Part shown: piece by piece, positions 1 to 64,000 of the stretch
Position numbering within the stretch: position 1 is the first letter of the stretch
How the letters are laid out: the number at the start of each line of letters is the position of its first letter
Source of the DNA: a virus
Lineage: Duplodnaviria; Caudoviricetes
Length of the DNA: 64,000 nt
Strand: one strand, 5' to 3'
Virus record (IMG/VR): IMGVR_UViG_3300037249_000989
Location: 1,016 to 65,015 of that record
Made by a program: the position numbers and the translations under genes
Notes under the pieces: generated by a model
The model's database searches: none
Told to the model about the DNA's origin: nothing
What the model saw: only the letters and a program-made list of their open reading frames with translations

Positions 1-1
1 A

Positions 2-403
2 GGTGCTTCTGATTATGAAACAGCATTAAATGTTTACAAAGCAATCCCTGCTGAAATCTTAGACAAAGCTGAAATTTTCGTAGGTGAAGATGCATTCCGT
101 TCAATCGTTCTTGAAATCACTGCTAAGAACTTATATCATTATGATCCAAAAGTTGACAGTGCAAAAACTATCATCCTTCCTGGAACTAATACTAAGTTAC
201 ACGGTGTAGCAGGTTTGATTGGTAAAGGTTAGATGTTAGCTGCTGATCCAGAGAATTTATTCTATGGTGTTGATATGGCTGATGATGCTGAAACATTCGA
301 CCTTTGGTATTCTAAAGACAATCAAGAGTTCCGTTTGGCTATCAAGTTCAACGCTGGTGCACAAGTTGCATTCCCTGACCAAGTAGTTGTTTCTGAGAAG
401 TAA
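2..403 (+). CDS. Major capsid protein, C-terminal part (TAG read-through at 230-232)
   Basis: Homologous to the C-terminus of 33171-34052; ends FPDQVVVSEK-TAA. Confidence 0.85.
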
Positions 404-424
404 TCAAAATTTTAACAACAAAAT

Positions 425-450
425 GAGGGTTGGTAATACGGCCAACCCTC
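425..450. terminator. GC-rich hairpin GAGGGTTGG-N8-CCAACCCTC between capsid and tail tube genes
   Basis: Perfect 9-bp stem, identical at 34074-34099. No U-tract on + strand, so it may be a stabiliser or attenuator instead. Confidence 0.5.
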
Positions 451-488
451 ACAATTAAAACTTACAAAAATTAAAAAGAATTTATATT

Positions 489-1016
489 ATGAATTGTACA
501 AGTTATACTTTATCAGGTTTAAATGCTGGGTGCAAAGATTCTGTAGGTGGTGTTGCTAAAGTTTGGTTAGCTGATGCTACAAATATTAAATGGACTATAA
601 GCAATGATGGTACTATTGCACCTACTGGTGGGATAGGTGAAGATTGGAAAGTTTTTAATCTTCGTAAAGGTGCTGGCTCAATGACTTCAACTTTAACAGT
701 AAACGATAATGCAGGTTCTTATTTCACAACTGAAGTTGCAATGAACTTCTTAAAAATGGAAAATAAAAAACGCATTGAAGTAATGGCAATGCTTATGGGA
801 CAATGCACTGGTGTAGTAAAAGACCGTAATGGAAAATATTGGGCAATTGGTGTAGAAAACCCACTTGAAGGATCTGCTGGAACTGGTGAGACTGGAACTG
901 CTGCAGCTGATGCAAACCAATACACTGTCACAATCTCTGTAGATGAATCTGAATTACCAAGAGAAATCACTGATGCATCCGTAATTGCAGATTTGGAAGC
1001 TATTACAGTTGTTTAA
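489..1016 (+). CDS. Major tail tube protein
   Basis: 175 aa, GCKDSVGGV..VWLAD N-terminus typical of Bacteroidota siphophage tail tubes; follows capsid gene. Confidence 0.7.
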   Translation: MNCTSYTLSGLNAGCKDSVGGVAKVWLADATNIKWTISNDGTIAPTGGIGEDWKVFNLRKGAGSMTSTLTVNDNAGSYFTTEVAMNFLKMENKKRIEVMAMLMGQCTGVVKDRNGKYWAIGVENPLEGSAGTGETGTAAADANQYTVTISVDESELPREITDASVIADLEAITVV

Positions 1017-1040
1017 TATTTAATGGCTAAAGAAAAAGAA

Positions 1041-1070
1041 AAGACTGGGAATTTTTCTCAGTCTTTTTTT
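1041..1070 (+). terminator. Rho-independent terminator
   Basis: AGACTGGGA-loop-TCTCAGTCT followed by T-tract; conserved at 34687-34716. Confidence 0.8.
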
Positions 1071-1097
1071 ATGCGAATAAATATCTTGATGGAAATA

Positions 1098-1115
1098 TAT
1101 TTTTCATTTGAACAA
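1098..1115 (+). promoter_or_regulatory. Phage late promoter motif TATTTTTCATTTGAACAA (first of 14 copies)
   Basis: Also at 3312, 6655 (variant), 7600, 23750, 29590, 31670, 32589, 34744, 40054, 55015, 61056, 63009, 63947. Always + strand, just upstream of structural or lysis genes. Confidence 0.75.
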
Positions 1116-1131
1116 AAATAGTCAAAATATT

Positions 1132-2247
1132 ATGAAAAAAGACGAAAAAACTCAAAAAACGACACAATTTTTATCATTTTCTATGGAAAATGTGGAAATA
1201 CCTCAGTTGATAGAACGTTCTTATTCGGGTAAAGATTGGTTCTATTGGGGTAAAGATAACAAACTCCCATATTATCTTTATGGTTTGTATGAAAAATCAT
1301 CTTTGATGCAGTCTATTATAAACACTACATTAAACTTTGTGGTTGGTAATAGCATTGAATCTAAATATAAGCCTAATGAAGATGAAACTTGGGAAGATTT
1401 AATTAAAAATCTTGGTTTGGATTATATGCTTTATGGTGGTTTTGCTATTCAAGTAATGTACAATAAAATGGGTCAAATTCACTCATTAAATTGGCTTGAT
1501 ATGAGAAAATGCCGTACAGATGAAGAACATACTAAAGTTTATTATTCAAAAGAGTTCGCAACCAAATCAAGTCCTAAATATTTAACATTTAAAGTTTGGA
1601 AACGTGGTGAAGAATATAGAAATGAATCTGCTGTTTTCTTCTACACTGGAAGCAAAAGAACCGTTTATCCATTACCACGTTATTCTGGTTCCATTGCAGC
1701 AATTGAAACATCTATCAGAATTGACAACTTCCATTTAAATGCAATCAGAAATAACTTTAGTAATAATACTATTGTTTCTTGGCATCAAGGTGTACCTGAC
1801 GAAGATACTAAAAAACGATTAGAAAAACAATTTAATGAAAAATTTGCTGGTGATGAAAATGCAGGTAAAGTAATATTTACTTTTGATGATGGAAAAGCAG
1901 ATGGAGTTGAAATAACAAATCTTGCAGATGATTAGTTTGATAAGAAATATGAAGCATTGAAATCACAAACTATTACTTCTATTTTTACTGGTTTTTCTGC
2001 ACCATCACAATTATTTGGTTATGCAATCACTGGAAATGTTTTTTCAAAGCAAGAATATCAAGAAGCATTCGACCTTTATTCAAGACTTCAAATTACACCG
2101 ATATAGAATTTATTTAAACGTGTATTTGAGCTCATCTACGGTCTCGAAAATGTAATAGAATTTATTCCATTTGAGCTAAGTACCGAAGATAATGATGAGA
2201 ATGTTGACGAAACTACAAAAATTAATCCTAATGACAACAATGAATAA
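1132..2247 (+). CDS. Portal protein (371 aa, TAG=Gln)
   Basis: Frame stays open through two TAGs (first at 1933-1935) to TAA 2245; W-G-x-D-N-x-L-P-Y-Y-L portal-like N-terminus; same length in copy 2. Confidence 0.75.
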
Positions 2248-2740
2248 TACACTTTTAATATCAGAAAAGACTGTAAAAGAAAACAGTTTGGTAAGTAATA
2301 ATGTAGATTCAAAATACATCCAAAACTCTATTCGTTCTGCTTAGGATATTTCATTACAACCTATAATTGGACAAAAGTTATTTGAACGATTGTGTGAAGG
2401 TGTTGCTGATGATAATTTAACAGAATTAGAGACAGAGCTCATTAAAACATATATTCAACCAGTTTTATTGAATGCAGTGATGTCAGACTTAATTTTATAG
2501 CTAAGCTTTAAATTTAGAAATCTTGGTGCTGTACAAACGGTTGATACCAATGTAATAATTCCTAGTTTAACTGATTTGGAATATATTAGAAATGACTATA
2601 GTATGAAATGCACATTTTACCAAAATCGTTTAAGTGATTTTCTAGAAAAGAATTGCACTAAGTTTGCGCAATATCCGGGATGTGATTGTCACTCACTTAA
2701 AGCTAATAAATATGCATTTAAAAACCCATTTGTGCTTTAA
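2240..2740 (+). CDS. Head-tail adaptor-like protein (166 aa, TAG=Gln)
   Basis: Two TAGs align with CAA in 35886-36386; directly after portal. Confidence 0.6.
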
Positions 2741-2759
2741 AAATAATTATATTTAAACT

Positions 2760-3305
2760 ATGAATTTTATACAAATATTGAAAAAATTAGAAGCATATTC
2801 ATTATCACTTCCATATGTAAACGAAGTGAACTTAGGTGATATTTATGAGTTTTTAAATGGAAAACCTAATGTGAAATATGCATCAGTTAACATTGATATA
2901 AATAATTCTGTCAGAAATGATGGTTTAATTAGTTATTCTGTCTATTTGTATTATGTTGACAGATTAACCGAAGATAAAACAAACTGGATGGAAGTAAAAA
3001 CCACAGCAGAATAGGTTTTAAACAGCATTATAAATTACGCGGCAAAAATAGGAGACGTGAATGATGGTTGGACGATAAACTATTTTGAGCAACAATTTGC
3101 TGACTATTGTGCTGGTGGTTATGTTCAGTTTAATTTAGAAGTTCCTAATGTAATGGGTGACTGTTTAATAGACGAATACAAAGACGATGATGAAAAACTA
3201 ATTGAACGATTAGAAGAAGCTATTCGTCAATATGAAGAAGATAATGCAGAATTGGCTTTGTTATTAAAAGAGATTCTGCACAAACTGACTGGAGAAATAA
3301 TTTAA
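2760..3305 (+). CDS. Tail terminator/neck-like protein (181 aa, TAG=Gln)
   Basis: Joins ORFs 2760-3014 and 3057-3305 across one TAG. Confidence 0.55.
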
Positions 3306-3356
3306 TTTTATTATTTTTCATTTGAACAAAAATGTACAAAAAATTATTCGAATAAT

Positions 3357-5090
3357 ATGGCAAATTACGATTCAAATTATGCGATTGCACAAGAGATTAG
3401 TGCAAGAATTGGTAACAGCCCAATTCCATTTGACAGCGTTTATTCAATCTGTTTGGAGATTTATAATGAGCTTGGTGGTGAACCTGCTCAATTTGATTCT
3501 GTCTATGAGATCCTTTTGGGTATTTTACCATTAGTTGAAGGTGGAATAGCAACGAAAGTTATTGACGACACGTCTATTCGCTTAGACAAGACTTGGAGCT
3601 CAAGTAAAATAAATTCAGAAATTGAAGCACATAGTGGTGCAACATACACAGCTGGTCAAAATATTTCAATAGATGCAAGTAATGCAATTTCTGCTGATGG
3701 ATATGTTTATGATTCAAGTAATTATTCATTTGCAACAATATACCGTGATAGTGAAGATCCTACTATAATAAACAGCGCATCAGGTGAAGGTGCTTTTGCT
3801 GAAGGTATGGGCACTACTGCTACAGGTATGGGTAACCACGCAGAAGGTGCTGGAACACAAGCAACAGGTTCACAATGTGCACACGCAGAAGGTTTAATGA
3901 CAGTTGCTTCTGGAAATAATTCACACGCAGAGGGCGGAAAATCAATTGCATCAGGAAAAAATTCACACGCAGAAGGTGCCTCAATAAAAAATTATAATCC
4001 TACAACTGCGGCTGGTTCTGGTTCACACGCAGAAGGTGCAAGTACATTAGCATCTGGTAAATATTCACACACAGAAGGTCAAATAACAGTTGCAAGTGGT
4101 GAAGGTGCACACGCAGAAGGTTACCGTACTGTTGCGTCGGGGCACAGTTCACACGCAGAAGGTTTTTTATATAATAGTTCATATCCAGATGATGTAACAA
4201 CCGCATCTGGAAAAGGTGCACACGCTGAAGGTGCTTCAACAAAAGCAACTGGAGATTGTGCTCACGCAGAAGGTGTAAAAACAACTGCACAAAATGAATC
4301 TGAACACGCAGAAGGTAGTTTTAATGTATCTCACAAAGCATCTGATACTTATGGTAATGCAGGCAACACTCAACACTCAGTAGGTATAAACCAAAAAAAC
4401 GCAACTGAAGTAATGCAAAATGGTGACTACTATTTATATGGTGTAGGTGGTTATCAAGGAACAAATACAAAAGTTCAAAATGCATCTATTTTAACATTAC
4501 AAGATGTAATAAACGGAAAAGCAGATGCATATGAAGTTGCAACTACAGCTGATATTGAAGCATTGTTTGCCGAACCTGTTCCACCAACTCCAGGTCCTGC
4601 TGATGATGAAATTTGGTACACAACTGAAAGTGGAAACTTATGGGAACCATATGTTGATAATGGAGATGGAGCAGAAAATACATTATTAAGAGTAAACAAT
4701 GGATCTGCTACAATTCTTTCCAATAATTATGTAAATGGACACGGTGTAATTAAATATAATAACCCAATTACAAGTCTTGATTATTAGTTTGGTACACAAT
4801 ACGACCCATCTGGCACCGGCATTAATTCAACTGATTTAACAATATTAACACTACCAAATTCAATTACATTTGTTGGTTTTATATTAGATGCAACCACACC
4901 ACAATTAGAGTCAATCTATTATAATGGCACCGTTGCAGAGTGTGAAGAAATAGATTGGGATTCATATGATGCAATCGCTGCTAATGATATTAATGAAATC
5001 ATTTGTTTAGATGGTACATATACAATTAGTGGTGGTGGCGGTTCTGGCTCAGGCTCTGGCTCTGGAGGTTCAGGCTCCGGTAATGGTTGA
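3357..5090 (+). CDS. Tail fibre/adhesin with YadA-like (Hep/Hag) head repeats, 577 aa, Gly-Ser C-terminus
   Basis: Many 14-aa S(H/A)AEG..T.ASG repeats; reads through TAG 4785-4787 to TGA 5088. Confidence 0.75.
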
Positions 5091-5118
5091 GAATAAATAA
5101 TAAAAACAAAAATTATTT

Positions 5119-6645
5119 ATGAAAAGTTGTATTTGTACGGTAATAAAAAATGAAAGTCAATACTTAGATGAGTGGATTCAATACCATTTTAATCTAGGTA
5201 TTGACGGAATCTTTTTATTTGAAGACATTGACAGTGACTCACATAAAAATATATGTGATAAATATAATAATGTGTTTTTAAATAGTATAAATAGTGTGTT
5301 AAATGAGACCCAACAAAAATAGGCAGTAATATTAAAAAAACAAACCGATATAAATGTTCAAAATTTATATTTTAAATCTGCGATGAGTTCAATACAAAAT
5401 ATGCATTTATATGATTGGTGTTTCATAATAGACATTGACGAATTTTTAGTATGTGATAATTTAAATAATGTTATTAAATTATTTTCAGATTATGATGCAT
5501 TTATGATGTCTTGGGAATCTTATGGAGCGTGTGAACACATAAACAAACCAAATATAAATGTTACTGACGCATATTTATATAAAAGTAAAGGCTTTGTGAA
5601 TAACAACCCAATTTTTCATACTAAAACTTGCTACAATTTAAACACATTTAAACCTTCTAATTATTGGACGAATCATTAGCCTTCAGAAATATGCAAATGG
5701 TGCCGGACAGATTTTTCAAATGATAGAACTAAAGAAATATTTGATAATATTTATATTAAACATTATATTACAAAATCTTGGGAAGAATATGTGGAGAAAA
5801 AATATAAAAGAGGTTTTTTTATTGGAAAATCTAGAACTAATGATTTTTTCTTCAAACTTAACCCAGAATTAAATTGTATGAAACGTGAGCTAATGGAAGT
5901 TTTAAATGATGAAATACTAGTTGTACTGCCATATAAACAAAATGGTGCTCAAGGTTCTGAGCTAGAATTGACATTATCATTGTGGAAAAAATTTTGTACA
6001 TTTAATTATCATTTTGTGGTAATTGGTGAGTTTGATAAATCATTTGAAGAAAAGTTTAATTGGGTTGAATTTATTTATCAAAAGTCTAAAGATAAAATTA
6101 AAGGTCAATACAACCCACATCTTGACATTCTTAATAAGTTTTTAACCGTAATAAATAAATACGAAAATAAATATAATGGTTTTGTTGCTATATGTGATGA
6201 TGAATATGCCATTAAACCATTTAATTTATTTGACATTATACAAACTCATTATCATTCATCTTCTTTTACTGGCGTACAAAGTGCTCCAACATCATATTGG
6301 AACCACGATAAATGGAAAACTAGATAGTTGTTTGATAAAGAAAAAATGTCTCATATAAATTATACAACGCATTTTCCATATTGGTACAATATTAAAAAAT
6401 TGAAATATATTATAGAAAAATTTAATCTTAGAAATGAGAGCTACGTGTTAGAAGATGTTTATTTTAATTATTTTAGACACGATAAACCCGTACTAGACTC
6501 TGAAATACGACTTGGAATTTGGAATAATAATATTTTTGAAAATGATTTTGAATCTGCATTAAATAATATAAATATTAAATTTATGTGTAATAGTGTTGAA
6601 GGTTGGAGTAAAGACTTAGAAAATAAATTGAAAAAATTATTATAA
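5119..6645 (+). CDS. Glycosyltransferase (GT2/GT92-like N-domain plus second DxD-type domain), 508 aa, TAG=Gln
   Basis: Four ORF fragments in one frame separated by TAGs; K-N-E-x-x-Y-L-x-E-W-I-x-Y-H and IDIDEF motifs. Confidence 0.7.
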
Positions 6646-6708
6646 ATAAAATAATATTTTTCATTTGAAAATAAAGATAAATATAAAAAATTTAACAAAC
6701 ATAACGTT

Positions 6709-7539
6709 ATGGATAAATTAATAGATTATGAAGGTTTGGGTACTTTTCAAACAAACCTATTAAACGACAACAAAATATCTCCAATTGCAACTTGGAGTTC
6801 AGAAAAAATTAGTGATGAATTAGCAAGTAAGGCTAATATTTCTGATTTAAGTTCTTATGCAACTATATCTTATGTAACAGGTGAACTTGCTACTAAAGCT
6901 AATTTAAGTGATTTAAGTTCTTATGCAACTATATCTTATGTAACAAATGGACTTGCAGGTAAACAAAATACACTAACAGCAGGTTCGAATGTAAGTATTA
7001 CAGGAAATAATATTTCTGCTATAGGATATAGATTTGATTCATCAAAAAACAGTATTGCAATAGGTACTAATACAACAGCATCTGGTTCAAATTCTCACGC
7101 TGAGGGTAAAAATACAACAGCAAGTGATGAAGAAACTCACGCTGAAGGTGTAGATTCAACTGCTTCTGGAAATTTTTCACACGCTGAAGGAGCACGGACA
7201 ACATCATCAGGTAAAGCATCACATACTGAAGGATGGATGACATCAGCACAAAATACAGGTGAACACGCAGAAGGTATGTATAATATTTCACATAGACAAA
7301 CTCTAGGTGATGGAAGTTATGGTAATACAATACATTCCATTGGTGTTGGAAGCGCTAATATTTATAGACAGAATGCAGTTGAAGTAATGCAAAACGGTGA
7401 TATGTACGTGCTTGGTGTAGGTGGTTATCAAGGAACTAATACTAAAGTTCAAGATACTACTATTAAGACATTACAAGAATACATTGCAAGTCTTGAAGCA
7501 CGTATTGCAGCATTGGAACACCCAACAACAACAGAATAA
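6709..7539 (+). CDS. Second YadA-like fibre protein (276 aa)
   Basis: HAEG repeats; shares NAVEVMQNGDMYVLGVGGYQGTNTKVQ segment with 3357 gene; 19-aa tandem repeat near N-terminus. Confidence 0.75.
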   Translation: MDKLIDYEGLGTFQTNLLNDNKISPIATWSSEKISDELASKANISDLSSYATISYVTGELATKANLSDLSSYATISYVTNGLAGKQNTLTAGSNVSITGNNISAIGYRFDSSKNSIAIGTNTTASGSNSHAEGKNTTASDEETHAEGVDSTASGNFSHAEGARTTSSGKASHTEGWMTSAQNTGEHAEGMYNISHRQTLGDGSYGNTIHSIGVGSANIYRQNAVEVMQNGDMYVLGVGGYQGTNTKVQDTTIKTLQEYIASLEARIAALEHPTTTE

Positions 7540-7563
7540 TTAAACTAATGCATAGTAATACAG

Positions 7564-7600
7564 AATAAAGGGAAGCTACTCAAAATAGTTTCCCTTTATT
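7564..7600. terminator. Hairpin terminator upstream of lysis operon
   Basis: AATAAAGGGAAGCTA-loop-TAGTTTCCCTTTATT; analogous hairpin at ~40024-40052. Confidence 0.7.
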
Positions 7601-7663
7601 ATTTTTCATTTGAACAAAAATGACTAATTGAAAACTCCACTAAAACTAATTATCAAATAACAA

Positions 7664-7909
7664 ATGAAAATGAACGCTGATACCAAAGATTGGATTAAAT
7701 TTATATCATCGATAGTGTTACTTGTTGCTGGAGTTGTCCTAATTTTTATTTCTATTTATCTTCCACCAATAGGTGAAATACACACTTCTGTGCTTACTGT
7801 TATTGGTGAAATATTTACATTTGTTGGAGCTGTCTTTGGAATCGGTGAATATGCGATGATTCAGATAGCGAAAATTAATAATAAAACAGAAGATAAAAAA
7901 GAAGATTAA
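7664..7909 (+). CDS. Holin (two TM segments, charged C-terminus)
   Basis: 81 aa, two hydrophobic helices, M-K-M dual-start-like N-terminus, upstream of endolysin. Confidence 0.65.
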   Translation: MKMNADTKDWIKFISSIVLLVAGVVLIFISIYLPPIGEIHTSVLTVIGEIFTFVGAVFGIGEYAMIQIAKINNKTEDKKED

Positions 7910-7913
7910 AACT

Positions 7914-8633
7914 ATGGCTTACCCTTGTGACTTACCTGCTAATATGGGTAATACTGACATATTACGTGCAATATATAATAAAATTGGAAATGGTGATACA
8001 AGCACCGGAAAAATTAAAGAACAATTAGATACCATCATTCAACAAATGAATGATGTCAATAATAATATTCAAATAAATACTGAAGCAATCAAAGATATTT
8101 CAATAAATGCCGATATTCATTCTAAAGATTTATAGAATATTACTAATGCAATAGATAGACAAACTGAAGCAATAAAAGATATTTCAATCAATATTGGAAT
8201 AGATACTTCTGATTTAAATGATTCTGTCAAATTGGTTGCATATAATATTGAAACTGGTTTGATTGAAACAGTGGATGCAATTAAAAATATTAAACCGTGT
8301 CCAGGACCTCATCCTCATCCGTGTCCTCCACCATATCCACCATATCCACCGAAACCAAGGCCCTGTCCTGAACCAGTTACACCTTGTGATAAAATAATTC
8401 CAAGTTATAGGGAAGGACAAAGATGTAAAGAGTGTGAAAAACAGAATCAAATAACATATAGAAGATGTTGGGAACCTAAAACATTAGAAGAACTTTATGA
8501 AGCTTACTATCACTGCTATTATCCAACATTTGATGAATTTTTCCAAGCTTTGTATGGCGCTAGAGAAGATTATTATTATTTCAGAGACTATTATTATGCA
8601 CAATATGATGAAAATTATGATTATTATGCATAA
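7914..8633 (+). CDS. Hypothetical protein: coiled-coil N-terminus with Pro/Cys/Tyr-rich tail (239 aa, TAG=Gln)
   Basis: TAG 8133-8135 aligns with CAG in copy 2. Confidence 0.7.
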
Positions 8634-8743
8634 TTAAATATTCGCATCCTGGGACATCGTTTTTGGTTAATATAATAAATTATATTAAATGATTATTTCG
8701 CATCACCAGATGTCACAGAAATAAACCAGAAATGAGTTTTTTA

Positions 8744-8775
8744 TTTGGATATATCGTTTAATTTTTGTATATTTG
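8744..8775 (+). promoter_or_regulatory. Bacteroidota primary-sigma promoter (-33 TTTG, 20 bp, -7 TATATTTG)
   Basis: Exact consensus match, conserved at 41206-41237. Confidence 0.75.
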
Positions 8776-8801
8776 CACCACATTTCAAATTTTATACAAA
8801 A

Positions 8802-8927
8802 ATGACAAAGAATGACAAACCCACAGTGGACTCAATGGTAGAGCTTTTGAAGCCCGGTTTTGATGCTTTAATGAAGCAAGGAAAAATCACACAAAAAGAA
8901 TTGAAAACTAATCGTAAAAAGAAATGA
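8802..8927 (+). CDS. 41-aa TAG-free peptide overlapping endolysin start
   Basis: Conserved at 41264-41389; ATGA overlap with endolysin. Confidence 0.6.
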   Translation: MTKNDKPTVDSMVELLKPGFDALMKQGKITQKELKTNRKKK

Positions 8928-9328
8928 AATATTTCAAATTTATAGAAATGATACGTTCATCAAAAGCAGATGAATTTGGAATAGACAACTTCCCTAAATA
9001 GTGTGATATTATAGACAATATCATATTTACTATGGAGTGTCTGGATGACATACGTGAATAGTATGGCCTGCCTTTATATATTTCGTCCGGGTACAGGTGT
9101 GATGAGTTAAACAAAAAAGTTGGTGGAGTAAAAACTTCCCAACACACAAAAGGACAGGCAGCAGATATAAACTTAGGCAGTGTTGAAATGAACCGAGCTT
9201 TCTTCAACTGGTGTTGTGTCAATATTAAAAACCTGCCTATCGACTAGCTAATAGATGAATCACATTATTCTTGGGTTCATCTTAGTTTCACAAAAGAAAA
9301 TCAAAGACACCAAGTTTTACACCTATGA
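8924..9328 (+). CDS. Endolysin, peptidase M15 family (134 aa, 3 TAG=Gln)
   Basis: SSGYRCDELNKKVGG..SQH..GQAAD...WVHLS motifs; absent from the ORF track because of TAGs. Confidence 0.9.
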
Positions 9329-9840
9329 AAACATTAAATTGGATCATAGGAATATTGCTTCTGGTGTCTCTAATTTTCAATGGATTATAGTTTTATTATC
9401 TAAAGCATTTGAGTGTGCCAGAATGTGTCTATGTGTCAGATACGGTCACTATTAAGAAAGATAGTATCATAACAAAAACAAAGTGGAAAACCCATTTTGA
9501 TACAATAAAGAAAATCCATTATAAAGATACAATTTTACACGACACTATATATATGCCTATTGAGCATAAAGTGTCAGAATTTGAGCTAAAGAAAGATAGT
9601 TTTGAATTAAAACAGAAAATACATCACAGTGGGTGGCATACTAATATTGATAGTGTAGAGTGTAGTTATTCTCTTAATTATGAGATAATGAAACCAAAAC
9701 CTAAAAAGTTTGGTTGGTGCATAACATTTGGACCTAGTATAAATTATGGAATAACACTAGATGTACAGAACAAAACTTGGACTAATGGACCTTCAGCCGG
9801 CTTTTCTATTGTGATAGGTCCAAGTTATATTATTAAATAA
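9325..9840 (+). CDS. Spanin-like membrane-anchored protein (171 aa, TAG=Gln)
   Basis: N-terminal TM helix followed by TAG; follows endolysin. Confidence 0.5.
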
Positions 9841-9843
9841 TTA

Positions 9844-10185
9844 TTATAATTTACAGAATGTCCATTCTCCAATATGTTTGGACATTTCTTTATTCCATTC
9901 TTCATAATTAGCTTCATATACTAATTCGGCTTCAGCATTATCACCTTTTTTCTGAGTTAGATCAAAGTATTCATTATTATACTTAATAAAGCAATGACAT
10001 AGATATCCATACAAGTATCCTTCACAATACATAAAGTCTAGATTATGGTCATTAGCGAACCACATAGATTTTGAAGCATTCATATGGCACATATGCTTTT
10101 TAGGCTTTACATATGCACACAATTCTTTAATTAATTGCTTGTCGATATTGCAATCGTAAATTGATTTAACTGTTATTGTTTCCAT
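9844..10185 (-). CDS. TAG-free moron, hypothetical (possible Cys-His-Asp peptidase fold)
   Basis: 113-aa antisense ORF; CHMNA..YCEG..CHCF..YFDLT pattern. Confidence 0.5.
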   Translation of the reverse strand: METITVKSIYDCNIDKQLIKELCAYVKPKKHMCHMNASKSMWFANDHNLDFMYCEGYLYGYLCHCFIKYNNEYFDLTQKKGDNAEAELVYEANYEEWNKEMSKHIGEWTFCKL

Positions 10186-10297
10186 AATTTTTGTTAGTTT
10201 TTTATTATTTATTTTGATTTGTTTTGAAAATTATATGCTTATTATTAAAAATGTTTCATAATTTTTCGTTTAATAAATAATAAAAAACAAGATTATT

Positions 10298-10612
10298 ATG
10301 GAAACCAAACTTTATTACACAAGAGACGAAGTGCTTAATAAAACTCACTTTAAATTTGTCGATAATGGAAAAGACATTTATTTGTACTAGAATGACGGAA
10401 GTTTTGAAATATATAAGAAACTATTTCTATTGAAACCGAATGCGTCAGATGTCACAGAAATATACGTAGAATTGAAAGTTTATATGGTAGTGGTTGAGCA
10501 TTTGAATAATAAATCAAGCAGATGGATGAATGAGTTTGATGCATATGTTTTTTATAGTGTCAAAGATTATTTTGAAAAATTAGACGAAGCAAACAAAAAC
10601 AGATTATTTTAA
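10298..10612 (+). CDS. Hypothetical protein (104 aa, TAG=Gln)
   Basis: Conserved at 42623-42937 with the same TAG. Confidence 0.7.
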
Positions 10613-10615
10613 TAT

Positions 10616-11485
10616 ATGAAGAAAAACTATGGGCTCCCATATATGGGGTCAAAAAACAAATTAGCAGAAGAAATAGTAAACTTTCTCCCATAGAAAAAAG
10701 TTTTAGTTGACCTATTTGGCGGAGGTGGTGCAATTAGTGTCTGTGCAAGCCAAAGTGGAAAATATGAAAAAATCATTTATAATGAGTTGAATAGTTTAAT
10801 TAGCGAAACCTTCAGAAAAGCATTAAATGGTGATTATGAAAATGAACGAAGATGGGTCAGCCACGAGGAGTTTGATTAGTTAAAAGATAAAGATGGCTAC
10901 GTTGCGATTTGTTTTTCATTTTCAAATAATTGTAATAATTATATGTACGGACCTAAAATTGAACCATATAAACGTGCATATCATTATGCGATTGTATTTA
11001 ATGATTTTGGACCGTTTAATGAATTATTTGATGATGAAACTACTGAGAAAATCAAAAAGAGTGTAGAAGGCATTACAGATTTGAAAGAACGTAGAATTAA
11101 ATTTTCACACGCATTAGGTGATTATATTCTATCATTAGAAAGATGTGAGCATCTAGAAAGAAAAGAAAAATTTGATTTAAAAAATGATGTCATAGAAGTT
11201 TTCAATAAAGATTATGCAGATGTTGAACTTCCATCGCCAGAAGATTGTGTAATATATTGTGATATTCCATATGACAAAACAGCTTCATATACGACTGGAA
11301 GTTTTGATTATGAGCGATTTTATAAATGGTGTCAAGAAAAAACATCTGAAGGTTATCAAATCTATGTTTCATCATATGAACTTCCAGAAGATTTATTTGT
11401 TCCCGTTTGGGAAAAAGGAAGACATAGTAAAGCACTTAGTGGAAGTAAACACGTAGTTGAAAAAATTTATACTATCAGAAAATGA
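10616..11485 (+). CDS. D12-class (Dam-like) N6-adenine DNA methyltransferase (289 aa, TAG=Gln)
   Basis: PYMGSKNKLA, DLFGGGG and YCDIPY motifs across two TAGs. Confidence 0.8.
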
Positions 11486-13062
11486 AGAATAATGTATCAA
11501 AAAAATAGCGCAATCTTGGACAGTTTTATACACCGACTTTGTTTGTTGACTATGCACATAAAATGATTGAGGAACAATTGGGAGAAGATTGGCGCGATAC
11601 GTACACTGTATGGGATAATTGTTGTGGAACAAAGAATTTGACACGTGATTATCGATTCAAAGAGTTGTATTGTTCAACATTAGAAGAGGCTGAGTTGGAG
11701 ATTGGAAAGAAATATAATCCTGAAGCTATAAGTTTCCAATATGATTTTTTAAATGATGATTTAGAGAAATTGCCGAAGGGATTGTTGGAAGCATTTGAGC
11801 AGAATAAACCTCTAGTTTTTCTATTAAATCCGCCGTATAGTTATAATGGGGGTCAATGCGGATCAGCTAAAGGCGCTTCTAATACAAAAGTTAAAGAATT
11901 AATGGTTAAAAACAATATTGATGGAAAGGGTGAATTATATATTCAATTTTTATATAAAATTTCTCTAATTAAACAAAAATTTAATTTAACAAATTGTTAT
12001 ATAGCATTATTTTGTAAACAATTTATTTGTCGTTCATCATTTAAAAATTTTAGAAAGGACTTTTTAAATCAATTTTGTTTTATTGATGGCATTATGTTTT
12101 GTGCAGGAGAATTTGATAATGTATCAAATAGTTATGGTCTAACATTTAATATATGGAAATCTGAAAAAGATATTAATAATAATCATTTTGCACATAAAGT
12201 TGTAGAAAATATTAATGGTGAAATAAAAATATTGGAAGAAAATAAATTATTATATAATACTGATAATAATAAATCATTTATTGATATACTATCAAATAAT
12301 GCAAAACGTATAAATGAATTTCCAAATTTTAGATATAAATTATTAGCATCTGATGATAATATAAAAGTTCCAAATAATTATATTGGCTGTGTATATAATG
12401 CTGTAAACAGAACAATGTTAGCAACAATGCCATATGCCGGAAATAATGGAGCAAAATTTATGGTTACAACTGATAATTATAAAGATATTATTTCTTATTA
12501 TGCATTAACATATCTTACACATAATTCTTGGAAAGATGGGCAAAATGAATTTTTAATACCAAATAAAAATCATTTATATTATGATAATTTCATTAATGAT
12601 GCATTAATGTTTTGTATATTTAATGGTGATTATGATTGGTCGCTTCGTCAAATACAATATCATAATAAACTATGGGATATTAAAAATGAATTTTTCTGGA
12701 TGTCAAAATCTGAAATTGAATCACTTGCAAATGAATATAATAATGACGATTGCTATAATGATGCACACACATCTCCAGAAAGATTTGTTTATAAAAAACT
12801 TCAGGAAATTGAATTAACTCCAGAAGCACAAGCAGTTCTTGATAAAGCCTGTGATATTGTTAGAAAAACTTTCAAATATCGGGAATTATTTAATGATATA
12901 ATGCCGGAAGCACAAATTAATAATTGGGACTGTGGATTCTATCAAATCAAATTATTATGTAAGGAATTTGCACCAGATTTGCTTAAGGAATTTAAAGATG
13001 TTTATAAACAACTTGCAGATACAATGAGGCCAATGGTGTACGAGCTTGGGTTCTTGAAATAA
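11482..13062 (+). CDS. N6-adenine DNA methyltransferase with C-terminal specificity region (526 aa, TAG at codon 9)
   Basis: GQFYTP, WDNCCGT and LLNPPY motifs. Confidence 0.8.
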
Positions 13063-13098
13063 ACTTTAAAATTGTAGTAAAATCAAAACGTACAGAAA

Positions 13099-13449
13099 AT
13101 GAAGAAAAAGTTAACTAAAGATGATATATTGAACGATGAGACACTAAGCCCATAGGACCAATATAAAAAGTATATTAAAACTGATGAGTGGAAACAGATC
13201 CATAATGAAGTTTTGATAAGAGACAATTTTACGTGTCAATGCTGTAATAGAACTTAGCAAGAAATAGATGAGTACAATACTAAGAAAGACAAGAAGTTGC
13301 TTAGTTTGGTAGTTCATCATAAAACATATAGGAATCTATTTAATGAAGTAGAAACTAATTATAAGGACTTAATAACACTTTGTTCTCCGTGTCACAGAGC
13401 AATTCATATGGTTCCTAATAACAGAAACAGATTTAAGTTTAATGATTAA
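13099..13449 (+). CDS. HNH endonuclease (116 aa, TAG=Gln)
   Basis: RDNFTCQCC..VHHKTY..LITLCSPCHRAIH. Confidence 0.8.
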
Positions 13450-13595
13450 AATAGACCAGTTGAGTTTGTCTTAACTGGTTTTTTTAGTATAACTATGTTT
13501 GGTTTTTCTGGTTCAGGTTCTTTAGGTAAAGTTAACTATAAATTAGGTAAGGTTAGATCTAAAGTGTCTATTTGTTTAAACATAACAGGTAACAT
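13446..13595 (-). CDS. Small Pro-rich hypothetical protein (49 aa, TAG=Gln)
   Basis: Orthologue 43304-43477 keeps the frame, with synonymous changes, an in-frame insertion and the same TAG. Confidence 0.6.
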
Positions 13596-13654
13596 AAAGA
13601 ATTAGTTTGTTTAAATATTTATTGAAAAATAAAAACCACTTAACATTATTACAA

Positions 13655-13751
13655 AAAATGGTACTTTTTGTATATCTGTTTTAATTCTTTATATATTTAA
13701 TATAAACTATATCTTTTATAGGTTGCACAGATATACAGTTTGTACCATTTT
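13655..13751. promoter_or_regulatory. Inverted pair of 24-bp operator-like sites AAAATGGTAC-N4-TGTATATCTG
   Basis: 13655-13678 and inverted 13728-13751; third copy 20173-20196; all conserved in copy 2 (43537, 43611, 51431). Confidence 0.65.
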
Positions 13752-13851
13752 TAGCAAATTGAATTTTTTCCAAAATTTTCTTAAATAAATAATAAAAGAA
13801 GCAAGTTTTAGCAAATTGAATTTTTAGCAAAACGAACTTAAATAAATAATA
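13751..13851 (+). promoter_or_regulatory. Middle-promoter-like motif TTAGCAAATTGAATTTT-N-TTAAATAAATAATA (tandem pair)
   Basis: Copies at 13751, 13808, 14845, 20273, 43634, 44679, 51539, each upstream of non-structural TAG-containing operons. Confidence 0.6.
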
Positions 13852-13926
13852 AAAGAAACCTATTTTAGAAGTTGCAAAAAAACTTTTTAGAACCGAAATA
13901 AATAATATATAAAGATGTTTTTATAA

Positions 13927-14052
13927 AGCTCTCACACCTATAAAGCATTATAAAAATTATAGAAAATTAGTTGGTTTTGTATTTGAAAGTAGAAGGTGTG
14001 AGCTACGAGTAAAATACAGAACCAATTTTTATAAAAACAAACTCACACCGAT
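13927..14052 (+). ncRNA. Structured 5' leader: long hairpin exposing GGTGTGAG, flanked by two CTCACACC boxes
   Basis: Stem 13971-14025; boxes at 13931 and 14042; identical elements at 43756, 43830 and 43876. Confidence 0.6.
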
Positions 14053-14844
14053 ATGAACTAGATTGACACATTTTTCGATTGCTACATCGATTTACAAACA
14101 CAAACATTCAACCAAATTGTTTTAGAATGGGGCAAATCCTCAGTTGCATTAAAAAGATGGTTAAACACCTATCACCCAGAAATATTAAATAATAAAGATT
14201 ACTCTAGAAAAGCTGGTCTCAATGCAGATATATTTCTTCCATATAGAAATAATGGTTTATGGTCAGGTTCTGATGCAATATCTCGTTTAAAACTTGCAGC
14301 TAAAGCAGAAGTTGTTATTATCTTTAGTAACTCTGAGTTAACTGAAACCGAACAACAAGTTATTTATAAAACTGAGTGCTTGCGTTTATGGACTAGAATA
14401 AACTCATTAGTAACTCCATTTTCATTTTAGCAATTCAAATCATTATTAGATGATTGTTACACTGAAGTAATAAATAATTGGGATGATGAAGTTGAAATGT
14501 TGCAACAAAAGCAAGAGAGCTTCAAACCTAGAAGAAAACAAACTTTATATCATTACACAGTTAATGACTTTGATAATATATATCCATTTATGACTTTACG
14601 TCAAGCATATGAAGATTGGATGGAATACAAATTTCCATATTTATTAAAACGTTATAAAGATGAAAAACTCAGAGCATTTAAAGTTGAAGCAATGCAAAAT
14701 GAGTGGAGTGATGAATTAAAAGAAACCAAGTTTAAAAACCTCAAAGCTGACTTAGAACTCATTAAAATCAAAGAACCAAACAAACTTGCATTCAGAAAAT
14801 TATTAGACAGATATAATATCGAATACAAACAAAAAAAGCACTAA
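14053..14844 (+). CDS. Conserved hypothetical protein (263 aa, TAG at codon 3); possible replication or regulatory protein
   Basis: Continuous code-15 frame, conserved at 43887-44690; function inferred only from position. Confidence 0.65.
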
Positions 14845-14920
14845 TTAGCAAATTGAATTTTTAATAAAACGAACTTAAATAAATAATAAAAGAAACAATA
14901 AAAACTAACATTTAAATATT

Positions 14921-15526
14921 ATGTTCAAATATATTTCTGCTGAGAATTTTAATTAGATTAACTGGCAAAACTTACAAAGCAAACCATTCGAGGATAGTTG
15001 GTCACGTTACATTATGAAAGAACTATTTAACAAATATAGCCCTGATGTTAAATCAGTATTTGAATATCAAGGTAATAGTTGTTTAGACCTTAAACTCACA
15101 ATGGCTAACAAAACCCATACAGGAATTGAAATTAAATTCCGTAAAGAAAAATCTGATACTTATCCAAGTCACCTTATAAACGATGAAAAGTTCTTCGCTA
15201 TTTGCAAACGTGCTGATAAGAAATGGATCCAAGCCGCATATTTATCATCAATCTGGTATGATGGCGTTATTTGGGTTAGTAATATATTTGGTGAATATGA
15301 AGTAGAATAGCATTTATAGAACAAGACTACTAATGTATCTGCAACTACTGATTACAAAAAAGAATGGAAAACCTGTTATTGCTATAAACCATAGAACGTA
15401 TTCTATTTCTGTTATGAATATGATGATGAACTTAATAAATACATTCCTTATTTCTCAACAGAACCTATTGATGTTGCTCAATTAAACAAAGAAGCTGAAG
15501 GTCTAACAAGTTGCCAATTATTCTGA
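14921..15526 (+). CDS. PD-(D/E)XK-like nuclease (201 aa, TAG=Gln)
   Basis: CLD..L..GIEIK motif; several TAGs in one open frame. Confidence 0.5.
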
Positions 15527-15556
15527 AATAAATATAAAAAGAAACCTGAATTGAAT

Positions 15557-15694
15557 ATGATACCGAATGATTAGATCCTAATGGAGCACGATATATTACT
15601 GGAAGAATTTAAAAGAAAATTCCAATAGTTAGAAGATAGAGTCCAAGCCTTAGAGGACTTAAAACAAGATAAGGCAGTTGATTGTTTACCATAA
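15557..15694 (+). CDS. Small coiled-coil protein (45 aa, TAG=Gln)
   Basis: Open in code 15; positional counterpart at 45403-45600. Confidence 0.45.
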
Positions 15695-15723
15695 TTATTT
15701 AAAGTTATTTTTTATTTTATTTT

Positions 15724-15759
15724 CCCATCATTTGTCGAGATGATAAGTGATGGGTTTTT
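15724..15759 (+). terminator. Rho-independent terminator at the boundary of TAG-containing and TAG-free regions
   Basis: CCCATCA...TGATGGG plus T-tract; conserved at 45643-45678. Confidence 0.75.
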
Positions 15760-15950
15760 CGTATAAAATGTTGCAAAAGCAGTCATTTTGTAAAGTGAGC
15801 TTTACATTTTTCACTTTCTGGGAACTTTTTTCAACCCGGATTTTTCCGTGTCGTGGAATTGTTATAATTTTGCAATGTCAATCAGTTAAAACATTGATTT
15901 ACGGACAATTACTGAAAATAATTAAAGTTAAACTCAAACATCAAAACATT

Positions 15951-16109
15951 ATGAAACCAGATTACGAATTTACCTGTTGTATATGCAAAAAGCATATCAC
16001 AGGAGAGTATGGCAACAACCCATTCCCGGTATTCAATGCAGGAGAATGCTGTGATGAATGTAATTACAAAGTAGTTATTCCTGCACGTCTCAAACACTTT
16101 AAACACTAA
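15951..16109 (+). CDS. Small Zn-finger protein (52 aa, TAG-free)
   Basis: CCICK...GNNPFP..ECCDEC; downstream of a TAATTTTG -7 box near 15865. Confidence 0.6.
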   Translation: MKPDYEFTCCICKKHITGEYGNNPFPVFNAGECCDECNYKVVIPARLKHFKH

Positions 16110-16114
16110 TCATT

Positions 16115-16279
16115 ATGACAAAGCAAGCTTTTAATTGCATTGGCTTATTATCTGGCCAACCTGTAGAGAAAATCACGCAAGCCCTGAATTTTCTCCAAGC
16201 ATCAGTAGTTAACGAACTGATGGAACATTTTCAAGTCAATAACAAAGCCGATTTGGCATCAAAATTAAATGCATTATGA
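16115..16279 (+). CDS. Hypothetical protein (54 aa, TAG-free)
   Basis: ATG after A-rich leader; ATGA coupling to next gene. Confidence 0.5.
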   Translation: MTKQAFNCIGLLSGQPVEKITQALNFLQASVVNELMEHFQVNNKADLASKLNAL

Positions 16280-16584
16280 TTACATCTTTTAAAATTAGTT
16301 CTCTGATGGGAGAACCCTCAATCAAATTAGAAAACGGTATTACTTTAGACCGTATGCACGGAACTGTCCTTGTGGGCAAAGTTGAGAATGACCAACTGTT
16401 ATGGATCGAGAATTTCGACAATCTTCCTGAGAAGGGTAAAGATTTGTTATTCAAAATGCTTAAGGCACGCAAGGTTATTATGAGCTTTGATGTTCAGTTT
16501 AACATTGTCACTAAAGGCATTGTTGTTGATGATAAAGCAAAACCTGAAAAACCTGAAAAAACACCGAAGCATTATGAAAGTTGA
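16276..16584 (+). CDS. Hypothetical protein (102 aa, TAG-free)
   Basis: Conserved at 46670-46969. Confidence 0.7.
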   Translation: MITSFKISSLMGEPSIKLENGITLDRMHGTVLVGKVENDQLLWIENFDNLPEKGKDLLFKMLKARKVIMSFDVQFNIVTKGIVVDDKAKPEKPEKTPKHYES

Positions 16585-16894
16585 GAACTGGACAATTCAA
16601 GAGATAACCGGGTATGTGCCTAAGACTACATTCTATATGGATTTCAGTATAGCAGACCAGTTCGGAACCAGTGCCATTCAAGATACTTATAACAGAGCAT
16701 TTGAAAGCTGGAAGTCCAATGTTGAGTACCTGACAGAATTGGTAATGGTTCTGAACTGGAAGATTTGGAGATGGCACGGACACAAAGAAGATTATGCCAC
16801 ACTATATGATAAGCTTTGGAAGCAAGCAGACCAGTATTGTATGGACAATCTCAAAGGTTCAGATTTAACGTATTATATTCAAACCACAGACTGA
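16574..16894 (+). CDS. Conserved hypothetical protein (106 aa, TAG-free)
   Basis: Near-identical at 46959-47279. Confidence 0.75.
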   Translation: MKVENWTIQEITGYVPKTTFYMDFSIADQFGTSAIQDTYNRAFESWKSNVEYLTELVMVLNWKIWRWHGHKEDYATLYDKLWKQADQYCMDNLKGSDLTYYIQTTD

Positions 16895-16895
16895 T

Positions 16896-17075
16896 ATGGC
16901 ATCACCACTAACATCAGAATGTTTAAAAGGACTAGGCTGTCCACCCGGTGTAGATTTAAGAGAGTGCACCAAATGGCCTAATAACTGTCCACTAGTCCAC
17001 ATACAAGGTAGTGATATTATTCTGGAAAGTCCGCAACAGAAGTTATTTAGAGATAACTCAGATGACCCAGAATGA
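16896..17075 (+). CDS. Cys-containing hypothetical protein (59 aa)
   Basis: Conserved at 47281-47460. Confidence 0.55.
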   Translation: MASPLTSECLKGLGCPPGVDLRECTKWPNNCPLVHIQGSDIILESPQQKLFRDNSDDPE

Positions 17076-17113
17076 TGCTAAACTGATAAGTAATATAATT
17101 TATTAGCAAAAAG

Positions 17114-17141
17114 AAAAGAGAGCTTTCAGGGCTCTCTTTTT
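17114..17141. terminator. Bidirectional terminator between convergent early operons
   Basis: AAAAGAGAGC-TTTCAGG-GCTCTCTTTT; identical at 47499-47525. Confidence 0.85.
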
Positions 17142-17144
17142 AAT

Positions 17145-17321
17145 TTAGAATGGAAATAAGTTGGGATTGTTATGCTTTAGTCTGTACATATAAACAGGTG
17201 ATAGGTTTTTAACCAGATAACGAAGATAAAGCCGGTAATGTGTCGGTTTTTTCAGACCTGAACGACACCAGTTTAATTTACCGGTATTATATAGTTTGCA
17301 ACGAATACTAAATGGGTTCAT
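17145..17321 (-). CDS. Basic hypothetical protein (58 aa), variable cassette
   Basis: ATG directly downstream of the 27-bp repeat; absent from copy 2. Confidence 0.55.
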   Translation of the reverse strand: MNPFSIRCKLYNTGKLNWCRSGLKKPTHYRLYLRYLVKNLSPVYMYRLKHNNPNLFPF

Positions 17322-17329
17322 AATATATA

Positions 17330-17356
17330 ACAGTTTTTACCGAGTGTCTCTCGTTT
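17330..17356 (-). repeat. 27-bp cassette repeat (minus strand AAACGAGAGACACTCGGTAAAAACTGT)
   Basis: Also at 48216-48243 and 48434-48461; CGAG-N5-CTCG hairpin just upstream of start codons. Confidence 0.8.
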
Positions 17357-17400
17357 TACGTTATTTTTTATTTTGTTCTGGTTATTAAGGATTGGAGATG

Positions 17401-17625
17401 TTACTCTCCAATCCAAGATATAAGTTCTCCGTTCCTAAAATCGAAGATGTGAAATAATTGGTAGGTTTCTCCGTTCATTTTAACGATTTCTCCGATTTGG
17501 ATGTTGGATTGGTTTTGGGGTCTCATCCGTTTGATTCCTTGATTTTTGGTGAGGTTGTAAAAAATGTACAGTTTCTCCTCATCACTCTTTTTAATTCTCT
17601 CAACAATAAAATTTTTCTTTTCCAT
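17401..17625 (-). CDS. Hypothetical protein (74 aa, TAG-free)
   Basis: Orthologue at 48516-48752. Confidence 0.7.
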   Translation of the reverse strand: MEKKNFIVERIKKSDEEKLYIFYNLTKNQGIKRMRPQNQSNIQIGEIVKMNGETYQLFHIFDFRNGELISWIGE

Positions 17626-18922
17626 AATTTTAAAATTTTTAAATTAAACATTTCAATTAACTTTACGGAAATGGTATAACGGAATCAGAAAAAAGTTTGG
17701 TTTGGACCCTAAAAAAGTTATAAATTCATAACAGGAGGAAATAAAAACTTAAAGATAGTATATAAAATTCATTCTAAGATACCAGATTTGACACCAGACA
17801 CACCGAAATAACCCAGTAATATAAATTATTAGGCTAGCAGAAAAGAAGTCCCCAGAATCAAATTATAATCTGGGAACGAAAAGCAGTAAGAAACGAATCA
17901 GGTTTGCCTTATATTAACAGATTAACGAAAAACGTATATATAAGAACCAGAATTTGCCTGATATAAACTAATAAAAAAGAAATAAATTCAGATACACTCA
18001 GATATAAAGAAAGATAGATATATAACAGATACACCCAATATATAAAGTAAGTAAAGAGATAGAGTAATAAAAAACACACAGGACGCATTAAATCAGGTAA
18101 TATATATAAATCTATAATACAGATAGTTTGAAGTCACCAGAATGTGAATATGGACTATCAGGAATATTTTTAAATATTTAATATACTCACGGAAATCGGA
18201 TATCCGGCTAATGTGCTGATACTAGTTAAGGATAGGGAATAGTAATAGAAATAAAGCATTCTAATAGGTTTAGACTTGTTCAGAAGAATCAGGAAATCGC
18301 AGGAACGCGGGATATCTGGCCCTCTGGGCCTTAGTTTTTACATATAATTTTAATTTGGAAAAAACTGAAATAAATAATATGAACCATTTTATTTGGTTCA
18401 AAAATAAATTTTTTCATTGATAATTTTTAATTAATTTTTTAAGGGAGTTAAACCTGCGACAGGCTAAGCTCCCATTTTTTTGGGCACAATTCAGATTTTA
18501 TCAATTATAATATAATTGATAATTATATACTATATTGACCTAAAACAGGCGATTACCTGACCACCGAGCTACGCTCATTAGCAGATTTATCGCAATAATT
18601 CCAATAATTCCATTTAATCAGATTACTCAGCCACGACCGATTATCTCATTTTGCTAGTGGATCAGGTAATCAGATGTTCAGATGAATCGGGTTTCCGGTT
18701 TTTCTGCTAATCTGCTGGTCTGTCTCCTTATATATACGCGCGTATTGGGAACCTAAAATTAGGGCAAACTCGTATATAATTATCAATAGTATTAGACCAA
18801 AGCTAACACCCTGAAAATCACTGGAATAAAAGTGCATTTTTTCGTCATTTTTTTGTCTAAAAATTTTCATATGTCAAAAATTTTTATTAAATTTGCAATG
18901 TATTTTAAAAACAGTAAAACAT
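17626..18922. other. Conserved palindrome-rich non-coding region (candidate att/junction, origin or packaging region)
   Basis: No conserved ORF; strongly similar to 48753-50164; 25-bp and 12-bp palindromes, 15-bp inverted repeats, CAGAT motifs. Confidence 0.55.
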
Positions 18923-20095
18923 ATGAAAAAGTTAGACCAAAAGCACCAACAAAATGTGATTTACATTATTATGCACGCAAAGGAAATCTTCACTAAGCTA
19001 AGATGGCCAAACGGTGTAAGATGCCCTTATTGTGGTGAAGTTCATTGTTGGACCTATAAGAATGGTATGCACAAGTGCTCTAAATGTGGAAAGCGTTTTA
19101 GTGACACCAGTAACACTGTTTTTCACGGAACAAAGATTCCTATTGCTTCGTGGATTGTGGCTCTCTATTTGATTACAATGAGCAAAGGATGCAGTTCTGA
19201 AGAGCTTTCAGCTTATACAGGTATAACGCAGAAGTCTGCTTGGTTCTTATTACATAAAGTAAGGGAAGCATTCAGACCAGATGGAACTGTATTAGATGGT
19301 GATGTAGCTGTAGATGAAGTTTATTTAGGTGGCAAATGGTCTAGTATAATATTGCCTAAGAAGATAGATATTCTTAAGCGTTATGGTTTATGGTATGAAG
19401 GTGACAAAGAGAGAACCTGGCACAAAAAGAATATACGTAGAGCAATATCTGAATATAAGCAACCTGTCTATGGAATGAATGATGGCAAGAATATTGTACT
19501 GATGGCAGTTCCTAATAGGTTTGATTCTAAGGACCTGTTAGATATTACATTAAAGCATACAGGTAATATTCAGCACTTAGTTAGTGACCAATCTATATTA
19601 TATAAGGAGATTGCAGAAACAGGTATTGATGTGATCCAAATGAACCATAGTAAACGAGAGTTCCATAATGGTGAATATTCGAGTAACAGAATTGAAGGAA
19701 CCTTTAGCCATTTGAAACGCAGATATAGATGTCATTATGTGAGACCTGAAAAAAAATATATCCAGCTCTATCTGAATGAATTTTGTTTCAGATGGAACCA
19801 TAGAGACAATACTAGTATAGAGAGATTAGCTGATAGTATTGGTTTATGTGTCACCAGAGGACGTGTAACTAATAAGGATATATATAACTATAATTGGTTA
19901 AGTTCGTATCACCAGAGGAAACCTAAACGTAGAGAGACTTTAGAAGAATGGTTTGAAATAGGATGGCCACCTTATGCAGAATCAATGGAAGTTCAAGGTG
20001 TTGTATATACTAAAGAACGGTTTAATGAACTAAAAGCACAATGGGAAGCTAAAAGAGATATATGGCATATAGATGAAAGCGAACTAGTTTTTTAG
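18923..20095 (+). CDS. IS1595-family (ISXO2-like) DDE transposase
   Basis: Zn-ribbon CPYC/CSKC, VAVDEVYLGG, VSDQ, NRIEG, YLNEFCFRWN; no internal TAG; -7 box TAAATTTG upstream. Confidence 0.9.
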   Translation: MKKLDQKHQQNVIYIIMHAKEIFTKLRWPNGVRCPYCGEVHCWTYKNGMHKCSKCGKRFSDTSNTVFHGTKIPIASWIVALYLITMSKGCSSEELSAYTGITQKSAWFLLHKVREAFRPDGTVLDGDVAVDEVYLGGKWSSIILPKKIDILKRYGLWYEGDKERTWHKKNIRRAISEYKQPVYGMNDGKNIVLMAVPNRFDSKDLLDITLKHTGNIQHLVSDQSILYKEIAETGIDVIQMNHSKREFHNGEYSSNRIEGTFSHLKRRYRCHYVRPEKKYIQLYLNEFCFRWNHRDNTSIERLADSIGLCVTRGRVTNKDIYNYNWLSSYHQRKPKRRETLEEWFEIGWPPYAESMEVQGVVYTKERFNELKAQWEAKRDIWHIDESELVF

Positions 20096-20349
20096 TTTAA
20101 ACTAAGTAGGTAGTTCCATTGTTAAACATTAAATAGAAACAATAAATAATTCAGTATTAAATAATGTGCCATAAAATGGTACATTCTGTATATCTGTTTT
20201 AATTATTATATATATTATATATACTATATAAACTAGTTTAGCACCCAAATTTTTAAACCTACGTTAGACCCTTTAGCAAATTGAATTTTGACCAAAATTT
20301 TCTTAAATAAATAATATATAGAAACAATAAAAATTAAAACTCACACATT

Positions 20350-20502
20350 ATGATTACATTATTATCTATAGCATCTGTTTTAGCAACAGTATTAAACGTT
20401 ACTATTATTTTTGGAGCAGGTTATGTAACTGCATACTACATCCAATATTTAAAAAACAAAAATTCAAACATCACATTAAATGAAAAATCCAAAGAAGCTT
20501 GA
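20350..20502 (+). CDS. Small membrane protein (50 aa)
   Basis: Hydrophobic N-terminus; conserved in copy 2. Confidence 0.55.
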   Translation: MITLLSIASVLATVLNVTIIFGAGYVTAYYIQYLKNKNSNITLNEKSKEA

Positions 20503-21001
20503 TTTGAATACAGAATCACATTTCAGTTAGAGAGTTCCTAAAAAACAAAGAGAATATTTGAAAAAGCTCTGGACACCACCAGAGAATAATGATGCAGACA
20601 CAATTCTGAATTGGCTCTATAACAGAGGGCTGGTTCAGAATTATGTTCGTAAATTAGAGTATGAAACCATTGATGAAGATACCATATAGGATGAGATTCA
20701 AGAAGTTTGGCTTTACCTAATAGAAAAGAAAGACAAGCTCAAAGAATTATATGATACACAAGGCATAACAGGTTTGACTGCCTATGTTTCCGGCATAATT
20801 GCAAGACAGGTTCACTCTAATAGTTCCCAGATTTATAATAAATACAAAAAGGGATTCAAGATATTTAAACATATATCAGACAAAACTTGGGAAGTCTTTG
20901 ATAATACTGGTGAAATGATTTCCACTAATTATGATTATTTGACTGAGGAGACACTTGAAGATACTATTATAAAAAACATATATAATAATAAAGATGAGTA
21001 A
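20480..21001 (+). CDS. Putative ECF sigma region-2-like protein (173 aa, TAG=Gln)
   Basis: IQDEIQEVWLYLIEK..GLTAYVSGIIARQ resembles sigma-70 r2. Confidence 0.55.
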
Positions 21002-21320
21002 AAAAGGAAGACCTAAAATAGACAGACCTATTGAAGAACTGAATTATACTACGTTTTAGCAAGATATAACGATGTTCAGAAACTATTTGATTGACGTGGT
21101 TGAAGATGAAGAAACAGAAGACCCCAATATCCCAATTATCAGGAAATTCCTATCAATGGAGATCTGGGCCTAGAATCTGTTTATCATATATCTGCTAAAC
21201 AAAGAAAAACATAATACTGCGAACAAATTCACATTCAAAGCCCTTGCCGATTTATTGTAGGTTGACAGAGCTGAGTTAATGCGAAAAATAAAAGATATAA
21301 AAAACGAACTGAAGATATGA
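20994..21320 (+). CDS. Putative sigma region-4-like HTH protein (108 aa, 3 TAG=Gln)
   Basis: FLSMEIWAQNLFIIYL..FTFKALADLLQVDRAELMRKIKDIKNEL resembles sigma-70 r4. Confidence 0.55.
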
Positions 21321-21640
21321 TATTAAATTTGATTTGTATATGGATTATATGTGTCGTGGTGATAGATATTTCTGGTTTTATAGATTCTATTAAATACGGA
21401 ATTTCCTATCTCCTGACAAAAGGGAAAATCCCATCATCAGATTATAGGATTAAACCGATTGACTGTAGTTTCTGTATGAACTTCTGGATTGGTTTAATTT
21501 ATATTATTTGTATTGGGTAGTTCTCATTACCGGCAGTTGCATTTATTCTAATACTCTCTGTCTTTACCCCTATTTTGAAAGATATTATTATTCTTTTGAA
21601 AGATATATGTATAAAAATTATTGACAAATTCTATGACTAA
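21317..21640 (+). CDS. Membrane protein with CxxC (107 aa, TAG=Gln)
   Basis: Several TM segments, DCSFCMNFW. Confidence 0.65.
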
Positions 21641-21959
21641 AGAACAACACGATAAACTTATTAAATATGAGCAGATTTTTAGAACTGCGATTGACTCAAA
21701 TTATTATAGATCTATGGACAGCCGATTTGCGAGCGATTTTATTTCAATGTGCCGTGAATTGAATGTTTATATTAAACCAAGTTGTCCATAGTGTGTGCTC
21801 AAGGCATTACAGACAATGGGCAAACTTTATTTTGATTACAAAGAACCTGAAAAAGAAAAACCAATTCAGGACACTTCAAAACCAATAGATAATAAAACTA
21901 TTACTAAAACAAATAAAGTGTCCCAGAAGTCACAGAAACAATCAAAGAAAAAGAAATGA
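21633..21959 (+). CDS. Hypothetical protein with CPQC motif (108 aa, TAG=Gln)
   Basis: Conserved at 52900-53226. Confidence 0.65.
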
Positions 21960-21968
21960 TGATTAGTT

Positions 21969-22493
21969 ATGGCTAGTAAAAAAGATAATTATATAAATAG
22001 AGACTTTTCTCACGACAGAGACAGGTTTGATTCCAATATTACATTATAGGCAAGAGCAATGATTATCGCAGATGAGATTGCCAAAGGAACATTATATCGT
22101 CAGATTGTGAAGAAATATATGGATGAATGGGGTGTTTCATATAATTATATGCACTCTATTATTACTGAATCTATTAATATGTTCAATAATGAAGCCATAT
22201 ATAAAAAGCTGAAAGATATAAATTTGGACAGATTGACCGATATATATGCAGAAGCACGTTAGCAAGGTGACTTAGATGTGGCAATTAAAGCAGTCGATAA
22301 GCTGAATAAAACTGCCGGAATATACGATACAGAGAAAACTTAGGTTCAGGTTCAGACCGATGATAGTAATATAGTCATTACCTTTGGTGGTGAAAGTATT
22401 GAAACCGTAGAAGCTAAGTTTAATTAGAAGCCTGAAGATGCACCATTTAATGAGGTAGACAGTTTAATTAGTGATGCTTTAGATAAAAAGTAA
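21969..22493 (+). CDS. Terminase small subunit, putative (174 aa, TAG=Gln)
   Basis: Helical protein directly upstream of terL; CAG aligns with TAG in copy 2. Confidence 0.6.
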
Positions 22494-22504
22494 AAATTTG
22501 AATA

Positions 22505-23728
22505 ATGAACATACAATTACCGAAAATGTTTGGTTGGCAATAGAAGGTTTTCTTAGGGTTGAAGAACCATTGGAAAGATTCTATTCACGTAGTCAAGTCA
22601 AGACGTCAGTGTGGCAAGTCAATTTTAGCAGAATTGATTGGAATGTTTTATTGCATACAATAGAAGAACTTTAGATGCTATATTATTGAGCCAACATTCA
22701 ACCAAGCAGATAAAGTTATGAATGAAGTTTGGAAGATGTGTAAAGGCCAACCATTTTATTATAAAAAGAACGATATAAAAAGATAGTTACTATTCAAGAA
22801 CGGTGCTGAAATACGATTGTTCTCGGCTGAGCAAGGTGTAGATGCATTACAAGGTTATACGTGTGAGTTGCTGATAATAGACGAAGCTGCATATTTAAGT
22901 GAAGATATTATTGATGCAATATTTCCATATGTGAATACTACTAAAGGACCTATTGTAATGTTCTCTACCCCACGTACAAAGTCCGGATAGTTCTATAATT
23001 ATTATTCGATGGGATTAAGTGGAGATGAAAATATTTATAGTTACGACTGGGCACGTGAAGACGTTTCTGAATTACTTAGTCCAGCTAAACTTGAATTGTA
23101 CCGAAAAACTGTTGACCCATTAAAATTCAAAAACTATTATTTAGGAGAATTCTTAAATAACGAATCTGATTTCTTTGGTGATTTCTCACAATGTGTCAAA
23201 GACAAGCCAAGTATTTTTTGTATGGAACCAGTAGTATTTGGTATAGACTGGGCTGGTTCAACTGGTGGTGACTACACTGCTATTTCTATTATTGGACTTA
23301 GTGGACAACTTTATGATATTAAATATTTCAATGACAAGGATCCAAAACAAACTATTGCTGAAATATTAAGATTGGTTGCATAGTATAAACCTAAAAAAGT
23401 GACGGTTGAAACAAATTCAATTGGTAATATATACTTTGGTTTGCTTAGAGACGAATTGAAAATGCGAAATGTTCCGTTAATTGGGTTTTACACAGATAAT
23501 ACAAGTAAAGATAAGATTATTTCTAAGTTACAGGTTGCTTTTCAGAATAATAAAATTATGATTTATACTGACTACGAACTAATGGATGAACTTCAATATT
23601 ATGAGTTAACTTATAGTAAAACTGGGAAACGTGTATTTAATGCTAAGACTGGACACCACGACGATGTTCTGATGTCGTTAGCAATTGCATATAATTCGTT
23701 AACTTCTGGAAACTATGATGTTTGCTAA
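22505..23728 (+). CDS. terL: Terminase large subunit (407 aa, 5 TAG=Gln)
   Basis: Walker A KSRRQCGKS, Walker B LLIIDEAA, GIDWAG nuclease motif, HDD. Confidence 0.9.
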
Positions 23729-23773
23729 ATAAATATAAAAACAAAAAATTATTTTTCATTTGAACAAAAGATT

Positions 23774-24513
23774 ATGACTTGGAACGATATTACATATAGA
23801 CAATTACTTGATATTAGAGAGGCTGCTAATATTGAAGATGAAAATGAACGTGTGTATGCAATTATGGAAGCTGTTTTTGGTGAAGATGTTTTAAATTTGC
23901 CATTAAAAGACTTCAATGAAAAATGCAAAGAATTGTAGTTTTTACAAAAACCAATTCCAAATGATTTGCACGTTAAAAACATTAAAGTAAACGGAAGAGA
24001 ATATTATTTTGATGGGTTGCTTGGAAAAATCACTACAGCCCAATATATTGACTTCCAAAACTACCAAAAAAATGAAGATGAACAAAAAACATTTTCAGTT
24101 TTCATTATACCTAAAGGCCATAAATATAATGATGGTTATGATATGGACCAAGTGTTTAATGATATATTAGATGTGCCAGTACCTATTTTATTCAGCGCAA
24201 GTTTTTTTTTCATTCGGTAGTTCGAACTATTCATTAGAATTTTCCGACGTTATTCAATCAAATAGATGAAGAAGACCGGACTACCGAAGGAAGTGATGGA
24301 GAATCTGGAGAAAGTAGTGAACTTGTCAACAACGATGATGATAACCCCTTTGGAATCTTTCCGTTCGTAATGACTTTTATAGAAGTCACAAACCACACTT
24401 TAGAAGAAGCGATGAACTATGATGTAGCAACATTATTTTATGTAGTGAGTTATCAAGTGATGGTTAACAAAAAGAAGGAAGAAATGATAAAGAAAATGTA
24501 GAAACGAAGCTAA
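23774..24513 (+). CDS. Tail assembly chaperone pair with -1 frameshift (short form ends 24370, frameshifted form ends 24513)
   Basis: Slippery T-TTT-TTT-TTC at ~24201-24211; -1 frame shows synonymous changes versus copy 2. Confidence 0.7.
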
Positions 24514-24974
24514 TGGAACAAACTACTGAAATAAGAAATATATGTGAGCAAATTGCTTAGGTTTACCGAGATAAAATGAGTAATGCCGGGTATGATCCAA
24601 ATGGTGAACTAATGAAGTTTACTTGGGTGACAGAATTAAACGGTAATTTATTTGAATTGTACTTCAATCTTCCGGACTATTGGTAGTATGCAGAAAATGG
24701 TAGAAGACCAGGAAAGTTCCCTCCACCTGATGCAATACTAAAATGGATTCAATTTAAACGATTAGTACCAAGACCCGGAAGAGACGGAAAAGTTCCAAGT
24801 ACAAACCAATTGGTTTATTTAATATCAAGAAAGATTGCATTACACGGAACTGAAGGTAAACATTTGCTTCAACAAACTATAGACGAAACATATGATAATT
24901 TAGTTGACAGATTGGTTGAAGCTATTACAAACCAAATTGAAAATGAATTAGAAAAAGATATAGAAGAAATATGA
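24513..24974 (+). CDS. Neck/tail-completion protein (153 aa, TAG=Gln)
   Basis: ENGRRPGKFPP..ILKWI motif typical of phage morphogenesis proteins. Confidence 0.6.
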
Positions 24975-26164
24975 AATACTTAAACGAACGAATCACTCAA
25001 CAAATAGACTTAGGTAGCCTTCAAGAAAAAGGTGTGTATAAATATGAAGTTCAAGTTTCAGATAAATTTGAACAGAGTGGATGGTGGACAATATTTGTTG
25101 GTAACTATTATAATAACAGAGAGCGTTATCACACATTTGATATTACCGATTTATGTCGAAGCAGAAAAAGAAATATACATACTTCTTTTGGAAAAACATT
25201 TGATACTGATGATTTTACTATTGAACAATATAGAATAATCGTTACAAAAAGTGATGATACGACTGTTACAGGTTCAGCAATAACTGTAGCGCATATTTAT
25301 CCATATCCAAATGTACAAAAATCTACACTTTCAATGCGGCCTTCAAATGTATTTTTTGAAATTATAGATGGTTCAAAAAAAGATGTTAGTTTATTGCTAC
25401 AGGGTAACAACAGATTTAGAACAGGAACTAATAATATATACCTTTGTCCAAAATATCCAATGGTTAATAATGAACTAGACTTAGATGAAAATTATACAAT
25501 GACATTTGGTGCTGCTATTGAAATTGGTAGTGCAATAGGTGATGTTACTTTTTTTACAGTTGAAGCAGGTGCAGATTATACAGATACTGATGAATGGTAT
25601 GGTTCTTACAGTCTAGAGAATTTAGGTCGTGAAGGTTATTCTCATACATTTTTTAGAAGTTATGGTTATTTCTTAAACACAGATAGTAAAGGCGGTGTAC
25701 CAATGAATCTTGATTATTGGGTTTATATGACGTGGAAAAATGTTAATAATGTTAGCCAATATCGTAGAATAGCCATTATTGAAGCTTGCAAAAGCAGATA
25801 CTATTTATTATGGCAAGATAGATTTGGAAGTTATCAAAGCCAACCATTTAACGGTAAAATGGAGTATTCCGAAGATATTACAAATAGTGAATATGTAAGT
25901 TATACTGGAAACCGATACAAATATAATGTACAAGTGCAGCCAAAATGGAAACTCAATTCTGGTTGGTTAACAGAAGATTTATTCCCATTTTATGAAAGTA
26001 TTTATGTTAGTCCTATATTGAAACTATATGATACTGAAACACAAACAGAATATGATGTTATTCTTAACGATAAATATACTGAAAAGAAATATGTCAATGA
26101 GAAAAAGTTATTGAGCATAGAATTAAACTTAGAAGCAACTGAAAAACAAAATATTATTTACTAA
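24971..26164 (+). CDS. Tail protein (397 aa)
   Basis: C-terminal YYLLWQDRFG...WKLNSGWL region shared with 56230-57819. Confidence 0.6.
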   Translation: MKYLNERITQQIDLGSLQEKGVYKYEVQVSDKFEQSGWWTIFVGNYYNNRERYHTFDITDLCRSRKRNIHTSFGKTFDTDDFTIEQYRIIVTKSDDTTVTGSAITVAHIYPYPNVQKSTLSMRPSNVFFEIIDGSKKDVSLLLQGNNRFRTGTNNIYLCPKYPMVNNELDLDENYTMTFGAAIEIGSAIGDVTFFTVEAGADYTDTDEWYGSYSLENLGREGYSHTFFRSYGYFLNTDSKGGVPMNLDYWVYMTWKNVNNVSQYRRIAIIEACKSRYYLLWQDRFGSYQSQPFNGKMEYSEDITNSEYVSYTGNRYKYNVQVQPKWKLNSGWLTEDLFPFYESIYVSPILKLYDTETQTEYDVILNDKYTEKKYVNEKKLLSIELNLEATEKQNIIY

Positions 26165-26165
26165 T

Positions 26166-29100
26166 ATGATAAGATTATTTATTGAAAATACAGAAATAGA
26201 GTTAGACGAATCAGTTCAATTTGCTATTACAAAGCAATTTGAAGATTTAAATAATCCAACATCTATTATAAATGATTGGTCTAAAACCGTATCTATTCCG
26301 TTTACAGCACATAATAATGGAATATTTGGACATATTTATAATCCTGATAGAATTATTGTTTCTAGCGATAACGCTGCATTGACTGGTATTTATTTTGATC
26401 CAACTAAGAAACTTGATATGAGATTACAATGGGGAGATGCAGTTCTTATGACTGGCTACGCTAAAATGACCGATATTAAACAAACAAATGGTAATGGAAC
26501 ATATAATATTACATTATTTGGCCAATTGGGGCGAGTTTTGTATGAAATGAAAAAGATAACATTTGATTAGAGTTCTCCAAATACTGAATATATTATAGAT
26601 GGTGCAAAATATGTGAATGAAACATATAATAAAGAGCTTGTTTATAATTCTTGGACCAGTGAAGGCCAAACTGATTATGTTTTACGTGAAACCTCAGACA
26701 CTTCTAATTATAAAGTAACAGACATCATAGGTTTTGCACCTAATAATGCATTTGATAAAGGTTTTGATTACCAATCATTTGAAAAAGATGATACTGCTGT
26801 TAAGTTTACTGATGTTTTAAACTCATCGACTGTCCAATTTGAAGAACATACTGGCATTGCTCCAGATACAGTGATACCTAATGGTTTATTACCACGTGAA
26901 ATAGGTGAGTATAGAAGTTATTTGCAAATTCCATTTATATATTGGAATAAATTATTTCAAATCTTCAATAAAAAAGTTGAAGATATTACTGGATATAGTG
27001 TAAACTTAGACATAGATTGGTTTAGTGAAGACAACCCATATTATAGTAAATTAGTTTATATATTAAATCGTAAAGATTTTGATGAAAAAACTGATGATAA
27101 AAAAACTAATATATATGTTCCTAATGGTGCCAATATTTGGCATAGAGAATCATTAAGTGTACCTTTTTCAACTCAGTTTACAACCGATATTTATTTTTCA
27201 AGAACTGGCTCAGTTGAGGCAATCAAAGGGGTTTTATAGAATGATAATAAAACATTAAAAATCCCAAGTTTTAATAATAATAATTTTACTACCACTATTC
27301 AACTACCATTCTCAATTACATACCCTCCTTATAGAAATGGTAGACATTTTTATTGGCCAGGACAATTGACACGTAATAATGCATTTCAGATTCAGATACA
27401 AACTAGAAACAAATATAATAGTATTTTAAAAAACAGTAAAATATTGGTATTATGCGAAGGTTACACAGGCTCATACACACCTTCTGATTATGCAGCAATA
27501 ATAAATTATGGAGATTTGGTTTTTGGAAAAGGATCAAGACCATATGAAAAGACATATAGTAATATTCAATATAATGAATTTTCATTTAATATAAATGTTG
27601 ACTTATCTGAATTTTCAGATACTGAAATACATTTCACTATTATATCAAACTGGGTTAACGATAATATGCCAACTGATGGAACTGGCACAAAAGGTATGAA
27701 TATTTATTTACGTGATGATGTAAATAGATTTTTCAAATTTGATATGACTAGAAATAATAGAAGTTTCTCTCAGTTTACATTAAATGATTTATGGAATAAT
27801 GATGTTGAAATATGCGATGAAATAATTAGATATTGTAAAATGTTCCATATTGTAATAGCAACTGATGATATAAATAAAACTATTTCATTTACACCATTCT
27901 CTAATATATTCAAAAACTACACTGTTGAAAATTGGACAAATAAAATAGACAAATCAAAAGACTTTATTATAACTCCAGTTTCGTTTGACAGTAAATATGT
28001 GTTATTTCAATATGATGATAATGATACTGAACTTTCGAAACAATACAAACAAAAATATGGTGTAACATATGGTTCATATCGATTAAATACTAATTATAAT
28101 TTTAATGAAAAAACGACTTCTATAATAGAAAAATGCAAACAATCGATTACAAATACAGATAACATATTATCTTGGACAAATTTATATAATAACGTCAGAA
28201 TCGCATACTCAGTGCCTAATGAAATATATGTTTATAACAAAGATAAAGATAAAAATTTTGTTAACATTTTTGGATCATTCTATTTTCATAATGGATTGGC
28301 AAATTTTAATAGAGAGCCTGAATTAGCTCTAAGGTCTGTCACCCTCACAGATGATAGTAATTATATGAGACTTCACTCATCATATTTCTATAGACAAAGC
28401 AATGGATTAGAAGTGCTAACATACCCAAAATTAGACGTAGTTAACGGCAATAATTTATGTTTGTTTAATGTTCCATCTGAGTGCTACACATATATAAATA
28501 ATTATGCGAACAAAGACAGCATTTACTATAATATTTGGGAGAAATATATAAATGAACGATATAACATTTAGAATAAAAAAATTACGTGCTATGTTGATAT
28601 GAAACTTAAAGACTTTATTAAATTTACTTATAATAAATTTGTTTTGCTTATGAACCAATTATGTGTGGTAAACAAAATATATGATTATAATATGAATAAC
28701 GCTGAGACAACAAAGGTGGATTTAATCACTATTTCAGACGTAAGTGCATACACAGATGCTAATTTTAAACCAGATTTTCTTAGACTTAGCACTGCTTCGT
28801 TAACAGTTCCATATGACCATTATAAAACTATTTAGGTTGAAAGCTCAAAACATTGGGAACTTCATTATAATGATTATCAAGATTATTTAGATGTTTACCC
28901 AACTGAAGGCGAAGCAGGAATAACGACAGTTTATATTGGGTCTATTGATGAAGGGGGTGGCTACACATTACAATTTGATTTAATAGATGATATGTCTCAA
29001 ATAATTACTAGTAAAGAACTCAGCGTTTCAGTTGGTGGAGCTACTAGTTTAGAAGTCAACCCTTGGTTCAACCAATTAGAGCCTGGTGGCGCTGCAACAT

Positions 29101-29579
29101 TTGTAGTAAATAGTTCAACGTACTGGAGTGTGCAAGAAATTTTTAATAATTCTGGTTTAGAATTAAGTGTAAATCCAACTAATGGAACTTCTGGAACAAC
29201 AACAGTAACTATTCAAGCTGAAAATGAGAGTGATGGTATGGCAGATATTTTTATTGAAAACAATAATGGTGATATAGTTTCTGCAAGAGCATATGTGGAA
29301 AAGCAATTATTAAAACTAAGTGATAATAATATTACACTAAGTCGTGGTTCTCAAACAACAATACAGCTTTATAATGATAGTAATGCAAGCTGGATTATTG
29401 AAAGCAATTCAGGTCCTTCTAATATTTCAATAAATCCTGCTACCGGCCCAGCACGTAGTATTACAACTCTATTAGTAGGTGCTCCCCTTTCAGGTCAAGC
29501 TGGAGAAAATACAATTGTTTTTGTAGATAATGGTGGAAACCAACAAAGAGCAAAACTATTCGTGACAGTAACTCAATAA
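26166..29579 (+). CDS. Large tail tip/hub protein with C-terminal Ig/BACON-like repeats (1137 aa, TAG=Gln)
   Basis: Five ORF-track fragments share one frame separated only by TAG. Confidence 0.75.
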
Positions 29580-29625
29580 TTAAATAATTTATTTTTCATT
29601 TGAACAAAAACTATAATATAGAATT

Positions 29626-31647
29626 ATGGCAGTAAAGAAAAAAGTCGTTGAAATAGATACTTAGCAAGCTGAAACTTCAGTAAAAGATCTGAGACAACAA
29701 TTAAAGTCATTAAAAGACCAAATGTTGTCTGCTGAAGAAGGTACTAAAGAATATAATGATGCTTTGCAAAAAGCGGCTGATATTCAGCACACATTAAAAG
29801 AGTAGATGGAACAAGTCAATGCATCTGCAATGGACTTTGGACAGATTGCTAGTAATGCCACTAAGGCTGTTGGTGGTGTGGTTGCAGGTTTTCAAGCAGC
29901 AAAAGCAACAATGAACTTATTTGGTGTTGAAAATGAAGCAGTGATAAAGTCATTAGAGAAAATGCAAAATTTAATGGCTATTACACAAGCATTACCCGCA
30001 ATAGATGATGGTATTAAAGCATTTGATAGATTATCTGACAAAATTTTATCTGTTGTAAATAGATTAACAGAAAAAACAGTTGTTGAAGAAGTAGATACAG
30101 TTGCAACAAAAGCAAATACAACTGCAATGGAAGCTAATGCAACTGCAACAAATGTTGCAACAAAAGCAACAAATAAATGGAAAAAAGCATTAGTTTCAAC
30201 AGGACTTGGTGCAATATTATTAGCACTTGGTTACTTGGTTACACATTTTGAAGAAATATCAAAATGGCTTGATGAAGTGACAGGCCAAACAGATTTTCTT
30301 GGTACGGTTGCAGATGCTGTAGTTGGCGGTTTAAATGCTGCTTGGGCTGGATTAGTTCAAACTATAAAAGCCGTTGGAAGTGCAATAGTAACATATATTA
30401 CTACTCCATTTAAATCTGTCTGGGCTGCAATTCAAGCATATACATCAACAGAAGGTGGTTTTGTTGATAAATTAAAAGCTGCTGGTAAGGCAATGAAAAA
30501 TGGTTTCGTTTCAGACTGGAAAGATGTTGGTAATGACTTCAAAAAGATTGGTGAAGTTTCAGCTAATGCATATTAGGAAGGATTTAATAAAAACCGTGCA
30601 AAACGATTGGCTAAAAATGAAGAGGAAGCTAAAGAAATAGGTGCTGTAAGAGGTAAAGCAAAAGCAGAAGCAGAAGAAGCCGCATATAAAAAACGTTTAC
30701 GTGATATTGACACACAAGAACGTGATGAAATGTTGAAACTTCAAGCAATGGGCTTGAGTTATGAAGACTATGTGGCTAAAAAGCAAGAATTAGAAGATGA
30801 GTTTACAAAGAAACGTATTGAAGCCTTACAAAATATTTTAGACACTGAAACTACATTAACTGAGCAAGAAATTGCATCATTAAAAGATGAGTTAATCAAG
30901 CTTCAAGATAGTTTATATAAAAAACCAGAAGAAACTAAGACTGCTTCTACTGAAGAAAATGCTCCAGAGGAAGTTCTCACTGCAAAACAAATATCTGAAG
31001 CAATAAATGCATCTGCATTAGCTCTTAATGATTTTAGCGATAATCCAGCTTGGGGTAATATATTGAAAAATGTTGCTACATTAACTGCAAATTGGGACAC
31101 ATTGTCAGAGAATATGAAAAAAATAAATTCTGACATTCCAGGTGAAGCAGAAAAAGCATATTCAGCTTATGCACAAATTGCAGCTACTGCATTATCTGCT
31201 GTTGCACAAATGATGAATGGACTTGCAGCTGAGCAAGATACTACTAATAAAGAAGGCTTTGAACAAGCAAAGAAATATCAAATTGCTGGTGCTACAATGT
31301 CAATGCTTGCCGGTATTGCTTCTGCTTGGGCATCTTCAATGCAACTTATGTTCCCTGCTAATGTTATTATTGGTTCTGCATTATCTGCAATGATGTTGGG
31401 TACTGGTATTGCTCAAATTGCTAAGATTAAAAATACACAATTTAATGGTGGTTCTACTTCTGGTTCTTCTGCTACTCCAAATACAAGTGCAGTTGCTTCA
31501 ATTCAAGCACCAGTTCAATACACACAAGACGTTCAAGGTGCTAATATTGAAGGTGCAATCAAAGATACTAGAGTTTATGTGACTGAAGGTGATATTTCTT
31601 CAACCCAAAAGAAAGTTGATGTGGCTGAATCTGAAGCACGTTTCTAA
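29626..31647 (+). CDS. Tape measure protein (673 aa, TAG=Gln)
   Basis: Ala-rich helical protein; TAG/CAA swaps with copy 2. Confidence 0.75.
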
Positions 31648-31689
31648 ATGAAATAAATATAAAAACAAATATTTTTCATTTGAACAATT

Positions 31690-32001
31690 ATGATATACTT
31701 AGACGATAATATATATATTCCAAACTTATTAGGAATTGACTCATCACTTTATTCAATAGAAATAGTGAATAATGTTACTAATGAGAAAATCATTTTGGAT
31801 GCATCAAATATTTCAAATAATGAATTATATTACTAGTTCAATTTAGATGTGTCTGGAATGCCCCAGAATGAATATACGATAGTTTTATATGATGATTCAT
31901 CTTAGTGTTTGGGTAAATATTTAGCACAAAAAGGAATTAGTGATGAAGTACACAAGACTTCATTTGAAAATGATACAAAATATATTCAATTCGAACTATG
32001 A
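31690..32001 (+). CDS. Hypothetical virion protein (103 aa, TAG=Gln)
   Basis: Follows late motif; orthologue at 63029-63337. Confidence 0.6.
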
Positions 32002-32579
32002 AATATTATTACATAGACATAAATGATAATGAACTTGGTTTACAAGCTATTTCTTTAGTTGATAAACCTGCAATAGAGCAAGACTTTTTGTTATTTAGTG
32101 ATGAACATATTTGTTTCGCTAAAGATGATGAAAAACAAATCATTTCCGGGCCTGCACTAATAGCAGAAATGCCTATTTATAGACGTAATGCTAAAGGTGA
32201 AGAATTTTATGTTATCTTCAATAAAGAAACTATTGCAAAGTTGGTTGAAAGATACAGCAAAAATGGTTTATTTAATATTGTAAACCTTCAGCACGACCAC
32301 AGTTTGTTTACCGAAAATGCAATCTTAGTTGAATCTTACTTTATCGACAAAGAACGTGGAATTGCACCTAAAGAATATGGAAGTTTGACAGATGGATCTT
32401 GGGTAGTTTCATTTAAAATCGAAGATAAAGAATTATGGGAACAAATTAAAAATGGAAATGATTTGAATGGTTTTTCTGTTGAGGTTGCCGGACACTTGGT
32501 TGAAAAATTTGAATCAGAAAAAACCGATACCCCGGAAGATGAAATAAATAAATTGATAGATGAAATATTGGAAAAATGA
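31998..32579 (+). CDS. Prohead protease, XkdF-like
   Basis: AISLVDKPAIE...GSWVVSFKI..LW..IK.G.LNGFSVE. Confidence 0.75.
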   Translation: MKYYYIDINDNELGLQAISLVDKPAIEQDFLLFSDEHICFAKDDEKQIISGPALIAEMPIYRRNAKGEEFYVIFNKETIAKLVERYSKNGLFNIVNLQHDHSLFTENAILVESYFIDKERGIAPKEYGSLTDGSWVVSFKIEDKELWEQIKNGNDLNGFSVEVAGHLVEKFESEKTDTPEDEINKLIDEILEK

Positions 32580-32621
32580 TAATCCATATATTTTTCATTT
32601 GAACAAAAATTAAAATCATAT

Positions 32622-33140
32622 ATGATGAATAGCAAACTTTTAAAACTCGCTCGTATGGTTATGAACTTAGCTGAAGTTGAAACTGACAAAGCTAAGCTTA
32701 TCATTGAAGGCGAAGCAGAAGTTGGTAAAGAGGTTTTTGTTGAAGACGAAAATGGTGAACTCGTTGCTCCAGAAGATGGTGAATACATTGCTTCTGAAAA
32801 CATTTTAGTAATTGCTGATGGCAAAATTGCTGAAGTACGTGAAAAAGAAGCAGAGGAAGCTCCAGCAGAGGAACAACCTGAAGAACCAGTTGAAGAAGAA
32901 CAAGAGGAACAAGAACCCGAACAACCAACCGAAGAAGCTCCAGCTGAAGATGAAAAAGATGCTGAAATTGCTAAGCTTCAAGCACAAATTGAAGAACTTA
33001 ACAATATTATAGCTGAAAAAGACGAAGAAATCGGCAGACTTAAAGCTGAATTAGAAAAATCTGATGCAGAACCTGCTGAGGAACAATTAAAATCACAAAA
33101 AACTGAAACAAAGTCTTGGGTTTATAAGCCAAGATTCTAA
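32622..33140 (+). CDS. Capsid scaffolding protein
   Basis: Acidic, coiled-coil protein between protease and capsid. Confidence 0.65.
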   Translation: MMNSKLLKLARMVMNLAEVETDKAKLIIEGEAEVGKEVFVEDENGELVAPEDGEYIASENILVIADGKIAEVREKEAEEAPAEEQPEEPVEEEQEEQEPEQPTEEAPAEDEKDAEIAKLQAQIEELNNIIAEKDEEIGRLKAELEKSDAEPAEEQLKSQKTETKSWVYKPRF

Positions 33141-33170
33141 AAAACATAAAAATTAAACATTATAAAAATT

Positions 33171-34052
33171 ATGGCATTTGTAGTAAATACCCTTCCTGAG
33201 TATGTAGATCAAAACAAGGGAGAATTAATCTCAAAAGTAATGCTTGGCTTTGAAACTAAGAAATATATCAACGATATGCCGGGCGTAAAATACAAAAAAG
33301 CATTGAACATTCTTGCTACTGACCCAGTGCTTCAAGCACGTACTTGTGGTTGGGATGCATCCGGAAACGTATCTTTCACACAACGTGAAATGGAAGTTGC
33401 AGCTTACAAAGTAAATATGGAAATGTGTGAAGAAGAATTAAGAGAAACTTGGTTAGCTGACCAAATCCGTGTTAAAGCTGGTGCTGAAGTTCTTCCTTTC
33501 GAGGAAAAAATCACTAATCACATCGTTGAGAAAGTTCAAAACGAAATTGAAAAACTCGTTTGGAACGGTTCAACCGGAGACGGTGACTTATTTGATGGAT
33601 TCTTAACAATCTTAGATGCAGAAGCTTCTGTAATTGACGTATCTGCTGGTGCTTCAGATTATGAAACTGCATTAAATGTTTACAAAGCAATTCCTGCTGA
33701 AATTTTAAACTATGCAGAAATGTTCTGTGGTAATGATGTATTCCGTTCAATCGTTCTTGAAATCACAGCTAAGAATCTTTATCATTATGACCCACGTGTT
33801 GATGATGCAAAAACTATCATACTTCCTGGAACCAATACTAAGTTACACGCTGTTAGTGGTCTTGATAATACAAAACGTATTGTTGGTGCTGACCCTGCAA
33901 ACTTATTCTATGGTTATGATGGTGCTGATGACGCTGAATCATTCGATTTATGGTATTCAAAAGACAACCAAGAATTCCGCTTAGCTATTAAGTTTAATGC
34001 TGGTACTTAGGTTGCATTCCCTGACCAAATCGTTGTTTCTGAAGCTGAGTGA
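33171..34052 (+). CDS. Major capsid protein (293 aa, single TAG near the C-terminus)
   Basis: TAG 34008-34010 aligns with CAA in the first copy. Confidence 0.8.
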
Positions 34053-34137
34053 TACTAATTTTAGCAACAAAATGAGGGTTGGTAATACGGCCAACCCTCA
34101 CAATTAAAACTTACAAAAATTAAAAAGAATTTATATT

Positions 34138-34665
34138 ATGGCAAGTTGTACTTCATATACTTTATCTGGATTAAATGCTGGATGTAAAGATTCTGTAGGT
34201 GGTGTTGCTAAAGTTTGGTTAGCTGATTTTTCAGAAGTAAGTTGGACTATTGATTCAACATCTCATCTTGCAACTCCTGATGCAACTACAGCATTTAAGG
34301 TTTATAATTTAAGAAAAGGTGCTGCTTCAATGACTTCTACTTTAACAGTAAACGATAATGCAGGTTCTTATTTCACAACTGAAGTTGCAATGAACTTCTT
34401 AAAAATGGAAAATGCAAAACGTCTTGAAGTTATGGCAATGCTTATGGGTCAATGCACAGGTGTAGTTAAAGACCGTAATGGTAAATATTGGGCAATTGGT
34501 GTAGAAAATCCTCTTGAAGGTTCTGCTGGAACTGGTGAGACTGGAACTGCTGCATCAGATGCAAACCAATATACAGTGACAATTTCTGTTGATGATGCTG
34601 AATTACCACGTGAAATCACAGATGCAACTACTATCGCAGCATTAGAAGCTATTACAATAGTTTAA
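34138..34665 (+). CDS. Major tail tube protein (copy 2)
   Basis: Orthologue of 489-1016. Confidence 0.7.
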   Translation: MASCTSYTLSGLNAGCKDSVGGVAKVWLADFSEVSWTIDSTSHLATPDATTAFKVYNLRKGAASMTSTLTVNDNAGSYFTTEVAMNFLKMENAKRLEVMAMLMGQCTGVVKDRNGKYWAIGVENPLEGSAGTGETGTAASDANQYTVTISVDDAELPREITDATTIAALEAITIV

Positions 34666-34777
34666 TATTTAATAGCATGTAAATTAAAGACTGGGAATTT
34701 TTCTCAGTCTTTTTTTATGCGAATAAATAACTTGATGGAAATATATTTTTCATTTGAACAAAAATAGTCAAAATATT

Positions 34778-35893
34778 ATGAAAAAAGACGAAAAAAATCA
34801 AAAAACGACACAATTTTTATCATTTTCTATGGAAAATGTGGAAATTCCTCAGTTGACAGAACGTTCTTATTCAGGTAAAGATTGGTTCTATTGGGGCAAA
34901 GATAACAAACTTCCATATTATCTTTATAGTTTGTATGAAAAATCTTCTTTGATGCAGTCTATTATAAATACCACAATAAACTTTGTGGTTGGTAATAGTA
35001 TTGAATCTAAATATAAACCAAATGAAGATGAAACTTGGGAAGATTTAATCAAAAATCTTGGACTTGATTATATGCTTTATGGCGGTTTTGCAATTCAAGT
35101 AATGTATAATAAAATGGGTCAAATACACTCATTAAATTGGCTTGATATGAGGAAATGCCGTACAGATGAAGAACATACTAAAGTTTATTATTCAAAAGAG
35201 TTCGCAACCAAATCAAGTCCTAAATATTTAACATTTAAAGTTTGGAAACGTGGTGAACAATATAGAAACGAATCTGCCGTATTTTTCTACACTGGTGGAA
35301 AACGTACAGTTTATCCATTACCTCGTTATTCTGGTTCTATTGCAGCAATCGAAACTTCAATTAGAATAGACAACTTCCATTTAAATGCAATTAAAAACAA
35401 TTTTAGTAATAATACTATTGTTTCTTGGCATCAAGGTGTGCCTGACGAAGATACTAAGAAACGATTAGAAAAACAATTTACTGAAAAATTTTCTGGTGAT
35501 GAGAATGCAGGTAGAGTAATATTTACATTTGATGATGGAAAAGAAAATGGTGTTGAAATAACAAATCTTGCAGATGATTAGTTTGATAAGAAATATGAAG
35601 CATTGAAATCACAAACTATTACTTCTATTTTCACAGGCTTTTCTGCACCGTCACAATTATTTGGTTATGCAATCACTGGAAATGTATTTAGCAAACAAGA
35701 ATACCAAGAAACATTTGACCTCTATTCAAGACTTCAAATTACACCGATATAGAATTTATTTAAACGTGTATTTGAGTGCATCTACGGTCTCGAAAATGTA
35801 ATAGAATTTATTCCATTTGAACTAAGTACCGAAGATAATGATGAGAATGTTGACGAAACTACAAAAAATAATCCTAATGACAACAATGAATAA
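34778..35893 (+). CDS. Portal protein (copy 2, TAG=Gln)
   Basis: Orthologue of 1132-2247. Confidence 0.75.
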
Positions 35894-36386
35894 TATATTA
35901 CTTATAAGTGAAAAGACAATTAAAGAAAACTCTCTTGTGTCAAACAATGTCGATGGAAAATATATACAAAATGCCATTAGGACTGCACAAGATATTTCAT
36001 TACAACCAATAATTGGACAAAAGTTATTTGAGAGACTTTGTGAAGGTGTATCAGAACAGAATTTAACTGAACTTGAAACTGAACTTATTTCAACTTACAT
36101 TCAACCAGTTTTATTAAATGCAGTAATGAGTGATTTAGTGCTTCAATTATCATATAAATTTAGAAACTTAGGCACTGTCCAAACCACAGACACTAATATA
36201 ATGATTCCAAGTCTCTCTGACTTAGAATATATTAGAAACGATTACTCATTAAAATGCACATTTTACCAAAATCGTTTAAGTGATTTTCTTGAAGCTAATT
36301 GTACTAAGTTTAAACAGTACCCAGGTTGCGAATGTGGAAAACTCAAAGCTAATAGAAACTCATTCAAAAACCCATTTGTGCTTTAA
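35886..36386 (+). CDS. Head-tail adaptor-like protein (copy 2)
   Basis: TAG-free orthologue of 2240-2740. Confidence 0.6.
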   Translation: MNNILLISEKTIKENSLVSNNVDGKYIQNAIRTAQDISLQPIIGQKLFERLCEGVSEQNLTELETELISTYIQPVLLNAVMSDLVLQLSYKFRNLGTVQTTDTNIMIPSLSDLEYIRNDYSLKCTFYQNRLSDFLEANCTKFKQYPGCECGKLKANRNSFKNPFVL

Positions 36387-36405
36387 AAATAATTATATTT
36401 GAACT

Positions 36406-38493
36406 ATGAATTTTATACAAATAATGAAAAGATTGGAAGCATACTCAATATCACTTCCTTATGTTAACGAAGTGAACTTAGGGGATGTTTATGAATATTT
36501 AAATGGAAAACCTAATGTGAAATATGCTTCAGTTAACATAGATATAAATAATTCTGTCAGAAATGATAATTTGATTAGTTACTCTGTCTATTTGTATTAT
36601 GTTGACAGATTGGCTGAAGACAAATCAAACTGGATGGAAGTAAAAACCACAGCAGAATAGACTTTAAATAGTATTATAAATTATGCAGCAAAAATAGGAG
36701 ACGTGAATGATGGGTGGACGATAAACTATTTTGAGCAACAATTTGCAGACTATTGTGCTGGTGGTTATGTTCAGTTTAATTTAGAAGTTCCAAATGTGAT
36801 GGGTGACTGTTTAATTGACGAATATGAAGAAGGAGAAATTGTTTATCCAGATTATCCTGAACATAAAATTATTGATGATGATGTTATTGTAAAAGATAAA
36901 ACTTGGTCTTCATTTAAAATAAACGAAGTTATTGTTGATCTAAGCACAAATCTTTATAATAATATAAATAATGTTAATGAGAGAGTAACTGAATTAGAAA
37001 CAACCGTAAATAATTTAGATACTAGTGTTTCTGATTTGAACACAAGAATTGAAACAATAGAAGGAGAATTAAGTGATTTAGATGAGTTTACATGTGGAAC
37101 TATTGAACCTACTACTACAAACTTCGTTGAAGGCACATCTTATACAATTCACGAAGCATTGCAGAGAACTGCTAACTTATTTGAAGGCTATCAAGGTGAA
37201 ATTGATGATATAAATAGTTTAATTCCAAATCAAGCAACTGAACAAAACCAATTAGCAGACAAAGCATTTGTTAATTCAACTGTTAATACCAATGCTGCTA
37301 ACTTCCGCGGTAACTGGGCTAATTGGGAGAGTGTTCCAATAAACGTTAATCAATACCCTGAAGATTTCGCAGGTAATAGGACACCAACTAATAATGACTA
37401 TATGGTTGTTCAAGATGCTAGTGATTATGCGAACCCAGAAGAACTATCATACGAATTGACAGTTGTCAATTTGTATCCAACTAAAGGAATCACAATAGGT
37501 GTTACTGATAGTTTTGGTACATATAATGAGTATTTCTATAATGACGGTTTTCTAAACACTTGGAAAAGCATATCACCAGAATACTCTCTTAAATATAAAG
37601 CAAATTCACCTGGTTTATGGTATATTAAAACCAACAAGCCTGAAGATACTCATATTATTGTAAATAAAGATGTGTATGAAAATGCAAATAATGGTGTGTT
37701 CATAATAAACACTAATTACACCACACCAGTTATTGTTGGTTTACCTGCTTCAGCAGGACAATATCAAGGTTCTTGGCGTTTTGTTTATGTAGGTGAATGG
37801 GCAACAAGGGGTAGATTAGGTTGGAAAATACAATATAAAATTGGTTCTTCATTTACAGCAGCACAACAAGCAGCAATAGATTCAACTATAACGGTAGAAA
37901 AAGTTGCTACTTATGATGGCTATGGAACAGATATAACAGCACTTCAAACAGATAAGTTAGATAAGAATTATACTGCTAACAAGATATATGGTACTGATTC
38001 ATTAGGTGCGCAAACGGTTTATACTTTAGGTGATGGACTTGGATTTAATAATGGACAAATTGTAAACACAAGAACAAGTGCGGCTTGGGGAAATATCACA
38101 GGTACTTTAAGTAATCAAACTGATTTACAAAATGCGCTTGATTCAAAACAAGATGTGTTAACTGCTGGCGCAAATATTATTATTTCTAACAATGAAATAA
38201 GCGCGGTAAGTCAACAAATAAATATACCTAATAATATCCTTAGCCAAGAATTAAATGCTAACATATTGTATGTATTTGAAAACAGAACAAACAATTTGAC
38301 TATTACTTTAAAGGCTGCTGTTGCAGGTGCAATTAACGAATATCACATGTTTATTTATTCAGGCAACACTGCACCTACCGTCACCTGGCCGTCTGGATTG
38401 AAATGGTACAATGATGTTGTGCCAATAATTATACCAGATAAAATATATGAAGTGTCAATCTTGAATAATACAGTAATATTTATTGAAATTTAA
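36406..38493 (+). CDS. Tail terminator-like domain fused to long fibre extension (695 aa, TAG=Gln)
   Basis: First ~140 aa match 2760 gene, then coiled coil and fibre-like domains. Confidence 0.7.
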
Positions 38494-38504
38494 TTTGATT
38501 ATAT

Positions 38505-39644
38505 ATGAGTGAACAATACATAAATATGATATTGAAAAGACGCAGATTGTTGATGGAAAATTTTGAATACCCTGAAGCAAGGACTATTTTCTATCAAACA
38601 ACCAATGATGCAATCATAACGAAAAATCCAGTTGGTAACTTTAATGTATTATTGAAAGATGAAAAATTTAAAGATTATTTTATTAAATTTTATCGAAATA
38701 ATGTAACACGACTATCAGGACGTTCTTTTCAAGGAGAAACTAGATTATCTTATGTTAAATTACCGTCAACATTAACTGCTATTACATATCTTGATTTTTA
38801 TGGTTGCAGTAATCTTAAAACAGTTGTTTTATCTCCAAATATGACTAACATTGGTACTTGGGTGTTTCAAAACTGTGGAAACTTAGAGATGGCTGAATTA
38901 CCATCAAACCTGACAAACATTGGTGAGAATGCTTTCTATAATTGCGGAAAAGTAACATTTAATGAATTACCTACATCCTTGCAAACTATTGGTGCAGGTG
39001 CTTTCTATAATTGTACGTCTGCATTCAGTAATGGTGAAGTGTTTATACCTGCGTCAGTTACAACAATCGGTAATAATCCCTGGTCTGGAATTACACATAT
39101 AGAAAATATCAATGTTGATTCAAATAATCCATCATTCTATTCAATTAACGGGGTTTTATTTGGAACAACAAGACTGATGTATTGCCCGCCTTTAAATGCA
39201 ACCAGCAATTTAATTATACCTAGTGGTGTTACATCAATTGATGGTGAGGCTTGCAGACAGTGCAATAATTTGACTTCCGTGACAATCCCTGATAGTGTTA
39301 CTAGCATTGGAAATCAGGCTTTCGGCACTTGTTCATCATTAAGAAGTTTAGTATTGCCCCAATCATTGGTTACGATAGGTGAAGACTGTTTTAGAGGTAA
39401 TGGTTCACTACATATTAGTGAAATACCTGAAAATGTTGAAACAATTGGACGTTACTCATTTATAGGTATGCCAAGCCAAACCACTAAAATTTTACGAACA
39501 ACCAGTAAAATTGAGATTACAGGCAATGGATACGCTGGTTTTAGTGGTACTCTTTTAGTTCCAAATAATTTATTGGCAGAATATGAAGCCGATACTAAAT
39601 GGAGACAAGGTGTAGTAGTAAATTTTGTTGGTTATGAACCTTAA
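38505..39644 (+). CDS. BspA-type leucine-rich-repeat protein (379 aa)
   Basis: Repeats of LP..LT.IG..AF..C..L. Confidence 0.8.
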   Translation: MSEQYINMILKRRRLLMENFEYPEARTIFYQTTNDAIITKNPVGNFNVLLKDEKFKDYFIKFYRNNVTRLSGRSFQGETRLSYVKLPSTLTAITYLDFYGCSNLKTVVLSPNMTNIGTWVFQNCGNLEMAELPSNLTNIGENAFYNCGKVTFNELPTSLQTIGAGAFYNCTSAFSNGEVFIPASVTTIGNNPWSGITHIENINVDSNNPSFYSINGVLFGTTRLMYCPPLNATSNLIIPSGVTSIDGEACRQCNNLTSVTIPDSVTSIGNQAFGTCSSLRSLVLPQSLVTIGEDCFRGNGSLHISEIPENVETIGRYSFIGMPSQTTKILRTTSKIEITGNGYAGFSGTLLVPNNLLAEYEADTKWRQGVVVNFVGYEP

Positions 39645-39734
39645 AAGAAAAAATAATAGGAATCAAGAAATTCCTGCATACCTATGAGAAATATACACAA
39701 TAATAAGTTAAACAAATACAAACTTTAATAAATT

Positions 39735-39998
39735 ATGAACAGTGATTATGATGTAAGATTAGCAACATTAGAAGCAATGGGTGGAGACACTACAAAAAAT
39801 TATGCTTCTGTGTATGATATAGACTTGGAAATACTACGACTTACTGAACAAGGTGGTGGTGGAAATATCACAATAGATAATGATTCTATCGTTTTAGATG
39901 AAAACAATCACATTGCAGTTTCTTCTGAATTGATAAACTATATTATATCTCTTGAAACACGTATTTATGCATTAGAGCACCCAACTACTATAGAATAA
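39735..39998 (+). CDS. Minimal fibre-related protein (87 aa)
   Basis: N-terminal SVY.I.LEI motif like 3357 gene; C-terminal LE.RI.ALEHPTT like 6709 gene. Confidence 0.6.
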   Translation: MNSDYDVRLATLEAMGGDTTKNYASVYDIDLEILRLTEQGGGGNITIDNDSIVLDENNHIAVSSELINYIISLETRIYALEHPTTIE

Positions 39999-40118
39999 TT
40001 CAAATAATGCATGCATATACAAAATAATGGGAGTCCAAAAGATTCCCATTATTTATTTTTCATTTGAACAAAAATGACTAATTGAAAAACTCCACTAAAA
40101 CTAATTATTAAATAACAA

Positions 40119-40364
40119 ATGAAAATGAATACTGAAACCAAAGATTGGATTAAATTTATATCATCGATAGTGTTACTTGTTGCTGGAGTTGTCCTAATTT
40201 TTATTTCTATTTATCTTCCACCATTAGGTGAAATACACACTTCTGTGCTTACCGTTATTGGTGAAATATTTACATTTGTTGGAGCTGTCTTTGGAATAGG
40301 TGAATATGCTGCAATCCAGATAGCGAAAATAAATAATAAAACAGAAGATAAAAAAGAAGATTAA
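40119..40364 (+). CDS. Holin (copy 2)
   Basis: Orthologue of 7664-7909. Confidence 0.65.
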   Translation: MKMNTETKDWIKFISSIVLLVAGVVLIFISIYLPPLGEIHTSVLTVIGEIFTFVGAVFGIGEYAAIQIAKINNKTEDKKED

Positions 40365-40368
40365 AACT

Positions 40369-41100
40369 ATGGCTTACCCTTGTGACTTACCTGCTAATAT
40401 GGGTAATACTGACATATTTAGAGCAATTTATGCAAAACTTTCAGACATAAATCCAAGCACTGAAACAATAGAATAGAAACTTGACGTTATTCAAGATTAG
40501 CTTACAGTTGTCAATAATAATATTGAAGCAAATACATAGGCAATCAAAGATATTTCAATAAATGTTGATATTCATTCTAAAGACATACAGAGCATTACTA
40601 AAGCAATCAATAAACAAACTAAAGCGATTGAAAACATTTAGATCCATATTGATACTAGTGATTTGAATGATTCTGTACAATTGGTTGCTGCAAAAGTGGA
40701 AGATGGATTTGTAAAAACCGTTGAAGCAATTAAATCAATTCAACCCGGTCCAACACCTCCAGTTCTACCAAGACCAGTGCCACCTTGCCCACCACATCCA
40801 CATCCTTGCCCAGAGTCTGAACCAATATTTTATCCGGTTACTATTGGTTTGCCAGCACAAAAATGTTTCAAGAATCTAGTATATAACAAACTAAAACCTC
40901 ATTATAAAAGGTGTGAATATAAACCAAAAGAACCAAAAGAACCAAAATATAAATGTAAAACTTTTGTTCCTTTAGAAGCAAGACCTAATAGCCCTGAAAA
41001 TTTTGACCCTTTACATACTCCTCATAATCCGTATTGTCCACCTTTTGGCTCTAAAAAACGTGAATATAATCCAAAAATTAGATATCCTAAAGATTTTTAA
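40369..41100 (+). CDS. Coiled-coil plus Pro/Cys/Lys-rich protein (243 aa, TAG=Gln)
   Basis: N-half orthologous to 7914-8633; C-half unrelated. Confidence 0.7.
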
Positions 41101-41263
41101 AAAGCTCATCCTGGGACACCGTTTTGGGTTAATATAATAAATTATATTAAATGATTATTTCGCATCACCAGATGTCACAGAAATAAGCCAGAAATGAGTT
41201 TTTTATTTGGAAGTATCATTTAATTTTTGTATATTTGCACCACATTTCAAAATTTATACAAAA

Positions 41264-41389
41264 ATGGCAAAGAATGACAAACCCACAGTGGACTCAATGG
41301 TAGAGCTTTTGAAGCCCGGTTTTGATGCTTTAATGAAGCAAGGAAAAATCACACAAAAAGAATTGAAAACTAATCGTAAAAAGAAATGA
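41264..41389 (+). CDS. 41-aa peptide upstream of endolysin (copy 2)
   Basis: Orthologue of 8802-8927. Confidence 0.6.
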   Translation: MAKNDKPTVDSMVELLKPGFDALMKQGKITQKELKTNRKKK

Positions 41390-41790
41390 AATATTTCAAA
41401 TTTATAGAAATGATACGTTCATCTAAAGCAGATGAATTTGGAATAGACAACTTCCCTAAGTAGTGTGATATTATAGACAATATCATATTTACTATGGAGT
41501 GTCTGGATGACATACGTGAATAGTATGGTCTGCCTTTATATATTTCGTCCGGGTACAGGTGTGATGAGTTAAACAGAAAAGTTGGCGGAAAAGAAAAATC
41601 ACAGCATAAAAAAGGACAGGCAGCTGACATAAATTTAGGCAGTGTTGAAATGAACCGAGCTTTCTTCAACTGGTGTTGTGTCAATATTAAAAACCTGCCT
41701 ATCGATTAGCTAATAGATGAATCACATTATTCTTGGGTTCATCTTAGTTTCACAAAAGAAAATCAAAGACACCAAGTTTTACACCTATGA
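41386..41790 (+). CDS. Endolysin, peptidase M15 (copy 2, TAG=Gln)
   Basis: Same motifs and TAG positions as 8924-9328. Confidence 0.9.
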
Positions 41791-42296
41791 AAGCATTAAA
41801 TTGGATCATAGGAGTATTGCTTCTGGTGTCACTAATTTTCAATGGATTATAGTTTTATTATATAAGACATTTGGATGCACCAGAGTGTGTCTATTTGACT
41901 GATACAGTCACTATTAAGCAAGATAGTATCATAACAAAAACAAAATGGAAAACTAAGTTTGATACTATAATAGATGTTCAGTATAAAGACACAATTTTAC
42001 ACGACACTATATATATGCCGATTGAACATAAAGTGTCAGAATTTGAGCTAAAGAAAGACAGTTTTGAATTAAAACAGAAAATACATCACAGTGGGTGGCA
42101 TACTAATATTGATAGTGTAGAGTGTAGTTATACTCTTAATTATGAGATAATGAAACCGAAACCTAAAAAAATAGGCCTTATATGGAATATAGGCCTATAT
42201 GCAGGTTATGGAATAAACTTTAATAATGGACAATATTATTTCAGTCCAGAAGTCGGTGTAGGCGCATCAATCGGGTTGGGAGGTTTTATAAAGTAA
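41787..42296 (+). CDS. Spanin-like protein (copy 2, TAG=Gln)
   Basis: Orthologue of 9325-9840 with a different C-terminus. Confidence 0.5.
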
Positions 42297-42518
42297 TCTG
42301 CCAGTTTCATCATAATAATATGTTTCATTATTTACTTTTACGCTATATACAATTTTCCCATTTATAAAGTTTTTTATAAAATTATGTTGCACTTTAACAG
42401 TATCAGATTTAATCTCTGCTATTTGTTCTTGTTCAGTATCATCATAACTTATATAATTTATAGTTACACACGAACTTAAACTAATTGTCATTAAAAATGT
42501 AAATAAAATCTTTTTCAT
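42267..42518 (-). CDS. Lipoprotein moron (TAG-free)
   Basis: Signal peptide MKKILFTFLMTISLSS-C with lipobox. Confidence 0.65.
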   Translation of the reverse strand: MKKILFTFLMTISLSSCVTINYISYDDTEQEQIAEIKSDTVKVQHNFIKNFINGKIVYSVKVNNETYYYDETGRLLYKTSQPD

Positions 42519-42622
42519 AATCTTAAATGTTTTAATGTTTAACTTTGTATATTTATAGACATGCTTTCTATTTTGTTTCAGAAAAATGCAAAAAATTTTA
42601 ATAAATAAAACAAAAAGCTATT

Positions 42623-42937
42623 ATGGAAACCAAACTTTATTACACTAAAGATGAGGTACTTAATAAAACTCACTTTAAATTTGTCGATAACGGAAAAGAC
42701 ATTTATTTGTACTAGAATGATGGAAACTTTGAAATATATAAATCATTGTTTCTATTAAAACCAAATGCAACTGAGCTTATAGAAGTATATGTAGAATTGA
42801 AAGTTTACATGGTAGTGGTTGAGCATTTGAATAATAAATCAAGCAGATGGATGAATGAATTTAATGCATATGTTTTTTATAGTGTAAAAGATTATTTTGA
42901 AAAACTAGAAGAAGCTAATAAAAACAGATTGTTCTGA
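42623..42937 (+). CDS. Hypothetical protein (copy 2, TAG=Gln)
   Basis: Orthologue of 10298-10612. Confidence 0.7.
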
Positions 42938-42938
42938 T

Positions 42939-43307
42939 ATGAAGCAATATGAACTAATTGGAATGAATGTAGCAAGTAATAAGAACTCAAAACGAATAGT
43001 CAGAGGAAGACTGATTAACAGTAAACTTGCAATGGATTATTATAATTTCGTTATTCCGAAACTTGAAGAAATAAAGCCGGAACTAATGGAAGATTTGGCT
43101 AATAAAGAAATGCCTTACCGTTTTCACTTTTATTATATAAGGAAAGACAAAAGGCATTTTGATTATTGTAATGTGGTTTAGATCCTTGCAGATGCTTTTT
43201 AGAAAATCGGAATATTAGAAGATGATGATATGAATCATTTTGTTCCAGTCTTTGATGGATATGAAGTTAATGGAGATAATCCAGGTGTTAAGTTTTGGGT
43301 TAATTAA
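42939..43307 (+). CDS. RusA-like Holliday junction resolvase (122 aa, TAG=Gln)
   Basis: FDYCNVVQILADAFQKIGILEDDD matches the RusA D.DN...DAL...DD pattern. Confidence 0.7.
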
Positions 43308-43477
43308 AAGAGTTCAGTTGAGTTTGACTTAACTGGCTTTTTTAATATAACTATATTTGGTTTTTCTGGTTCAGGTTCAAACGGAATGTTTAACTATAAG
43401 TTAGGTAACAATGAATCTAGACCTGAAGTAGCTAGTTGCATAACAGGTGGATTAGGTTTTAGTTTAACAGGTAACAT
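43304..43477 (-). CDS. Small Pro-rich protein (57 aa, TAG=Gln)
   Basis: Orthologue of 13446-13595. Confidence 0.6.
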
Positions 43478-43886
43478 AGTTTAAATAGTTTATTTAAATA
43501 TTTATTGAAGAATAAAGAAGCGTAACATTATTACAAAAAATGGTACTTTTTGTATATCTGTTTTAATTATTTATATATTTAATATAAACTATTACTTTAT
43601 TATAGCTCCACAGATATACAGTTTGTACCATTTTTAGCAAATTGAATTTTTAACAAAACGAACTTAAATAAATAATAAAAGAAACCTATTTTAGAAGTTG
43701 CAAAAAACTTTTTAGAACCGAAATAAATAAAATATAAAGATGTTTTTATAAAGCTCTCACACCTTTAATGCATTATAAAAACGAAATAAATAAAAAGAAG
43801 ATTAGTTGGTTTTGTATTTGAAAGTAGAAGGTGTGAGCTACGAGTAAAATACAGAACCAATTTTATAAAAACAAACTCACACCGAT

Positions 43887-44690
43887 ATGAACTAGATTGA
43901 CAAATTTTTCGATTGCTACATCGATTTACAAACACAAACATTCAATCAAATCGTTTTAGAATGGGGTAAATCTTCAGTAACCTTAAAAAGATGGTTGAAT
44001 ACCTATCATCCAGAAATATTAAATAATAAAGATTACTCTAGAAAAGCTGGTCTTAATGCTGACATTTTCTTACCTTACCGTAATAATGGTTTATGGTCAG
44101 GTTCTGATGCTATATCCAGATTAAAACTTGCTGTTAAAGCCGAAGTTGTTATTATATTCAGTAATGCCGAATTAACCGAAATAGAACAATAGGTAATTTA
44201 TAAGACTGAATGTTTACGTTTATGGACCAGAATAAACTCATTAGTAACTCCATTTTCATTTGAACAATTTAAAAAATTATTAGATGATTGTTACACTGAA
44301 GTAATAAATAATTGGGATGATGAAGTTTGCATGTTGCAACAAAAGCAAGAGAGCTTCAAACCCAAAAGAAAACAAACCTTATATCATTATACAGTTAACG
44401 ATTTTGATAATATATATCCATTTATGACTTTACGTGAAGCATATGAAGATTGGATGGAATACAAATTCCCATATTTATTAAAACATTATAAAGATGAAAA
44501 ACTTAGAGCATTCAAAGTTGAAGCAATGCAAAATGAGTGGAGTGCTGAATTAAAAGAAACCAAGTTTAAAAACCTCAATGCAGACTTAGAGCTCATTAAA
44601 ATCAAAGAACCAAGTAAACTTGCATTCAGAAAATTGCTTGACCGTTATAACATTCAATATAAGCAAAAATAGCACAAATTAGCAAAGTGA
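43887..44690 (+). CDS. Conserved hypothetical protein (copy 2, TAG at codon 3)
   Basis: Orthologue of 14053-14844. Confidence 0.65.
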
Positions 44691-44753
44691 ATTTTTTCAA
44701 AACGAACTTAAATAAATAATAAAAGAAACAATAAAAATTAACAAATAATAATT

Positions 44754-45371
44754 ATGAAAAGATATATGACCTGGCACGAGTACGTAACCAAATACCCAAG
44801 ACCTAAAAGATATGATTGTGATACATATTCAAAAACTATCGCTCAATAGTATGCAGCTAAAATTTGCAATTGTACATGCACATATTTTTCCACTTCAGTT
44901 GAAAATAATAGTTGTGATTTTGATATGTACAATAATTTAACCGGAAGAAAATTTGTTTGTGAGCTCAAAGATAGATGGAGCTTCAAATCCACAGATTATA
45001 ATGACCACATATTTGAAAAGAAAAAATTAAACGGTTTGCTTCGTAAAATTAAAAATGGTGAAGGAGAGCGAATAGCATTATTTTCAATATATGATGATGG
45101 AGTTTTGAAAGTTACTGCTAATGTGCTTGATTAGTTAATTGGTTTTAAACAAACATATGCACCAAACACCACAGCTTTGGAAGATCATACTTATATAAAT
45201 AAAAATTTCGTTTTAGTGAAACCTCAAGCTCTACATTACATATATATATTAGATGATGATGAAGAAAAAGATAAAACAAAATTTTCTGTGCTTTTCTTTG
45301 ATAAACCTTAGGATGTTAAAAAGTTAAACGAATAGTTGGAACAAAGTGAAAAAGTGCAAGCATTATTCTGA
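44754..45371 (+). CDS. PD-(D/E)XK-like nuclease, different allele (205 aa, TAG=Gln)
   Basis: CDFD...VCELKDR motif; little similarity to 14921 gene at the same locus. Confidence 0.5.
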
Positions 45372-45402
45372 TAATAAATATAAAAAGAAACTGATACTGA
45401 TT

Positions 45403-45600
45403 ATGAGTTACCCATTTGAAGATAAAACTGCATTGAATCATAGAAAAGAAACTAAAGAACAAAGTGCTGAAGAACTAATATATTAGCACGATATAAAGAT
45501 TCAAGAATTAGACACAAGATTGCGTTCACTAGAAAACTTAGTAAATGAAATGCATAATAAAGTTGCTCCTGTGTGGTGGAGCTAGAATAACCACACTTGA
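45403..45600 (+). CDS. Small coiled-coil protein (65 aa, TAG=Gln)
   Basis: Open frame in code 15. Confidence 0.45.
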
Positions 45601-45908
45601 TTATTTACCATAATTATTTAAAGTTATTTTTTATTTTATTTTCCCATCATTTGTCGAGATGATAAGTGATGGTTTTTTCGTATAAAATGTTGCAAAAAGC
45701 AGTCATTTTGTAAAGTGAGCTTGCCAATTTTCACTTTCTGTGAACTTTTTTCATCCCGGATTTTTCCGTGTCGTGGAATTGTTATAATTTTGCAATGTCA
45801 ATCAGTTAAAACACTGATTTACGGGAAGTTACCGTTATAACTTAAAGCAGAACTTTAACATTATTAACAACATAAAATTTTAAAACTATAGCAACAAAAA
45901 AAGAACAG

Positions 45909-46544
45909 ATGGTTATGAACCTCATCAATCGCAGAAATTATTTCCTTACACTTATAGGTGAAAAACCTGTAAAGTATAGTGAGTATGAAATTTCTTCGCA
46001 AGTACGTAAGAACTCAGTGACTGACCTTGAAAGTCAAATGAAAAGCCTTGAGCATTCTATCAAATTAGCAGAAACTAAAACTGCTGCTGATAAATATTGG
46101 GCAGAACATAAAGAAGAAAAACAACAGCTTATTGACAAAAAAGCAGAGATTGGTGCAGGTTACAAACAGGTTCAAGAGCGTTACCTTGAGAAATTTAACA
46201 AGTTGGTTGAATCTATGAACATGCACGTAACACATATGTCAACCACTAATATTGAAATTTCATCTAATGTAAATCCTCGTTATCACTTTGATATATACTA
46301 TAATGCAAACTGGGGTGAAGATAATCGCGAGATTAAAATAAACTATCCTTGCTATGGTAGTTTTAACCCTGCTAAAGACCGTGAAATGAGTGATTATTTA
46401 ATGGCAATGGCGGTGTTTGCATACAACCTCAGATTGCAACAGGAATTTAAAGAGGCTTTGGACCAATTCAATGATGAAATGGAAGCCATTAGAAAAGCTG
46501 TTAATGAAATTGACAACTATATTAAAAACCCAATTAATCTCTAA
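45909..46544 (+). CDS. Hypothetical coiled-coil protein (211 aa, TAG-free), copy-2 specific
   Basis: Long ORF replacing the two small genes at 15951-16279. Confidence 0.7.
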   Translation: MVMNLINRRNYFLTLIGEKPVKYSEYEISSQVRKNSVTDLESQMKSLEHSIKLAETKTAADKYWAEHKEEKQQLIDKKAEIGAGYKQVQERYLEKFNKLVESMNMHVTHMSTTNIEISSNVNPRYHFDIYYNANWGEDNREIKINYPCYGSFNPAKDREMSDYLMAMAVFAYNLRLQQEFKEALDQFNDEMEAIRKAVNEIDNYIKNPINL

Positions 46545-46549
46545 TCATT

Positions 46550-46666
46550 ATGACCCAAATTGAATTAGAAGCTTATAACGCTGTTAAGCGTATGGCAAAA
46601 GAACTTGAAACTCTCAATAAAAATATTGAGAAACTAATCGAATGTTTAACTAATAAAACCAAATGA
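46550..46666 (+). CDS. 38-aa coiled-coil peptide
   Basis: ATG after CATT leader; heptad pattern. Confidence 0.45.
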   Translation: MTQIELEAYNAVKRMAKELETLNKNIEKLIECLTNKTK

Positions 46667-46669
46667 ATT

Positions 46670-46969
46670 ATGATTACATCTTTTAAAATTAGTTCTCTGA
46701 TGGGAGAACCTTCAATTAAATTAGAAAACAGTATTACTTTAGACCGTATGCACGGAACCGTTCTTGTTGGCAAAGTTGAGAATGGCCAACTGTTATGGAT
46801 CGAGAATTTCGACAATCTTCCTGAGAAGGGTAAAGATTTGTTATTCAAAATGCTTAAGGCACGCAAGGTTATTATGAGCTTTGATGTTCAGTTTAACATT
46901 ATCACTAAAGGTATTGTTGTTAATGACAAAGCAAAACCTGAAAAAACTCCTAAGCATTATGAAAGTTGA
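46670..46969 (+). CDS. Hypothetical protein (copy 2)
   Basis: Orthologue of 16276-16584. Confidence 0.7.
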   Translation: MITSFKISSLMGEPSIKLENSITLDRMHGTVLVGKVENGQLLWIENFDNLPEKGKDLLFKMLKARKVIMSFDVQFNIITKGIVVNDKAKPEKTPKHYES

Positions 46970-47279
46970 GAATTGGACAATTCAAGAGTTAACCGGGTAC
47001 GTGCCTAAAACCACATTCTATACAGATTTCAGTATAGCAGACCAGTTCGGAACTAATGCTATTCAAGATACTTTTAACAGGGCATTTGAAAGCTGGAAGT
47101 CCAATGTTGAGTACCTGACAGAATTGGTAATGGTTCTGAACTGGAAGATTTGGAGATGGCACGGACATAAAGAAGATTATGCCACACTATATGATAAGCT
47201 CTGGAAGCAAGCAGACCAGTATTGTATGGACAATCTTAAAGGTTCAGATTTAACGTATTACATTCAAACCACAGACTGA
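46959..47279 (+). CDS. Conserved hypothetical protein (copy 2)
   Basis: Orthologue of 16574-16894. Confidence 0.75.
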   Translation: MKVENWTIQELTGYVPKTTFYTDFSIADQFGTNAIQDTFNRAFESWKSNVEYLTELVMVLNWKIWRWHGHKEDYATLYDKLWKQADQYCMDNLKGSDLTYYIQTTD

Positions 47280-47280
47280 T

Positions 47281-47460
47281 ATGGCATCACCACTAACATC
47301 AGAATGTTTAAAAGGACCAGGATGTCCACCCGGTGTAGATTTAAGAGAGTGCACTAAATGGCCTAATAACTGTCCATTAGTCCACGTACAAGGTGACAGT
47401 ATTATTTTGGAAAGTCCACAACAGAAGTTATTTCCGGATATACAGGATGACCCAGAATGA
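47281..47460 (+). CDS. Cys-containing hypothetical protein (copy 2)
   Basis: Orthologue of 16896-17075. Confidence 0.55.
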   Translation: MASPLTSECLKGPGCPPGVDLRECTKWPNNCPLVHVQGDSIILESPQQKLFPDIQDDPE

Positions 47461-47528
47461 TGCGAAACTGATAAGTAATATAATTTATTAGCAAAAAGAA
47501 AAGAGAGCTTTCAGGGCTCTCTTTTTAA

Positions 47529-48206
47529 TTATAGGTAATTTTCCTGTTTATATGATTGGGTCTTCCAATATTTAAGTTCCGGCTTCTCCGCAACAACAAC
47601 CGGTTCATATCCTTGTTTCAAAAGGCCATTACGGGTTATGTTCTCGCGCATCCAGCCTAGTGCAAAGTCTGAATATATGTGCTTTTTCCATCCGTTACTG
47701 TACAAGGAACTCATAAATGCAGAGACTTGGTTTCCTTTCAGTTTAGACAGGGTTTGTGCCAACTGCATATTTGCAAAACTGCGATTGTGGCTGTTATTCA
47801 TTATCGGACTGAAATCTCTTTCAGTACTTTTTAAAGCATCCTTGATGAACTCGTATGCCATATCATTCCAGAACTTCTCGTTCAATTGCTCCAACAGACG
47901 GTAATTGAAGTTCTGTTCGTCCTTTTTGCCGTTGACCCATAAATTTCCGGTCAGGATATTTTCAACAGAGAATGGCATATAGTACCCTTCGTAAGCGAAG
48001 AAATGATTGTTCTTGCTGAAATAGGTTGAGTTGCAATAGTCCTCGATATGGGAACAGGAAATTTTGGGATTGTCTCTGTGTGCATCTGCGATGCTGTTAT
48101 AAATTTTAGTTGCATAATTGTAGTTTCCCTTTTCGTCAAACTCACCTTTGATAGTCCACACTTTTGGGCTGTTTTCGAATCGGTCTAATAATTTTTTTGT
48201 TGCCAT
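47529..48206 (-). CDS. Variable cassette gene, 225 aa, possible NUMOD1-like HTH N-terminus
   Basis: YNSIADAHRD..ISCSHIEDYC..FFAY pattern; preceded by the 27-bp repeat. Confidence 0.6.
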   Translation of the reverse strand: MATKKLLDRFENSPKVWTIKGEFDEKGNYNYATKIYNSIADAHRDNPKISCSHIEDYCNSTYFSKNNHFFAYEGYYMPFSVENILTGNLWVNGKKDEQNFNYRLLEQLNEKFWNDMAYEFIKDALKSTERDFSPIMNNSHNRSFANMQLAQTLSKLKGNQVSAFMSSLYSNGWKKHIYSDFALGWMRENITRNGLLKQGYEPVVVAEKPELKYWKTQSYKQENYL

Positions 48207-48241
48207 AATTTTAAGACAGTTTTTGCCGAGTGTCTCTCGTT

Positions 48242-48424
48242 TTAAAATTTTTTATTGTTATCAGTTATAATTTGAGCCGGACCTACGTTAATAGTGATAG
48301 ATACCTGTGCATTCGGATTTAAACGGTTCAGTTCTGATATAAGTTTATGGAACTCGTTAACCGTATAATTTGGAATTGTCAGATCACAAGAATCTGATTT
48401 GATAGTTACGTTTTTGATACGCAT
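48242..48424 (-). CDS. Variable cassette gene, 60 aa
   Basis: Lies between two 27-bp repeats. Confidence 0.6.
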   Translation of the reverse strand: MRIKNVTIKSDSCDLTIPNYTVNEFHKLISELNRLNPNAQVSITINVGPAQIITDNNKKF

Positions 48425-48515
48425 AATTTTGGGACAGTTTTTGTCGAGTGTCTCTCGTTTTAAGTTTATTTTTTATTTTGATTAGTTTATAGTTTGGACC
48501 AGAGAACTGGAGATT

Positions 48516-48752
48516 TTACTCTCCAAGTTCTCCTGTATAAAGGATCATTTGTCCGTTTGGTCGATCGAAGATCTGGAGTAAAATGTAGGTTTCTCCGTCC
48601 ATTTTAACGATTTCTCCGATTTGGATGTTGGATTCTCCTGATTTCGGTCTCATCCGTTTGATTCCTTGATTTTTAGTGAGGTTGTAAAAAATGTACAGTT
48701 TGGGTTCATTACTTTTTTTAATCTTTTTAATAACAAAATTTTTACTCATCAT
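48516..48752 (-). CDS. Hypothetical protein (copy 2)
   Basis: Orthologue of 17401-17625. Confidence 0.7.
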   Translation of the reverse strand: MMSKNFVIKKIKKSNEPKLYIFYNLTKNQGIKRMRPKSGESNIQIGEIVKMDGETYILLQIFDRPNGQMILYTGELGE

Positions 48753-50164
48753 AATTTTAAAAATTTTAAAAATTTAACATCATTTAATTTCGAGAATGTT
48801 ATTACGGAATCAGAAAAAAGTTTGGTTTAGGCCCTAAAAAAGTTGTATAATCTTAAAAATAGTATATTTCTTCTTAATAATCGTATATAAAAATTCATTC
48901 TAAGGTACCAGATTTGACACCAGACACACCGAAATAACCCAGTAATATAAATTATTAGGCTAACAGAAAAGAAGTCCCCAGAATCAAATTATAATCTGGG
49001 AACTAAAAGCAGTAAGAAACGAATGGGATGTGCCTTATATTAACAGATTAACGAAAAACGTATATATAAGAACCAGAATTTGCCTGATATAAACTAATAA
49101 AAAAGAAATAAACTCAGATATAGATATATAAGATACAGAGATAATACACCTATAATATAAATAAAGCAAGCAAGTAAATTTTATATAATAAGATAAATCA
49201 CTCCAGGACACATTAAATCAGATAAGATATATAAATCTATTATACAGATAGTTTCGAATCACTAGAATGTGAATAAGGACTATCAGGAATATTTTTAAAT
49301 AATTTATATACTCACGGAAATCGGATATCCGGCTAATGTGCTGATACTAGTCAAGTCTAAGGAATAATAATAGAAATAAAGCATTCTAATAGGTTTAAGT
49401 TTGTTCAGGTTCTTCAGGAAATCGCAGGAACGCGGGATATCTGGGCCCTCTGGGCCTTGCTAAGTGCACATAATTTTGTTTGAAAAAAAAATCGCAAATT
49501 TTGAAACTTTTTCAGATTCCAGAATAACATATAAGTCTCATAGTTATTAAGGGAGCTAAATCCGAGATGGACTAAGCTCCCATTTTTATTTAGGTTTGCC
49601 GATTTTATCAATTATAATATAATTGATAATTATATACTATATTGACCTAAAACAGGCGATTACCTGATTACCGAGCTACGCTCATTAGCAGATTTATCGC
49701 AATAATTCCATTTACTCACCAAAAGCCAATAATCAGATTTGGTTAAAGAATCAGATTACTCAGATTGGATCAGATTGGATCAGATAATCAGATGAATCGG
49801 GTTTCCGGTTTTTCTGCTAATCTGCTGGTCTGTCCTATTATATACGCGCGTATTGACATAATGACAAATGTCAATTTTAGGACAAACTTGTATATAATTA
49901 TCAATAGTATTAGAACCCATTCTGGTGCATCCAATTCAATTTTAGGTTAAAATGTCAAAATGATACAAAAACAATCATTTTTGTAACACACTTTTGAAAA
50001 GCCCTATAGGTTTTTCGAATGGTCAGTTACATTTTGTAAACTATTTTGAATAAAAAGTATCATAATGACAAAATGACTGCTAATGTGCATTTTATTGTCA
50101 AAAAATTTTCATATGTCGAAAATTTTTATTAAATTTGCAATGTATTTTAAAAGCAATATAACAT

Positions 50165-51355
50165 ATGAAACCATTAGTTAAAAAGCTTGACAAAAAGCAC
50201 CAACAAAGCATCATTTACATCACCTTACACGCTAAGGAAATCTTCAATAGGCTAAGATGGCCAAACGGTGTAAGATGCCCTTATTGTGGTGAAGTTCATT
50301 GTTGGACCTATAAGAACGGTATGCACAAGTGCTCTAAATGTGGAAAGCGTTTTAGTGACACCAGTTCAACCCTTTTTCACGGTACTAAGGTTCCTATTGC
50401 TTATTGGTTAGTCGCTCTCTATTTGCTTACAATGGGCAAAGGATGCAGTTCTGAAGAGCTTTCAGCTTATTTAGGTATAACACAGAAGTCTGCTTGGTTC
50501 TTATTACATAAAGTAAGGGAAGCATTCAGACCAGATGGAACTGTATTGGAAGGTGATGTAGCTGTAGATGAAGTTTATTTAGGTGGTAAATGGTCTAGTA
50601 TAATACTGCCTAAGAAGATAGATATTCTTAAGCGTTATGGTTTATGGTATGAAGGTGATAAAGAGAGAACCTGGCACAAAAAGAATATACGTAGAGCAAT
50701 ATCTGAATATAAGCAACCTGTCTATGGAATGAATGATGGTAAGAATATTGTATTGATGGCGGTTCCTAATAGGTTTGATTCTAAGGACCTGTTAGATATT
50801 ACATTAAAGCATACAGGTAATATTCAGCACTTAGTTAGTGACCAATCTATATTATATAAAGAGATTGCAGAAACAGGTATTGATGTGATCCAAATGAACC
50901 ATAGTAAACGAGAGTTCCATAATGGTGAATATTCGAGTAACAGAATTGAAGGAACTTTTAGCCATTTGAAACGCAGATACAGATGCAACTATGTGAGACC
51001 TGAGAAAAAATATATCCAGCTCTATCTGAATGAATTTTGTTTCAGATGGAATCACAGAGATAATACCAGCATAGAGAGATTAGCCGATAGTATTGGTTTA
51101 TGTGTCACTAGAGGACGTGTAACCAATAAGGATATATGTAACTATAATTGGTTAAGTTCGTATCACCAGAGGAAACCAAAACGTAGAGAGACTTTAGAGG
51201 AATGGTTTGAAGCAGGTATTAAATGGCCTGACATATATAGTAGTATGACAATACAAGGTGTAGAATATACTAAAGAAAGATTTGAAGAACTAAAGTCTAA
51301 ATGGGAAGCTAAAAGAGATATATGGCATATAGATGAAAGTGAACTAGTTTTTTAG
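50165..51355 (+). CDS. IS1595-family DDE transposase (copy 2)
   Basis: All catalytic and Zn motifs intact; same locus as 18923. Confidence 0.9.
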   Translation: MKPLVKKLDKKHQQSIIYITLHAKEIFNRLRWPNGVRCPYCGEVHCWTYKNGMHKCSKCGKRFSDTSSTLFHGTKVPIAYWLVALYLLTMGKGCSSEELSAYLGITQKSAWFLLHKVREAFRPDGTVLEGDVAVDEVYLGGKWSSIILPKKIDILKRYGLWYEGDKERTWHKKNIRRAISEYKQPVYGMNDGKNIVLMAVPNRFDSKDLLDITLKHTGNIQHLVSDQSILYKEIAETGIDVIQMNHSKREFHNGEYSSNRIEGTFSHLKRRYRCNYVRPEKKYIQLYLNEFCFRWNHRDNTSIERLADSIGLCVTRGRVTNKDICNYNWLSSYHQRKPKRRETLEEWFEAGIKWPDIYSSMTIQGVEYTKERFEELKSKWEAKRDIWHIDESELVF

Positions 51356-51746
51356 TTTAACTAAGTAGGTAGTTCCATTTTAAACATTAAATAGAAAAAA
51401 TAAATAATTCAGTATTAAATAATGTGCCATAAAATGGTACATTCTGTATATCTGTTTTAATTATTATATATATTAAATAAACTATATAAACTAGTTAACT
51501 AGTTTAGCAACCAAAATTTTAGACCTGTTTTAGACACTTTAGAAAATTGAATTTTGACCAAAAATTTCTTAAATAAATAATATATAGAAGCAATAAAAAT
51601 TAAACCTCACACAACTATGATTACATTATTATCTATAGCATCTGTTTTAGCAACATTATTAAACGTTACCGTTATTTTTGGAGCAGGTTATGTAACTGCA
51701 TATTACATCCAATATTTAAAAAATAAAAAATCAAACATTACATTAA

Positions 51747-52268
51747 ATGAAAAACCCAAAGAAGCTTGATTTGAATACAGAATCACATTTTAGCTAGAGA
51801 GTTCCTAAAAAACAAAGAGAATATTTAAAGAAGCTCTGGACACCACCAGAGAATAATGATGCAGACACAATTCTGAATTGGCTCTATAACAGAGGGCTGG
51901 TTCAGAATTATGTTCGTAAATTAGAGTATGAAACCATTGATGAAGATACTATATAGGACGAGATTCAAGAAGTTTGGCTTTACCTAATAGAAAAGAAAGA
52001 CAAACTCAAAGATTTATATGATACACAAGGAATCACAGGTTTGACTGCCTATGTTTCCGGTATTATTGCAAGACAGGTTCATTCTAATAGTTCCCAGATT
52101 TATAATAAATATAAAAAGGGATTCAAAATCTTCAAACATATATCAAACAAAACTTGGGAAGTCTTTGATAATACTGGTGAAATGATTCCCACTAATTATG
52201 ATTATTTGACTGAGGAGACACTTGAAGATATAGTGATTAAAAATATATATAATAATAAAGATGAGTAA
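51747..52268 (+). CDS. Sigma region-2-like protein (copy 2, TAG=Gln)
   Basis: Orthologue of 20480-21001. Confidence 0.55.
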
Positions 52269-52587
52269 AAAAGGAAGACCTAAAATAGACAGACCTATTG
52301 AAGAACTGAATTATACTACATTTTAGCAAGATATAACAATGTTCCGAAACTATTTAATAGATGTGATAAATGATGAAGAAACAGAAGACCCCAATATCCC
52401 AATTATCAGGAAATTCCTATCAATGGAGATCTGGGCCTAGAATCTGTTTATCATATATCTATTAAACAAAGATAAACACAATACTGCGAACAAATTCACA
52501 TTCAAAGCCCTTGCCGATTTATTGTAGGTTGACAGAGGTGAATTGATGCGAAAAATTAAAGATATAAAAAATGAACTGAAGATATGA
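52261..52587 (+). CDS. Sigma region-4-like protein (copy 2, TAG=Gln)
   Basis: Orthologue of 20994-21320. Confidence 0.55.
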
Positions 52588-52907
52588 TATTAAATTTGAT
52601 TTGTATATGGATTATTTGCGTCGTGGTGATAGATATTTCAGGTTTTATAGATTCTATTAAATACGGAATTTCCTATCTCCTGACAAAGGGAAAAATCCCA
52701 TCATCAGATTATAGGATTAAACCGCTCGATTGTAGTTTCTGTATGAACTTCTGGATTGGTTTAATTTATATTATCTGTATTGGGTAGTTCTCATTACCGG
52801 CAGTTGCATTTATTTTGATGCTCTCTGTCTTTACTCCTATTTTGAAAGATATTATTATTCTTTTGAAAGATATATGTATAAAAATTATTGACAAATTCTA
52901 TGACTAA
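52584..52907 (+). CDS. CxxC membrane protein (copy 2)
   Basis: Orthologue of 21317-21640. Confidence 0.65.
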
Positions 52908-53226
52908 AGAACAACACGATAAACTTATTAAATATGAGCAGATTTTTAGAACTGCAATTGACTCAAACTATTATAGATCTATGGACAGTCGATTTGCGAG
53001 TGATTTTATTGCTATGTGTCGTGAATTGAATGTTTATATTAAACCAAGTTGTCCATAGTGTGTGCTCAAAGCTTTACAGACAATGGGCAAACTATATTTT
53101 GAGTATAAAGAACCTGAAAAAGAGAAACCCATTCAGGACACTCCAAAACCAATAGATAATAAAACTATTACTAAAACAAATAAAGTGTCCCAGAAGTCAC
53201 AGAAACAACCAAAGAAAAAGAAATGA
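52900..53226 (+). CDS. Hypothetical protein (copy 2)
   Basis: Orthologue of 21633-21959. Confidence 0.65.
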
Positions 53227-53235
53227 TGATTAGTT

Positions 53236-53760
53236 ATGTCAAGTAAAAAAGATAATTATATAAACAGAGACTTTTCTCACGATAGAGACAGGTTTGATTC
53301 TAATATTACATTATAGGCAAGAGCAATGATTATTGCAGATGAGATTGCCAAAGGAACCTTATATCGTTAGATTGTGAAGAAATATATGGAAGAATGGGGT
53401 GTTTCATATAATTATATGCATTCCATTATTACTGAATCCATTAACATGTTCAATAATGAAGCCATATATAAGAAGTTGAAGGATATAAATTTAGACAGAT
53501 TGACTGATATATATGCAGAAGCACGTGAGCAAGGTGACTTAGATGTGGCAATTAAAGCTGTCGATAAGCTGAATAAAACTGCCGGAATATATGATACAGA
53601 TAAAACTTAGGTTCAGGTTCAGACAGATGATAGTAATATTGTGATAACATTTGGTGGTGAATCAGTAGAATCAGTTGAAGCTAAGTTTAATTAGAAGCCT
53701 GAAGAGGCTCCATTTAATGAAGTGGACAGTCTGATAAACGAAGCTTTAGATAAAAAGTAA
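53236..53760 (+). CDS. Terminase small subunit, putative (copy 2)
   Basis: Orthologue of 21969-22493. Confidence 0.6.
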
Positions 53761-53771
53761 AAATTTGAATA

Positions 53772-54992
53772 ATGAATATCACATTACCAAAAATGTTTAG
53801 TTGGCAATAGAAGGTTTTCTTAGGGTTGAAGAACCATTGGAAAGATTCTATTCACGTAGTCAAGTCAAGACGTCAGTGTGGCAAGTCAATTTTAGCAGAA
53901 TTGATTGGAATGTATTATTGTATCTAGAATAAAAACTTTAGATGTTATATTATTGAGCCAACATTCAACCAAGCAGATAAAGTTATGAATGAAGTTTGGA
54001 AGATGTGTAAAGGTCAACCATTCTATTATAAAAAGAACGATATAAAAAGATAGTTACTATTCAAGAACGGTGCTGAAATACGATTGTTCTCAGCTGAGCA
54101 AGGTGTGGATGCATTGCAAGGTTATACATGTGAGTTGCTGATAATAGACGAAGCTGCATATTTAAGTGAAGATATTATAGATGCAATATTTCCGTATGTG
54201 AATACTACTAAAGGACCTATTGTTATGTTCTCTACACCAAGAACAAAGTCTGGATAGTTTTATAATTATTATTCGATGGGATTAAGTAGTGATGAAAATA
54301 TTTATAGTTACGACTGGGCAACTGAAGATGTTTCTGAATTGCTTAGTCCTTCCAAACTTGAATTGTACCGAAAAACTGTTGACCCATTAAAGTTTAAAAC
54401 TTATTATTTGGGTTAGTTTCTTGATAATGAATCAGATTTCTTTGGTGATTTCTCACAATGTGTCAAAGATAAGCCAAATATTTGTTTGGAACCAGTAGTA
54501 TTTGGTATTGACTGGGCTGGTTCAACTGGTGGTGACTACACTGCCATTTCTATTATTGGACTTAGTGGACAACTTTACGATATTAAATATTTCAATGATA
54601 AGGATCCAAAACAAACTATTGCTGAAATATTAAGATTGGTTGCTTAGTATAAACCTAAAAAAGTGACAGTTGAAACAAACTCAATTGGCAATATATATTT
54701 TGGTTTGCTTAGAGACGAATTAAAAATGCGAAAGGTTCCGTTAATTGGGTTTTACACAGATAATATCAGTAAAGATAAGATTATTTCTAAGTTGCAAGTT
54801 GCATTTCAAAATAACAAAATTTTGATTTATACTGACTACGAACTAATGGATGAATTGCAATATTATGAGTTAACTTATAGTAAAACTGGGAAACGCGTAT
54901 TTAATGCTAAAACAGGACACCACGACGACTTGATAATGAGTTTGGCCATTGGTTTTAATTCGTTGACTTCTGGAAACTATGATGTTTGCTAA
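53772..54992 (+). CDS. terL: Terminase large subunit (copy 2, TAG=Gln)
   Basis: Same motifs as 22505-23728. Confidence 0.9.
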
Positions 54993-55038
54993 AATAAATA
55001 TAAAAACAAAAAATTATTTTTCATTTGAACAAAAGATT

Positions 55039-55775
55039 ATGACGTGGAACGATATTACATATAGACAATTGCTTGATATTAGAGAAGCTGCTAATATTGA
55101 AGATGAAAATGAACGTGTGTATGCAATTATGGAAGCTGTTTTTGGTGAAGATGTTTTAAATTTGCCATTAAAAGACTTCAATGAACAATGTAAAGAATTG
55201 TAGTTTTTACAAAAACCAATTCCAAATGATTTGCATATAAAAACTATTAAAGTAAACGGAAGAGAATATTATTTTGATGGGTTGCTTGGAAAAATCACCA
55301 CTGCCCAATATATTGACTTCCAAAACTACCAAAAAAATGAAGATGAACAAAAAACATTTTCAGTTTTCATTATTCCTAAAGGACACACATATAATGATGG
55401 ATATGATATGGAGCAAGTTTTTAATGATATATTAGATGTGCCAGTACCTATTTTATACAGTGCAAGTTTTTTTTTCATTCGGTAGTTCGAACTATTCATT
55501 AGAATTTTCCGACGTTATTCAATCAAATAGATGAAGAAGACCGGACTACCGAAGGAAGTGATGGAGAATCTGGAGAAAATAGTGAACTTGTCAACAGAGA
55601 TGATGATAACCCCTTTGGAATCTTTCCATTCGTAATGACTTTTGTAGAAGTCACAAACCACACTTTAGAAGAAGCAATGAACTATGATGTTGCCACATTA
55701 TTTTATGTAGTCAGCTATTAGGTGATGGTTAACAAAAAGAAGGAAGAAATGATAAAGAAAATGTAGAAACGATAA
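55039..55775 (+). CDS. Tail assembly chaperone with -1 frameshift (copy 2; short form ends 55635)
   Basis: Same 9-T slippery run at ~55467-55475. Confidence 0.7.
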
Positions 55776-56233
55776 TGGAACAAACCACTGAAATAAGAAA
55801 TATATGTGAACAAATTGCTTAGGTTTACAGAGATAAAATGAGCAATGCCGGGTATGATTCAAATGGTGAACTAATGAAGTTTACTTGGGTGACAGAATAT
55901 AATGGGAATTTGTTTGAATTGTACTTCAATCTTCCGGACTATTGGTAGTATGCTGAAAACGGTAGAAGACCTGGAAAGTTCCCTCCACCTGATGCAATAC
56001 TAAAATGGATTTAGTTTAAAAGAATAGTCCCTAGCAGTCACTCTGGTAAAATCCCGACTACAAACCAATTAGTTTATTTAATATCAAGAAAGATTGCATT
56101 AAATGGGACACAAGGTAAACATTTGCTTCAACAAACTATAGACGAAACCTATGATACTTTAGTTGACAGATTGGTTGAAGCTATTACAAACCAAATAGAA
56201 AATGAATTAGAAAAAGATATAGAACAAATATGA
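55775..56233 (+). CDS. Neck/tail-completion protein (copy 2)
   Basis: Orthologue of 24513-24974; extra TAG aligns with CAA. Confidence 0.6.
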
Positions 56234-57819
56234 AAAGTTTATCAGATGATATTACAATCAAATTGCCTACTACTGGAATGGCTGAAGGGTATGTGACAAC
56301 AAAAATTTATGCCAATGGAAATGTTGTATTTACTGGACGTTCATATATACCGGGTGATGACAGCTCATTAAACGTAAATGTTAACGATATTGCTGTACAA
56401 AACCGTGGTAAAGATGATTATTTGAAACTTAATGATGATGGATAGGTTGAAACAGTTCCATTAGTTAACGATACATTTGGCGCTTATTCATATCAACGAA
56501 GATGGAATAGAGGACAAGTTGGAAATTATAAAGTTAATATAACAGACAATAATAATACATATGAAGATTCTGAATATGTGCTTACTGGTTATGACTACCA
56601 AAATAGAGATCTAAAACCTACTTCAATGGATGAAGAAGATTCTAGTTTATGTAGAATTATGCAAGGATGTGACTGGATTTATAATCACGATGAAGAAATT
56701 GGTAACTTTTATAATTTATTGTTACCTCATTACCCATTAAAACAAACAAATAAATATGGGTTTGGACTACAAATAGATGCAGGCAATACACCATTATCAA
56801 GCCCAAACACACCATATTCATTAAGACGTGATATGGGTCCAGAAGTAGAATTAGGTTCTCCAATATATGGTTTTTCAAATACTACATTTTTAACATTAAA
56901 TGATTTAATAAATGGGATAACTGGTTCAGATGATAATGATTCAGATGTTTCTATTTATTTAAAACAATCTGGAGTTTCAGAAGACGAATTTGGTGACTGG
57001 GTAGAAGGCTACATACGATATCCAGGTGAAGTCAAACTAAGTCATTTTATACAAAAACAATATGGTAGTTCAGGAGATCCACGCACACGTATAATTTCTA
57101 GAAATAGTCCTAAAGAATTTCGATTATCGATAGACGTATATAAACAACAAGGAGCAATACAATTAGAAATACCTCAAGAATTTTATAATTTAAATGAATG
57201 GAATGCAGCAAATATCACTAATTATCCTGACACTATAATTTATAATTATACATCACGCACATCTGAAGAAAATACACAAGATGTTTTGGATGAATATATA
57301 TCATATTATTCAGAAGTAACAACAAATGAAATACTTGACAAACGATTTACATTAACTCCTGTATTTTCATCTTCAACTTCTACTATTGACGTACCAGATA
57401 TATATTATGGAACTTGTCCAGTAGCAATTTTAGACAGATGTTATTCAAGATACTACTTAGCTTGGAATGATAGATATGGTGATATTCAATCGCAGCCATT
57501 TGATGGTAAAATAGAATACACCGAAGACACTCAAAAGACTGAGATAAAGGATTATAAAATGAGACGAAGAGTGATTAACAATGAACTGCAACCTAAATGG
57601 AAACTAAATACTAAATGGTTGAGTGAAGATATATATCCAATATATGAATCAATTTTCACAAGTCCGTATTTATTACTTTATGATACACAAACTGATAGAA
57701 GCTGGAATGTTATTTTAGCTGATAATAAATATACTGAGAAAACATATAAAAATCAAAAAGCATTGTTCAACTTAGAAATAACAGTTGAAGCTAATACAAA
57801 AGAAAATCGAATTTTTTAA
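56230..57819 (+). CDS. Tail protein (529 aa, TAG=Gln), divergent allele
   Basis: Only the C-terminus resembles 24971-26164. Confidence 0.6.
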
Positions 57820-57822
57820 TAA

Positions 57823-60800
57823 ATGAAAACATAGTTATTCATAGAAAACCAAGAAGTAGAGTTGACTGATGACGTTCAATTCTTACTTAATAAACAATTT
57901 GAAGATGTTACTGAACCAACAGCTATTATAAATGATTGGAGCAAGACTGTTTCTATTCCATTTTCTGAATCTAATAACAGATTATTTGGTTATATATACA
58001 GACCAGATAGAATGATAATTGGTAACGGGAATGCAGATTCATATAAATTAATGAATATGTATTTTGATCCAACTAAAAAACTTGACTTCAAATTAGTTTA
58101 TAATTCATTTTTAATGATGAGCGGTTATGCTAAAATGAATGAGATTAAATAGACCGATGGAAAAGGCGTTTATAATATCACTTTATTTGGATAGCTTGGT
58201 AATGTTTTTCAAGAAATGAAGAAAATTACGTTTGATACTACTACTGATAATACGGATTATTTGATACATGGTGAGGATTATGTAAGTGAATATATAAACC
58301 AGAATATAGTATTGAATTCGTGGAGTTCTATAAGTCAAAGAAGTAAAACAGTTAAAAAGAAAGGCGAACTTGAATATAATCTAACAGATATAATAGGTTT
58401 TGCGCCAAATAATAGTTTTTCAGAAGGTTTTAACTATGATACTTATCAAGATTCTGCAAATTCTTCAAAACTGTTCACTGAAAACTTAAAGAACGCTGAT
58501 TTTCAAACTAAAACAGGTATTGAACCTTCTGCAATAATACCTAATGGAATGTTACCACGTGAAATAGGAGAATATAGAAGTTATTTGCAACTTCCGTTTA
58601 TTTATTGGAATAAATTATTTCAAATATTTCAAGCGAAAGCCGAGGAAGTAACAGGATATAAGTTTAAGTTGGATGAAACTTGGTTTAATTCCTGTAATCC
58701 GTATTGGTATAATTTAGTCTATATGCTAAAGCCATTTAACACTAATAAGACAGAAGGCGCTACTAATTATTATAATCCACATATTTACAATGCAACTTGG
58801 ACTGGTAATACTAACACTAATGTTCAAGAAAGTTATATCATAATTCCAACTACAAATGAGACGTTTAATTTAGTTGAAGATTTTGATACATATCCTTCTA
58901 AATTTGTAATTACAGATAAAGATGAAGTGTATGTGAACTACTCACTTGGATTACAATTATTTGATAAAGGCACTTCAGATCCATATTCATTAAGATTGAA
59001 CATATATAACTATGTAAACATTAAAGTAGATTTTCTTGACTCAAATGATAATATAATTAAGACTGAAAAATATGCTATCTGTGACTATGAATGTATTTAT
59101 ATGGATGAAATAAGAAGAAATTACAAACAAGAAAACATTTTAACCTATAATGAATTAACAAGAACAGGTGAATATCCAAATAGATTAAGATATATAACCA
59201 TCAATCCAACATTTACTTGTATATTAAAAGCATATAAAGGTTTAGAATATAAGTTTAAAATTTCTTCTAATTGGATGTATGGAACATATAGATTTATGAA
59301 TAAGTACGCACCAAGTGATAGTTATGTCGGTACTATTCCTGAAACAGAATTAAAATACTCAAACAATAGTTTGATTTCCGCACAATTATCATTTGAACGA
59401 AGAAGCAATTCCTACTTTGTTTTAAATGATTTGTGGAATAATGAATATAATATTTTTAATGAGGTTTTGAAGTACTGCAAGAAGTTTAGATTATTGTTTA
59501 AAGAAGATGTTTTTAACAAACAGATAGAAATTCTTACGTTCAGCAATTATTTTAAGAACTATTCAATTATTGATTGGACAAATAAAATAGATAAAAGCAA
59601 AAATTTCGACATTAAACCAATTACATTTGAAAACAAGTATGTACTATTTAATCACATAGACAGTAATACAAATTTAGGAAAACAATACAAAGAAAAGTAC
59701 GGTTTGAATTATGGTGATTATAGAGTTGTAACAGATTATAACTTTAACAGCGAAACTAAAAAATTATTTGATAATATAACCCCATCAATTATAAATACAG
59801 ATAATGTTTTATCTTGGATTAATTTACGTGATTATTTCAGTATTGTTTATAGTTTTCCAAATGAAATCTATGTGTATAACAAAGATAAAGATAACAAACA
59901 AGTTGATATATTTGGCGCATATTTCTTTCATAATGGATTATCGTTATTCAGTAAGGAAGAAGCTTTACACTTAAACGAAGTTTGTGTTAGTGATGATACA
60001 GAATTTCAGGATAACAATAACACATATTTTTATTCAAGAAACATTAATAGTGTGCCAATTGAAACATATCCAAATCTAGATATTGTAAAAGATAACCTTA
60101 TAAATACATTCAATATACCTAAAGAGAACTACACTTATAATAATAACTATGCTAATAAGGTAGGTATATACGACAATTTCTGGGAAAGATATATTGATGA
60201 GAGATATAATATACAAAATAAGATTATTACATGTTATATATTATTGAAACCCAGTGAATATAATCAATTTGAATGGAACAAATTAGTTAAAATAGGAAAT
60301 CAACTATGCATAGTTAATAAAATATATGATTATAACATTGAAAGTAATCAGTCAACTAAAGTAGATTTAATTACTATTCAGGATATTAATGCCTATACTG
60401 ATGATTCATATTTTGATTCAATAGATAGATTGGATTTACATATAAATGGAACATCTTATTTTGGTGGTGGTATTATGAATAACCCACGCGTTTTAGGGAC
60501 ATTTGATGCTGTTACTAATGTGACATTTGCAAATGCAAGTAAAACATATATTGCTAACAATGTTAAGTTTACCATAGTAGGTGATACAATATACTATCAA
60601 AATATAGCAGAATATCTGGATGAAGAAGATATAGAGTTTACAGTTACATTACATAATGAAAACTATACTGCATCATTTAATTGTGTTAGATACTCAACTT
60701 ATCCATATCCTTGGATTATCATTGAAGATAGTAATGGTAATGAAGTTTCAACTATTCAACCGGGTTCACGTGTTTATAAATTTAAATGGCACGGTACTGC

Positions 60801-61050
60801 AACTGAAGGATTAGATAACAAACCGACAATTGTAATTGAAAATCACGGTACAGGATCTGCCACTATTGGAAATGATTGGGTTGAGAATTGGATTATGGTT
60901 CCAGTTGAAGGTGGAGATGAATATTTCAGAAATGAATATGAAGTCACTCTTAATACTAATATGACAAACTATAGTGACACATATCTTAGATTTATTGTAA
61001 CAGATAAAGCAGGATGGCACGAAACACGTGATTACTATATTTCTTTATAA
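57823..61050 (+). CDS. Large tail tip/hub protein (1075 aa, TAG at codon 4), divergent allele
   Basis: Shares INDWSKTVSIPF and LPREIGEYRSYLQ with 26166 gene; different C-terminus. Confidence 0.75.
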
Positions 61051-61090
61051 AAATTTATTTTTCATTTGAACAAAACTATAATATAGAATT

Positions 61091-62986
61091 ATGGCAGTAA
61101 AGAAAAAAGTCGTTGAAATAGATACTTAGCAAGCTGAAACTTCGGTTAAAGATTTGAGAAACCAACTTAAACAATTGAAAGATACAATGCTTTCAACTGA
61201 ACAAGGAACCGAAGAATATAATAATGCAATGAGAAAAGCCGCAGATATTATGCATACTCTTAAAGAACAACAAGAAGAGTTAAATGCATCTGCAATGGAC
61301 TTCGGACAAATCACTGGTAATGTCGTTAAGGCAACCGGCGGTTTGGTTGCTGGTTTATAGGCGGCTAAAGCAACAATGAATTTATTTGGTGTTGAAAATG
61401 ACGCAGTTTTAGAATCATTATAGAAAATGCAAAATTTAATGGCTATAACACAAGCATTACCAGCACTTGATAATGGTGTTAAAGCATTTAAACGTTTGGG
61501 GTTAGTAATTAAATCTGCAACTGCCGGAATGAATGGTTTTAAAAAAGCACTTTTGACATCTGGAATTGGTGCATTAGTAGTTGCACTTGGATATATTGTG
61601 TCTCATTTTGAAGAAATATCAAAATGGCTTGATGAAGTGACTGGTCAAACTGATTTTCTTGGAACGGTTGCAGATGCTGTAGTTGGTGGTTTAAATGCTG
61701 CTTGGGCTGGATTAGTACAAACTATAAAAGCAGTTGGAAGTTCAATAGTAACATATATTACTGCTCCATTTAAATCTGTCTGGGCTGCAATTCAGGCCTA
61801 CACTTCAACTGAAGGCGGTTTTGTAGATAAATTAAAAGCTGCTGGTAAGGCAATGAAAAATGGCTTTGTTTCAGACTGGAAAGATGTTGGTAATGACTTC
61901 AAAAAGATTGGTGAAGTTTCAGCTAATGCATATTAGGAAGGATTTAATAAAAACCGTGCAAAACGATTGGCTAAAAACGAAGAGGAAGCTAAAGAAATAG
62001 GTGCTGCAAGAGGTAAAGCAAAAGCAGAAGCAGAAGAAGCCGCATATAAAAAACGTTTACGTGATATTGACACACAAGAACGTGATGAAATGTTGAAACT
62101 TCAAGCAATGGGCTTGAGTTATGAAGAATATGTGGCTAAAAAGCAAGAATTAGAAGATGAGTTTACTAAGAAACGTATTGAAGCTTTACAAAATATTTTA
62201 GACACTGAAACTACGTTAACTGAGCAAGAAATTGCATCATTAAAAGATGAGTTAATCAAACTTCAAGATAGTTTATATAAAAAACCAGAAGAAACTAAAA
62301 CTGCTTCTACTGAAGAAAATCTTCCACCTGAAGCACTCACAGCAAAACAAATCAGTGAAGCAATAAATGCATCTGCTTTAGCTCTTAATGATTTTAGTGA
62401 TAATCCAGCTTGGGGTAACATATTAAAGAATGTTGCTACTTTAACTGCTAATTGGGACACATTACACGCTCAAATTAAAGAAGGTGGATCTAAAGCATTT
62501 ACTGCTTATGCACAAATTGCAGCTACCGCATTATCTGCTGTTGCACAAATGATGAATGGACTTGCAGCTGAACAAGATACTTCAAATAAAGAAGGTTTTG
62601 AATCTGCTAAAAAGTATCAAATTGCGGGTGCTACAATGAGCATGTTAGCCGGTATTGCTTCTGCTTGGGCATCTTCAATGCAACTTATGTTCCCAGCTAA
62701 CGTTATTATTGGTGGTTTGTTATCAGGTATGATGCTCGCAACAGGTATTGCACAAATTGCTAAGATTAAAAATACACAATTTAATGGTGGCTCTACTTCT
62801 GGTTCTTCTGCTACTCCAAATACTAGTGCAGTTGCTTCAATTCAAGCACCAGTTCAATATACACAAGATGTTCAAGGTGCTTCTATAGAAGGTGCAATCA
62901 AAGATACTAGAGTTTATGTGACTGAAGGTGATATTTCTTCAACTCAAAAAAAAGTTGACGTTGCAGAATCAGAAGCACGTTTCTAA
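61091..62986 (+). CDS. Tape measure protein (631 aa, TAG=Gln)
   Basis: Orthologue of 29626-31647, 42 aa shorter. Confidence 0.75.
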
Positions 62987-63028
62987 ATGAAATAAATATA
63001 AAAACAAATATTTTTCATTTGAACAATT

Positions 63029-63337
63029 ATGATATACTTAGACAATAATATTATATTACCAAATTTATTAGGCATTGACTCTTCTAGTTACAAATTAGTT
63101 ATGCACAATAATGTAACCAATGAAAAAATCACTCTGGATGCATCAAATATAAGTGATAATGAATTATATTATACCTTTAGTATTGATGCATCAGGGATGG
63201 CCTAGAATGAATACACGATAACTTTATATGATAATACTGATTAGTGTTTAGGCACTTTCCTTGCTCAAAAGGGAATTTCAGAATATAAAGACGTATCTGC
63301 ATTTATAAATGACATGCACTATATACAATTTGATTGA
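63029..63337 (+). CDS. Hypothetical virion protein (copy 2)
   Basis: Orthologue of 31690-32001. Confidence 0.6.
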
Positions 63338-63355
63338 AAATTAAATCATTGAATT

Positions 63356-63937
63356 ATGAAATACTATTATATAGACATAAATGATAATGAACTTGGTTTG
63401 CAAGCTATTTCTTTAGTTGATAAACCTGCAATAGAGCAAGATTTTTTGTTATTTAGTGATGAACATATTTGTTTCGCTAAAGATGATGAAAAGCAAATCA
63501 TTTCAGGTCCAGCTTTGATAGCAGAAATGCCTATTTATAGACGTAATGCTAAAGGTGAGGAATTTTACGTTGTATTCAATAAAGAAACTATTGCAAAGTT
63601 GGTTGAAAGATACAGTAAAAATGGTTTATTTAATATTGTCAATCTTCAACACGACCATAGTTTGTTTACTGAAAATGCAATCTTAGTTGAATCTTACTTT
63701 ATTGACAAAGAACGTGGAATTGCACCTAAAGAATATGGAAGTTTGACAGATGGATCTTGGGTGGTTTCATTTAAAATCGAAGATAAAGATTTATGGGAAC
63801 AAATCAAAAATGGAAATGATTTGAATGGTTTTTCTGTTGAAGTTGCCGGACACTTAGTTGAAAAATTTGAATCAGAAAAACCCGATACTCCGGAAGATGA
63901 AATAAATAAATTGATAGATGAAATATTGGAAAAATGA
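63356..63937 (+). CDS. Prohead protease (copy 2)
   Basis: Near-identical to 31998-32579. Confidence 0.75.
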   Translation: MKYYYIDINDNELGLQAISLVDKPAIEQDFLLFSDEHICFAKDDEKQIISGPALIAEMPIYRRNAKGEEFYVVFNKETIAKLVERYSKNGLFNIVNLQHDHSLFTENAILVESYFIDKERGIAPKEYGSLTDGSWVVSFKIEDKDLWEQIKNGNDLNGFSVEVAGHLVEKFESEKPDTPEDEINKLIDEILEK

Positions 63938-64000
63938 TAATCCATATATTTTTCATTTGAACAAAAATTAAAATCATATATGATGAATAGCAAACTTTTA

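Follow-up and report, generated by a model that had tools for sequence, protein, structure and literature searches.

A TAG-free, transposase-bearing block in a tRNA-less lineage of TAG-recoded phages of cattle-rumen Bacteroidales

The phage described here has a genome of approximately 33 kb, in which TAG is read as glutamine, and belongs to the temperate phages of cattle-rumen Bacteroidales (its temperate habit and host are shown in an integrated relative); the block at positions 15951-20095 of the window, i.e., of the whole 64,000-nucleotide stretch of DNA that was analysed, is the standard-code lysogeny and early module of this code-15 phage. The 65-kb contig consists of two diverged copies of the tailed phage genome, probably joined by the assembler, and as it carries no host DNA, the label of prophage that the sequence-only reading had given to the window was overstated. 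The encoded gene set (terminase, portal, protease, capsid-like and tape-measure-like proteins and endolysin) covers packaging, head, tail and lysis. The lineage was noted in runs from 14 studies, with more than 100 terminase variants, and its unit-length circular assemblies suggest autonomous replication.

The recoding is real, and most genes need TAG to be read as glutamine. When the window is translated in this way a dense, co-directional gene set appears, and protein family matches run across the TAG positions: the large terminase TerL (22505-23728, plus strand), which would be an example of a gated gene, contains five in-frame TAGs, and its match to phrog_2 (3.9e-39, residues 7-401) runs across them, just as the two in-frame TAGs of the portal and the three conserved in-frame TAGs of the endolysin (8924-9328, plus strand) are spanned by their family matches. 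The codons opposite TAG in orthologues from the second genome copy and from the related genome G002 are TAG (68), CAA (20), CAG (6) and GAA (7), with all others at most three each, and in the differing pairs CAA or CAG accounts for 26 of 63, the runner-up being Glu with nine. Genes carry up to 5-7 TAGs, which behave like any other sense codon and stand in no read-through context. The need for TAG read-through, which had been proposed from the letters alone, is confirmed by these family matches and by the glutamine codons at orthologous positions.

The block departs from this usage. Its six plus-strand ORFs (15951-16109, 16115-16279, 16276-16584, 16574-16894, 16896-17075 and 18893-20095) contain no TAG against 29 CAA/CAG codons, compared with 63 TAG against 291 CAA/CAG in the remaining 35 genes of the unit (Fisher p = 0.0075), which bears out the TAG-free block that the earlier reading had delimited. 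All block ORFs with an orthologue in the second copy or in G002 are TAG-free there as well, the equivalent block of the second copy lying at 45909-51355 (plus strand), and in their other frames the block genes show no shortage of TAG trinucleotides (10.7-22.4 per kb). Since TAG-free genes also occur outside the block (6709-7539, 24971-26164, the protease at 31998-32579, 32622-33140, 7664-7909 and 8745-8927), the split between TAG-free and TAG-using genes is a tendency and not absolute.

The largest gene of the block (18893-20095, plus strand) encodes an IS1595-family transposase with a Zn ribbon and a DDE domain (PF12762, 4.2e-19; PF12760, 6.4e-9; both above curated cut-offs). It is a single-copy core gene of the lineage, its position is unchanged in relatives, and it has no in-frame TAG, while its own stop codon is TAG, as it is in five of seven sub-lineages. 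On contig NODE_264 (98.9 kb) a complete 31.5-kb relative, with a TerL 65% identical, lies in a Bacteroidales chromosome; the TAG-free block stands at the prophage end and holds its sole recombinase-like gene, and the phage sequence ends and host sequence begins 22 nt past the transposase stop, where GC changes from 0.29 to about 0.55 and grpE, dnaJ and 15 more host genes follow. The host chromosome has 52-55% GC, and its DnaJ is 76-78% identical to that of three Bacteroidales genomes and 47-49% to that of two Firmicutes genomes. By the position of this junction, the intergenic region at 20096-20479 of the window is expected to contain attP. It is the integrated relative in a standard-code host, together with the transposase beside the junction, that makes the block a standard-code lysogeny and early module. 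A single host junction was assembled, and no inverted repeats are visible between the two prophage ends of that relative. Integration is seen in one relative and at one junction, at which a chimeric join is conceivable.

Two simpler accounts of these patterns have to be weighed here. One is that the block is TAG-free by chance or composition, for example as a set of recently acquired higher-GC genes, and has no regulatory meaning. Its 29 glutamine codons are few, p = 0.0075 comes from one genome and related genomes are not independent samples, the block GC is indeed higher (0.35-0.41 against about 0.30), and several virion genes are likewise TAG-free; however, the block orthologues stay TAG-free in the second copy and G002, the transposase does so in all relatives down to 63% protein identity even though it ends in TAG, the triplet is frequent in the other frames, and the same statistical pattern was described for the integrases of the Garnet and Topaz clades by Borges et al. 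(bioRxiv 10.1101/2021.08.26.457843), so that we consider this account improbable. The other is that TAG already specifies an amino acid in the host, through code 15 or a chromosomal amber suppressor, which would make a switch unnecessary. We have no findings in its favour and regard it as close to refuted. The host flank of the relative has 12 TAA, four TGA and one TAG stop (that of dnaJ) and no in-frame TAG in 6,016 codons, i.e., the host of the integrated relative uses the standard code; prfA (RF1) is found above the curated cut-off in the close genomes G190, G053 and G404; G190, the nearest to the host, has 40 tRNAs including Gln-CUG and Gln-UUG and none with CUA, and no CUA-type tRNA pattern occurs in the three close Bacteroidales genomes. 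The TAG stop of the transposase in most sub-lineages also speaks against such a host. Host TAG usage and a host tRNA-CUA were the points on which the sequence-only reading could have fallen, and what was found is a standard-code host of the relative and close genomes without tRNA-CUA.

The other ORFs of the block are small, and searches in Pfam, PHROG and NCBIfam and with Foldseek and VIA gave no homology or fold that ties any block ORF to translation. The operon of five small early ORFs comprises a TAG-free Cys-rich ORF of 52 aa (CxxC...CxxC; 15951-16109, plus strand), missing from the second copy and without a match in Pfam, PHROG or NCBIfam, and goes on with TAG-free plus-strand ORFs of 54 aa (16115-16279), 102 aa (16276-16584), 106 aa (16574-16894) and 59 aa, the last Cys/Pro-rich (16896-17075), up to a terminator, a GC-rich hairpin followed by a T run (17110-17145, plus strand). 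The 102-aa ORF has 40 homologues of 57-93% identity, only in this TAG-recoded lineage, with the conserved motif W-ENF-NLPE-GK...ARK...SFD-EFN; its AlphaFold model (pLDDT 77) gave no fold match (Foldseek E > 0.1, VIA Z < 5). TAG-recoded relatives have it and 47 more distant relatives, which use the standard code or are TGA-recoded, all lack it, a distribution confounded with phylogenetic distance. The 106-aa ORF belongs to a large unnamed family of 938 clusters, some members of which are fused to LPD11 or DUF7659 domains, which makes a recoding-specific role unlikely; its AlphaFold model is a helical bundle (pLDDT 95.7) without a match in the PDB.

Two antisense TAG-free ORFs at 17145-17625 (minus strand), one of 58 aa that varies between the copies and one of 74 aa that is shared, are possible moron genes. 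The non-coding stretch that follows (17626-18892) has a perfect 21-bp palindrome (18500-18520) and TCAGAT repeats at about 18540-18700, and has the look of an operator, iteron or promoter region that serves the transposase gene. No tRNA-like element turned up in it. In the more distant TAG-recoded relatives only the palindrome is kept of the 1.8 kb of non-coding DNA beside the transposase, and non-coding conservation among TAG-recoded relatives is limited to the palindrome and the terminator. The only strong fold (18538-18684, minus strand, z -4.2) is formed by the TCAGAT repeats, and its stems are lost in G002 and in the second copy.

The absence of a tRNA, synthetase or release factor gene, which had been stated on inspection, is confirmed by ARAGORN, Rfam and Pfam searches, and no tRNA-CUA was found in the unit. 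ARAGORN found no tRNA in the window and nothing on the whole contig in linear or circular mode or with introns allowed, while relaxed thresholds gave only noise with nothing conserved. Rfam returned no tRNA, tRNA-Sec, tmRNA or group I/II intron, whether at E <= 1 across the 64 kb or at E <= 10 across 17000-18950, and the release factor and GlnRS/GluRS-type synthetase domains (PF00472, PF03462, PF00749) had no six-frame match. A complete 33.4-kb relative and about ten other relatives likewise yielded no tRNA, no release factor and no GlnRS/GluRS-type synthetase domain. Of 50 records from the wider terminase clade, 45 are devoid of tRNA, and a CUA anticodon occurs in none. Custom scans of the window, G002 and the prophage looked for T-arm and acceptor halves within a distance of 3 kb and for cloverleaves of the 7/5, 8/4 and 9/3 types that bear U33-CUA-R37; the hits did not exceed chance, although these scans demand near-perfect stems and a very degenerate form could slip through.

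Taken together, a code-15 temperate phage with a standard-code block, in which the genetic code locks the lytic programme, is the explanation we put forward, at roughly even confidence. The block is the portion that host ribosomes can translate as they are. In a lysogen, or when a cell is newly infected, RF1 would truncate most virion proteins and almost every replication-side, regulatory, packaging or lysis protein; the sole products would then be those of the block and of a few TAG-free genes elsewhere, so that the code itself would serve as the lock. A code-gated lytic programme had been suggested in the sequence-only reading; its layout is supported by the relative in a standard-code host and by the block at the prophage end, and the read-through factor or helper phage that it invoked is neither supported nor contradicted, as the analysis turned up no pointer to a helper phage, nor to such a factor among the early ORFs or in non-coding DNA.

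No recognisable tRNA, release factor or synthetase serves as the key to this lock. It is possible, if on balance doubtful, that the meaning of UAG is switched without a suppressor tRNA of the phage's own, either by a small TAG-free protein (e.g., an RF1 antagonist such as the 102-aa ORF might encode) or by a tRNA-CUA that another element brings, until which the phage would stay locked, the code itself then being the induction signal. Our tentative first guess is a factor other than a tRNA, encoded by a TAG-free gene of the phage. Such a switch must itself be free of TAG, which limits the candidates to few ORFs: about 15 TAG-free ORFs are the only phage genes able to act before the code changes, and of these the 102-aa ORF at 16276 would be the first candidate and the others a short list. 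The factor could make host decoding of UAG efficient, e.g., by blocking RF1 or by retargeting host tRNA-Gln. The lack of any tRNA across lineage and clade favours a mechanism that the phage carries. Against it, near-cognate decoding of UAG is poor in E. coli deficient in RF1, so that proteins with 5-7 TAGs (e.g., TerL) would hardly be made, and a cognate tRNA-CUA would be biochemically simpler.

Such a tRNA could come from outside, from a co-infecting or resident code-15 phage or as a mobile tRNA borne by the host, and the lytic programme would run only then. We rank this just below the phage-encoded factor and see it as nearly as likely, since no relative searched has a tRNA and since genes with as many as 5-7 TAGs, used like a normal sense codon, require a cognate decoder that works efficiently; the possibility was also raised by Borges et al. 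Nevertheless, the phage has a full packaging, virion and lysis gene set, unlike known helper-dependent satellites, the lineage is widespread with circles suggestive of autonomous replication, the genomes nearest to the host lack tRNA-CUA, and the gain of a 75-nt tRNA gene would end the dependence, yet it is absent from every relative. Alternatively, the phage could hide its own suppressor RNA in a non-canonical form (intron-split, permuted, allo-tRNA-like or edited) that escapes standard tools. Borges et al. suspected undetected non-canonical tRNAs, and 1.8 kb of non-coding DNA adjoins the transposase here, but ARAGORN with introns and very low thresholds, Rfam even at E <= 10 in the non-coding stretch, and the split-half and cloverleaf scans all came back empty or with chance hits, non-coding conservation among TAG-recoded relatives does not go beyond palindrome and terminator, and the sole strong fold is not kept in G002 or the second copy; we find this unlikely.

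Parts of this picture are already published: the TAG-free lysogeny pattern, the frequent lack of a suppressor tRNA and the idea of suppressor sensing (Borges 2021; Cook 2024). Borges et al. proposed the code as a lysis-lysogeny switch, with co-infecting phages sensed via suppressor tRNAs, and could detect a suppressor tRNA in 40% of TAG-recoded genomes, while Cook et al. 2024 (PMC11210395) found Sup-CTA tRNA in 375 of 715 table-15 phages, so according to both about half of TAG-recoded phages have no detectable suppressor tRNA and their translation is unexplained. The Garnet, Amethyst and Topaz phages of Borges et al. share with ours TAG as Gln, the animal gut, recoded structural and lysis genes, prophages in standard-code hosts (for Garnet this is Prevotella, likewise of the Bacteroidales) and a TAG-free recombination gene; the likeness to Garnet and Amethyst (about 34 kb) rests on size, code and Bacteroidales host. 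Unlike in those clades, the recombinase-like gene at the attachment site here encodes no integrase but an IS1595-type DDE transposase (that paper nowhere uses the word "transposase"), and the absence of tRNA is lineage-wide and not a matter of scattered members. IS1595 insertion sequences (ISXO2-like) have the same architecture of Zn ribbon and DDE domain, whereas the gene here is a conserved core gene of a 33-kb phage and adjoins the attachment site. Code-15 crAss-like and Lak phages with their own Sup-CTA tRNA also use TAG as sense in late genes in a standard-code host; in contrast, the present phage has no tRNA, RF2 or synthetase and a genome 3-15 times smaller. With P4 and PICI satellites it would share, under the helper reading only, a lytic cycle that depends on a co-infecting phage, but these take virion genes from the helper, whereas our phage has its own and would borrow only decoding capacity.

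The lineage is a compact test case, with a complete 33-kb genome, temperate in standard-code Bacteroidales and tRNA-less in about ten relatives. Should a hidden tRNA turn up, the case becomes ordinary; if the key is a protein or an outside tRNA, it would represent a new regulation of lysogeny and a new tool for the control of amber suppression. The terminase clade also includes tRNA-less phages with a TGA-recoded look, so a tRNA-independent switch could be general.

That genes of the phage depend on read-through of TAG, as the sequence-only reading had claimed, was borne out, since table 11 fragments the genes, while TAG = Q gives a dense co-directional set. The large terminase gene (22505-23728) contains five in-frame TAGs and matches phrog_2 (3.9e-39) over residues 7-401, while the two in-frame TAGs of the portal gene (1108-2247) and the three of the endolysin gene (8924-9328) are spanned by the respective family matches. 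Family matches were also obtained for a methyltransferase, an HNH endonuclease, a tape-measure-like protein, a protease and a capsid-like protein. The codon orthologous to TAG in unit 2 (the second genome copy within the contig) or in the relative G002 is TAG in 68 cases, CAA in 20, CAG in 6, GAA in 7 and any other codon in at most 3; therefore TAG is, judging from sequence comparison, glutamine in the phage genes. Outside the TAG-free block described below, TAG accounts for approx. 18% of glutamine positions (63 TAG vs 291 CAA/CAG). A programmed read-through context at TAG was rejected, because base frequencies from -9 to +12 are the same as around CAA/CAG. Counted over every code-15 gene in unit 1, unit 2, G002 and the prophage, in-frame TAGs are somewhat commoner towards gene starts, with 43 in each of the first two deciles vs circa 27 per decile elsewhere. 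Such an excess would suit an early translational lock, but these genomes are related and the counts thus not independent.

The block of ORFs at 15951-20095, replicated in the second copy at 45909-51355, had been described as TAG-free, and the count agrees: the ORFs at 15951, 16115, 16276, 16574, 16896 and 18893 contain 0 TAG vs 29 glutamine codons (Fisher p = 0.0075). In their other frames, TAG is frequent, and wherever unit 2 or G002 has an orthologue of a block ORF, that orthologue lacks TAG as well. The split is not absolute, as several virion genes are also without TAG. The 102-aa ORF (16276-16584, plus strand) has 40 homologues (57-93% identity) that share a highly conserved motif, is confined to the phage lineage, being absent from 47 more distant relatives, and has no recognisable fold. 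The 106-aa ORF (16574-16894, plus strand) is a member of a large family (938 clusters at 50% identity), some members of which are fused to LPD11 (a polyvalent-protein domain) or DUF7659, and for which there is no Pfam, PHROG or NCBIfam model; its predicted structure is a confident helical bundle (pLDDT 95.7) without a PDB match. Because the family is so broad, a recoding-specific role of this ORF is unlikely. A protein atlas search with the 102-aa and 106-aa ORFs gave no usable match, fold searches gave nothing above background, and there was no match in NCBIfam, nor in Pfam for the block ORFs of unit 2.

The largest gene of the block (18893-20095, plus strand) encodes an IS1595-family transposase (PF12762, 4.2e-19; PF12760, 6.4e-9), which keeps its position in every relative and has no in-frame TAG in any of them. 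The gene adjoins the attachment site, and since none of the scanned genes was identified as an integrase, this DDE transposase is the candidate integration enzyme. Five of seven sub-lineages have TAG as its stop codon (20093-20095 and 51353-51355), and two have TAA. After a code switch, a TAG-ending transposase would be extended by a tail that varies from 3 to 25 residues, which might inactivate the enzyme or might mean nothing.

An integrated relative was reached via a 269-aa terminase fragment on the ENA contig NODE_264 (98,915 bp), which carries a complete 31.5-kb phage at 0.29 GC followed by DNA of circa 0.52-0.55 GC with grpE, dnaJ, glycosyltransferases, an S8 peptidase, a tRNA methyltransferase, toxin-antitoxin genes and others. 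A non-integrated copy (L022, 98.5% identical) runs parallel to NODE_264 as far as a point 22 nt beyond the stop codon of the transposase gene, from which L022 continues into the other phage end and NODE_264 into host DNA, just upstream of the host grpE-dnaJ (L023:8361-10000, corresponding to 18893-20120 of the window). NODE_264 starts exactly 55 nt before the divergence point, as expected of an assembly graph holding circular and integrated forms. The phage lineage is temperate. No terminal inverted repeats are visible at the prophage ends, and a comparison of the DNA upstream of grpE with the three nearest genomes gave no alignment from which attB could be defined.

DnaJ of the host shares 76-78% identity with that of three Bacteroidales genomes (2.0-2.3 Mb), approx. 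60% with other Bacteroidales and 47-49% with the two Firmicutes genomes tested. In this host, 17 genes end with TAA (12), TGA (4) or TAG (1, dnaJ), and the same genes contain no in-frame TAG in 6,016 codons; prfA is above the curated cut-off in all three nearest genomes. There is no tRNA-CUA among the 40 tRNAs of G190, one of these three genomes, which include Gln-CUG and Gln-UUG, and a search of all three for a CUA anticodon with a T-loop pattern matched only tRNA-Arg(UCU) in each. The two findings that the sequence-only reading had named as speaking against it, a tRNA-CUA in the unit or host and a host that itself uses code 15, were not made, the host here being that of the relative.

The same reading had reported no tRNA, and ARAGORN was indeed empty on the window and on the whole contig (linear, circular and with introns allowed), while at very low thresholds it gave only noise, none of it common to G002. 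In Rfam, a single chance match appeared at E<=1 over the 64 kb, and at E<=10 over 17000-18950 there was no tRNA, tRNA-Sec, tmRNA or intron. Scans for split tRNAs (T-arm and acceptor halves <=3 kb apart) and for cloverleaves (7/5, 8/4, 9/3, U33-CUA-R37) found nothing beyond chance in the window, G002 or the prophage relative. The reported lack of a release factor or synthetase gene was also confirmed, with no six-frame match to RF-1, PCRF or class-Ic synthetase domains. A tRNA is likewise missing from all 26 loci, related or flanking, that were examined; of 50 records from the wider clade by terminase (27-42% identity), 45 lack tRNAs and five carry Met, Thr and other ordinary anticodons. Many relatives of circa 30 kb in IMG/VR (loci L076-L111 and L124-L127, terminase 34-39% identical), most from one sample, likewise have no tRNA and look TGA-recoded, with ORF coverage of 0.5-0.85 under table 11 vs approx. 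1.0 with TGA=W; no comparable gain is seen in standard-code relatives of equal GC.

Upstream of the transposase gene lies a stretch of 1.8 kb without convincing ORFs, in which only a perfect 21-bp palindrome (18500-18520, ATCAATTATA-A-TATAATTGAT) is conserved in TAG-recoded relatives that are more distant; TCAGAT repeats follow it in an array (palindrome and array 18500-18700). From its sequence, we read this stretch as putative operator, iteron or promoter DNA. A 147-nt minus-strand fold at 18538-18684 (z -4.2) was rejected as an RNA gene, as its stems are lost in G002 and unit 2 and it consists of TCAGAT repeats; a conserved island at 13450-13550 was rejected as well, being a terminator and then the start of a small Gly-rich ORF. 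This ORF (13486-13600, starting MFGFSGSGS) directly follows the HNH terminator and is conserved down to relatives with 65% terminase identity. A repeat of circa 150 bp (76% identical) stands upstream of two operons at 13652-13804 and 20170-20327, followed by repeated TTTAGCAAATTGAATTTT...AAATAAATAATA motifs, whose regions are candidate phage-specific promoters. There is no enrichment of the Bacteroidetes promoter motif TTTG-N18-21-TAnnTTTG (6 observed vs 4.3 expected), which gives no clue to the host.

The integration and early module can be read by an unmodified host, which is not the case for most virion genes and almost all replication-side, regulatory, packaging and lysis genes; we hypothesize that the genetic code in this way locks the lytic programme. 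The code-gated layout proposed earlier is supported, the idea itself being already in print. The key to this lock may, tentatively, be a non-tRNA factor encoded by the phage, which we rank first, though at less than even odds, because tRNAs are absent throughout the lineage and, apart from the five records with ordinary anticodons, from the wider clade, as would suit a phage that brings its own means. Any phage-encoded key must be TAG-free, so that candidates are few. Judging from RF1-deficient E. coli, near-cognate reading of UAG after loss of RF1 function is too inefficient for genes with 5-7 TAGs, which counts against such a factor, as a simple RF1 blocker may not suffice.

A tRNA-CUA supplied in trans, ranked second and nearly as likely, would agree with the empty searches of the phage and has no source among the tRNAs of G190. 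Unlikely, in our view, is the third-ranked explanation, a hidden RNA: the 1.8-kb stretch would offer room for one, and its only strong fold did not survive comparison. That the block has no regulatory meaning is slightly less probable again; the virion genes that also lack TAG speak for it, and the TAG-free orthologues of the block ORFs against it. Decoding of TAG by the host itself, ranked last, would dispense with any phage factor and is very improbable given the codons of the relative's host and the prfA and tRNAs of the nearest genomes. We prefer, by a small margin, the phage-encoded non-tRNA factor.

Borges et al. (10.1101/2021.08.26.457843) described small TAG-recoded clades (Garnet and Amethyst, approx. 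34 kb; Topaz, approx. 22 kb) and recoded prophages in standard-code Prevotella and Oscillospiraceae, as well as TAG avoidance by integrases, detected a suppressor tRNA in only 40% of the genomes recoded at TAG, and proposed both that the code is a lysis-lysogeny switch and that recoding could sense co-infecting phages via suppressor tRNAs. Cook et al. (PMC11210395) reported that 52% of table-15 phages have a Sup-CTA tRNA, and describe the mechanism as not fully understood. Our phage is thus a well-documented further case of a published phenomenon and not surprising to a specialist; less ordinary, compared with the known small clades, are the DDE transposase in place of an integrase and the lineage-wide lack of tRNAs. 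The lineage is a tidy system for testing how TAG-recoded phages without a suppressor tRNA decode TAG.

The source record is one virus record of 65,015 bp with no second contig, of which the window covers bases 1016-65015, and self-comparison shows one gene order twice, head-to-tail (contig 1-33646 and 33647-65015; window junction 32631/32632), the copies being 65-94% identical segment by segment. No host DNA was found in the contig, whose first and last 11 bases are identical. Long exact repeats between the copies are few, and the contig break falls within one of them (100 + 127 identical bases, 227 bp, around the unit junction); since, in addition, a colinear relative is a single 33,452-bp record (150-bp end overlap, estimated completeness 100%) and many terminase homologues lie on 31-33 kb contigs, the two copies are probably co-occurring strains joined by the assembler via the shared repeat, and not a real tandem. 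The isolate phage collection held no close relative, and the terminase scan of species genomes yields no host, because its matches are distant (33-43% identity) and lie on MAG contigs of mixed taxa. Among the sequencing runs listed, none of RNA carried the phage; its DNA is listed for gut metagenomes (bovine, sheep and others) in 14 studies.

Follow-up and report, generated by a model that had tools for sequence, protein, structure and literature searches.

A widespread short leader motif at a variable gene slot of a cattle-gut phage of Bacteroidota

The 27-bp repeat found upstream of exchangeable genes in a cattle-gut phage belongs to a widespread leader motif located 7-10 bases before start codons, and for this reason it looks like an expression signal where recombination also happens, not like a dedicated gene-capture site. 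On balance, the repeat is probably a portable mRNA leader which also supplies homology for a PeSL-like shuffling of genes. What is new is the leader motif itself, which is widespread in phages and mobile elements of Bacteroidota and is shared with one host gene.

The window, meaning the whole stretch of 64,000 nucleotides that was analysed, covers nearly all of a 65,015-bp IMG/VR record. The record consists of two head-to-tail units of ~31-33 kb each (about 1-32600 and about 33650-64000), which differ by indels and are 72-96% identical by block, with most blocks at 80-95%. Homologues of the conserved 74-aa gene described below occur on contigs of 29-33 kb. Since complete relatives of the window phage also measure 29-33 kb, and the closest of them (33,452 bp) carries direct terminal repeats, the record most likely represents two related genomes (strains) of ~32 kb joined by assembly. 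Comparing one unit with the other is therefore a comparison between relatives.

The window phage is a TAG-recoded phage of the cattle gut (rumen) with a host in the phylum Bacteroidota. Most plus-strand genes need TAG as a sense codon, and under this reading most of the ORFs become joined into long tiled genes. TAG is absent from the minus-strand mini-operon and its neighbours, as had been predicted for the genes of the slot. No tRNA gene was found in the record by ARAGORN, so that the source of TAG suppression does not lie in the record. The sequencing run X1, a bovine gut metagenome, contains 0.90 of the sampled words of the stretch, and its contig pieces align without mismatch. Parts of the stretch are contained in runs of 15 studies, many of them labelled bovine gut and most with shares of 0.2-0.33; among the sequencing runs matching the stretch, none is labelled RNA.

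The mini-operon is composed of a conserved first gene, one or two modules of motif plus gene, and a bidirectional terminator, in this order (Table 1). The pattern AAACGAGAGACACTCGRYAAAAACTGT has three exact matches in the window, all of them on the minus strand, and none in 100 shuffles. Its copies are located about 9 nt upstream of the start codons of the variable genes, one of them before a 58-aa gene in the first genome copy and two before unrelated genes of 60 and 225 aa in the second, just as in the original prediction. Copy 1 scores 49.3 bits with the covariance model R1. The sequences around copies 2a and 2b form a repeated unit of ~86 nt with 83% identity, and the stop codon of the 60-aa gene overlaps the first base of motif 2b. 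The products of the 58-, 60- and 225-aa genes are mutually unrelated and have no kin elsewhere in the window. Hints of a NUMOD-like 225-aa protein were dismissed, as they were at chance level only (ESM Atlas, score 0.81).

Table 1. Coordinates of the mini-operon parts and of a further repeat family (positions in the window unless a relative is named).
Feature	Position	Strand	Remarks
Leader motif, copy 1 (AAACGAGAGACACTCGGTAAAAACTGT)	17330-17356	minus	stem CGAG/CTCG, loop AGACA, A-run, CTGT; ATG of the 58-aa gene 8 nt after CTGT
Leader motif, copy 2a	48434-48460	minus	spacer AC; ATG of the 60-aa gene 9 nt after CTGT
Leader motif, copy 2b	48216-48242	minus	spacer GC; ATG of the 225-aa gene 9 nt after CTGT
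Slot gene, 58 aa, genome copy 1	17145-17321	minus	no family; one known homologue (93% identity)
Slot gene, 60 aa, genome copy 2	48242-48424	minus	handful of relatives
Slot gene, 225 aa, genome copy 2	47529-48206	minus	no family; 12 homologue clusters (43-76% identity)
Conserved first gene, 74 aa, genome copy 1	17401-17625	minus	63 homologue clusters
Conserved first gene, orthologue, 78 aa, genome copy 2	48516-48752	minus	
Bidirectional intrinsic terminator, genome copy 1	17114-17140	both	ends the slot; convergent with plus-strand genes
Bidirectional terminator, genome copy 2	47499-47525	both	identical to that of copy 1
Terminator in relatives	L004 1325-1351; L005 about 1268-1294		
Hairpin at the end of the 74-aa gene, spanning its stop codon (GGAGA..TCTCC)	17394-17409	minus	direct reading
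Conserved stretch upstream of the 74-aa gene (..TTTTTTCTGATTCCGTTATACCATTTCC..)	17661-17700	minus	inferred from sequence comparison; putative promoter
Second repeat family	13749-13887, 14843-14924, 20271-20352, 43632-43713, 51537-51618		upstream of plus-strand genes

The first gene and the terminator are common to both genome copies, as had been noticed before; the 74- and 78-aa first genes are 69% identical. The AlphaFold model of the 74-aa protein is small, all-beta and of low confidence (pLDDT 59.5). A hairpin spans the stop codon of the 74-aa gene, and at its position in the relative L005 (about 527-548) GGGAA..TTCCC is found, a compensatory change; the hairpin has no U-tract. In the relatives L004 and L005 the terminator loop (GAGAGC-TTTCAGG-GCTCTC) is the reverse complement of that in the window (GAGAGC-CCTGAAA-GCTCTC), a small inversion between the stem arms. 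Judged by its conservation, the stretch upstream of the 74-aa gene is the putative promoter of the mini-operon, and within it TACCATTT resembles the -7 box of Bacteroidota. A further variable spot adjoins this presumed promoter at 17969-18065, where the X2 and X4 contig has 215 other letters instead of ~95 nt of non-coding sequence.

The content of the slot was read in four genomes, namely the two window units, the complete relative L004 (33.4 kb) and the metagenome contig L005, besides which ~60 other contigs encode homologues of the 74-aa gene; at least two relatives came from searches with degenerate patterns (74-aa alignment). All four genomes share the conserved first gene and the terminator. 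Between them, the first window unit carries the 58-aa gene with the motif and the second the 60-aa and then the 225-aa gene, with the motif ahead of each. L005 has a 212-aa DUF1281_C/Api92-like gene behind a one-base variant of the motif, and L004 has an unrelated 71-aa gene, with no motif in its entire genome. The slot thus holds five unrelated genes in four genomes, which bears out the predicted variability. A family was found for one of the five, the DUF1281_C/Api92-like gene; the other four are without family.

The breakpoints of the exchange coincide with the two shared signals in the comparison of the window units. Homology stops at the terminator (17148/47534) and is restored precisely where the motif faces the gene (17330/48434). 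One contig of X1 links 17145 with 17330, but with just 29 nt on one side of the joint this counts as weak evidence. In the runs X2 and X4 the flanks are covered and 17140-17307 has little or no coverage, a hole that by itself proves nothing. In the comparison with L004, the left breakpoint is located ~25-30 nt upstream of the motif position, therefore the leader is part of the swapped segment in this case and some exchanges bypass the motif. Since this complete relative (genome G314, locus L004) has a slot gene free of the motif, the motif is dispensable. Several clusters of the 225-aa family lie on contigs equal in size to those with homologues of the 74-aa gene, so that this family probably recurs in the slot. 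A further ORF, coiled-coil-like and of 65 aa, is found in L004 (259-456, minus strand of the locus) within the 1.2-kb non-coding region, where the window is without a long ORF.

The motif extends beyond this phage. A search with its 21-base core against one genome per prokaryote species gave three matches, all of them in Bacteroidota. Two are located 7-9 nt before the ATG of panB (PF02548, 376 bits) in Barnesiella-like genomes. The third lies 9 nt before a DUF932 gene on a lake Bacteroidetes contig, a mobile element that also encodes ParB-like and replication-initiator-like genes. Within the Barnesiella-like family of Bacteroidales the motif precedes panB in 8 of 14 genomes, and a ninth shows one loop substitution. 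It occurs as a single copy per genome, is kept while its flanks diverge, and follows a -7 box (TATACCTTTG) at a distance of 27-40 nt. In the panB leaders (L092-L100) a second conserved block, ATAACACATAYTAACGTGTAAC, was observed upstream of the motif in most genomes of the family, and the leader in its entirety may be an RNA that regulates the synthesis of pantothenate. In samples of Bacteroidales outside that family no motif was found, neither in 299 genomes with up to 3 mismatches, nor in 129 with flexible spacing, nor in 101 with the CGTG variant of the stem.

The exact phage-type motif is absent from other IMG/VR contigs. In GenBank phages and PLSDB plasmids matches were at chance level, except for four unannotated human-faecal 'Bacteriophage sp.' scaffolds, and in one GenBank scaffold from human faeces the stem reads CGTG/CACG, a compensatory change relative to CGAG/CTCG. 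A scan of IMG/VR that allowed any base at the two inner stem pairs then yielded at least 118 loci, with 124 matches listed. Among these listed matches, the stem is CGTG/CACG in 115, CGAG/CTCG in 6 and non-complementary in 3, so that 121 of the 124 have complementary stems. The first ATG follows 7-10 nt downstream in 119 of the 124 listed, compared with ~6% expected, and in none of the three with a non-complementary stem.

The matches listed place the motif 7-10 nt before an ATG in more than 115 phage contigs of IMG/VR and in front of ~20 unrelated gene families. One conserved locus of large human-gut phage contigs accounts for 93 of them, and the remaining listed matches precede at least 13 other genes, most of which have no Pfam or PHROG family. 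Whole phage records carry 0-5 copies. The proposed search for the repeat across Bacteroidota gave a divided answer: genes at the slot are indeed swapped, but the repeat is not private to it, being a widespread motif 7-10 nt before start codons in phages, a mobile element and panB. At the major locus (L111-L227; seen in L110 at about 333-420), the 27-aa ORF behind the commonest copy of the motif ends at a TAG. The large human-gut phages of this locus may read TAG as sense, which would make that gene longer.

The element has a size of 22-27 nt and comprises a hairpin with a stem of 4 bp, in which (C/G)G(A/U)G pairs with its complement around the loop AG(A/G)CA, a spacer of 1-4 nt, a run of four to six A residues and CUG(U), which is followed after 7-10 nt by the AUG. 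Among 33 non-redundant instances, stem pair 3 reads U-A 18 times and A-U 15 times, with no unpaired case; the covariation score is 0.216 against 0.101 in shuffles, and 0 of 500 shuffles reached the observed value. The outer pair flips from C-G to G-C in diverged copies detected with model R1 (stem GGUG/CACC), and copies with the loop AGGCA and the tail CUGA were also found at the same loci. Two stem pairs thus show compensatory changes, though as few as two or three events in the past may account for the covariation. The folding energy of the window hairpin (CGAG/CTCG, 5-nt loop) is no better than that of shuffles (z about 0), and the support for the hairpin is for this reason the covariation in the wider family and not stability. 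Of the '27-bp hairpin repeat' described originally, the repeat is real and its stem covaries, but the stem has only 4 bp and does not fold better than shuffles do.

The central C of the loop is invariant in IMG/VR, and the loop and CTGT are strictly invariant across very different phages, which points to a specific partner beyond what a generic unstructured leader would need. A preQ1-I-like pseudoknot between ACA and UGU was considered and is sterically possible, but it is unsupported by the variants, as loop position 15 (A/G/C) and tail position 32 (U/A) change without correlation. A comparison with the 5' 870 nt of one host-family 16S rRNA showed no complementarity beyond chance. Rfam 15 gave no relevant match with E-values up to 1-10 for the window stretch, the host leaders, the mobile-element locus and four loci with the CGTG variant, and a full-text literature search with the motif strings returned only unrelated primers. 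The motif family is apparently uncatalogued.

Regarding its position in the transcript, a -7 box of the Bacteroidota consensus TAnnTTTG (PMC7366714) was found 8-58 nt upstream in 35 of 68 distinct contexts, compared with 5.2% of random windows. As the distance to the promoter varies and the distance to the ATG is fixed, the motif would most simply be a 5'-UTR element coupled to the start codon. Within an operon like that of the window it would be an intercistronic leader.

In another group of phages up to four genes in a row each have the motif in front, and the subset carried differs from relative to relative. Named by their first residues and their length in aa, the genes of L150 are MKRIGG 139, MKASFED 79, MFEDKK 208 and MEKKFIL 372 (minus strand, 3300-4400). 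L122 carries MCFNQEQ 101, MKASFED 79 and MFEDKK 208, whereas L115, L176, L189 and L211 carry MKRIGG 139 and MEKKFIL 354-390. L205 has MRASFED 79, a member of the MKASFED family, and MFEDKK 208, and in L175 the new gene MSKYRIT 192 is followed by MFEDKK 208. The array genes of the L150 group are ORFans. The repeated unit of this group has a length of ~110 nt and consists of a strong stem-loop, in which compensatory variants occur, followed by an AT-rich stretch and then by the motif. At the L205 junction the left flank and the loop come from the first unit and the tail from the second, the arrangement expected after a crossover within the unit.

Taken as a portable leader, the motif would act in the mRNA as a self-contained element, independent of the gene behind it, and would let each downstream gene initiate translation or keep a stable or protected 5' end by itself. 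In the window phage it would do so for every gene of the mini-operon after the first one. In cells infected by more than one relative, homologous recombination at the motif and the terminator would then swap, add or delete genes, with these two serving as seams since they are the only sequences common to otherwise unrelated inserts. The action at the RNA level, the effect on translation or stability and the role of recombination at the motif as the cause of shuffling are what we infer.

Members of Bacteroidia do not use Shine-Dalgarno (SD) sequences; what matters for initiation there are A residues and little structure ahead of the start codon (PMC6847099, PMC7797042). A more specific and speculative version, to which we assign a low probability, is that the motif is an RNA element recruiting or gating ribosomes, a stand-in for the SD sequence that Bacteroidota phages and mobile elements carry along with accessory genes, so as to ensure translation by ribosomes that disregard SD signals, and that one host lineage would have co-opted for panB. 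The invariant loop and CUGU would in this case touch the 30S subunit at a defined site or bind a conserved host factor.

The same invariance of the AG(A/G)CA loop, the A-run and CTGT would also suit an operator for a trans-acting regulator, such as an RNA-binding repressor, a small RNA, a metabolite sensed as by a riboswitch or a DNA-binding dimer, which would exert coordinate on/off control and not constitutive initiation; the inverted repeat could just as well persist as the site of a dimeric DNA-binding protein. Such an operator would match the single copy before one biosynthetic gene in host genomes, which is typical of a dedicated regulatory leader, and the motif is placed where a bound factor would block the 30S subunit. 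However, no protein is common to the motif-bearing loci examined, a preQ1-I-like pseudoknot is unsupported by the variants, Rfam gave no match, and it is hard to see why genes as different as phage ORFans, a DUF932 gene and panB should respond to one ligand. We regard the operator as unlikely.

A promoter-type DNA element is quite improbable. It would be read by a phage-modified host RNA polymerase or one with an alternative sigma factor, or act as an N4-like hairpin promoter, and would make each gene its own transcription unit with a very short leader, which would turn the array into a true equivalent of PeSLs, built of modules of promoter plus gene. The individual motif copy of each array gene agrees with this, as does the strong, potentially terminating stem-loop before every copy in the L150 group, which is also found in PeSLs (PMC2839356). 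A fixed short distance to the ATG would also be expected from a promoter for near-leaderless mRNA. Against it stands the -7 box upstream of the motif in half of the distinct contexts, including host panB; because this canonical box lies upstream, the motif would be transcribed in those contexts. Moreover, a housekeeping gene such as panB is not expected to rely on a phage-type promoter, and direct reading revealed no TAnnTTTG inside the motif unit. A sigma-70 reading of the unit (GAGACA, 17 nt, TAWAWT) was rejected, as such matches are no commoner than in shuffles and the start would fall inside the gene.

The analogy to PeSLs that had been drawn at the outset holds, since recombination between repeated regulatory units fits the slot and is reinforced by the motif-led arrays in other phages. 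In T4-type phages, PeSLs (promoter-early stem-loop cassettes) combine a strong sigma-70 promoter with a terminator stem-loop; differences between relatives are bounded by these units, and homologous recombination between them has been proposed (Arbiol et al. 2010, PMC2839356; Comeau et al. 2014, PMC4122927). Common to both is a short conserved regulatory unit repeated before non-essential ORFans, with insertions, deletions and replacements bounded by the units. In contrast to PeSLs, the unit described here has no recognisable promoter, its 4-bp hairpin without a U-tract is not terminator-like, it appears to be an mRNA leader at a fixed distance of 7-10 nt from the ATG, and its hosts are Bacteroidota instead of Proteobacteria.

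A site for site-specific recombination or capture, either similar to attC of integrons or used by the IS1595-type transposase encoded 1.3 kb from the slot, is highly improbable: the repeats do bound the variable genes, with two repeats where there are two genes, but no tyrosine or serine recombinase was found in the 65-kb record (PF00589 and PF00239 searched, with positive control genomes), nothing ties the slot to the transposase, the motif sits 5' of the genes at a fixed distance from the ATG and occurs singly before the first genes of transcripts and before host panB, a 27-bp element with a 4-bp stem is unlike attC, and one relative has a slot gene without the motif. The original prediction of a dedicated attC-like capture site is not sustained by these observations. 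IS1595 elements act on their own terminal inverted repeats. The attC sites of integrons measure ~57-141 bp, possess paired R and L boxes and are located at the 3' end of each cassette. The slot resembles an integron in its promoterless genes of one orientation with a repeated element at each junction. It differs in having no IntI-type integrase and in an element of 27 bp that lies on the 5' side of the gene, is not organised into R and L boxes and also occurs outside arrays.

Other known systems share single traits with the slot. As in phage morons and at lambdoid boundary sequences, an accessory unit on the opposite strand with its own terminator lies between core blocks and differs in content between relatives, but here each inserted gene is headed by a defined and widely shared leader motif. 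The intercistronic RNase III sites of T7 and the RegA operators of T4 are likewise conserved RNA signals at the starts of numerous early or accessory genes, where they provide processing or translational control for each gene separately. RNase III requires stems much longer than 4 bp, and RegA of T4 is an RNA-binding translational repressor of many early mRNAs. Sequence, size and host machinery are different here, and no RegA-like protein was identified. The preQ1-I riboswitch (RF00522) is similar in its tiny hairpin and A-rich tail near the start codon, but it gave no cmscan match and its defining pseudoknot pairing is unsupported. The pan RNA motif (RF01749) also precedes panB but gave no cmscan match either; it has a long stem with two bulged A residues and is known from other phyla (PMC2864571).

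The recruitment of ribosomes without SD pairing in Bacteroidota is only partly understood, and the motif offers a compact handle on it, with panB in a cultivable member of the Barnesiella-like family as a tractable case. It may also become a portable expression part for the engineering of gut Bacteroidales. Furthermore, the slot extends the PeSL idea of repeated regulatory units as seams of gene exchange to gut and rumen phages of Bacteroidota, and the motif provides a simple sequence tag for slots of accessory, possibly counter-defence, genes.

Finally, a second repeat family of ~80 nt (TTTAGCAAATTGAATTTTT ... CTTAAATAAATAATA) was observed in the window, with six copies upstream of plus-strand genes. 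It looks like a class of phage promoters or operators.

Follow-up and report, generated by a model that had tools for sequence, protein, structure and literature searches.

The window analysed in this study, 64,000 nt in length, comprises bases 1016-65015 of a 65,015-bp IMG/VR virus record, and the runs containing the locus are mostly bovine-gut metagenomes. When TAG is read as a sense codon, many short ORFs merge into long ones, with 57 in-frame TAGs in 8,141 codons of 32 genes across the window. Under this code, each of two units encodes a portal protein, capsid-like and tail proteins, an endolysin, TerL, a tape-measure-like protein and a head protease. Although colinear, the two units share only 65-94% identity, and their cargo differs at one site, where unit 1 (10616-13062) carries a D12-class adenine methyltransferase and a 526-aa unknown protein and unit 2 (42897-43307) a RusA-like resolvase. 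Neither Pfam nor PHROGs recognised a replication gene in the unit or window, and despite the use of TAG as a sense codon, scans of the window for tRNAs (ARAGORN) and Rfam families returned nothing. Each unit contains one gene for an IS1595-family transposase (tnp), and the ends of the corresponding IS lie together upstream of it (Table 1).

Table 1 Features of the transposase locus in the two units of the window
Feature	Position in the window	Strand	Basis
IS1595-family transposase gene, unit 1; 390 aa, stop TAG	18923-20095	+	Translation, Pfam, D/D/E residues, AlphaFold model
IS1595-family transposase gene, unit 2; 396 aa, stop TAG	50165-51355	+	Translation, Pfam
Putative Bacteroidota-type -7 promoter box of tnp	18888-18895 (unit 2: 50130-50137)	+	Read from the sequence
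IRL, unit 1; family-type 13-nt tip at 18518-18530, pointing left	18508-18543	.	Inverted repeat
IRR, unit 1; 13-nt tip at 18772-18784, pointing right to tnp	18759-18794	.	Inner signature
Core of the mini-element, unit 1; tnp-less, 215 nt, hairpin module at 18679-18706	18544-18758	+	13-allele alignment
IRL, unit 2; tip at 49625	49612-49652	.	
IRR, unit 2; tip ends at 49902, core hairpin module at 49789-49816	49875-49915	.	
227-bp stretch equal to record end plus start; probable assembler join of two strains	32532-32758	.	

The transposase gene and its displaced ends

The products of both copies matched the Pfam families DDE_Tnp_IS1595 (E values of 4e-19 for copy 1 and 1e-18 for copy 2) and Zn_ribbon_IS1595 (6e-9 and 9e-9), and the matches exceeded the curated cut-offs for both copies as well as for the homologue in the related phage L090. 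D135, D226, E262 and K269, which lies seven residues past E262, were invariant in an alignment of 74 clade members; the D/D/E residues were also invariant in outgroups, and the Zn-ribbon cysteines in a 32-sequence alignment. Together with the uninterrupted ORFs, these data confirm the intact DDE transposase with a Zn ribbon that a preliminary description had noticed in both units. The best PDB matches of the AlphaFold model (pLDDT 83.5) were DDE transposases and retroviral integrases, and the fold search of this model retrieved a generic DDE fold (ISCth4, retroviral integrases and Mos1), which does not settle the mechanism. A sequence search found no solved structure of any IS1595-family member, and the transposase matches in GenBank phages were only 25-30% identical.

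Both copies lack an internal TAG, as had been observed, and end with a TAG stop codon. The absence of TAG from one 396-codon gene (P about 0.06-0.14) is unremarkable alone; when TAG was treated as a stop, all 18 copies examined were still full-length ORFs. The host-type -7 box of the preliminary description is present in both units, 28 nt 5' of the ATG, and is found in most alleles, where it probably acts as the tnp promoter; a sigma-70 promoter scan, whose model is poorly suited to Bacteroidota, gave no enrichment. The two copies share 92% protein identity with a dN/dS of 0.19, and the 92.9% identical block in which they lie (18846-24976 versus 50088-56235) covers the downstream neighbours as well, in agreement with the earlier remark that the gene has diverged like its neighbours, although recombination breakpoints also fall inside tnp. 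Across 19000-19650 the identity forms a mosaic, with ~98% identity to the related phage G001 in the 5' part of copy 1 and 97-99% identity to copy 2 in its middle part. This pattern is a sign of recent recombination between strains that circulate together.

An inverted repeat of 36-41 nt was found 5' of tnp in both units and in G001. In unit 1, its arms are 36 nt long and 83% complementary, and IRR is 139 nt from the ATG of tnp. The 13-nt centre of the arms is the terminal sequence of canonical IS copies encoding the same protein clade, and the inner signatures identify the left arm as IRL-type and the right arm as IRR-type of these canonical copies. The polarity of the tips was set by the target duplications of the canonical copies, and accordingly the phage tips face outward from the 215-nt core. 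Mini-elements run from tip to tip at 18518-18784 and 49625-49902, and 11 further alleles contain one. This segment is a tnp-less mini-element with the transposase gene just beyond its right end. The earlier statement that terminal inverted repeats are lacking therefore holds for the sequence bracketing tnp, but both IS ends are present 130-400 nt upstream.

The order of the module is the same in every window-type phage, namely IRL, a core of 145-321 nt, IRR, a further 114-750 nt and tnp, and at least 10 alleles, only 59-70% identical, share this rearrangement. No residual ends scoring above shuffles were found 3' of tnp or in the interval from IRR to the ATG, and a by-eye resemblance to decayed ends in these two regions was rejected on the same ground. 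When checked for a target duplication, the flanks of the window's mini-element turned out to be merely similar AT-rich near-palindromes. The ~10-14 nt outside each arm are alike in the rearranged and canonical layouts, which suggests that both may trace to one ancient insertion site.

In the 13-allele alignment, 96% of the cells of the core hairpin are paired and compensatory changes occur in three of the four inner pairs. The alternation between U-A and U-G in the hairpin would favour an RNA of the tnp (+) strand. The whole mini-element folds with z = -5.6, and the hairpin is flanked by repeated short motifs, the core repeats being iteron-like. An exact scan of IMG/VR for the hairpin module matched only the known relative.

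Upstream of the mini-element lies ~0.8 kb of ORF-poor DNA (17680-18500 and 48790-49600) with many short repeated motifs. It contains two terminator-like hairpins (18318-18330 and about 18443-18478) and patches that are highly variable among strains, and several short metagenome contigs end just upstream of IRL.

Canonical relatives, selection and cassette exchange

Members of the same protein clade retain the ordinary layout in bacterial DNA. In L171, a 160-kb bacterial contig, tnp is located between an SSB gene and a phosphatase-family gene and is bracketed by the 13-nt motif, with an abutting 9-bp direct repeat (9830-9838 and 11272-11280). A second non-phage context (L187-L192) shows an 8-bp repeat in L187 (1264-1271 and 2660-2667), and the phage L193 contains an 8-bp palindromic duplication (1164-1171 and 2475-2482). 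Bracketing ends around tnp were present in L171, L187, L193, L195 and L207, and the canonical IS is 1.3-1.4 kb in size. In the distant phages L193, L195 and L207/L218, whose TerL is ~42% identical, a canonical IRL-tnp-IRR element lies upstream of the same operon of a small gene and TerL, and the copy in L218 is 82% identical to the bacterial IS. In the tree, the window-type copies form one clade, and the canonical phage and bacterial copies fall in its sister clade or at its base. Mobility within the protein clade is thus recorded for the canonical copies in the bacterial contig, the second non-phage context and the phages, and not for the window layout. The preliminary description had held that free IS copies with the same ends in the host would speak against its reading, and in substance such copies exist in bacterial DNA. 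An empty site for the bacterial IS was sought via the neighbouring gene, and every contig with that exact protein carries the IS.

When 76 TerL relatives at greater distance were examined, an IS1595-type gene of some kind lay upstream in five, and one of these genes is 82% identical to the bacterial IS. Other IS1595-type transposases, only 34-40% identical, were seen within 10 kb upstream of TerL in L214, L217, L224 and L228 (TerL 33-41% identical). The wider phage group apparently acquired members of the IS1595 family more than once.

The window-type gene is maintained. Each of the 18 copies examined is intact and of full length. Comparisons in which synonymous sites are unsaturated gave dN/dS values of 0.08-0.19; between alleles, these sites are saturated. 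The two arms of the mini-element match each other better within the same genome (19.1/26) than between different genomes (16.6/26; permutation p < 1e-4), and their preservation equals that of the arms in canonical copies. The intactness of at least 10 divergent alleles, the low dN/dS and the co-evolution of the arms therefore argue that the module is maintained, with the gene under purifying selection and its two ends evolving together. All fetched contexts of the window-type clade were phage-like, and among the listed clusters the contigs do not exceed 31 kb. A long retention of a functional-looking transposase by the phage lineage is thereby supported. The same data weigh against the view that the locus is a selfish or neutral IS remnant that inserted at a permissive intergenic position, became scrambled and is now being lost by drift, serving neither the phage nor the element. 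A drifting remnant would account for the mobile canonical relatives in bacteria and phages and for the other IS1595-type genes upstream of TerL, but not for invariant catalytic residues in 74 proteins, a low dN/dS despite synonymous saturation between alleles, co-evolving ends kept as well as in active canonical copies, or a layout common to such divergent alleles.

Maintenance does not make tnp a core gene, as had been proposed. Phages with TerL 93-96% identical carry Tnp alleles only 59-67% identical, whereas phages with a TerL identity of 42% have a Tnp identity of 63%. Correspondingly, the co-phylogeny of Tnp and TerL put forward as a check fails, with a Spearman coefficient of 0.31 between the two identities (p = 0.06). 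Moreover, the close relative L088 (TerL 91-93% identical) contains neither the mini-element nor tnp, although both its flanks are 92-94% identical to those of the tnp-bearing L090. At the tnp site, L088 has an unrelated cassette (4661-7924) of three TAG-free ORFs (305, 302 and 157 aa) and one reverse ORF, and the TAG-free ORFs match phrog_11371 (unknown) and a methyltransferase-like PHROG. The left breakpoint is within ~25 nt of IRL and the right one 392 nt past the tnp stop. The difference reflects replacement of a cassette and not transposition; a close relative lacking the gene, which the preliminary description had named as contrary evidence, thus exists, but by replacement and with no clean empty site. 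Elsewhere in L088, at 1682-2698, lie genes resembling NUMOD3 and HNH endonucleases.

Taken with the breakpoints inside tnp, these comparisons show the module to be an accessory cassette, located at a hot spot, that the phages can exchange or do without. Because L088 is without the whole module, it is unlikely to be essential for replication, for packaging or for the late switch, and such roles were rejected. The dispensability in L088 and the position at an accessory-gene hot spot are also what a functionless remnant would lead one to expect; set beside the signs of selection, they leave that explanation improbable.

Proposed activity of the module and the question of integration

We consider that the locus is best explained as a rearranged IS1595-family IS in TAG-recoded bovine-gut phages of ~31-34 kb, whose transposase gene is immobile yet maintained as part of an accessory module, and we assign this reading a probability of roughly two in three. 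The ancestral form would have been an ordinary IS of 1.3-1.4 kb with the order IRL-tnp-IRR and an 8-bp target duplication, a layout that persists in more distant phages and in non-phage contigs, at least one of them clearly chromosomal. In the lineage of the window, both ends would have come together upstream, where they now bound a core of 145-321 nt with a conserved hairpin, and tnp would have been left just beyond the right end, under a host-type promoter of its own and incapable of moving with its ends. The enzyme, made under the standard code, is predicted to bind both adjacent ends and to cleave at their tips. The mini-element would then be transposed, or copied out as a circle, and inserted into AT-rich 8-bp targets. 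This is most likely the usual activity of the family, since a member of the IS1595/IS1016 family produces 8-bp AT-rich duplications and a circular intermediate (PMC12561309). Against this reading stands the observation that no excised, empty or solo mini-element was present in ~4 Mb of fetched loci, in which the mini-element occurs as one copy per phage and always beside tnp. That an immobile gene is under purifying selection implies a benefit of some kind, which our analysis cannot name.

The preliminary description took the transposase for the phage integrase/excisionase and suggested that it builds the tandem array. The supposed array, however, looks like the product of a figure-8 assembly: bases 1-127 of the record recur exactly at record bases 33647-33773, and bases 64905-65015 at 33547-33657, with an end/start overlap of 11 nt. 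Both record ends fall inside a single 227-bp stretch, longer than any other exact inter-unit repeat (156 bp for the next longest). This is what an assembler walking through two circular genomes with one long identical segment in common would leave. G001 (33,452 bp) has a 150-bp terminal overlap, giving a 33.3-kb monomeric circle that is colinear with each unit, and all contigs with head-protease homologues in 120 clusters were at most 36.3 kb in length. The 65-kb record most likely represents two co-occurring strains merged by the assembler, so that the two units are probably separate molecules. The choice rests on parsimony, as a true heterodimer circle would give an identical assembly graph. 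More generally, the record cautions that viral records of double length composed of diverged units can be assembly joins.

A possible route to integration is that replicative transposition of the mini-element fuses the phage circle with the chromosome, yielding a cointegrate that is flanked by two mini-elements and later resolved by recombination. Several features are compatible with it. As had been reported, no tyrosine or serine integrase was found elsewhere by Pfam or PHROGs among ~50 ORFs with TAG read as Q; the enzyme gene adjoins its DNA sites, as in int-attP modules, has no internal TAG and is preceded by a host-type promoter; the phages can do without the module and closely related ones exchange it, which is also true of integration modules; and there is a precedent in phages that co-opted IS30 (PMC12823448). 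The geometry of the sites, however, restricts this route, as the sites are not oriented for the whole phage genome to be the inserted segment. With tips facing outward from a short core, a cut-and-paste or circle route would move only the mini-element, and the phage as a giant transposon or as an IS-circle junction was ruled out by tip polarity. Whole-phage integration would be possible only via a replicative cointegrate, which we consider improbable, and the IS1595 family is not known to have a replicative mechanism.

Integrated forms were also sought directly. No host DNA is present in the window, the phage relatives assemble solely as 30-36-kb units, and no integrated prophage with junctions at the recognition sites was found in the window, in the contigs with Tnp or protease homologues or in genome scans, all of these searches being of limited sensitivity. 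The pattern scan of species genomes returned nothing above 36% identity, and its peptide patterns can miss relatives that are 60-70% identical. Among ~1,200 distinct Bacteroidota genomes, 401 of them from the family nearest the IS-bearing bacterium (the sampled member being 85% identical in PRPP synthetase), no clade member was detected and only distant IS1595 genes were present. The sole TerL relative found in that family, G1079:C32 (L306+L307), is a distant relative of the phage and an all-phage 26-kb contig in a Bacteroidota genome bin. Its structural module is syntenic at 30-46% identity with a GC content of 46%; it lacks tnp but does encode a D12 methyltransferase and recognisable proteins of primase/helicase type. 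A cointegrate flanked by repeats of 270-350 bp would be collapsed in short-read assemblies and would surface as a circle and a separate solo element; that no integrated forms turned up therefore counts only weakly against a cointegrate. With neither a host junction nor a chromosome-embedded form and with tips that face away, the claim of an integrase/excisionase is unsupported, and we regard this explanation, too, as having a low probability.

Domestication for some other phage function needing cleavage at both ends, such as programmed excision of the core, which would act as a DNA switch ahead of the late operon and tnp, or a site-specific break from which recombination-dependent replication is initiated, could draw on the location of the module between the leftward early genes and the late operon, on the lack of a recognised replication gene in the unit, on the iteron-like repeats and covarying hairpin of the core and on a likeness to domesticated transposases discussed below, but is improbable given that L088 is without the whole module between flanks 92-94% identical to those of a tnp-bearing phage, that no excised variant was seen and that bacterial repair of a double-strand break at the site is not assured.

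The broader proposition that the phage lineage domesticated an IS1595 transposase together with both ends as a dispensable, allele-specific DNA-rearrangement module, for instance for lysogeny via a cointegrate, is in our judgement rather unlikely. If true, it would be a second and mechanistically different case beside the IS30-based IScream phages.

Comparison with known systems

Phage genomes seldom contain IS elements, and those that they do contain usually do not persist. It is unusual to find an immobilised and selected transposase kept next to intact ends of its own throughout a clade of phages, and one IS lineage appears to have been retained at one site through deep divergence, with its own gene immobile and its enzyme and ends under selection. 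The locus shares with the IS1595 family (an ISfinder family; PF12762/PF12760; IS1016-type members such as ISApl4, PMC12561309) the Zn ribbon and DDE(K) transposase, short terminal inverted repeats with a family-typical tip and 8-bp AT-rich target duplications, the last being seen here in the canonical clade relatives. In contrast to the family layout, in which the ends bracket tnp, the window and at least 10 related alleles have both ends upstream. The window protein also differs from generic members in a C-terminal extension of ~70-90 aa beyond the aligned part, and the window-type clade was seen only on phage-sized contigs and at one fixed site. Judged by its protein, the gene belongs to the IS1595 family, yet the element lacks the layout that defines the family.

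The IScream phages are integrase-less and encode a distinct subclade of IS30 transposases with a proposed origin from bacterial IS elements (PMC12823448). Their prophages contain IS30 copies at both ends, of which one is complete and the other frequently truncated, with documented host junctions and circular forms (PMC12823448). In the phages described here, the IS family is different, each unit has one tnp with no second or truncated copy, no prophage form is seen, and the ends bound a 270-bp mini-element, whereas IS30 bounds the IScream prophage. Mu-like phages likewise encode a DDE enzyme and have no tyrosine or serine integrase. However, the ends of Mu are the termini of its genome, whereas here the ends are ~250 nt apart, G001 closes into a circle and the enzyme belongs to another family. 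Mu virions carry a linear genome with variable host flanks.

MITEs with a trans-acting transposase resemble the module in that a tnp-less element with intact ends lies beside an immobile, selected tnp. MITEs are dispersed in multiple copies, whereas here there is one per genome, with no sign of proliferation in the fetched loci. Domesticated transposases with retained substrates include RAG1 with the RSS, ciliate PiggyMac and yeast Kat1. The likeness to these systems consists in an immobile, selected gene next to intact ends; no rearrangement product was seen here. If the module works for the phage, the co-option of transposases by phages would extend to a new IS family and a new geometry, and one gene with one 270-bp substrate would make a simple study system. 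If it is only a stranded IS, the shared IS copies would still link uncultured TAG-recoded phages to a Bacteroidota host lineage.
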